Virus record (IMG/VR): IMGVR_UViG_3300044983_000111
Location: 1 to 33,600 of that record
Length of the DNA stretch: 33,600 bases
Reading direction: 5' to 3' (one strand)
Source: a virus
Lineage: Duplodnaviria; Caudoviricetes
Position numbers and translations under genes: made by a program. Shown here in pieces: positions 1 through 33,600 of this stretch (position 1 is the stretch's first letter; each line of letters starts with the position of its first letter). Under the pieces are notes generated by a model that saw nothing but the letters and a program-made list of their open reading frames with translations, made no database searches and was not told where the DNA came from.

Positions 1-1
1 C

Positions 2-409
2 ACACAAGACACAGGTAAAGAAATTGATACCACACTTGTACTTTGGACACGAGATGATAACGAAAATGTCGCCGTGTCTCCTGATGGAGTAGTGATTGGT
101 GCAGACGATGAAGTACCTGCTAAAGAAGCATGCGAAGTTAAATGTCTATCGTCAGCAAGTCATATAGAAGCATACCTGACACAAGAAGTACCAGATGAAT
201 ACATTTATCAGACTCGTCAATATTTTGTAGTTAATGACAAGCTAGAGACTTTATACGTCATTTTCTATGACCCACGCATGACAGTTAAAGATTGTTTTGT
301 GATCGAAGTAAGACGAGAGGATATAGCTGAAGAAATTAAGGAATGTTTGGAATATCAAGTTCGAGAATTGGCAGAAGTAGAGGAAATTATAAAAAATCTA
401 ACTTTCTAA
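2..409 (+). CDS. YqaJ/lambda-exonuclease-like recombination nuclease (5' partial)
   Basis: Frame is open from the window start; SPDG...EVKC...YQ motifs of PD-(D/E)xK lambda-exo/YqaJ nucleases. Confidence 0.8.
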   Translation, partial: TQDTGKEIDTTLVLWTRDDNENVAVSPDGVVIGADDEVPAKEACEVKCLSSASHIEAYLTQEVPDEYIYQTRQYFVVNDKLETLYVIFYDPRMTVKDCFVIEVRREDIAEEIKECLEYQVRELAEVEEIIKNLTF

Positions 410-410
410 C

Positions 411-1178
411 ATGTCAAAATCAAGAATAATAAATACAAAGTTTTGGATGGATGACTACATTTCTAATCTCGATCCAATTGAAAAACTATTGTTTTTATAC
501 TTTTTGACTAATCCATGTACTGATATCAGCGGTGTATACGAAATTCCCTTAAAGACTATTGCAACTGACACAGGAATTGAAAAAGAAATGGTTGTAAAGG
601 TCTTAAAACGCTTCCAGAAGGATAAAAAAATATTTTTTGAGGATGGTTGGATAGCAATTAAGAATTTTGCCAAACATCAAAACCTTAAAAACCCTCAAAT
701 TGCAAAAGGAGTAGAACTAGGGCTAAAGAAAGCCCCAGAATCATTAAAAAAGAAGATGTCAGATGAGTCATATATGAGTCATACAGGAGTCATGGATGAG
801 TCATTGCATCTTAATTCTAATCTTAATTCTAATCTTAATCTTAAGTCCGAAGTCTCGGACGACACAAAAACCAAGATTATTAAGTTTACGGAAAAGGATA
901 TGGAGATGGTTAATCTCCTAACAAGTCTGATTCAAAGAAATACCCCATCCTGGGAAATACGCGGTAGCCCAGATAAATGGGCAGAGGATATGAATAAGAT
1001 TCATCGCCTTGATGGTCGAACCTATGAGCAAATCGAATACATGATTAAGTGGACTCAGAACGATGGATTTTGGTCACAAAACATCCTTTCCGCTTCAAAG
1101 TTACGAGACAAATTCAATGATCTTATTCCCAAATTGAAAGGAATTAAAAGTAATTCAAAACCAAATTATGTACTTTAA
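411..1178 (+). CDS. Phage replication initiator (replisome organizer, lambda O-like)
   Basis: N-terminal FW.D...KLLFLYFLTN...SGVYEI HTH region, low-complexity linker containing DNA repeats, C-terminal FWSQNILSASKLRDKF domain typical of phage initiators. Confidence 0.8.
   Translation: MSKSRIINTKFWMDDYISNLDPIEKLLFLYFLTNPCTDISGVYEIPLKTIATDTGIEKEMVVKVLKRFQKDKKIFFEDGWIAIKNFAKHQNLKNPQIAKGVELGLKKAPESLKKKMSDESYMSHTGVMDESLHLNSNLNSNLNLKSEVSDDTKTKIIKFTEKDMEMVNLLTSLIQRNTPSWEIRGSPDKWAEDMNKIHRLDGRTYEQIEYMIKWTQNDGFWSQNILSASKLRDKFNDLIPKLKGIKSNSKPNYVL
763..844. repeat. Putative replication origin: 4 GAGTCAT iterons plus 3 AT-rich 12-mers
   Basis: GAGTCAT starts at 765, 776, 787 and 798 (11-bp period); TCTTAATTCTAA at 809 and 821, variant TCTTAATCTTAA at 833; all inside the initiator gene. 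Confidence 0.7.
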
Positions 1179-1569
1179 AATTATTCGAGGATACAACACA
1201 GAAGACTACATTGAAATTGATAGATCAGAACTTGAGAAGGCATACTACTGCTTCCTTGAGAAGAAAGATGCAATTTTCAGTGGTGGTGCAGTCAGAGGTT
1301 CTCAAATACAAACTATTCAACCAGATTTTCACAGAGCTATGGGTTGGAATAGAGGGTACAAACTTGGGGCAGAAGATTTTGAAGAATTAGGTAGTAAGGG
1401 AGTTGACCGAAAGTATCGAAATATTCTCTTAGAATCAGAGAATCGAGTGAAGCATCTCATTGAAACAAAACAAGAATATTTGATCGGTAAAGGAGTAGAT
1501 ATTCCTAAAATTGAAACAAAAGTATCAAATGAGGTTGCGCAGCTCGCCAATAGTAAACGAATATCATGA
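1168..1569 (+). CDS. Hypothetical protein, replication module
   Basis: 133-aa ORF overlapping both neighbours. Confidence 0.7.
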   Translation: MYFKIIRGYNTEDYIEIDRSELEKAYYCFLEKKDAIFSGGAVRGSQIQTIQPDFHRAMGWNRGYKLGAEDFEELGSKGVDRKYRNILLESENRVKHLIETKQEYLIGKGVDIPKIETKVSNEVAQLANSKRIS

Positions 1570-1973
1570 GTAAAGATTTCACCGCACATTTTCAAATTCA
1601 GAATGGCCAGATAGTTTGGAAGAGTCAATCCTACATCGATGTATGGCTTCCGAAACTCGAAGGTCAGAAAGGAATGCTTGTAATCAGAAAGAAATTTAAT
1701 AAGCGATCTTTAGATCAAAATGCTTTGTACTGGGTCTGGATGCAGACGATCTCAGAACATACAGGTCACACCCCAGAAGAACTGCATCATATTTTCAAAG
1801 GTCGATTTGCTCCAAAAAAACAAGTCGAGATTGCAAAAGTTATATACAACATTCCAAAAGGTACAAGCGAAATGAGTGTCGGTGAAATGGTTGAAATGAT
1901 GATGCACGTAGAAGCTGAGGCTGGACAGATGGGGATAGTACTTCCGCACCCAGAAGACTTATATAAATCGTAA
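1566..1973 (+). CDS. ninB: NinB/YbcN-family recombination protein
   Basis: KRSLDQNALYW motif, followed by GHTPEELH and TSEMSVGEM. Confidence 0.75.
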   Translation: MSKDFTAHFQIQNGQIVWKSQSYIDVWLPKLEGQKGMLVIRKKFNKRSLDQNALYWVWMQTISEHTGHTPEELHHIFKGRFAPKKQVEIAKVIYNIPKGTSEMSVGEMVEMMMHVEAEAGQMGIVLPHPEDLYKS

Positions 1974-2284
1974 TGAAACACCGTGTCTCTCCACAAAAGA
2001 AAATGGTACTCGACATCCTAGAGAGAAACCCTCTTAGTCGTGAGAGACGTAACAAGAATCGAACAATCTCCTACCTCATCAGACAGAACTATCAATCACT
2101 GAAAAACATAGACAAAGGGGTCATAGAGAAGGTGGTGCATGACATATTGGCCTTTGATCGCTATTGGAGACTCATAATAGCTGATAGAGATGATTTAAAA
2201 GGTCGAGACTACAACGGAAAAGGCTTTAAAGAAAAAGAACAACTTGAACAAGAAGCACAAATAAACTATGGATATGCACATTAA
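1973..2284 (+). CDS. Hypothetical protein
   Basis: 103-aa ORF, TAATG coupling to the upstream gene. Confidence 0.65.
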   Translation: MKHRVSPQKKMVLDILERNPLSRERRNKNRTISYLIRQNYQSLKNIDKGVIEKVVHDILAFDRYWRLIIADRDDLKGRDYNGKGFKEKEQLEQEAQINYGYAH

Positions 2285-2435
2285 CATAACCCACTACATC
2301 TATATCAGTTTCGCTCTCATAGCACTTTTCATAGCTATAGTTTCTCTCATACTCGATCGTATAGAACAAGGTGTAGAAGATGCCGCAGATGAATTGGATA
2401 GGGTTGAGGATAGGATTAAAAACATTAACAAATAA
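2268..2435 (+). CDS. Small single-TM protein (55 aa; not in ORF track)
   Basis: Translated by hand: MDMHINITHYIYISFALIALFIAIVSLILDRIEQGVEDAADELDRVEDRIKNINK; fills the intergenic gap. Confidence 0.6.
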   Translation: MDMHINITHYIYISFALIALFIAIVSLILDRIEQGVEDAADELDRVEDRIKNINK

Positions 2436-2438
2436 TAT

Positions 2439-2759
2439 ATGACAAAAACAATAGGCTATCGACACGGAGAAATTGCATTTATAAGTATAAACTCACTACC
2501 ACAAGGTCTTACAGAGTCTAAGACTAATGTAATTGTTACTGGTTCTCATGGAAATAATCATACATTTACAGGGGGAAAATTATATCTCCTTTCTGAAATG
2601 AAAGATTTTATAATTGGTTATTTAGTATCGAAAAATACAAATCTACTTCATCCTGAACATTCACCAAAGAAAGGAGATGCTGTACTACCAGATGGAATAT
2701 ATGAGATTCGTAAACAACAAGAGTTTACCCCTGAAGGTCTAATACCAGTTATTGATTAA
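2439..2759 (+). CDS. Conserved His-motif phage protein (usual partner of DUF6745-like proteins)
   Basis: YRHGE, GSHGNNH, HPEH and LPDGIYEIRKQQEF motifs. Confidence 0.7.
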   Translation: MTKTIGYRHGEIAFISINSLPQGLTESKTNVIVTGSHGNNHTFTGGKLYLLSEMKDFIIGYLVSKNTNLLHPEHSPKKGDAVLPDGIYEIRKQQEFTPEGLIPVID

Positions 2760-2764
2760 ATATC

Positions 2765-3838
2765 ATGATTACCAAACTTACAAAAAAACAAGAAGCACAA
2801 ATACCAAAGTTTATTGATAAATATATCAACCTTGCTTCAAAACCAACAGATCGAAAAAAGGCAACTAAAGCAGTAGAGAATTTATATGCGAATGGTGGTT
2901 TTGAAAAACCAATAGTTATTTATGGAAAATCTCCATTTCAAACTGCGATTATGGTTGCGATGTGTAAAATTATTTTTAAGGAGAAAAATGTTGATTTATT
3001 AAAAGATGATAGCCAGCTTGATAGCCAGCTTCGTAGCCAGCTTCGTAGCCAGCTTGATAGCCAGCTTGATAGCCAGCTTCGTAGCCAGCTTCGTAGCCAG
3101 CTTGATAGCCAGCTTCGTAGCCAGCTTCGTAGCCAGCTTGATAGCCAGCTTGATAGCCAGCTTTATAGCCAGCTTGATAGCCAGCTTGATAGCCAGCTTA
3201 AAAATATTAATAGCGATTGGTGGTTAGTCGTATGGTGGTTAGTTTGGGCAGGGTGGTACTCGTTTGGAGAATATATCGGAGTGAAATTTGATAGTAAAAT
3301 TTTGAAAATATTTATGGATTTCGTAACGAATGTATCTTTTATTATTCCATATAAAGGAATTGCATTTGTTTCAGAAACACCAATAGAAATTAGTTGGGAA
3401 AATCAGAGACTTTCGTCAAAGACACAGCCTGCAATCAAATACGATAGTGGCGGAACAGATGATTTATATTTCCTTAATGGAGTTAGATTCGATAAAGAAT
3501 GGCATACAAAAATCGTCAATGACGAAATGTCACCAGAAGAGATATTTGCTATTGATAATCTTGAACATCGACGTATTGCATATGAGTACATGGATAAAAT
3601 CAAGATGAAATCTCTGAAGGATTACAAGGTACTTGATGAGCAGACTGATTCAAAAGGTAATCCAATGAAAATTATCTCCTTTATAGTTAAAGGTGTAGAT
3701 GATCCGTTGAAGTACTACAACTGTATCTGTCCAAGCACGGGTCGAGAATATTTCTTGGGGACAGATACAGATACATGTATTGAAGCGAAGAACAAATCAT
3801 TTGGATTATCAGAAATAGAGTTTGTTGATGAATGGTAA
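2765..3838 (+). CDS. DUF6745-like protein with internal (D/R)SQL tetrapeptide repeat
   Basis: N-terminal ITKLT..QEA, central xSQL x16, C-terminal LYFLNGVRF...NLEHRR...CPSTGREYF. Confidence 0.7.
   Translation: MITKLTKKQEAQIPKFIDKYINLASKPTDRKKATKAVENLYANGGFEKPIVIYGKSPFQTAIMVAMCKIIFKEKNVDLLKDDSQLDSQLRSQLRSQLDSQLDSQLRSQLRSQLDSQLRSQLRSQLDSQLDSQLYSQLDSQLDSQLKNINSDWWLVVWWLVWAGWYSFGEYIGVKFDSKILKIFMDFVTNVSFIIPYKGIAFVSETPIEISWENQRLSSKTQPAIKYDSGGTDDLYFLNGVRFDKEWHTKIVNDEMSPEEIFAIDNLEHRRIAYEYMDKIKMKSLKDYKVLDEQTDSKGNPMKIISFIVKGVDDPLKYYNCICPSTGREYFLGTDTDTCIEAKNKSFGLSEIEFVDEW
3008..3199 (+). repeat. 16 x 12-bp coding tandem repeat (GAT/CGT/TAT)AGCCAGCTT
   Basis: Read directly; the last 9 nt are invariant in all 16 units. 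Confidence 0.97.
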
Positions 3839-3842
3839 TAAC

Positions 3843-3992
3843 ATGGGAACAAAACTAATGATATTGGGAGTGTATTTAATACTAGATGCAAGAATGAAGC
3901 ATGGTTTTGAACCACACGGAGCGAGATGGTTGGATGTAATTACCTTATTAACTGGAATAGTATTAGTCCCTATAGGTTTCTTCATCATATGA
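3843..3992 (+). CDS. Small membrane protein (49 aa; not in ORF track)
   Basis: MGTKLMILGVYLILDARMKHGFEPHGARWLDVITLLTGIVLVPIGFFII; two hydrophobic stretches; ATGA coupling downstream. Confidence 0.5.
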   Translation: MGTKLMILGVYLILDARMKHGFEPHGARWLDVITLLTGIVLVPIGFFII

Positions 3993-4108
3993 GTGATGCA
4001 GAGGTTAGTTTGGGTCAAGTGATTTGCCATAAGGATAACTGTCACGGCTGGCAACACTGCGATTTGAACAAAAGTTTAATAGATACTACTAAGCCAGCTA
4101 AACATTAA
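3989..4108 (+). CDS. Small Cys/His protein (39 aa)
   Basis: ATGA overlap with the previous ORF; CHKDNCHGWQHC. Confidence 0.4.
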   Translation: MSDAEVSLGQVICHKDNCHGWQHCDLNKSLIDTTKPAKH

Positions 4109-4114
4109 AATCCC

Positions 4115-4351
4115 ATGTCATTACAAACAGAGAAGTTGAGCGAGGAGTGGAATAAGTATTCACAAAGAAGTGAAATAGAAGATGTCCATGTGATTGAATG
4201 TATAGATGATGCCTTAAATTTCTTTCTCTCCAAGCGTACAGAACTTTTAGCAGAAATTCGGGAGAAAATTGAGAAGGTCGATGTCTCTGGCGGAGGAAGT
4301 GGAAGGAGATTAAAAATGCAGATTTTAGAAGATTTATCCATCTTACAGTAA
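4115..4351 (+). CDS. Hypothetical protein (small-ORF cassette family)
   Basis: 78 aa; shares FLSK...EKV with 6088..6489. Confidence 0.65.
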   Translation: MSLQTEKLSEEWNKYSQRSEIEDVHVIECIDDALNFFLSKRTELLAEIREKIEKVDVSGGGSGRRLKMQILEDLSILQ

Positions 4352-4357
4352 ATAGAA

Positions 4358-4651
4358 ATGAAAACAACATCTTCAACATCAAAAAAGCAATTGAAACTAT
4401 CAAAATCAACTAGTTCTATTAGTGGTTTAAAAAGAGAGTTTAGAAATACTCATCCAAAAACTGTCGCTAAACTTGAAAAACGTTGGGATTTCAAAATGCT
4501 CACTCCTGTTATGGATACGGCTATGAGCATATTGGACAATGTGAACCCACGCCTCAAGAAATTGGCGAGAAAGGATGAGTACATAATCCAAGGTGGTGAA
4601 ATCGAGGAGAAAATTTGGAAATTATTAAGAACTGCAAGGAGATTAAAATAA
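4358..4651 (+). CDS. Hypothetical basic protein
   Basis: 97-aa ORF in a tightly packed operon. Confidence 0.6.
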   Translation: MKTTSSTSKKQLKLSKSTSSISGLKREFRNTHPKTVAKLEKRWDFKMLTPVMDTAMSILDNVNPRLKKLARKDEYIIQGGEIEEKIWKLLRTARRLK

Positions 4652-4657
4652 TCTAAC

Positions 4658-5017
4658 ATGCTCAACACCCTTATAGAAAAAGAATTGGAGAAGTTTGAAA
4701 GCCAGATACCGAAAAATGTTGGTGATGAACTTAAATATGGTTACAAAGTTGAAAGAAAAATTGATGGATACACTGAAATTTTCACCATTACAGATTGGGC
4801 GAATATTAAAAAATTCATCGAGTCCTCCCTCCGTCACGTAATAGAGAGAAGTTTTGCCGAAATTCAGATTGAACCTCAAGAGATAGTTTTGCCAGAAAAT
4901 GACACCATGAATGGAAAAACTAAACATGATTGGGAAGGTCAAAACTTATTCCTTGAAGGTCAGCAATCCGCCCTCTCCACCCTCCACTCCCGTCAGCAAT
5001 TATTCTTAAAGAAGTAA
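4658..5017 (+). CDS. Hypothetical protein (small-ORF cassette family)
   Basis: 119-aa ORF in a packed operon. Confidence 0.65.
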   Translation: MLNTLIEKELEKFESQIPKNVGDELKYGYKVERKIDGYTEIFTITDWANIKKFIESSLRHVIERSFAEIQIEPQEIVLPENDTMNGKTKHDWEGQNLFLEGQQSALSTLHSRQQLFLKK

Positions 5018-5020
5018 TGT

Positions 5021-5188
5021 ATGGAAAAAATAGTACACAAACTACATAAGTTTCTCTTTCCAAAACACTATCGAGCGCTGAAGGAAGCTATACAAATATC
5101 TTTTACTTATTGGGAAAAAAGTCCAGTGCAGGCAAAAAGAGAAGTCGGAGAAGATATTTATATGAGAATTATTAAAATAATTGGATAA
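5021..5188 (+). CDS. Hypothetical protein (55 aa; not in ORF track)
   Basis: MEKIVHKLHKFLFPKHY...IIKIIG; fills the gap exactly. Confidence 0.55.
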   Translation: MEKIVHKLHKFLFPKHYRALKEAIQISFTYWEKSPVQAKREVGEDIYMRIIKIIG

Positions 5189-5189
5189 C

Positions 5190-5435
5190 ATGAACTCACT
5201 CAAACAATATCTTATAGGTAAGAAGAAAATACCCGTTGAGATTCCTCATCACAGTCCATACCTATCTGGGTATAATGAAGCGATACAAGATTTCCTCTCA
5301 GACCTTCCCCAGCTAGAGAAGGAGCTTATGGAAGAAACAGGAAAATATGTACAAGAAAATATTGAGAAAAAGAGTTTTAACCAAGAATGGATGTTTGCTC
5401 ACTTAAAAATATTTATTCACAACTTCTTTAACTAA
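5190..5435 (+). CDS. Hypothetical protein
   Basis: ATG at 5190 just after the upstream stop; GYNEAI motif common in small phage ORFs. Confidence 0.6.
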   Translation: MNSLKQYLIGKKKIPVEIPHHSPYLSGYNEAIQDFLSDLPQLEKELMEETGKYVQENIEKKSFNQEWMFAHLKIFIHNFFN

Positions 5436-5439
5436 ACAT

Positions 5440-5592
5440 ATGGAAATTATAAAGCGAATGATAGTAAGATGGGCGGTCAAACAAATAAAAAAACTTCCAA
5501 AAGAGGCAACTTATTATACCTTAGAACAATATGGAATTTGCGATATTATCATAGACCCATATACATCTGAAAAATATTATTACTTTATTTAA
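5440..5592 (+). CDS. Hypothetical protein (50 aa; not in ORF track)
   Basis: MEIIKRMIVRWAVKQIKKLPK...YYYFI; fills the gap. Confidence 0.5.
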   Translation: MEIIKRMIVRWAVKQIKKLPKEATYYTLEQYGICDIIIDPYTSEKYYYFI

Positions 5593-5601
5593 CGATTAAA
5601 T

Positions 5602-5862
5602 ATGAAAGAAACATACGAAAAAATGGGAACAATAAGAGGTATACGATACGCTATTAAATTAGAAAAACGTGTAAAAGGTATGCCTGGTTTTGCACCAGAA
5701 TATAGAGATGAAGATGTGTGTGACATTGTATTTAAGTTTCCACATGATGCTGAAGAGCCATACGTACAATTTGCAGAAAATCCTCCTATTCTTACACCGA
5801 AAGACATACAACAGATACAGGATTTACTTATTAATGGATTTGATGAAAATAAGTTTAACTAA
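5602..5862 (+). CDS. Hypothetical protein
   Basis: 86-aa ORF in operon. Confidence 0.6.
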   Translation: MKETYEKMGTIRGIRYAIKLEKRVKGMPGFAPEYRDEDVCDIVFKFPHDAEEPYVQFAENPPILTPKDIQQIQDLLINGFDENKFN

Positions 5863-5863
5863 C

Positions 5864-6052
5864 ATGAATCTACCAATAGAGAAGAAAGAAGAAATGAAAA
5901 AAGGTGTGCTTAATTTTTTTAAGGAAGCATTTTGTGCAGATGGTGAGGTAAAGTTTGTAGAAGGAAATTTTAAATTTAAGGTGGAATCTATCATTGAAAT
6001 AAATGATAGTTCTCGAGGAACGTTTTATATAGCAAAAGTAATTAAAAAATAG
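5864..6052 (+). CDS. Hypothetical protein (62 aa)
   Basis: Start moved to ATG 5864, 1 nt after the upstream stop. Confidence 0.55.
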   Translation: MNLPIEKKEEMKKGVLNFFKEAFCADGEVKFVEGNFKFKVESIIEINDSSRGTFYIAKVIKK

Positions 6053-6087
6053 TTACCTCTTTGAACAAGATTTAATTATATAACACT

Positions 6088-6489
6088 ATGAAAGAACAAA
6101 ACAAATGTAAAAAATGTACACAAGATCCACGAGGGTACTGCTGTGATAAACATTACCCACTGCCCCACACCACAACAGAGGAAGGATTGAGAGAAGAACT
6201 AGCATTAAAAATGTGTTCTAATTTCGCAAAAGGTGGGTTTTTAACTACTGATTTAGATGGTGAATGGGAATATGACGAAGAAGAGATTATTAAATGGTTT
6301 CTCTCCAAGTTCACCCAAGCACAGATAGCAGTACTGGAGAAGGTGGAGAAGGAAGTGGGAGATGATTCTGAATTGGTAGTGACTCAATTACCAATGCTAT
6401 CTTACAATCGTGGGTATATAGACGGAATCAATAAAGAAAGATCAAGAATTCATCAGATCATCGCAGAAGCTAAGAAAGAACTAGAATGA
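6088..6489 (+). CDS. Hypothetical protein with N-terminal CxxC...CC.KH (small-ORF cassette family)
   Basis: 133-aa ORF. Confidence 0.65.
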   Translation: MKEQNKCKKCTQDPRGYCCDKHYPLPHTTTEEGLREELALKMCSNFAKGGFLTTDLDGEWEYDEEEIIKWFLSKFTQAQIAVLEKVEKEVGDDSELVVTQLPMLSYNRGYIDGINKERSRIHQIIAEAKKELE

Positions 6490-6716
6490 AAAAGAAACCA
6501 CTTCTAGACTCCATTCCTCCTTCAGAAACACTAAATAACCCTGTAAGCAGACCACTACTTGAAAACAAAGAATTAATACAAGTGATTGAAAAGTACCATG
6601 AATATGAGAAAAATCGTCGTGAGTCTTTCAAACCCATTACAGTCGGCATGTGGGAAGACCTTATACAAGAAGTCGAAGAATTGCAAGCCATTATTGATAG
6701 AAGTAAATTAGACTAA
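6486..6716 (+). CDS. Hypothetical protein
   Basis: 76 aa, ATGA overlap. Confidence 0.6.
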   Translation: MKKKPLLDSIPPSETLNNPVSRPLLENKELIQVIEKYHEYEKNRRESFKPITVGMWEDLIQEVEELQAIIDRSKLD

Positions 6717-6717
6717 T

Positions 6718-6912
6718 ATGATAGAAAAAATACTTGAATTTATTGGTATCTTCTTACTTATGATGTGTATTACTGCTATAATCGTAGGATCAGTAGGATT
6801 TGTACTTTCGTGGATATTTGAAGCTCCTTTTGATTGGAGAGTATTTATAGATTTGACTGTACTAACCGGTCTTCCCATAGGTATAATCCTCGCGTGCAGT
6901 TACTTAGTATAG
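6718..6912 (+). CDS. Small 2-TM membrane protein
   Basis: Two hydrophobic segments in 64 aa. Confidence 0.6.
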   Translation: MIEKILEFIGIFLLMMCITAIIVGSVGFVLSWIFEAPFDWRVFIDLTVLTGLPIGIILACSYLV

Positions 6913-6921
6913 TTGCGTAAG

Positions 6922-6968
6922 TTATCCACACCTAAATGATTTATTTCACTCTCATTTCATGCTATAAT
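6922..6968 (+). promoter_or_regulatory. DnaA box (TTATCCACA) plus extended -10 promoter (TGCTATAAT)
   Basis: Perfect DnaA box at 6922-6930; TGnTATAAT at 6960-6968; weak -35. Confidence 0.65.
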
Positions 6969-6974
6969 TAAATG

Positions 6975-7066
6975 GAAGGAGTTTGACGCTAACTAGTAAT
7001 GTAAATTACTGGTTTGCGTCAGTCCCCTTAAACATCGCATTAAAGCACTTTATTAGGTGCTTTTAA
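6975..7066 (+). ncRNA. Candidate small RNA or structured leader: long hairpin plus terminator-like hairpin
   Basis: TGACGC-T-AACTAGTAAT/GTAA/ATTACTGGTT-T-GCGTCA (6984-7021), then AAAGCACTT/TATT/AGGTGCTTT-T (7042-7064); immediately downstream of a promoter. Confidence 0.45.
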
Positions 7067-7074
7067 TCTTGTAT

Positions 7075-7143
7075 ATGGAAATAATAAATCTTGTACTTAT
7101 TCTTCTCATCTTAAGAGAATTGAAGAATAAGAAATACCAATAG
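7075..7143 (+). CDS. 22-aa hydrophobic/basic peptide (not in ORF track)
   Basis: MEIINLVLILLILRELKNKKYQ. Confidence 0.35.
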   Translation: MEIINLVLILLILRELKNKKYQ

Positions 7144-7190
7144 TTATACACAGTATAAACATTGTGAACGCAAAATGAAGGTGCTATAAT
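7144..7190 (+). promoter_or_regulatory. DnaA box (TTATACACA) plus sigma70-type promoter
   Basis: Box at 7144-7152; -35 TTGTGA 7162-7167, 17-bp spacer, TGCTATAAT 7182-7190. Confidence 0.7.
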
Positions 7191-7217
7191 GAATGGGCAA
7201 TCATCTCTTGGCACCTA

Positions 7218-7243
7218 AGCTAACTTTAATAGTTGGCTATTTT
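7218..7243 (+). terminator. Leader hairpin with U-tract upstream of ninG
   Basis: AGCTAACT-TTAAT-AGTTGGCT followed by ATTTT. Confidence 0.45.
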
Positions 7244-7253
7244 GCGTTATGTA

Positions 7254-7655
7254 ATGAAGAGAACAAAATTAAGAAAAAAGAGTAAATCTCCTCAGGCTCT
7301 CTTAGAGGACGAACTTTGGCAAGAATGTAGGCGTATTGTCGCGGAACAGTTTGGCACAGACTGTTACACATGCTCTGCAAAGAATCTCCAAGGGTCGAAC
7401 AAACAATTGGGTCATGTACCGTGGCCCAAAGCATCACTTGGAGCATATTTAAAATACGACATACGTGTGCTTCGGTACCAATGCTTTTCTTGTAATCTTC
7501 ACAGGGGAGGTATGGGCGCAGAAGCATACAAACGCATGCTCAAAGAAGAAGGCAAAGCATACATGGATAAGTTAGAGAAAGATCGGCAAGTGATAGTGAA
7601 GGCCTCAGATTTTTACACAAAGCTTCTCGCAGAGTATAAGAACATACGCAAATGA
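7254..7655 (+). CDS. ninG: NinG/Rap-family HNH-type endonuclease/resolvase
   Basis: CYTC...GH...QCFSCN Zn/HNH pattern; start moved to ATG 7254. Confidence 0.8.
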   Translation: MKRTKLRKKSKSPQALLEDELWQECRRIVAEQFGTDCYTCSAKNLQGSNKQLGHVPWPKASLGAYLKYDIRVLRYQCFSCNLHRGGMGAEAYKRMLKEEGKAYMDKLEKDRQVIVKASDFYTKLLAEYKNIRK

Positions 7656-7810
7656 CACACACCTTGAGAATTTATTACCTCATTACAAACGGTAAGCCTG
7701 AGTTATATACATTTTCTCTACGTCAGGCACTTGCATGGAAGAAAGCTAAGAAAGGTTCGGAGGTAGATTCATTTTTAATACGAAAAAAAATACATGATAG
7801 AACCATCTAA
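7652..7810 (+). CDS. Hypothetical protein (52 aa; not in ORF track)
   Basis: ATGA overlap with ninG; MTHTLRIYYLITNGKPELY...HDRTI. Confidence 0.5.
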   Translation: MTHTLRIYYLITNGKPELYTFSLRQALAWKKAKKGSEVDSFLIRKKIHDRTI

Positions 7811-8390
7811 AATATTTGGAAGAATGGCAAACCGCATGTTTCAAGGTGCTTACCTGTACACACAGATGAGAGAAGGGAATATACCTGATATCTATGTGCA
7901 GGATTACTCTTTGTTTGAAAAATATGAGGGCGAAATAAAGACCCTCTATGGAGAAGGTATAGGTTTTCTCCCATACGTCGCTATCCATGTTCGTCGAGGG
8001 GACTACATTACTAAACATTCAGATTTCTATGTAAATGTGTGTGATACAGACTACTACGAAAAAGCGATAGCTCTGTTTCCGAATAAGAATTTCTTAGTTT
8101 TCTGTAAAGATGGCCAAGGGGAAGAGCAAGACGAAAAAGATAAACAATGGTGTATTGACTATTTTACCCCGTTACTCGGAGATCGATTTCAATTTATGTC
8201 GACAAATGATCAGATAGAGGACTTCAATATGATGGCCTCGTGTGAACACGTGGTAACTGCAAACAGTACATATTCATGGTGGGCTGCTTTCTTGTGTCCC
8301 AACTTAGGAAAGAAAGTAGTTACTCCGAAACAATGGTTCAAAGACGGCATAGAGAGATGCAAATTACCAACCTCATGGATAAAAATATAA
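7794..8390 (+). CDS. Glycosyltransferase family 11 (alpha-1,2-fucosyltransferase-like)
   Basis: GRMANRMFQ, HVRRGDY and ANSTYSWWAA GT11 motifs. Confidence 0.9.
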   Translation: MIEPSKIFGRMANRMFQGAYLYTQMREGNIPDIYVQDYSLFEKYEGEIKTLYGEGIGFLPYVAIHVRRGDYITKHSDFYVNVCDTDYYEKAIALFPNKNFLVFCKDGQGEEQDEKDKQWCIDYFTPLLGDRFQFMSTNDQIEDFNMMASCEHVVTANSTYSWWAAFLCPNLGKKVVTPKQWFKDGIERCKLPTSWIKI

Positions 8391-9184
8391 TGGAAAAGAA
8401 AAAGATTGGAATTTTATGTATTGCCATTAACCCTAACTACTGGGTATTTGCCAAGAATATGATCGAATCTGCTCGTCAGCATTTATTGGTAAATCATGAT
8501 GTTGAATACATTATGTGGACTGATATGCCTTCGGAAATGAACTATGGCTGCACAGTATTTGAAACTGAGTCTGTTCCATGGCCGTATCCAACCTTATTGA
8601 GATATAACCTATTCTTGCAACAAGAAGAATACCTTAAAAAGTTTGATTATCTCTTCTATGTAGATTTGGATATGTTGTTTGTCAACACAGTAGGGGATGA
8701 AATACTCGGAGACGGTTTAACCATGGCTCAACATCCTATGTATGCCCTGAAACGTTCCTACATTCCCCCATATGAACCTAATCCTAATTCAAGTGCATAT
8801 ATTCCTCGATTTGGGCAGATCAGTGTAGATGAGAATGGTAAACAATGGTTTGATCCTCTCTACGCAGCAGGAGGATTTCAAGGAGGAACAACTGAGTCTT
8901 TCATTAAAGCAATGAAAGCAATGAAACGAACTATCGATGAGGATTTTGCCCGAAACTATATCGCTATCTGGAATGATGAAAGTCATTGGAATAAGTATCT
9001 TTCAGAAAATCCTCCTACAGTAGTGCTTTCTCCTTCATATGTTTATCCTGATTCGATGATACAAGACTATTACGTAAAGATATGGGGTCGAAACTATATA
9101 CCTCGAATCATTACGATTACAAAGAAGTTCAGTGTGTCAAAAGAGGCGGGAGAGTTTTTAAGAAATGAATTAAAAAACATATGA
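8390..9184 (+). CDS. Glycosyltransferase family 6 (ABO-type alpha-1,3-Gal/GalNAc transferase)
   Basis: IGILCIA, WPYPTLLRY, DYLFYVDLD, AGGFQGG and WNDESHWNKY; start moved to TAATG-coupled ATG 8390. Confidence 0.9.
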   Translation: MEKKKIGILCIAINPNYWVFAKNMIESARQHLLVNHDVEYIMWTDMPSEMNYGCTVFETESVPWPYPTLLRYNLFLQQEEYLKKFDYLFYVDLDMLFVNTVGDEILGDGLTMAQHPMYALKRSYIPPYEPNPNSSAYIPRFGQISVDENGKQWFDPLYAAGGFQGGTTESFIKAMKAMKRTIDEDFARNYIAIWNDESHWNKYLSENPPTVVLSPSYVYPDSMIQDYYVKIWGRNYIPRIITITKKFSVSKEAGEFLRNELKNI

Positions 9185-9855
9185 AATATTCAATTTGCAT
9201 ACCCTCATATAACCAACAAGAATATTTACCCGATGCTATCGAATCAGCATTGGCTCAAACAGTACCAGCTTATGAAATTATCGTTTGTGATGATGGCTCT
9301 ACGGATCACTCACTTGATATCGCTAAAAGCTATGAGTCACGTGGTGTAAAGGTAATCAGCCAAGTAAATAAAGGGTTATCTTCAGCTCGAAATACTCTGA
9401 TTATGAACATGACAGGAGACTACTTTATCCCTCTCGATGCTGACGATATTCTCCAAGAGAATTACATAGAAAAGGTGGATGCGGTTATCCAAAAGACAAA
9501 CGTTGATATTGTGGCCCCGTCATTTAGATGTTTTGGAGTTTCCAATGCGGACATTGTTCTTGATCCGAATGTAAGGTTAGAAAATTTTAGAGATGCTAAC
9601 TATATTGGATATTTTTCAACTGTCAGAAAGTCTAAGCTCCTTGAAATTGGGGGGTACAGTCCACGAATGATCTGGGGATATGAAGACTATGCATTGTGGA
9701 TTGATCTACTAAGCCATGGAGCAACTTTGGCAGTCTTAAAAGATATATTGGTTTTATACAGAACTAAGGAAGTTTCGATGATACAAACTGCTCAAGCTCA
9801 CCATCAGGAATTAATGGCTCAAATAATGAAAGATTTTCCCAAAATATATGAATAA
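9181..9855 (+). CDS. Glycosyltransferase family 2
   Basis: SICIPSYN, DDGSTD, NKGLSSARN, LDADD, YEDY. Confidence 0.92.
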   Translation: MKYSICIPSYNQQEYLPDAIESALAQTVPAYEIIVCDDGSTDHSLDIAKSYESRGVKVISQVNKGLSSARNTLIMNMTGDYFIPLDADDILQENYIEKVDAVIQKTNVDIVAPSFRCFGVSNADIVLDPNVRLENFRDANYIGYFSTVRKSKLLEIGGYSPRMIWGYEDYALWIDLLSHGATLAVLKDILVLYRTKEVSMIQTAQAHHQELMAQIMKDFPKIYE

Positions 9856-10447
9856 AAAACCCTATATTTCTATAGTAATTCCTATTTATGATATGCCTAA
9901 TTCAGAATACTTCTTGGCACGACTCCAGGACTCTTTGGAAAAGCAAACATTTCGAGACTTTGAAATAGTGGTAACAAAACAGGGGAAGATGGCAGAAAAC
10001 ACTAACGCAGGGATTAAAAAAGCAAGGGGAAAATTGATTAAGATTTTGTACCAAGATGATTATCTTGCCCATGAACAGTCCCTTCAAGAAATTGTAGATA
10101 ATTTTACGACAGGATGGCTGGTGACAGGGTGTGTGCATTCTACGGACGGAGAAAATCTATACAACTCCCATCTTCCAGAATGGAACGAAAATATACATCT
10201 TGTGAACACAATCGGTTCTCCATCAGTTCTGACAATAGAAAACGATAATCCACTGATGTTTGATGAGATCATGACATGGATGTTGGATGCCGATTACTAC
10301 AAGCGCCTCTATCAGCGATATGGGTTACCAACATTTTTACACGACATGAATGTGGTAATAGGGATTGGTGAGCATCAGACAACCCACACATTAAGTGACC
10401 ACATAAAAGAAACAGAATTTAATTATATGAAAAAAAAATATGAATAA
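9848..10447 (+). CDS. Glycosyltransferase family 2-like
   Basis: ISIVIPIY, NTNAGIKKARG, LYQDD, IGSPS. Confidence 0.85.
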   Translation: MNKKPYISIVIPIYDMPNSEYFLARLQDSLEKQTFRDFEIVVTKQGKMAENTNAGIKKARGKLIKILYQDDYLAHEQSLQEIVDNFTTGWLVTGCVHSTDGENLYNSHLPEWNENIHLVNTIGSPSVLTIENDNPLMFDEIMTWMLDADYYKRLYQRYGLPTFLHDMNVVIGIGEHQTTHTLSDHIKETEFNYMKKKYE

Positions 10448-11534
10448 TATACCAGTATTGAGACCCACATACGATGAACAAACTAAAAGAGAGCTTCTTG
10501 AGGTGTTAGACAGTGGATGGACGGGCTATGGGCCAAAGACTATGGAGTTTGAAAATAAGTTTGCTGAATATGTTAAAGCTAAATATGCAGTAGCTACTAA
10601 CTCTGCCACTTCTGCTCTTGATTTGTGTCTCAAGGTATACGGCATCACAGGAGGAGAATTGATTACTCCAGCTATGACCTTTGTATCTGATGCTATCGTA
10701 GGAGAGTGGAACGGAATGGATGTTACATTCGCAGATGTTAACCCTCGAACTCTTTGTATTGATCCAGAATCAATCGTGATAACAGAAAATACCAAGGCGA
10801 TTATCGCTGTTGATTGTCATGGAAGACTTGCGGACATTGATGGTATACGAAGAAAGATTGCTGATGCAGGAAGATCAGACATTCTCGTTATCGAAGACGC
10901 AGCACACGCTATGTATACTCCAGGAGTGGGTAAGGGGGATATTGTTGTGTATTCTTTCCAAGCGGTTAAAACTCTACCTATCTTTGATGGAGGAATGATT
11001 ACAACAGAAGATGAGGAAATCGCTAAAAAGCTAAAAAAACTTACTTGGCTCGGGATTGAGAAATCTACTTTTGATAGAGCACAGGGGAAGGGATACTCAT
11101 GGGAATACGACATTACCCAGGCAGATGGAATTAAGGCATATATGACCGATGTGCAAGCAGTGATTGGTCTAGGACAGCTTAGGAGACTAGAAAATATGAC
11201 TGGTAGACGTCGAACAATCCAGGCACGATATGACCAGGCCTTTGATGGTAACTTGTGGTTCACAAAACCAGAGTGGTCACATACTGTTCAATACTACACA
11301 CCTGAATGGAAAGATCGAAACGGATTGTGTGGATTCTTGGCAGAGAATGGAATTTCTACAGGAGTACATTTTAAACCTCTATCTGAACTTACTTATTGGA
11401 AAAAGGCCAAGAAAAATCCACTTCCAAACACAGATGAGGTATGGCTAAACTTACTTTCACTCCCTTGTCACTCTGCCCTCACAGATAAGGAACAGGAATT
11501 TATTATTACTAAAGTCAAAGAATATTATGCTTAA
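10440..11534 (+). CDS. DegT/DnrJ/EryC1/StrS PLP-dependent sugar aminotransferase
   Basis: NSATSAL, EDAAHA, SFQAVK (PLP lysine), DGGMITT, LSLPCH. Confidence 0.93.
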   Translation: MNNIPVLRPTYDEQTKRELLEVLDSGWTGYGPKTMEFENKFAEYVKAKYAVATNSATSALDLCLKVYGITGGELITPAMTFVSDAIVGEWNGMDVTFADVNPRTLCIDPESIVITENTKAIIAVDCHGRLADIDGIRRKIADAGRSDILVIEDAAHAMYTPGVGKGDIVVYSFQAVKTLPIFDGGMITTEDEEIAKKLKKLTWLGIEKSTFDRAQGKGYSWEYDITQADGIKAYMTDVQAVIGLGQLRRLENMTGRRRTIQARYDQAFDGNLWFTKPEWSHTVQYYTPEWKDRNGLCGFLAENGISTGVHFKPLSELTYWKKAKKNPLPNTDEVWLNLLSLPCHSALTDKEQEFIITKVKEYYA

Positions 11535-12150
11535 AATCTTAATCACAGGAGGAACAGGAAGACTGGCAAAGGAACTCAAGAAACACATTGAGGGTGAATA
11601 TGTTGGTATTGAACATTGGGATTTTACCTACCAAGTTCCACGAGGATATTATGATCTCATTGTTCATATGGGAGCCTATACAGACGTACGAAAGGCAGAG
11701 TCAGAACCAGAGAAATGTTTCAACACAAATACATTGGGGACATTTAACATGGTGCAGATGTATAAGTCTACTCCGTTTGTGTATATCTCTACCGAGTATG
11801 CAAATAACCCACTAGGTGTGTATGCCTTGACCAAACAACTCGGAGAGGAAATTGTGAAAACACATCCAAACCATCTCATTGTGCGTACAGCATTTAAGCC
11901 TAATCCATGGCCATTTGACTACGCATATGTGGATCAATACACACAAGGCGATTATGTCGATGTGATCGCTGAAAAATTGGCAAAGATGATTCACACCTGG
12001 GATAGAAAGTCTGATCTTGTGTACTGTGGGACAGGGCGTAAAACTATGTTTGAACTAGCGGAACGAACAAAGCGAGACGTTAAACCCAACAGTGTAGAAG
12101 ATTATACGAAGGCGATTGGTCTAAACATTATTCCTCGTGACTACCAATAA
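11527..12150 (+). CDS. NAD(P)-dependent sugar reductase/epimerase (RmlD-like SDR)
   Basis: ILITGGTGRLA, AYTDVRKAE, YISTEY, YALTK (YxxxK). Confidence 0.85.
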   Translation: MLKILITGGTGRLAKELKKHIEGEYVGIEHWDFTYQVPRGYYDLIVHMGAYTDVRKAESEPEKCFNTNTLGTFNMVQMYKSTPFVYISTEYANNPLGVYALTKQLGEEIVKTHPNHLIVRTAFKPNPWPFDYAYVDQYTQGDYVDVIAEKLAKMIHTWDRKSDLVYCGTGRKTMFELAERTKRDVKPNSVEDYTKAIGLNIIPRDYQ

Positions 12151-12748
12151 ACTACAACTACCAAATGTCACCCTTATCGCATTATCTAGTGTTGACTTTG
12201 AGGGTCACAAGAAAGCCCTAGATAAATCATGCGAGGGGATTGACTTTGGAGCAGTGAAACTTATTTGGGATCAAAAAATTAAAAACATAGATGATTGGAA
12301 CTATAAAATAATATATGAATTACACAATTATGTTGATACTGATTTTGCAATGCTTATACATAGTGATGGCTATATCATTAACCCGTCGGCTTGGAAAGAT
12401 GAGTTCCTCGATTACGACTATATTGGAGCGCCTTGGCCACTACCAGGACGCGACATGCCTGATGACGGATTCTCATACAAGACATCAACAGGGGTGTCCG
12501 TTCGGGTCGGAAATTCAGTTTCTCTCAGGAGCAGGCGGTTACTGCAACTGCCATCAATTCTTGGATTTGAATGGAAAAGCTATTATGGCAACACAAACGA
12601 AGACGGATTCCTCTGCGTCCACAATAGAGCCACTCTTGAAGGCCATGGTTGCAGATTCGCACCTTTGGAGCTCGCCAAGTACTTCTCGAAAGAACACGAA
12701 ATCGAAGAAAACAAGGGAATAGAGACATTTTCTTTTCACTCACTATGA
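12137..12748 (+). CDS. DUF5672-family putative glycosyltransferase
   Basis: DGYIINP..W...FLDYDYIGAPW, VGN..SLRS, NED. Confidence 0.75.
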   Translation: MTTNKLQLPNVTLIALSSVDFEGHKKALDKSCEGIDFGAVKLIWDQKIKNIDDWNYKIIYELHNYVDTDFAMLIHSDGYIINPSAWKDEFLDYDYIGAPWPLPGRDMPDDGFSYKTSTGVSVRVGNSVSLRSRRLLQLPSILGFEWKSYYGNTNEDGFLCVHNRATLEGHGCRFAPLELAKYFSKEHEIEENKGIETFSFHSL

Positions 12749-12912
12749 TTGATAAAACATATAAAGAACAATTTACGTCTGGAATATTGTGGTGTGCAGT
12801 ATCCAAAAAGGGACAAAAAATCTTGGACGCACTATGGAATACTGGAATGTTTGTATCAAAAAGTGCCCTTAGAAATTTATTTAAAGAAGGTGCAATTAAA
12901 AAAATAAGATGA
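12745..12912 (+). CDS. Hypothetical protein (55 aa)
   Basis: ATGA overlaps at both ends; start moved to 12745. Confidence 0.55.
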   Translation: MIDKTYKEQFTSGILWCAVSKKGQKILDALWNTGMFVSKSALRNLFKEGAIKKIR

Positions 12913-13685
12913 TAGCTGGAATTTTTCACAATGGTTCAGGACTAGGTAACCAACTTCACAGATATGTGATGACGAGAGTTTTAGCTATGGACAAAGGATT
13001 CGACTGGGGAATGATCGACACAGGAAACTTTAAAGGGCATCAGTTTTTAAATCTTGATATGGGTAGTGAATTGGATGACAGTGTTGCATACCATGAGTTC
13101 TATGAGAAAAGAGTAAATAATGCACACGGCGTAGATATTCGAGACTATGATTGGGAAGGGATTAATAATATTCGAGATCATACGATAATTGACGGGGAGT
13201 TTCAGGGAGAGAAATACTATGAGCACCACCGAGATAAGATTGATTCATGGCTTGCAGTAGAACCATTAGATTTAGGGGACAACGTGTGCATCATAAACTT
13301 CAGAGGTGGCGAGTACATCCAGTATCCTGATCTTTTTCTCACATATCAGTATTGGGAGAGAGCAATAGAGAAGATGAGAGAGATAAACCCGCATATGGTG
13401 TTTCGGGTAGTAACGGATGATGTGGATAGCGCTTCCATAATGTTCCCACATTTTGAAATCCAGCATGAAATGGCTAAAGATTGGAGATCGATACGATATG
13501 CAAAATATCTGATTCTTTCAAATAGTAGCTTCGCAATTCTACCAGCATGGCTTAACAAGGAAGCGTATATCATAGCTCCATGGGGATGGGCTCGACACAA
13601 TATAGGATACTGGGCTCTAGAGCAAAACAAGATGAAAGGTTGGAATTACTTAAAAACAGACGGAACATATGAAATATATACTTAG
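12909..13685 (+). CDS. Second GT11-like glycosyltransferase
   Basis: GLGNQL, GEFQ, variant NFRGGEY, SNSSF..AWL. Confidence 0.8.
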   Translation: MIAGIFHNGSGLGNQLHRYVMTRVLAMDKGFDWGMIDTGNFKGHQFLNLDMGSELDDSVAYHEFYEKRVNNAHGVDIRDYDWEGINNIRDHTIIDGEFQGEKYYEHHRDKIDSWLAVEPLDLGDNVCIINFRGGEYIQYPDLFLTYQYWERAIEKMREINPHMVFRVVTDDVDSASIMFPHFEIQHEMAKDWRSIRYAKYLILSNSSFAILPAWLNKEAYIIAPWGWARHNIGYWALEQNKMKGWNYLKTDGTYEIYT

Positions 13686-14259
13686 TAGATACAATCACGA
13701 TATAGAATGGCTGAAAGAATATACTGATGATTTTGTCCTCTATGACAGAAGTGAGAAGCCAGTTAAAGGAAGCATCCGAGTGCCGAACATTGGATCAGAT
13801 ATTTACGATAAGCTTACGTACATCATAGATAATTACGACAATTTACCAGATGTAGCAGTATATACGAAAGCTAACCTATTCAAGTACATAACCAAAGAAG
13901 AGTTTGACCAGGTAAAAGATAATAGAACATTTACTCCACTATTCACCAAGCATCACAAAACCTACCTTCCTACCTGCTACTACGACCATAAAGGAAGATA
14001 CAGGGAATTAAATAACTTCTGGTATCTTGGTTCTCACCCGTGTAAGTCCCAGGAAAGTATGGTTGGGTTACTCGGACTGATAAACAATAACTGTCTCTAT
14101 AACGAATTTGCTCCAGGTTCTAATTACATCCTACCAAAAGAGAATATCTTACAGCATACTAAAGTCTTTTATATGAAACTTCGCTCATACTTAGATTGGT
14201 CGGTGTACCCTGGAGAAGCACAGATATTAGAACGTAACTTAATACACATATGGCAGTAA
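13669..14259 (+). CDS. DUF3431-like putative glycosyltransferase
   Basis: SRYN.DIEW, PNIG...YIIDNYDNLPD, FAPG.NYI...NI, LER. Confidence 0.7.
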   Translation: MKYILSRYNHDIEWLKEYTDDFVLYDRSEKPVKGSIRVPNIGSDIYDKLTYIIDNYDNLPDVAVYTKANLFKYITKEEFDQVKDNRTFTPLFTKHHKTYLPTCYYDHKGRYRELNNFWYLGSHPCKSQESMVGLLGLINNNCLYNEFAPGSNYILPKENILQHTKVFYMKLRSYLDWSVYPGEAQILERNLIHIWQ

Positions 14260-15032
14260 TAGATGTAATCACATTTAATGGAGAATACGACTTGCTTGAG
14301 ATTCGACTCAATATATTAAACGATTATGTCGATGAGTTTATTATTGTCGAAGCCCCAACAACATTTAGCGGTAAACCTAAACCTTTATATTATGAAGAAC
14401 AAAAGCAACGATATAGTCAATTTCATTTTAAGATTAAGTATCACGTGGTCAATGAGCACTATAGCCCAGAGGAAATTAATCTGGCGAAAGATAGTCCAAA
14501 TACAAGAGGAGCTTCACATTGGAAAAGAGAGTTCCTTCAAAAAGAAAGTATCAAGAAATCCCTCACGCATTTAAAGGATGATGATATGGTTTTCATAGGG
14601 GATTGTGACGAGATATGGAACCCTTTGATGAGAAATATTATCATTACTTTTCCTATGAAATTACTTTTGAAGGTATACACATATTATCTAAACAATCGTT
14701 CTAGTGAAATATTTCATGGCACTCTCATGTCCCATTATGGGGATGTAAAGGATGCGTGTTTGAACGAACTACGTACTACTAACGTACGAAACAACATTGA
14801 GGTTGGCTGGCATTTCACCTCAGTGGGAGGATATGAAGAAGTAAAGCGTAAACTGACAGACTCATATACTCACGAGACATATGCCGATAAGAGAGTAATG
14901 GATAACTTAGAAAACGCAGTAATTAATAGCCAAGATTTCCTAGGAAGGGGATTCACTTACACAGTAGATGAGAGTGAGTGGCCGCAGTATTTAAAAGATA
15001 ACAGAGATAAATATAAGCATTTAATGAAATAA
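14250..15032 (+). CDS. Glycosyltransferase family 17 (beta-1,4-GlcNAc transferase-like)
   Basis: FNGEYDLLEIRL..L...VDEFIIVEA..TFSGKPKP, DCDEI, GWHFT. Confidence 0.88.
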   Translation: MAVIDVITFNGEYDLLEIRLNILNDYVDEFIIVEAPTTFSGKPKPLYYEEQKQRYSQFHFKIKYHVVNEHYSPEEINLAKDSPNTRGASHWKREFLQKESIKKSLTHLKDDDMVFIGDCDEIWNPLMRNIIITFPMKLLLKVYTYYLNNRSSEIFHGTLMSHYGDVKDACLNELRTTNVRNNIEVGWHFTSVGGYEEVKRKLTDSYTHETYADKRVMDNLENAVINSQDFLGRGFTYTVDESEWPQYLKDNRDKYKHLMK

Positions 15033-15033
15033 T

Positions 15034-16503
15034 ATGAAAATAGTACAACCAAAATCATTACAGAACATTGTTAGAACAGTTAAAGAGTATGTGGACTTTA
15101 TTGCTCCAACATATGGCCCAGCAGGCAAGAAGATACTGATTGCTTTGTCACCGTTTAACATTAAGGCAGTGGATGATGGACATGAAGCAGCTAAAGAATA
15201 CGAGCTTGAAAATGAGTTCTCAAACTCTGTTATTTCATACATTCGAGAAGCAACAGAGAAGACAAACTCACGAGTAGGGGATGGAACAACAACTGCCGCT
15301 ATCTTAACAGGGGCTATTGTAGCAGAAGCTACGAAGGATATTGACGATCCTTTGGTAAAAATGACAGTTCATGGTAAAATTAAGGAGATTGAGAAGGGAA
15401 CTCGCGAAGCTATAGACAAGATTAGAGAGAAATCTAAGACAATTAAGACTAAGCAGGAATTGTACAAAGTCGCATATAACTCATACAACAACGACGAAGT
15501 AGCTACTCTTATTTCTGACACGCTCTTTAAAATAGGTCAGGATGGATTACTCTCTATAGAAGATTCGCATAGTGTTCAAACTGAAGTTGAAATGATCGAG
15601 GGGCTCGAATTGGATAAGGGTATCATGTCTCCATACTTGGTAAACACAGATAAGGACGAAGGAGTTTTAATTAATCCTCAAGTTCTAGTAATCAATAAGA
15701 AGATTGATACATTCCTTGAAATCGCGCCAGTTCTTAAAAACATCATAGAATCAGGTAAAAAGGATATATGTATTGTCGCAGATACTGTAAGTGAGGATGT
15801 TTTAAGATCATGTATCATGAACAAGATCAAAGGATCATTCTCACCACTTATCATAGAAGCACCAGGATTTGGAGATGCTAAGCTCGATAGTCTCAAGAAT
15901 ATCGCCGCAGTCACAGGAGCCACAGTAATTGACCCAAGTATCCTCAAGATTGAAGACATCAAACCAGAGCACATAGGAATTGCAAAGAAGGTTATCTGTA
16001 AAAAGGATAAAACATTAATCTTTGGAGGATCCCAAGCATCTATAGATAAACGAGTTAAAGAACTAGAGAAAGAGCTTAAACACACAGTAATACAATTTCA
16101 AAAGGAAAAGATTGAGAAATTAATCGCAGCTCTTAAAGGAGGAATAGCACTCATTAAGGTAGGAGCTAAAACAGAAAACGAACAAAAGGCTATTAAAGCA
16201 AAGGTCGAAGACGCAGTAAATGCAACTAAGATAGCGTTCAAGGATGGGATTGTAAAAGGAGCAGGACTAACATACTCAGAACTAAAGACAAGCTCACCAC
16301 TCTTAAACGCAGCACTGAAAGCTCCACGCAAACAATTAGAAGAAAACGGCAAAGAATACCTACAAGATAACGTCACAGACCCAGCAGGTGTTCTCATTGC
16401 AGCACTAGAGACAGCAAGCTCTATCGCATGTGGATTACTCAGTATCAGTGGCATTATTACAATGAAGCGTAAGAAGGAAGATAAGGAAATATTTGATTAC
16501 TAA
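15034..16503 (+). CDS. groEL: Phage-encoded GroEL-like (Cpn60) chaperonin, shortened
   Basis: TYGPAG, GDGTTT, APGFGD, IKVGA.TE, VEDAVNA, DP..V; 489 aa, no GGM tail. Confidence 0.92.
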   Translation: MKIVQPKSLQNIVRTVKEYVDFIAPTYGPAGKKILIALSPFNIKAVDDGHEAAKEYELENEFSNSVISYIREATEKTNSRVGDGTTTAAILTGAIVAEATKDIDDPLVKMTVHGKIKEIEKGTREAIDKIREKSKTIKTKQELYKVAYNSYNNDEVATLISDTLFKIGQDGLLSIEDSHSVQTEVEMIEGLELDKGIMSPYLVNTDKDEGVLINPQVLVINKKIDTFLEIAPVLKNIIESGKKDICIVADTVSEDVLRSCIMNKIKGSFSPLIIEAPGFGDAKLDSLKNIAAVTGATVIDPSILKIEDIKPEHIGIAKKVICKKDKTLIFGGSQASIDKRVKELEKELKHTVIQFQKEKIEKLIAALKGGIALIKVGAKTENEQKAIKAKVEDAVNATKIAFKDGIVKGAGLTYSELKTSSPLLNAALKAPRKQLEENGKEYLQDNVTDPAGVLIAALETASSIACGLLSISGIITMKRKKEDKEIFDY

Positions 16504-16504
16504 T

Positions 16505-16792
16505 ATGAAGAAACCTGTTCATCAGCTTAAAAACAGCAAGAAAAAAGGAGAATGGCTAGCACCATGGCAGTTTAAACCTGGTCAGTCTGGTAACCTTAAA
16601 GGTAGAACTCCTGGTAAATCTATGAAAGAATTTGCTAAAGAATATCTATCTAAAATGACGGAAGAGGAACGATTGAAATACTTTGAAGGAATGAACAAGG
16701 TTGAAGTGTGGAAGATGGCTGAAGGTAATCCTAAATCAGATGTAGACCTATCAGGTGAGATTACAAGTAAGATAATTAGCGTAGATGAATGA
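16505..16792 (+). CDS. terS: Probable terminase small subunit (DUF5681-like)
   Basis: QFKPGQSGNLKGR motif, located upstream of terL. Confidence 0.65.
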   Translation: MKKPVHQLKNSKKKGEWLAPWQFKPGQSGNLKGRTPGKSMKEFAKEYLSKMTEEERLKYFEGMNKVEVWKMAEGNPKSDVDLSGEITSKIISVDE

Positions 16793-17033
16793 AGGAGAAA
16801 AATACAAAGAAATAACTAAACTAAGGTTTGAGTATGACGGTGTAGTCGATAACCATTATCGTAATGTTGAGGTTAGATTTAATCCTTATTCTAGTACCAT
16901 GGCTCTATGGGACTTAGATACTGGTGGTTTTAGCCCAATATATGAACAAACTAAGTTAGAACCTTTGTTCAGAACAGAAACAGAAGATATTCAGTACGGG
17001 ATAGAAATTATATATAAAAAATTAGATGAATAA
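16785..17033 (+). CDS. Hypothetical protein
   Basis: 82-aa ORF between terS and terL. Confidence 0.55.
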   Translation: MNEGEKYKEITKLRFEYDGVVDNHYRNVEVRFNPYSSTMALWDLDTGGFSPIYEQTKLEPLFRTETEDIQYGIEIIYKKLDE

Positions 17034-17166
17034 GTATCATTACAAATATCGTTTGTTTATATGCCGAATAGAGAGGAAATGGAACGCATTTTGGTGGAAG
17101 AGAGGAGAGAAAGAGCGTAAAAGAATAGGTCATGAGATATGGTTACATAATCGACGTCAAAAATGA
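17026..17166 (+). CDS. Small basic protein (46 aa; not in ORF track)
   Basis: MNKYHYKYRLFICRIERKWNAFWWKRGEKERKRIGHEIWLHNRRQK. Confidence 0.4.
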   Translation: MNKYHYKYRLFICRIERKWNAFWWKRGEKERKRIGHEIWLHNRRQK

Positions 17167-17206
17167 TAGATAAAGAAAATAAACTAATTCAATTTAAAGA
17201 ATATTT

Positions 17207-18589
17207 ATGGAATCATCAGATGCACTTAAATTCTCAGAACTAGCTAAATTCCTTCCTAAACAGAAGGACGCACAAGAAGCCTCTAAACGCTTTAAGTTTG
17301 TTTTGTATGGTGGATCACTTGGCTCAGGTAAATCATACTGGCTCAGATGGATGATGGTGTATTGGTTAATGAAATACTACGCTAAGTATGGGCTTAAGGG
17401 TGTACGAGCAGGACTCTTCTGTGAAGACTATACCAGTCTTAACGATCGTCATCTGTCAAAGGTAAAGTATGAGTTTCCATCATGGCTAGGACGATACAAC
17501 TCTCAGTATCATGAGTTTACTCTTGCTCCTGAATATGGAAGTGGAGTAATCGCCTTTCGTAACCTTGATGATCCTGAGAAGTATCTGTCAGTAGAATTTG
17601 CTGTCATGGGTGTTGATGAGATCAATCGTAACCCTGTGACAACATTCAGAGAGCTTCGAAAGCGTTTGCGTTGGGCTGGCATTAAAGATGTACGCTTCAT
17701 GGGTGCATGTAATCCAGTAGGTGAAGCATGGGTAAAGAACTTGTGGGTAAAGCGTATGTTCCCTAAAGAGGAGAACGAACAGTATGAGTTTGTATTCGTA
17801 CCAGCATTACCAACAGACAATCCATACCTTGACGCGACATACTACAAGTCTCTTGAGTCATTACCTGAAGCAGAGCGTAAGGCTTTCTTGGAAGGTGACT
17901 GGGATTCATTTAGTGAGACAATGGATGCTAAAGGATACATCCGTGTTGTGAGTGATAGAGAGTTACAAAATAGTATTGTCCAGCAAGGAGATCATTCAGG
18001 GTACAAGATATTGGGTGTTGATCCTGCAGCAGGAGGAGATAAGTCATGTATTGTACTCAAATCAGGTAATTTACAAGAGATTCTCTTTAATCAGAAGCTC
18101 GAAGACACCATGGACTTAGTAGGCGTAATAATGGAGAAATATCGAGACTCTAAAGCTGATTTCATTGTCATTGATAAGTCTGGTGTTGGTCAGGGAGTGT
18201 ATGATCGCATTAAACAACTGGATTACCCATGCCGTGGTGTGTCATTTGGTGAGAAGAGTGAGGATGATATGTTTGCTAACCTAAAGGCTGAATGGCATTG
18301 GCGTGAAAGACAGTGGTTACTATCAGGTGGTAGATTGTTAGCCAATGAAGGATGGAATGAATTTGAATACGTAAAATACAAGAACAAAGAGGGAAAGATA
18401 ATTATCCAACCAAAAGAGGATCTATTTAAAGATGGGCTGATGTCTCCTAACTGTGTTGATGCTGCTGTGCTTACTCAAGTCATTGATGACAACGTCATTC
18501 GCAGCAATAGAATTATGAAAATGAACCAGGGCAGACCATTTTACGATAAGACTGTGGAGATTTGGCATGATGGACAGAAAGAAATTTGA
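17207..18589 (+). CDS. terL: Terminase large subunit
   Basis: Walker A GGSLGSGKS, Walker B VMGVDE, ACNP motif III, RNase H-like LGVDPA...DKSGVG...SPNCVDA. Confidence 0.95.
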   Translation: MESSDALKFSELAKFLPKQKDAQEASKRFKFVLYGGSLGSGKSYWLRWMMVYWLMKYYAKYGLKGVRAGLFCEDYTSLNDRHLSKVKYEFPSWLGRYNSQYHEFTLAPEYGSGVIAFRNLDDPEKYLSVEFAVMGVDEINRNPVTTFRELRKRLRWAGIKDVRFMGACNPVGEAWVKNLWVKRMFPKEENEQYEFVFVPALPTDNPYLDATYYKSLESLPEAERKAFLEGDWDSFSETMDAKGYIRVVSDRELQNSIVQQGDHSGYKILGVDPAAGGDKSCIVLKSGNLQEILFNQKLEDTMDLVGVIMEKYRDSKADFIVIDKSGVGQGVYDRIKQLDYPCRGVSFGEKSEDDMFANLKAEWHWRERQWLLSGGRLLANEGWNEFEYVKYKNKEGKIIIQPKEDLFKDGLMSPNCVDAAVLTQVIDDNVIRSNRIMKMNQGRPFYDKTVEIWHDGQKEI

Positions 18590-18613
18590 CCTATAATTAA
18601 TAGGTGATATAAT
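18586..18613 (+). promoter_or_regulatory. Sigma70-type promoter for the head module
   Basis: TTGACC (18586-18591), 16-bp spacer, TATAAT (18608-18613) with TG extension. Confidence 0.7.
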
Positions 18614-18634
18614 TGAGTTTAATTAAATACTTTA

Positions 18635-18736
18635 CATACCTCCGCTAGAAGTATGGGTTGTTTGCCTCTTGGCCTATAACATCTCTAGCGGAATGATATA
18701 GTCCTGGAACTAAGCCACCCATATTGGGTGTTTTTT
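18635..18736 (+). ncRNA. Kissing-loop attenuator-like RNA, copy 1
   Basis: P1 CATAC/GTATG with loop TCCGCTAGA; P2 GGCCTATAACAT/ATGATATAGTCC with loop cTCTAGCGGA; terminator CACCC/GGGTG plus T6; homologous to 21895-22001. Confidence 0.75.
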
Positions 18737-18739
18737 AAT

Positions 18740-19165
18740 ATGAAAAAGAAGCTACAACTTGAAGATCACCTCGGACGTTCAGGAAAACTGATTGAGAAAG
18801 ATGCTATAGATGCTCCAGTCAAAGACATTGAATGGAAAGCTCAAGAGATGGAAGCACCAGTGTCTGATCCTCTCGCCGATGATGGTTCAGGAAAAGAAGT
18901 GATACTCAGACGGTTTCAGTTCCAATTTCCCCCAAATCTACCAACTAAGCCGACAAAGAAAGAAATACTCGCGTTTCATAAGGACAAACTAAACATATTC
19001 CTATGGAAAGATGAGCTTGAATTAATCCAGACACCCAAAGTACGTGTACACAAGACAGGATACGACATATTCGCTACCTGTATTGCTAAGAAAGGTTCTT
19101 TAATATTTGAAAAGCCTAAACTATTACAACATGCCATCACCCAGCAACCAGGCTCAAGAGATTGA
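18740..19165 (+). CDS. Hypothetical protein upstream of portal
   Basis: 141 aa from ATG 18740, directly after the terminator U-tract. Confidence 0.7.
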   Translation: MKKKLQLEDHLGRSGKLIEKDAIDAPVKDIEWKAQEMEAPVSDPLADDGSGKEVILRRFQFQFPPNLPTKPTKKEILAFHKDKLNIFLWKDELELIQTPKVRVHKTGYDIFATCIAKKGSLIFEKPKLLQHAITQQPGSRD

Positions 19166-21185
19166 TGCCCGACCTCAAATTCTCAGAGATATCGAGACCA
19201 GCTATATGGAGTCTACGCAGTTTCTTCAGGAGCGTAAAAGACGCCAAGTTAACCAGCTTATTCTTCTCAATAATCTTCAACGTGGGGATGAGAATATCGC
19301 CTCTACTCTTTTACTCACTCTGTTTAATCGATTATTGTCTAATCTGTATGAAGATAGACTACAGGTTAAGTTTCTTCCCACTCAAGGGATCACACAGGAT
19401 CAGTTAAACTCATATAACATACTTGCTCAGTCAGATTACCTTGAAATGGATAAGGCAAGAATGGACTACGATTGGATTTGGGATACATTGTTCTTTGGAC
19501 GTGGTTATGTTGAGACATATCAGTTTGATACCAAACGAAAGCTCATGGTTCCTAATGTTATTAATCCTCTTGTCTTTGGATATGATCCATACTTTGAAGA
19601 TGTTAAAGATTGGCGATATTACTGGAAGTGGATTACTAAGAATAAATGGCAACTCACAAAGCTTATTAAAGATGGTGTGATTGATGGCATTAAATCAACA
19701 GACGAAATTGAATCAGGCATTGATCCTCAATTGTATGATTATAAGGCTCGACGTGATAAAGCTAAGAAAGGTATTGAACCAAGTCTTAATCCAATGGGTA
19801 ATGATGTATTTCAGCTATTTGAATTTTATGGCTATAACGAAGAAGGAAAGAAGTGTTGTTACTGGACTGATAAGTCATTCTCTAAAATCCTCATGAAAGA
19901 GGAATTAGATCTACAAGACGGTGAGGATGGAGAATCTAATTGGCCATTAGTAGTGAAAGAAGCCTTCCGAGAACCACACTCAACCATTAACTTCTCTGTA
20001 GCTGATCTTTTGGAAGATAAGCATCGAGCACGATCTGTGCTTCTAAACCTTGCGTTCATTGCGGCCAAGGACAAAGCTAACCCACTGTACATGTATAACC
20101 CTGATAAGGTGAAGGATGTCACACAGCTATTCTCACGACAGATCAATCAGCACGTACCCGTCAATGATGTAAATGGAGCGATCATGCCTCTTAACATTGA
20201 AGAGCCTATGTCTGCTGGACTCATGCAGTTTATGCAACTTCTCAACGCTGAAGCAGAGAACCCAACAGGATCAGGTCAACCTACTCATCAAGCAGGCTCA
20301 AAGAGTAAGTCTACAGCAACTCAAGTGGCTATTGAAACACAGCTTAACCAAATGGCATTCTCTTTGCAGTCTAAGGTTACCCAGTTTGGTGAAAAAGAGT
20401 TCTGGTCTAAATGGTTTCATCAATATGCACGTCATGCAAATGATATGGGAACAAAAATTGCTAACATTGTGGGGGTGAAAGGTGTTAATTCTACTGAAAT
20501 AGATCTTAAGGATTTCAATACAAAGTATCCTCCTGGAGTATTGGTATACTCTGCCAAAGAAGCAGAAGCAACAGAGTTGGTATTGCGTAATACGCTTACA
20601 CAAATCTATCCTGAACTTGCACAAACTCTCGATGCAGATGGTATGCGAAACTTCCAAAAACATGTATATTTCCCTAAATTATTGCAAGATCCATCACTTA
20701 TTGATATAATGTTACCAAAGACATTAGATGAGATGAAAGCGGAAGGAGAGAATGAACAATTGGCAAAAGACAACATGCCAGATGTTTCAGAAACAGATAA
20801 CCACACTACTCACATCTATACTCACCATATGGTTCAGCCGAAGACGTGGGCTACTTGGATGCATATTGCTTGGCACGAAGAATTACTCGATAAACAAAAG
20901 AAGGAACAACAAGGTCAGGGGCAGGGAGGAGATAACAAAGTAAGCGAATCAATTTCATACAAAGATTTACCTCCAGACGGACAAGTACAAATGGCTCAGC
21001 AGGCAGGGATTAAAATAGCACCTCCTCAGCCACAACAAGACACGCAACCTTGGTCATCACAGAGCCCTACAGGGCAATCTAAAGCAAAACAAAAGCCGAT
21101 GGGAGCACAAAAAAAGAATCCATTATCAATGACGGCACCTCTTAAAACAGAAATGAATAAGAACCTTGCCGGTAATTTACAATAA
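19131..21185 (+). CDS. Portal protein (P22-like, with Q-rich C-terminal extension)
   Basis: Size (~685 aa), position between terL and head genes, helical core, WDTLFFGRG..E and ATQV motifs resembling P22-type portals. Confidence 0.8.
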   Translation: MPSPSNQAQEIDARPQILRDIETSYMESTQFLQERKRRQVNQLILLNNLQRGDENIASTLLLTLFNRLLSNLYEDRLQVKFLPTQGITQDQLNSYNILAQSDYLEMDKARMDYDWIWDTLFFGRGYVETYQFDTKRKLMVPNVINPLVFGYDPYFEDVKDWRYYWKWITKNKWQLTKLIKDGVIDGIKSTDEIESGIDPQLYDYKARRDKAKKGIEPSLNPMGNDVFQLFEFYGYNEEGKKCCYWTDKSFSKILMKEELDLQDGEDGESNWPLVVKEAFREPHSTINFSVADLLEDKHRARSVLLNLAFIAAKDKANPLYMYNPDKVKDVTQLFSRQINQHVPVNDVNGAIMPLNIEEPMSAGLMQFMQLLNAEAENPTGSGQPTHQAGSKSKSTATQVAIETQLNQMAFSLQSKVTQFGEKEFWSKWFHQYARHANDMGTKIANIVGVKGVNSTEIDLKDFNTKYPPGVLVYSAKEAEATELVLRNTLTQIYPELAQTLDADGMRNFQKHVYFPKLLQDPSLIDIMLPKTLDEMKAEGENEQLAKDNMPDVSETDNHTTHIYTHHMVQPKTWATWMHIAWHEELLDKQKKEQQGQGQGGDNKVSESISYKDLPPDGQVQMAQQAGIKIAPPQPQQDTQPWSSQSPTGQSKAKQKPMGAQKKNPLSMTAPLKTEMNKNLAGNLQ

Positions 21186-21189
21186 AACT

Positions 21190-21627
21190 ATGGTAGCAAA
21201 TTATTCACCAAAACTTCCACAAGATAGAGCAGGAGCACCAATGCAGGAGTATCCAGCTCCACTTAAAGCTAAGGCCCAGTATGTTGCTGCGCCCGTAGCA
21301 TCGTCAGTTGTTTCTCTAACCGATAACACTACTGCTGTAGAAATCGGAGCAATTGGAGGAGGAGGCATTCTCATGCGATGGGTACCCGTAACAGAAACAG
21401 CAGCAGGTGCACCGTTTGGAAGTGTTATTGCAAGTGGAGCAGGAGCAAACTACGACCACTTTATTCCAGCTAACCAATACAGACGATTTGTTGTACCAAT
21501 TGATCCACTTGATACACCAGCACCTCAGAGTGTTGTTGGATTAAACGTACAGTTAGGTTTGTATAGTCGTATTGCATGGATTAATGCTACAGCTACAAGC
21601 TCTAGTGTATTTGGAACAGAATATTAA
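21190..21627 (+). CDS. Probable virion structural/decoration protein
   Basis: A/V/G/S/T-rich beta-type composition, located in the head module. Confidence 0.55.
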   Translation: MVANYSPKLPQDRAGAPMQEYPAPLKAKAQYVAAPVASSVVSLTDNTTAVEIGAIGGGGILMRWVPVTETAAGAPFGSVIASGAGANYDHFIPANQYRRFVVPIDPLDTPAPQSVVGLNVQLGLYSRIAWINATATSSSVFGTEY

Positions 21628-21644
21628 TATTAACTAATAATATA

Positions 21645-21761
21645 ATGGATGAGAAAGAAAAATTAGAAGAAGAGACAGTTGAGACAACTTCAGAGGAAGT
21701 AGTTGAAGAAAAAGAAGAAGCTCCAGTCGAGGCTCCTGTAGAAATAGTAGAATCATTATAA
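21645..21761 (+). CDS. 38-aa highly acidic peptide (not in ORF track)
   Basis: MDEKEKLEEETVETTSEEVVEEKEEAPVEAPVEIVESL. Confidence 0.55.
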   Translation: MDEKEKLEEETVETTSEEVVEEKEEAPVEAPVEIVESL

Positions 21762-21762
21762 T

Positions 21763-21873
21763 ATGGCAAAAGCAACAGCTAAAAAAAAATTAGGAAAATA
21801 CGCATCAAAGCCTGTGAGAGGTAAATTAGCAAAGGCAGCAGAAAAGATGATGTTCAGTAAGAAGTCAAAATAA
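21763..21873 (+). CDS. 36-aa Lys/Ala-rich basic peptide (not in ORF track)
   Basis: MAKATAKKKLGKYASKPVRGKLAKAAEKMMFSKKSK. Confidence 0.6.
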   Translation: MAKATAKKKLGKYASKPVRGKLAKAAEKMMFSKKSK

Positions 21874-21894
21874 AGGTCGAAATAATTTAATAAG

Positions 21895-22001
21895 ATACTT
21901 ACTTCCGCTAGAAGTATGGGTGACTGAGTTTATCACCTGTGCATCTCTAGCGGAATGTACAGATGGTAACCTAAGCCACTCATACGAGTGGTTTTCTTTT
22001 T
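21895..22001 (+). ncRNA. Kissing-loop attenuator-like RNA, copy 2
   Basis: P1 TACT/AGTA with loop TCCGCTAGA; P2 TTATCACCTGTGCAT/ATGTACAGATGGTAA with loop cTCTAGCGGA; terminator AAGCCACTC/GAGTGGTTT plus U-tract. Confidence 0.75.
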
Positions 22002-22031
22002 ATATTCTTAATCAATTAATTATTAAATAAC

Positions 22032-22538
22032 ATGGCAATCAGACTACCAAGTTCACCCGTTCTCGCATTTCGTTCGTCAATCGCATCAGCAGTTACAGAT
22101 GCAGCGACTATAATCCTTCCACAGGATACAGACGCAATCACTGTTGCTGTAACGTCGTCAGTATTTGGTATCACTACTCTCAATACATTTGTCCAAACAT
22201 CACCAGATGGAGGAACAACATGGATTGATATGGGTAATATCGGAACAATCACAGCTACAACAGGTGCTACACCTACAACAGCTTTGCAGCAACCATGGAT
22301 CGCACATTTCGACACTATTGGTGCTCAAGCGAATCAAGGAACTACATCAGTGGTATCAGTGGGATCAGTTGCATCACGAGGTATCAATCAGGTAGGAGCA
22401 TCAGTAATTGGAGCAGGTCAGTACTCAGGAGTTCCAATCCTAGGTCGAAATCTCCGAATCTTCCACAAAGCAACAGGAACAGGAGCAAGTGATATTTTGA
22501 CTCAGGTATACGTTCATAATCAGAACAATCGAACTTAA
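22032..22538 (+). CDS. Probable virion structural/decoration protein
   Basis: S/T/G/A-rich; QTSPDGGTTWID turn motif common in small beta-sandwich virion proteins. Confidence 0.6.
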   Translation: MAIRLPSSPVLAFRSSIASAVTDAATIILPQDTDAITVAVTSSVFGITTLNTFVQTSPDGGTTWIDMGNIGTITATTGATPTTALQQPWIAHFDTIGAQANQGTTSVVSVGSVASRGINQVGASVIGAGQYSGVPILGRNLRIFHKATGTGASDILTQVYVHNQNNRT

Positions 22539-22547
22539 GTTAATACA

Positions 22548-22913
22548 ATGAATAATTCTTTTATTGCATTAGATAATCTTGAACCAATTGATAAACCTCA
22601 AGAAATAGATAGAAGCCCATGGCTTCGTCAGAAGGAAGTTGAATTGATCAAAATTATCGAAGCTCTACAAAGAGTAAATGTTTCAGAAGATTGGAGTACA
22701 TTGAAATCACACATATTTGAAGGAGTCGTCGAGAAACTTGAAAAAGATATGCTCGATGAAGCTAAAAAGGATAGTCCTGATTTATCAAAGCTCGCAAGTT
22801 TGAAAGGTCAATTTGTATGGGCTAAGAAGTATTCGGATTTAGACTCACTCGCTCAAGCCTTCAAAGTTGAATTACAAGGAATAAGACAAACACTAAAAAA
22901 CTATGGTAAATAA
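22548..22913 (+). CDS. Hypothetical helical protein, head module
   Basis: 121-aa ORF. Confidence 0.65.
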   Translation: MNNSFIALDNLEPIDKPQEIDRSPWLRQKEVELIKIIEALQRVNVSEDWSTLKSHIFEGVVEKLEKDMLDEAKKDSPDLSKLASLKGQFVWAKKYSDLDSLAQAFKVELQGIRQTLKNYGK

Positions 22914-23295
22914 AACACCAACCGACGGAGCGGTTACTGCTCCAGATGCCCCAGTCTACGTTGCACCAGCACCGAGACAGAAGATAGTAGAACGACAAGG
23001 TAGTCAATCAGAACCATTTGTACGACACTGGCCACAAGTCCGTGTAGGTATCTGTGAGTTCTGTGGAGTTTTGGATCATAACGTTGAATCCCAATTCCAA
23101 TACAAACTTTGTCCACATTATCGAGGTATGGAACTTAGATGTTCATACTGTCCTGACACAAAAAACCCAGAAGAGGTTAATGGTCATGCAGTTCTTAACA
23201 TTGTTGAGCATCCAGACAATCCCGACAAACTTATTATTTGTTGTGACTCGTATGAATGTTCACGTAAACACCAGGCTCGATTTAAGAGGAATTAA
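22903..23295 (+). CDS. Cys/His-rich putative Zn-binding protein
   Basis: CEFC, CPH, CSYC, CCDSYEC..KH. Confidence 0.65.
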   Translation: MVNKTPTDGAVTAPDAPVYVAPAPRQKIVERQGSQSEPFVRHWPQVRVGICEFCGVLDHNVESQFQYKLCPHYRGMELRCSYCPDTKNPEEVNGHAVLNIVEHPDNPDKLIICCDSYECSRKHQARFKRN

Positions 23296-23296
23296 C

Positions 23297-23376
23297 TCTT
23301 CACATGAGGTCAGTGCCCTTATGTGCACGTATTAATAACTAATCTTCATACGGAGTTCGTCGCCGTATGCACGTAT
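23297..23376 (+). promoter_or_regulatory. Tandem TCTT-[hairpin]-CACGTAT elements in the scaffold-gene leader
   Basis: Unit 1 CACATGAGG/CCTTATGTG (23301-23325); unit 2 CATACGG/CCGTATG (23347-23369); identical flanks. Confidence 0.55.
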
Positions 23377-23387
23377 AAGACAGCTAT

Positions 23388-23870
23388 ATGAATGAAGAAG
23401 AATTAGAGCTACAAGCTCAGGCAGAAATTACAAACAAAAACACAGTTGAAGATAGAATGAAAAATCTTTCAAAGGCTAAACTTGAAGCAGAAGCTAAGGC
23501 AGAAGCAGAGGCAAAGTCCCGAGCAGAAGCAGAGGCCAAAGTTCAAACAGCAGAGAAAGAAAGAGACTTCTACGCTTCGTTCTCTGACTCTATATCTAAA
23601 TATCCTTCAGCTAATGAGCATAAAGATGCCATTAAGGAAAAGGTGATGTCGGGATATACAGTCGAAGATGCAACAGTATCTGTTCTCGCTAAAGAAGGGA
23701 AACTTGGATCAGTCCAAGCTCCCCCTCCCCCTAGGCAATCTCCAGCAGGAGGATCAGCTTCTAACCAGATTGGATCTAATGGAAGCAAACCTCTTGGAGA
23801 AATGACACGGGAAGAAAAGCGACAAGCGATATTGGACGCAGAATCACGAGGTGATATCTCAAATAACTAA
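23388..23870 (+). CDS. Probable capsid scaffolding protein
   Basis: Coiled coil (EAEAKAEAEAK), Pro/Gly linker, C-terminal EMTREE helix; directly upstream of the major capsid gene. Confidence 0.7.
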   Translation: MNEEELELQAQAEITNKNTVEDRMKNLSKAKLEAEAKAEAEAKSRAEAEAKVQTAEKERDFYASFSDSISKYPSANEHKDAIKEKVMSGYTVEDATVSVLAKEGKLGSVQAPPPPRQSPAGGSASNQIGSNGSKPLGEMTREEKRQAILDAESRGDISNN

Positions 23871-23894
23871 TTCAACTGCCTAACTTTTAAAAAC

Positions 23895-24962
23895 ATGGCA
23901 GTAACAGTAAGAAATTCAGGCTGGGGAGGTTCTTCAGGAAACACATCTGAACTCTTGGTTGCATATATCCAGGATGAAATTCGTGTTCTTGAACCAGATC
24001 TTCAGTATGCACGACTCGGTAAACAGCGAAATGCTCCAAAAGGATATGACAGAATTCTATTCCCACAGACAAACCAGCTTCCAGTCAAAGTAAACGTATC
24101 TATTCAGGGTACACTCTCAGGTTCAGTATTTGGAAACGGCCCTATGCCATCAGTCGGTGGAAACACAGACGGTCAGGCAAACTCACCAGTGTCATCATCA
24201 TTCGGTGTAGCTGCTATTACAGAAGGTACAAATCCTACAGCAGTTACATGGGGTGCGACAGCCTATAGTTCTGGACCATATCAGTTCGGTATTCTCGTAC
24301 AGGTAACAGATCTTCTTGTTCATAACTCAGCTATTGAAGTAGTTGACTCATGTACGATGCAGGTTCGAAATTCACTTGCACGACTTGTCGATACCGTGAT
24401 CCAAAACGTAGTTAACGGAGGTGCAAACGGCATTATCTACGCAGGTGGTAAAACATCTCGTACAGGTTTGGCAGCAGGAGACCTATTGACTCAGACAGAA
24501 ATGACTAAGGCAGTACGTAACCTACGATCAGCTAATGCCGCAGGACTTCGACCATTCGAAGGTAAGTATTTTGCAGGTATCATCCACCCATATGCGATGT
24601 CAGACCTTATGTCGAACACATCGTCAGGTGCATGGATTGATGTTGCTCGATATTCATCTGTCGATGACCTTAAAGAAGGTCGTATGGGTGATTTCCGAGG
24701 AGTTCGATACATGGAAACAGCATACCAGAACGTGTTTAACTCAACGACTACAGTGTTCCCAACAACACTTATCGGTGAGGACTCATTCGGATGGGGCTAC
24801 TTCCAGGAGCCAACTCCAATTCTCGTAACTACTCCAGATGCAGGTAACCCATTGAATCTTTTCAATTCAATCGGAGGTAAGGTCACATTGGGTGTTACTC
24901 GATTTGAAGATACTCCAACAGTACAGCGAATCATTCGCGTTGAATCAGCAGTGTCAGCGTAA
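23895..24962 (+). CDS. Major capsid protein (HK97 fold, N4-gp56-like family)
   Basis: ITEGTNP, QFG....TD, GIIHP....DL, GRMGDFRGVRYMET, PLN....IG.K and IIRVESA patterns. Confidence 0.88.
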   Translation: MAVTVRNSGWGGSSGNTSELLVAYIQDEIRVLEPDLQYARLGKQRNAPKGYDRILFPQTNQLPVKVNVSIQGTLSGSVFGNGPMPSVGGNTDGQANSPVSSSFGVAAITEGTNPTAVTWGATAYSSGPYQFGILVQVTDLLVHNSAIEVVDSCTMQVRNSLARLVDTVIQNVVNGGANGIIYAGGKTSRTGLAAGDLLTQTEMTKAVRNLRSANAAGLRPFEGKYFAGIIHPYAMSDLMSNTSSGAWIDVARYSSVDDLKEGRMGDFRGVRYMETAYQNVFNSTTTVFPTTLIGEDSFGWGYFQEPTPILVTTPDAGNPLNLFNSIGGKVTLGVTRFEDTPTVQRIIRVESAVSA

Positions 24963-24973
24963 TTGCTATGCTC

Positions 24974-24996
24974 CTCAGTCCCTTATGGGGATTGGG
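24974..24996 (+). other. Stem-loop after the capsid gene (stability/processing/weak terminator)
   Basis: CTCAGTCCC-TTATG-GGGATTGGG; no U-tract. Confidence 0.5.
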
Positions 24997-25010
24997 ATAA
25001 CCTAACAATT

Positions 25011-25691
25011 ATGGCTACCAGTATACTGTCTGCAATTACATACGCCCGCCAGCTTGCCTCAACAGACTCAAACGGTATTTCAGATACATTGGGCTTGGCT
25101 TTTGCGAATGATACGCAGAATGATGTCATTCGTGAACTAACAGAGAGAAACATCAATGCAGCGAAACTTACGTTCCCTGTAGCGTCAGTGCTTTCAGCTA
25201 ATACCACTTCGTTTACATGGCCATCAGATTTATATGCGTTAAAGACAATTGAGATTAACTATACGGATAGTAATCAGCAAAACTATATTCAGGCAGAGAA
25301 CGTAGAAATATCTAATACGCAAAGTCAGTCATTTGATTGGCTCAGACTCAATCAACCTACAACACAACCCTTATTCGCTAACTATGGGCCAACATGGGAA
25401 GCCTTTCCAACTCCTAAAGTAGCAGCCAGTGTGAAGTTTGTATATTTCACGTTGCCGACTGAATACCCCGATGTGGGGACAGCTATTCCATATCCATTGA
25501 CACTAGATTATCGAGTTCTTGGGGTTGGAATTGCAAAGTTGTACAAGATGTCTTTGGATGAATTCAGTTCCTCTCAATCATTTGATATTGAGTATAAAAA
25601 AAGAATAAACAAGATTATCAATATCCTTGCTCCAGCTTCACAGCAACCAATAACAGCAGAACCGATTCATTTAAGTGGATACGAATTTTAA
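25011..25691 (+). CDS. Probable head-tail adaptor
   Basis: Position after MCP; FAND...., FT.PSD.....IE and FPTP pattern of phage adaptor proteins; start moved to ATG 25011. Confidence 0.6.
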   Translation: MATSILSAITYARQLASTDSNGISDTLGLAFANDTQNDVIRELTERNINAAKLTFPVASVLSANTTSFTWPSDLYALKTIEINYTDSNQQNYIQAENVEISNTQSQSFDWLRLNQPTTQPLFANYGPTWEAFPTPKVAASVKFVYFTLPTEYPDVGTAIPYPLTLDYRVLGVGIAKLYKMSLDEFSSSQSFDIEYKKRINKIINILAPASQQPITAEPIHLSGYEF

Positions 25692-25693
25692 CT

Positions 25694-27346
25694 ATGGCTA
25701 AATCACAAGAACAACCAGGAGGAACCATTGAACTGACTAACTTTGAGGGTGCTTTAACTCGAAAGAAAAATGGACAGATTAATTCGGGTCTTGCAAAGTT
25801 TTCGACGTCTTTTGGATATGATCCTTTCTCTAAACCAGGCCAATTAACATGGCTTGAATCGCCTGTGGATATTACGGGATCTCAAATTACAGATCTAATT
25901 GTTGCTGCAAAACCTAGATATGAGGCTGCATCTAGTTCTTTATTTATATATGCAATCGGAAGTTCAGGAAGACTATATAAGATCACACCCAACTCAATTT
26001 CTAATCCTAATCTAGATACAGCTTCAGTTTTAGGAACTCTACCCAATGCTTCTTTTAATTTCGGTGGTTCAATGGACTTTTATGGATCAACAGAAAAAAT
26101 ATATATCGGACAAGATGATCGTGTCCAATCAGTTAATTTCGATGGAAGTAGTCCAACGACAGTTGGGACTGTGGCAGATTATTCAGCAAATAGATATCGA
26201 CCTATGATGCAGTTTATTGGTAAGTTAATTTTTGGTAATGGAAATAATATAGGTGCAATTGATTCTACCGGGACAGTTGTTTCTTCTATAGTGGGTAGTC
26301 ATTACGAACATCTCTCCCCAGGACTTCCACCAGAAACATACGTAACAGATTTAGATGTATCTCCTGATGGAAACTATTTATTCATTACTACTTCTGGAAT
26401 AACTAATGAAGGTATTGCCACAGTATCAAATGATAGACAAGCTGCAGCAGCAAGTAATGGAAATATCTATAAATGGAATGGTAGCGATTTAGGTATAACC
26501 GCTCAAACAATCATTCCTTCCTATGCAGTAACAGCTCTTCAGACATTTCTTGATAATAATGTATTTTTTTCCAATGACAGTTTTGGCACATCTCTTTCTA
26601 GTGGCTCACAAAAAAAGATTACTCTTCCAAATAATAAATCTCCTTTTGCTAACTCTACTTTGGTGAACGGAAACTTTGTTTCTTGGATCGCTCCTGAACT
26701 TAATACTGCTGGAACGGGACTAAATGCATCTATGTATTACTACGGAAATTTAGATGACGAAAATCCAAAAGGAATGTGGAGAGTTATGAGATACAGTACT
26801 GCATTGGCAAATGGATTTGTATACCAGACTCCCGTTAATCTTATGACAAATAATAAATATTCAACAGTAAATAATGCGGTCAACGCAGTATCTACTCTTG
26901 GGTATGGAAAACATTATTTTTCTACATTTGAAGTTAATTCATCAAATACAACTGTTTCTTCCACAACTGCTAAATTTTATCGTTTTTGTATTACTCCAAC
27001 AGGAAGTGGTGCACCTCAATTAGGAGTCTGGGAATCTCAAAATCAACTATTTGGAAAAAGAATTAGTGTTAGTGAAATACGTGTATATACAGAACCAACA
27101 GCAGCAAGTAATGGATTTCAATTAGACATCATCGGTAGTGATGGAAATGTTGTAACTAATGGAACATTTACATATACCTACGCAGCAGGAACTGACATCA
27201 CCCTTCTTCAAGGAGCTTTAGAGCGTATTAATTTTAACGTTGATATTAAAAATCTCTATTCAATGGGAATTCGAGTCACGAATACAGGAACGACTAATAT
27301 GATCATTAACAAAATCGAAGTCGATTGGGTCTATTCAGGAAAATAA
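25694..27346 (+). CDS. Probable tail hub/nozzle protein (beta-propeller-like, P22 gp10/T7 gp12 position)
   Basis: 550 aa, beta-rich, N-terminal NFEGAL, follows the adaptor. Confidence 0.55.
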   Translation: MAKSQEQPGGTIELTNFEGALTRKKNGQINSGLAKFSTSFGYDPFSKPGQLTWLESPVDITGSQITDLIVAAKPRYEAASSSLFIYAIGSSGRLYKITPNSISNPNLDTASVLGTLPNASFNFGGSMDFYGSTEKIYIGQDDRVQSVNFDGSSPTTVGTVADYSANRYRPMMQFIGKLIFGNGNNIGAIDSTGTVVSSIVGSHYEHLSPGLPPETYVTDLDVSPDGNYLFITTSGITNEGIATVSNDRQAAAASNGNIYKWNGSDLGITAQTIIPSYAVTALQTFLDNNVFFSNDSFGTSLSSGSQKKITLPNNKSPFANSTLVNGNFVSWIAPELNTAGTGLNASMYYYGNLDDENPKGMWRVMRYSTALANGFVYQTPVNLMTNNKYSTVNNAVNAVSTLGYGKHYFSTFEVNSSNTTVSSTTAKFYRFCITPTGSGAPQLGVWESQNQLFGKRISVSEIRVYTEPTAASNGFQLDIIGSDGNVVTNGTFTYTYAAGTDITLLQGALERINFNVDIKNLYSMGIRVTNTGTTNMIINKIEVDWVYSGK

Positions 27347-27347
27347 T

Positions 27348-28589
27348 ATGGATCAAGAATCAATACAAAAACTAATAGAAGATGAAGTTAGCAATGCAAT
27401 GGCTTTTAGTACAAAAAAAGTCGGAGATACTCCGACAGATGCTTTACAATTGACTCCAAAGAAATACGTTGATACTCAAATAACAACTTTATCCTCAATA
27501 ATATCAAATAACATCACAAGTTCTATTGCTAGTCTTAGTACAAGTAGTCCTTTCGGTATAGGAGTTGATGGTGATGTCTCTTTATCTTCTGGAACAACAA
27601 TTCTGACGCGAGACATGTACTACAACAGTTTAACTTTAACAGGTACGGCAATAGTTGATCCAGCTGGATATAGAATTTTTGTAAAAAACACTCTAACAAT
27701 TGGAACTAATGGAGGGAGCGATACATGTAAAATAATACGAACTGGTAATTCAGGAAGTCCTGGACTCAATGGAAGTACTCAGGCAGGTGGTGCAGGAGGT
27801 GGTGGGGGAAGTGTTATGGGCGGCATTACATTGTCTGACGGTAATGCTGGAACACCTGGAGCTTCTGGAGGGTCAAGTCCCACAAATGCAAACGATGAAG
27901 CTGGAACTGTTGGAGGAACTGGCCCAAGTGGAAATAGTCCGACATCGTCAATCGGAGGAAACGGTGGAAATGGTAATGCAGGTGGTATCGGAGGACAATA
28001 TGCTGGATTTCTTGGTGGAGGTGTAGGGCCTGGAGGTACTGGAGGTACTGTGACAAGACCAGCAAATATACCAGACTCATTGTCCGATGCTATTAATTTG
28101 TGGAATCCCAAAACTTTTGTATTAGATACTAGTTCGGCTGGGGCAGGTGGCGCAGGTGGAGGTGGTGGAGGAGCCCATGCAATCAATAGAATTCCAGGTG
28201 GTGGTGGTGGTGGTGGTGGCTCAGGAAGTGATGGAGGTTTCATTGCTGTGTACGCAAAGACAATTATTAACTATGTTGCTGGAGGAATTCAATCTAAGGG
28301 TGGCGCAGGTGGTGCAGGAGGTAACGGAGCTAATGCTTCAGGAACACTAGGTATAGGCGCAGGTGGAGGTGGTGGAGGGGCAGGCGGTAATGGTGGTACC
28401 GGCGGTGTTGTTATTGTCATGTATTCATCTCTTACTCAAGGAGGAAGTGGGTCGTTTCTTGCTTCAGGTGGCGCAGGTGGCGCAGGTGGAACTAAAGGAG
28501 CTCCAATCGGATCAAATACAGTAGCCGCAGGAGATGGTTCAACTGGAGCAACAGGAGCAAGTGGCGTCGTATGGCAAGTTCAAATCTAA
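27348..28589 (+). CDS. Glycine-rich tail fibre/appendage protein
   Basis: FG.G.DGDV...LTRDMYYNSLT head followed by many GGAGGGGG/GGxGG runs. Confidence 0.65.
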   Translation: MDQESIQKLIEDEVSNAMAFSTKKVGDTPTDALQLTPKKYVDTQITTLSSIISNNITSSIASLSTSSPFGIGVDGDVSLSSGTTILTRDMYYNSLTLTGTAIVDPAGYRIFVKNTLTIGTNGGSDTCKIIRTGNSGSPGLNGSTQAGGAGGGGGSVMGGITLSDGNAGTPGASGGSSPTNANDEAGTVGGTGPSGNSPTSSIGGNGGNGNAGGIGGQYAGFLGGGVGPGGTGGTVTRPANIPDSLSDAINLWNPKTFVLDTSSAGAGGAGGGGGGAHAINRIPGGGGGGGGSGSDGGFIAVYAKTIINYVAGGIQSKGGAGGAGGNGANASGTLGIGAGGGGGGAGGNGGTGGVVIVMYSSLTQGGSGSFLASGGAGGAGGTKGAPIGSNTVAAGDGSTGATGASGVVWQVQI

Positions 28590-28605
28590 TTTAAATACTA
28601 AAACT

Positions 28606-30618
28606 ATGGCAGATACATATACAAACCCAAATGCAAATTTCTTTCAACCAGGACAGGGTGGAAACCCGACTACTTCTGCTGCACCTGTTACTCCGATAAA
28701 TACAGCGCAACCAACTCCTGCAATAGCGATCACTAATACTCCTACACCAACAAACACATACACGGGAAATTCTATTGTTGATGCTCTTAAATCTAGTGGT
28801 CAAGCTAGCGACTTTGCTTCAAGAGCTAAACTCGCTGCGGCTCAAGGTATCACAAACTATACAGGAACAGCAGATCAAAATACTCAGTTACTACAAAAAT
28901 ACCAAGCGGGACTTGCAGCTGCAAAAAGTAGCAATGCTCCTGTGCCAGCGACTTCGGGGGATGCTTCTGCAAAGATACAAGATATAACTAAACAGTCCAC
29001 GGCAGACATTCAACAACAACAGGCAGGTGCAGATCAAGCGAAAGCAATTACAGACAAGATGAACAATGATCCTGGATTTCAGCAACTCCAACAGGATCAG
29101 AAAGATTATCTCTCTGCACAAAATCAGCAACAGTCACTTGCAGATGAGTATGCCAAACTTATCGCAGAAGCAGGTATTCCTGCATTGAATACTCAGCTCA
29201 TTAACATGAAATCAATCATGGATGGAACTGAGCAGGACATTAGGAATGAAATCACTAAAGCTGGAGGCTTTGCCACTGAATCACAAGTGCAGGCACTAAC
29301 TGTCGCACGAAACAAAACAATGATTCAGAATTACAATAATCTTCTTCAAACGAGAGATGATGCTTTGAGTCAGATCAATACAACTCTTGGATTTGAAGAA
29401 AAAGATCGAGCTGCTGCAACCGCATTAGCACAAGAGAAAATGCAGTATGACAAACAAGTTTCTGATTACGCTCAAAAAATGCAGACAAACGCAGCCGATG
29501 CATATAATAAGATAATTGCAACTCCTGGATATGGATATAAATCTTTGTATGCCTCAACTGGTGGAGATGCTCACACAATTTCATTGATTGAAAATACTTT
29601 AGGACTCTCACCAGGTAGCCTCAAAACTCTCTCAGAACAGAATACTCAAAAATGGTCTGAACCATATTCACTCGGTGGAAATCTTGTACAGAAAGACAAC
29701 CAGACTGGAGAAATCCGCACAGCTGTGGCAAATGCTGGAACTGGTGGAGGTTCAGGTGGAGCAGATACTGTCACTCTTCCAGGAGATCCAACAAGTCAAA
29801 GTATTCTTGCAAACACAGGTCTGTCTATTCCAGCTTTCGGGTATCTGACTCAAGGTACATCTGCCCTTACTCGAATGAGTGCTAAAGAAAGACTTCAATA
29901 TATGAATGAAGCTCAGAATTGGGCTAATAAAAATGGTATTGATTTGGCTACATTCCAGTCACAGTACGAAGCGTATAATACGGCTCTACAGAGCAATATT
30001 AAGCGAGTTAACAATGTAAAAGTAGCTGAAGGTGAACTTACGGGAACACTTGCTAACCTTGCGGCAGCAGCTGACGAAGCTTCGTTTAAAAACATGAAAT
30101 GGGAGAATGTGGCCAAACTATTTGCGGGTCAACAGTTTAATGATGCAAATGTATCTAAATATGCTTTCCATCTTAACCAATTGCGTTCTGAATTAGCACT
30201 ATACAACGCTGCTGCGGCTGGGAAAACAACAGCCGACCAAAAAGATCAGGACGAAGCTGAGAGAATTATTAAGGATGGTTTTGCTAAGGGAAGTATTACA
30301 GGATTCCAGTCTGCCCTCAAAGCATCCGTTGAAAAAATGGACACAGTACTTCAACAAAATGTAGAGAGAACAAATGGACAAGTTTGGAGTCTCTTTGGAG
30401 TAACAAAGCCTACAGTATCTCTTGGTTCTCCAAAAGATAGTCAGACGGTCGAAGCATTGCTAAGTAAAAATGGTTACAACTACAACGATCTTATTTCAAA
30501 GATGATGGCTCCTGGAGCAATTCCTGAAGGTAAATATCCAGCGATTGATGCAGTGACAGGTAAACCGTTTGCAGCAACAAAAGAAGAAATTAAAAGCGGT
30601 AAATATATAGCACTATAA
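28606..30618 (+). CDS. Probable DNA ejection/internal virion protein with DUF3597-like domain
   Basis: SIVDALKSSGQASDFASRAKLA...GITNYTGTADQNTQLL segment; long Q/A-rich helical body; start moved to ATG 28606. Confidence 0.6.
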   Translation: MADTYTNPNANFFQPGQGGNPTTSAAPVTPINTAQPTPAIAITNTPTPTNTYTGNSIVDALKSSGQASDFASRAKLAAAQGITNYTGTADQNTQLLQKYQAGLAAAKSSNAPVPATSGDASAKIQDITKQSTADIQQQQAGADQAKAITDKMNNDPGFQQLQQDQKDYLSAQNQQQSLADEYAKLIAEAGIPALNTQLINMKSIMDGTEQDIRNEITKAGGFATESQVQALTVARNKTMIQNYNNLLQTRDDALSQINTTLGFEEKDRAAATALAQEKMQYDKQVSDYAQKMQTNAADAYNKIIATPGYGYKSLYASTGGDAHTISLIENTLGLSPGSLKTLSEQNTQKWSEPYSLGGNLVQKDNQTGEIRTAVANAGTGGGSGGADTVTLPGDPTSQSILANTGLSIPAFGYLTQGTSALTRMSAKERLQYMNEAQNWANKNGIDLATFQSQYEAYNTALQSNIKRVNNVKVAEGELTGTLANLAAAADEASFKNMKWENVAKLFAGQQFNDANVSKYAFHLNQLRSELALYNAAAAGKTTADQKDQDEAERIIKDGFAKGSITGFQSALKASVEKMDTVLQQNVERTNGQVWSLFGVTKPTVSLGSPKDSQTVEALLSKNGYNYNDLISKMMAPGAIPEGKYPAIDAVTGKPFAATKEEIKSGKYIAL

Positions 30619-32042
30619 TGGCAACACCTTTTAACTACACTCCAAGTAAGACGCCAGCTTCCGCAGGAGGAGCAACGCCTTTTAATATGAATGCACCAGC
30701 CAAACCACAATTAGGAATGTTGCCAAATCCCCAGGATCCAGTAACCCAAGCAGCAAGTAATACCATGAATGATTACTCTCAAGCAGTTCCTAATTTTATG
30801 AATGCGTCTCAGTCAGGACAATCTAAGAATCCGATTGTTAAAGCTGGTGAAGGAGCTCTTGCAGCTACGGCAAGTGGTATAAATACGATCTTCTCTCCAA
30901 TTACTAATGCTGTTAAAAGTGCTTCTGATTCATTTGCTCAGAACGCAAAGGATCCATTGAATCCAAAACAACCACTTACTTCTAACCCAGTAGTATCAAA
31001 ACTACTAGATTTCTTTGGAAACGCATCAGGAGGATTGGATAAATGGGTCCAAGCTCACCCAGAAGCTGCACAGAATCTTAATAACGCCATTACAGTAGGA
31101 ACTACTGCACTTGCAGGCGGAGAGAAAGGATTAGACAAACCTATTGGAACTGTGAAGGGGATTGTAGAAGCCCCAGCAAAAGCTTCAGAAGGAATTATTA
31201 ATAGTGCTGATGCCGTAAAAAATAAGGTTTCTAATACACTCGAAAGTCGAGGACTGGCCAAAGACACACAAAAAATTCAAGAAATGATTTCTCCTAAACC
31301 GACTGTGAAACAGGCAAAAATTGCTCAGACAGAAGGACGTCTTGTGCAAGGAAAAGAACCAACTCTTTTTAAGGCGGGGACTGAAGACAAAATACTCCCA
31401 ACAAAGAAATCTGTAGAGGCGACTGACCTTATTCAGAAGAGTATTCCCGGTGCTTCAAAAATGTCCGAGGGAGAATTGTACAAAGCTGTTGATGAAAACA
31501 TTAGTAATACAGCAAAAAAGCTGCGTCCTCAGATGGAACAAACTCCAATTAAGCCAGAGACAATTCAAAAAATTAATGATGATTGGACAGAATTAAAGAA
31601 GTCACAAATGGAAGAGGCACCTGCAACTGAGGAAGCAAATGTAGCAAAACGACAAGCTAAATTTGAATCTCTTCTTCAAAAGTCTGGTTCTGGGAACCAT
31701 GCTGATCTATGGGATACTGCGATAAATTATGACAATAGTATTCCAGAAGCTGTTAAAAAGGCTAATTCACTATCTTCTGAATCTCTTCAACTTCAAAAGG
31801 AAGAGTGGCTACAGAATCGAAAAATACTAGGCGATGCTATAGGAAAAACCAATATACCTGAGTTTAAACAGATGGCAAGTATGTACGAAGCGAAGAATGG
31901 CTTACTCTCTAAAGCTAAAGTAAACGGAGCTCGAATGAGTAGGGTAAATGAGTTCCTTAAGAGGAATCCTAATTTAGCAAGGTTCTTTGGTGGAGTGACT
32001 ATGTATGAAATAGCAAAACACGTAGGTTTACCTTTGCCTTAA
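30618..32042 (+). CDS. Probable DNA ejection/internal virion protein
   Basis: TAATG coupled; A/G-rich helical N-half, K/E-rich C-half. Confidence 0.55.
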   Translation: MATPFNYTPSKTPASAGGATPFNMNAPAKPQLGMLPNPQDPVTQAASNTMNDYSQAVPNFMNASQSGQSKNPIVKAGEGALAATASGINTIFSPITNAVKSASDSFAQNAKDPLNPKQPLTSNPVVSKLLDFFGNASGGLDKWVQAHPEAAQNLNNAITVGTTALAGGEKGLDKPIGTVKGIVEAPAKASEGIINSADAVKNKVSNTLESRGLAKDTQKIQEMISPKPTVKQAKIAQTEGRLVQGKEPTLFKAGTEDKILPTKKSVEATDLIQKSIPGASKMSEGELYKAVDENISNTAKKLRPQMEQTPIKPETIQKINDDWTELKKSQMEEAPATEEANVAKRQAKFESLLQKSGSGNHADLWDTAINYDNSIPEAVKKANSLSSESLQLQKEEWLQNRKILGDAIGKTNIPEFKQMASMYEAKNGLLSKAKVNGARMSRVNEFLKRNPNLARFFGGVTMYEIAKHVGLPLP

Positions 32043-32212
32043 GCATAATGAAGAAACAAGTAACCCATATAAAGTATGAATATAACAAAAGCAACGGCGA
32101 CCAAAAATACAAAAGAAACAGCAGTAAATGCAACTGGAGCTTTGCCTTTTGTTACAAAGAATCCTATAACAAGCAGTAGACATATTAATCCGAATAGAAG
32201 AAAGAATCCCAT
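32039..32212 (-). CDS. Small 2-TM membrane protein (moron)
   Basis: MGFFLLFGLICLLLVIGFFV...FVIFILYMGYLFLHYA; 57 aa from ATG 32212. Confidence 0.6.
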   Translation of the reverse strand: MGFFLLFGLICLLLVIGFFVTKGKAPVAFTAVSFVFLVAVAFVIFILYMGYLFLHYA

Positions 32213-32252
32213 ATAAGTTAGTGACCGAAAAGTCGTTAAACTAAGTTCTTTG

Positions 32253-32864
32253 TTAATTAGACGGCACAGTGAAAGAATAAGGAGAAGAAGTCGCGATTTC
32301 ACTAGAATTTAGAGTACTCCAGTCTTTAGCATATTTTGTAACTACTGTTAGTGTACAAGTATATGTTGCACCAGGTTTTAATGCTGCTGCAGATTGTAAT
32401 TGAGAATCATCATCATTAAGATAGCAAACTTCTTTTTGATTTTGTGCATCCTTATTAGTACTCCATCCATCCTGACTCCAATCAAGAGTACCGGTGTATA
32501 TATAATCTCCTTCTACCTTTTTTACAATTCCTGCAACTGGTTGTTTAGTAAAGAAAAATGTTGGAACTGGTGGGGTTACTGTCACTGGAGTCTGAACAAC
32601 AGGACTAGGCATTACAGGAGAACCGATATTTGGCACTGGACTAGGAGTTGTATTTTGCACAATCTGGTTCACTTGCGTTGTAAGCGTTACTTGTTGAGCA
32701 GTTTGTATCCTCAATTGCTCCATAAGTCCAGCAACTTGCTCCTGAAGCAATGTAATAAGCTGCATCAAAGCCTGATTGTACTGTTCCTGAGTCGTTTCTG
32801 CTCTTACGGGAGAAACGGCTAAGGTTAGCCCTAAAAATAGCCCTATAATGTAATATTTTTTCAT
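32253..32864 (-). CDS. Secreted/surface protein (moron): signal peptide, coiled coil, P/T linker, beta domain
   Basis: MKKYYIIGLFLGLTLAVSPVRA|ET signal; QLITLLQEQVAGLMEQL; two Cys in the C-terminal domain. Confidence 0.75.
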   Translation of the reverse strand: MKKYYIIGLFLGLTLAVSPVRAETTQEQYNQALMQLITLLQEQVAGLMEQLRIQTAQQVTLTTQVNQIVQNTTPSPVPNIGSPVMPSPVVQTPVTVTPPVPTFFFTKQPVAGIVKKVEGDYIYTGTLDWSQDGWSTNKDAQNQKEVCYLNDDDSQLQSAAALKPGATYTCTLTVVTKYAKDWSTLNSSEIATSSPYSFTVPSN

Positions 32865-32868
32865 AAAA

Positions 32869-32929
32869 TTAAAAGCCATCACATGTTGCAGATGTAATGG
32901 CTTCTAACCACAACCCTGCAACGGTTATG
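32869..32929 (-). ncRNA. Compact kissing-loop/terminator leader RNA
   Basis: Minus strand: CATAACC[GTTGCAG]GGTTGTG-GTTAG-AAGCCATTACAT[CTGCAAC]ATGTGATGGCTT-TT; the two 7-nt loops are exact complements; G-U pairs work only on the minus strand. Confidence 0.65.
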
Positions 32930-32949
32930 AGTAACCACCAAACCATATC

Positions 32950-33270
32950 ATGAACCCACAAAATACACAAGAGAATAATCCACAGGCAACTGCTAACAAT
33001 GCAGCAGCTTCTTTGGCGTTCGCAACGCATCTTTCCACACAAATGATGCAACATCAGAATCCTTCGCAAGTAAGTCCTGAAGAACCAGAAGAGAACCCTG
33101 AAACAAATCAGGAAGATTCTATTAAGAAAATTGAAGAAGATGTAGATGCACTAAAAAAAGAAGTTAAAGGATCAAAAGTATCTCAAGAAATAGAGAATAT
33201 TCGTAGTGAACTAGAAGCTTTATTGAAGGACGAAGGTGAAGAACCTAACGAACAAACCGATGAAGACTAA
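32950..33270 (+). CDS. Hypothetical acidic coiled-coil protein
   Basis: 106-aa ORF. Confidence 0.65.
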   Translation: MNPQNTQENNPQATANNAAASLAFATHLSTQMMQHQNPSQVSPEEPEENPETNQEDSIKKIEEDVDALKKEVKGSKVSQEIENIRSELEALLKDEGEEPNEQTDED

Positions 33271-33600
33271 AAATAAAGACAAAGTAAAAGAATTACTTGG
33301 TAGATTAAATTCTTTAGAGAATAGCAGTTTTCCTGATGTTAAATCTCTCTCTGATGAGATAATTAATAAGGAGTACTCAACTGTTGCGGATCAAGTAAAG
33401 AATAATTCAACAGTAAAGATGTTAGACGCTATTCATGAAAAACTAGAAACCTTTAAAAAAGATTTTGACCTCAAACCCATTAGTACTGCGATTGAGAATT
33501 TTCAAAATGAAATAAGTTCTACAAAAGAAGAAGTTGCTAATCGTCTTCAAGAACATTCTTCTATACTCGAAAGTAAGAGTGCTGAATTACAGAAACTTAT
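33260..33600 (+). CDS. Coiled-coil protein, 3' partial
   Basis: MKTKNKDKVKELLGRLNSLE... open to the window end. Confidence 0.6.
   Translation, partial: MKTKNKDKVKELLGRLNSLENSSFPDVKSLSDEIINKEYSTVADQVKNNSTVKMLDAIHEKLETFKKDFDLKPISTAIENFQNEISSTKEEVANRLQEHSSILESKSAELQKL

Follow-up and report, generated by a model that had tools for sequence, protein, structure and literature searches.

A predicted strand-displacement attenuator ahead of head genes in uncultured phages

The infC, pyr and trp leaders are attenuators of the anti-antiterminator type. In the RAT/BglG-LicT systems, the pT181/pIP501-type antisense attenuators and the synthetic STARs, a trans factor prevents a terminator or an exposed target is used, and the phi29 pRNA carries two complementary short segments in an RNA of about 100 nt. 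The B. subtilis rplJL leader is an anti-antiterminator/antiterminator/terminator attenuator whose anti-antiterminator (AAT) is held by L10(L12)4, as set out in the available part of PMC4538822. The lambda nut site has the order boxA-spacer-boxB and works with N and Nus factors (available parts of PMC2724277 and PMC5725501). Here, we looked at an element of about 110 bases that is present twice in the window, the whole 33,600-nt stretch of viral DNA analysed, both times between genes and ahead of head-assembly genes. The element is very probably, by its design, a cis-acting transcription attenuator for head genes, and it is likely to work as an on/off switch since two mutually exclusive folds are predicted for it, one stopping transcription and the other letting it continue. 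Our literature search found no description of it.

Two copies in a head-assembly operon

Both copies stand in a podovirus head-assembly operon (Table 1), whose capsid protein matches those of cultured phages solely at less than 30% identity and whose phage encodes TerS and TerL of the ordinary type, as judged by PHROG and Pfam. The first gene after copy 1, g141, belongs to a family of 15 proteins, itself counted; it gave no PHROG or Pfam family match, and its top score in the ESM Atlas (0.75) was uninformative. In the closest g141 relative (L031), the extended -10 is kept and the element is absent. Downstream of copy 2, the 168-aa gene is followed by two small genes, then by a gene likely to encode the scaffold and by that of the major capsid protein.

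Table 1. Features of the head region and of the two element copies (positions in the window)
Feature	Position	Strand	Remarks
Terminase large subunit gene	17207..18589	+	PHROG 2, E 5e-28; Pfam Terminase_3; upstream of copy 1
Sigma-70-type promoter (TTGACC, 16 nt, TG-n-TATAAT)	18586..18613	+	palindrome 18590-18604 between boxes
Copy 1 module z (5')	18625..18640	+	A/U-rich; weakly boxA-like, 7/11; predicted to pair with c* in OFF fold
Copy 1 segment a	18641..18649	+	anti-antiterminator 5' strand; predicted single-stranded until a* is transcribed
Copy 1 segment b	18650..18658	+	predicted partner c (OFF) or b* (ON)
Copy 1 segment c	18671..18682	+	5' arm of P2 in the initial annotation
Copy 1 segment a*	18684..18692	+	perfectly complementary to a; forms the apical loop in the predicted ON rod
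Copy 1 segment c*	18693..18704	+	3' arm of P2
Copy 1 intrinsic terminator	18716..18736	+	b* = 18717-18725 (terminator 5' arm and loop)
141-aa conserved gene (g141)	18740..19165	+	function unassigned; first gene downstream of copy 1
Portal gene	19131..21185	+	Pfam SU10_portal, E 1e-15
36-aa lysine-rich ORF	21763..21873	+	stop codon 29 nt 5' of copy 2 segment a
AGGTCGA motif	21874..21880	+	in relatives enriched 25-44 nt upstream of start codons
Copy 2 segment a	21903..21912	+	9-nt core identical to copy 1
Copy 2 segment b	21914..21922	+	fold model
Copy 2 segment c	21930..21944	+	fold model
Copy 2 segment a*	21946..21955	+	complement of a
Copy 2 segment c*	21955..21969	+	fold model
Copy 2 intrinsic terminator	21973..22001	+	b* = 21977-21985
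168-aa conserved gene	22032..22538	+	first gene downstream of copy 2; based on synteny in relatives
Major capsid protein gene	23895..24962	+	PHROG 1357, E 7e-30

The initial annotation had described two copies sharing exact blocks, and these were recovered, namely 18 nt (18641/21904), 16 nt (18680/21942) and CTAAGCCAC (18710/21971), the 18-nt block reaching a blastn E of about 5e-5 within the window. The loop complement of nine bases is found between 18641-18649 and 18684-18692, and in copy 2 it reaches 10 nt (21903-21912 with 21946-21955). The P2 arms were also rightly said to differ in sequence between the copies and to pair in both; segments a and a* are identical in the two copies while the linker, c and c* have diverged. 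A terminator ends each copy, both being among the 3 plus-strand terminator matches in 14000-33600, and the antiterminator pairing that is the alternative to it was found in both copies as described. The promoter reported before copy 1 ranked best of 34 promoter-like sites in 14000-33600, with 11/12 matches and the TG. The fold z-scores of the two copies on the plus strand were -2.4 and -5.8, and a sequence-free descriptor of the element design had 0 matches in 158,452 shuffled bases. As the initial annotation had supposed, the search of Rfam 15 gave no family at the element: three weak matches in the window all lay away from it, 3 matches in six loci were far under the gathering score, two of them overlapping elements (MIR6135 and Hrs13), and eight loci had no match at the gathering score. 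The element is likely to belong to an RNA family new to Rfam.

Members of the family and conserved pairing

Eighteen further members, one per contig, were found in other uncultured phage contigs. The resulting 20 elements come from two phage lineages that are not related to each other; each element lies between head genes, on the coding strand, and together they have 19 distinct a/a* versions. Five of the 19 carrier contigs are 31-41 kb records that were read whole or nearly so. The terminator and its U tract are present in both window copies and in 19/20 members, L089 having no U tract; L353 and L357 depart from the folding pattern and L012 is a rod-only relative.

The pairing of a with a* comprises 7-13 contiguous Watson-Crick pairs in 20/20 members (22 in L357), and the own a:a* duplex had a mean of -14.3 kcal/mol against -2.9 kcal/mol for 380 cross pairs. 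In a MAFFT alignment of seven sequences, both-sided changes were counted in 11/20 pairs of the ON helices, a value that 0/500 shuffles attained. In these seven sequences b:b* was 98% paired with a double change in 3/8 pairs, b:c was 94% paired with a double change in 3/7 pairs, and the terminator stem had double changes in 0/8, all these pair counts resting on structures derived from the same sequences. Covariation among the homologues, which had been proposed as a check, was present for a:a* and for the antiterminator; that it appears to span the entire expression platform is uncommon. G-U pairs were counted in b:c (17/108), b:b* (22/117), c:c* (29/196) and the terminator (21/128) of the first 11 members, which indicates that the plus strand acts as the RNA. 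The design that is conserved is a nested one, with a long 5' hairpin (a:a* and b:c) plus terminator as the predicted OFF state against a rod as the predicted ON state.

Other routes to further members were followed. The exact 17-nt pattern had 0 matches in viral contigs, a search with an a...a* pattern gave 5 loci that were every one a chance inverted repeat, and another pattern scan, with 116 loci and 97 distinct cores, recovered only the L061 contig, which was already known. With g141, a viral scan using the single protein found none, a metagenome scan using the alignment found 8 loci, 0 with the element, and the genome collection gave 2 loci in MAGs, where the element was absent and no usable host was obtained. 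Model R1, which rested on an RNAalifold structure of poor quality and was used only as a loose profile, had no true match in 10 other records, and its second match in G019 (27850-27944) was coding sequence and not a copy. Short motifs had 0 matches in supplementary files 3-6 of PMC10690425, the alignment archives of which may hold the motif. No gene specific to element carriers was found when searched for. Two other ideas were rejected: z as a -10 box starting transcription inside a, as the spacing was inconsistent across members, and a mini-ORF in b, as it was not conserved.

Predicted folds and candidate triggers

The segments follow one another in the order z, a, b, linker, c, a*, c*, b* (terminator 5' arm and loop), terminator 3' arm and U tract. 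In the OFF state, b:c would form and a would then zip onto a*, z often occupying c*; with b locked, the terminator would form. In the ON state, masking of a would allow c* to displace the short b:c helix, and the freed b would pair with b*, so that the terminator would be blocked by a rod of b:b* and c:c* using up its 5' arm. Such masking would have to occur during transcription. When the end of a* was reached, P(a:a*) was at least 0.87 in 19/20. The rod was lower in energy than the OFF fold at the decision point in 17/19; in both window copies the OFF fold was equal or lower, and trimming z and 2 nt of a flipped both. The barrier from OFF to rod was 14-32 kcal/mol, and 3-11 after removing a; these are upper bounds because the models ignore pseudoknotted intermediates, and the default could therefore be ON. 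The OFF fold is predicted to form first and to act as a kinetic trap, and the terminator/antiterminator switch proposed in the initial annotation is, at the level of these models, supported as a design.

The OFF state had been drawn there as a P1 helix plus a kissing loop. The a:a* pairing belongs to the predicted OFF state as well, but P1 as a conserved helix and the kiss as a resting state were not upheld. Both window copies allow a P1 of 5 bp, but 57/200 and 35/200 shuffles fold equally well, and the 5' segments were better than shuffles in 0/21 tests. The P2 loop has just 0-2 spare bases beside a* in 9/11 members, and no kiss is needed, since the nested fold of a:a* and b:c accounts for this pairing and covariation is seen in b:c. 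In the second lineage, several members have 3-5 U-rich loop bases to spare on the 5' side of a*, so that refolding may pass through a kiss as an intermediate. Taking P1 and the kiss as a ligand-binding, riboswitch-like OFF fold is highly improbable: 4 columns are invariant in 11 sequences, the second lineage has diverged further, Rfam is without a match, and an aptamer is unlikely where the family has hardly any conserved base. The proposal that the short RNA left by termination serves in packaging, oligomerising like the phi29 pRNA, is barely credible. Copy 1 stands between terL and portal and pairing of a with a* could occur from one molecule to another, but the element occupies the two slots in only 2/64 and 6/48 relatives, its position varies, TerS and TerL are ordinary, and the conserved antiterminator pairing would have no role in a pRNA.

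The mask on a would most likely be proteins loaded on the boxA-like stretch directly 5' of it. As the whole explanation, an attenuator turned ON by proteins masking a is what we lean towards, with slightly better than even confidence; more tentatively, and somewhat short of even, the masking protein would be the Nus complex of the host (NusB-NusE/NusA), acting alone or together with a phage specificity peptide that escaped recognition. Scored with the published boxA consensus, a boxA-like motif was modestly enriched just 5' of a (7.80 in members against 6.96 in 737 background windows; 0/1000 shuffles as high), in statistics where members are akin to each other and the idea of the motif arose after the data were seen. 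The window copies score 7/11 and 8/11, at, or one above, the background mode, a score of at least 9 is found in just 4/20 members, and the sequence of z is partly accounted for by its pairing with c*. Segment a lies 11-21 nt past a stop codon in 12/20 members, most others closely following a promoter, and this distance about matches the 16-17 nt boxA-spacer oligos described in the available part of PMC2724277. Constitutive host factors by themselves would give no timing. In G001, a complete carrier, none of 40 small genes was found to resemble N, Q, NusG or LicT, and no N-like protein was recognised among the 42 window genes, such peptides diverging fast and the window being possibly a partial genome. 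There was no conserved small hairpin around a that could be a boxB, no Pfam or PHROG match to a CAT-PRD antiterminator gene among the G001 small genes or the window genes, and no Rfam RAT match.

The same two folds could instead be triggered by a ribosome that, on ending a short upstream ORF, sits over z and the first part of a; untranslated transcripts would then terminate, in a Rho-independent polarity device. This is unlikely. Besides the stop-codon spacing given above, a block of 10-13 nt past the stop reduced P(a:a*) in L025, L089 and L091, and the best a candidate of L012 sits in the final codons of the upstream ORF. But the same block was without effect in copy 2, L047 and L137, the stop lies 29 nt away in copy 2 and 51 nt in copy 1, and 7 members are 21 to >100 nt from a stop, mostly directly behind a promoter. 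It is also quite unlikely that the RNA refolds to the rod unaided and that excess head protein holds the OFF hairpin, as a default ON state with negative feedback. The lower energy of the rod in most members and the barriers being upper bounds would fit, and the available part of PMC4538822 describes AAT/AT/T logic in which a protein holds the AAT. Against this, the OFF hairpin has no family-wide conserved loop or bulge for a conserved head protein, and the energies of both window copies do not favour the rod.

An RNA-only positive feedback is decidedly unlikely too: the free a* loop of read-through transcripts would capture a of new transcripts made from either copy, pushing the switch ON as phage DNA multiplies, with no protein needed and a/a* as a genome-specific address common to both copies. 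The window copies keep identical a and a* despite their diverged surroundings, L025 and L137 have 22 nt of b and linker in common yet differ in a, the a:a* pairing is free of internal G-U, and the sole good partner of a in the searched genomes is the element itself. Outside the element, no partner above shuffled targets was found in G001 (complete), G002 and the window, and no second intergenic a match in G017, G018 (complete) and G019. However, a trans partner of 9-10 bp would have to win within 1-2 s before the cis a* and then withstand displacement. L025, L051 and L091, three phages, have a in common, so that a may simply change slowly, and the window is the sole two-copy genome among the carrier contigs, so that the shared-address pattern rests on one case. 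If this feedback were true, head genes would fire all-or-none after the phage DNA has multiplied, and the element would be a natural small-transcription-activating RNA acting as its own activator. Of the antisense-controlled attenuator that the initial annotation had also named, the attenuator design stood, but a separately encoded antisense RNA was searched for in these genomes and none was found; an antisense transcript made in cis may still exist.

Significance and relation to known systems

The element is a small, concrete and testable candidate for the means by which phages lacking a recognisable Q, N or late sigma factor restrain their head genes, and this candidate is common to two unrelated lineages of uncultured phages. 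According to the models, it would behave as a strand-displacement relay of natural origin whose 7-13-nt address, a/a*, can be exchanged freely, and because of this the 20 variants would be ready-made orthogonal parts. The trigger, once found, would be a late activator of a new class, host Nus factors put to a new use, or the activation of one RNA by another.

Like the phi29 pRNA, the element is encoded close to packaging genes and its 100-nt RNA has two short segments complementary to each other, but it is optional among relatives and ends in a switchable terminator, and the phage uses TerS/TerL. With the RAT, antisense and STAR systems it shares a trans factor that would prevent a terminator and a short single-stranded target exposed early in the transcript; in contrast to them, no CAT-PRD protein, conserved RAT or separate antisense RNA was found, and the element would have one extra layer of negation. 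As in the lambda nut site, a putatively boxA-like stretch of similar length stands right before a phage-specific segment that the two copies of a genome share, but there is no conserved boxB hairpin, no N-like gene was recognised among the G001 small genes and the window genes, and read-through would be explained by RNA refolding at one terminator and not by a modified polymerase. Finally, as in attenuators of the rplJL type, three mutually exclusive structures would decide intrinsic termination ahead of an operon. The element differs from these by its place in a phage head operon, by its predicted five-segment strand-displacement relay and by having no conserved protein-binding motif, and, unlike in the rplJL type, its factor would activate and not repress, since the OFF fold is predicted to form first.

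The element family and its neighbourhood

The window, a 33.6-kb phage record, contains terS, terL, SU10-type portal, capsid and adaptor genes, and two copies of an intergenic element. The two copies, their shared blocks, the complementarity between segments a and a*, the terminators and the promoter were all recovered where the initial annotation had placed them. Its view that the element belongs to no known Rfam family also held, as an Rfam search of the window gave no match there; repeated on the homologue loci, it gave no real match. From 5' to 3', the element comprises an A/U-rich module (z), a, b, a linker, c, a*, c*, b*, the terminator 3' arm and a U tract. Pairing of a with a* and b with c is predicted to form a 5' hairpin (OFF), and pairing of b with b* and c with c* a rod (ON), b* being the terminator 5' arm and loop.

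Exact sequence patterns gave nothing useful among the homologue searches. Therefore, relatives were retrieved by capsid, g141 (the 141-aa gene behind copy 1) and TerL, then scanned with pairing-only descriptors. The strict descriptor gave 6 rows, corresponding to 4 distinct elements, over 927,659 bases. With the relaxed one, 11 of 29 rows were kept as intergenic and on the coding strand (10 elements, including L013, whose score lies inside the range of the discarded rows). A degenerate pattern matched 64 loci, including five known members and a new one, L137, from a phage whose terminase and portal differ from those of the window lineage. Using the L137 portal as query, 53 loci were retrieved and 8 of 44 descriptor rows were kept by the same criteria. 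A profile search added L354 and L339, the latter at E 0.19 only. In total, the family has 20 elements, 18 of them outside the window. From 480,407 real bases, the tightened descriptor recovered 11 members together with one tandem repeat and two low-scoring rows; 158,452 shuffled bases gave 0 matches.

Every element sits within the head operon, either ahead of portal or in the interval from portal to scaffold/capsid. The element is optional in both lineages: in the first, 2 of the 64 distinct spans from terL to portal and 6 of the 48 g153-g168 spans (g168, the 168-aa gene behind copy 2) carry it, and in that of L137, 12 of 53 loci (10 distinct) do. Four relatives carry the rod alone, with similar b and b*, no U tract and no clear a; such a plain stem, serving in processing or stabilisation, may be the ancestor of the switch or a decayed remnant of it.

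A second leader with conserved structure was observed in the window and in the same slot of relatives. It is formed of two hairpins; the loop of the first reads AGTC, and a GACT complementary to it follows downstream. The core motif occurs in 28 loci, some of them duplicates, against 48 distinct spans, and 4 of 4 predicted pairs covary (18 sequences). The product of the preceding gene could bind it. The motif GGTCG, present in many relatives of both lineages, precedes the start codon by 25-44 nt in 66 of the 900 upstream regions, vs 8 for its reverse complement. It is the terminator 3' arm in several members, and a hairpin without U tract hides it in L089. It may act as a signal for translation or processing in the host. 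Start codons lack Shine-Dalgarno sequences, and a member of the Patescibacteria would be a speculative candidate for the host. In L088, a 9-codon ORF terminates within a terminator-like stem.

Positions of the elements and of other features in the window and in related loci
Position	Feature	Remark
window 18635-18736	element, copy 1
window 21895-22001	element, copy 2
window 18590-18604	operator-like palindrome	-35/-10 interval of copy-1 promoter
window 21874-21880	GGTCG
window 22903-23295	conserved cysteine-rich 130-aa gene	precedes second leader
window 23296-23388	second structured leader	ahead of likely scaffold gene
L015:152-247	second structured leader	relative
window 3007-3198	12-bp tandem repeat	SQLD/SQLR units, DUF6745 protein
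window 7794-16503	glycosyltransferase and sugar-modifying gene block, then GroEL-like chaperonin	kept in relatives
L008:5226-5295, L012:2375-2470, L027:4939-5015, L046:4915-4970	rod-only hairpins	copy-2 slot
L061:4731-4750	tandem duplicate of a
L353:1633-1700	near-duplicate of a*
L088:2096-2171, L061:4599-4720, L063:7751-7909, L072:4503-4667	other promoter-plus-terminator or arginine-rich mini-ORF arrangements	before portal gene
L065:9541-9570, L068:8125-8155	perfect boxA consensus	immediately 5' of major capsid start codon

Pairing and predicted folding

Segments a and a* form 7-13 uninterrupted Watson-Crick pairs (L357 has 22) in 19 different sequences, with a mean duplex energy of -14.3 kcal/mol for own pairs vs -2.9 for cross pairs. 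As a was defined through exact complementarity, the absence of G-U in a:a* is partly by construction; in scans permitting one G-U, it appeared at helix ends only. The other helices contain about 15-19% G-U, which fixes the plus strand as the RNA. On a 7-member MAFFT alignment, double changes were found in 11 of 20 pairs of the ON helices (0 of 500 shuffles), and in 3 of 7 pairs of b:c and 0 of 8 of the terminator (12 of 500 for the set); a:a* was left out of this count owing to register shifts.

The P1 helix proposed in the initial annotation is not conserved, and in 9 of 11 members a* leaves 0-2 further bases in the P2 loop. For these reasons, the proposed loop-loop kiss, whose complementarity is confirmed, is more readily interpreted as forming the base of a single nested 5' hairpin (a:a* and b:c, often with z:c*); a kiss may occur as a folding intermediate.

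In folding models, the 5' hairpin is dominant at the moment when a* is complete (P at least 0.87 in 19 of 20), and in 9 of 11 it survives the synthesis of c*. When the RNA reaches the decision point, the rod has the lower energy in 17 of 19, the exceptions being both window copies, one a tie and the other favouring OFF by 3 kcal/mol. The hairpin-to-rod path costs 14-32 kcal/mol, and 3-11 without a (L357 excluded), these barriers being upper bounds computed without pseudoknots. The simplest reading of these models is that the element would be OFF by default through kinetic trapping of the nascent RNA in the 5' hairpin, and that covering a during the ~45 bases separating it from a* would turn it ON.

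Candidate triggers

No separate antisense partner exceeded shuffled controls in G001 (a complete carrier genome), G002 and the window, nor was a second intergenic match found in G017-G021. No gene common to carriers was absent from 7 non-carriers, and no known antiterminator was recognised among the window genes and small genes of G001. Since these searches were empty, we considered the 5' module as the trigger site. Against the boxA consensus of PMC5725501, members scored 7.80 of 11 vs 6.96 for a background of 737 A/T-rich windows located downstream of stops; when the boxA-spacer core of rrn (Table 1 in PMC2724277) was used instead, the scores were 7.35 vs 6.42. For either consensus, 0 of 1000 shuffles reached the member score. 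Good matches were found in L061, L089, L332 and L358; the window copies (7 and 8) are not among them. In L065 and L068 a perfect boxA lies ahead of the capsid gene, in a placement resembling suhB-type control, which suggests that the hosts read boxA.

The empty searches and the boxA-like module together lead us to prefer, tentatively, masking of a by protein, probably via Nus factors with or without a putative phage peptide. Coupling to the ribosome is a rival trigger: 12 of 20 elements start 11-21 nt downstream of a stop, a spacing that fits a terminating ribosome and also a boxA-spacer-sized module. Negative feedback is a rival form of control, as is RNA-to-RNA activation. The identity of a in both window copies, while the arms diverged, hints that a is a genome-specific address; as a counterweight, one a sequence is common to three other phages, and the window was the one carrier found to have two copies.

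Comparison with known systems

The element could not be placed among riboswitches, nut sites, RAT antiterminators, antisense-RNA attenuators or pRNAs. The literature searched gave no description of the element, an unnamed prior entry in the alignments of PMC10690425 being possible. In its predicted working, the element resembles the anti-antiterminator/antiterminator/terminator attenuator (PMC4538822).
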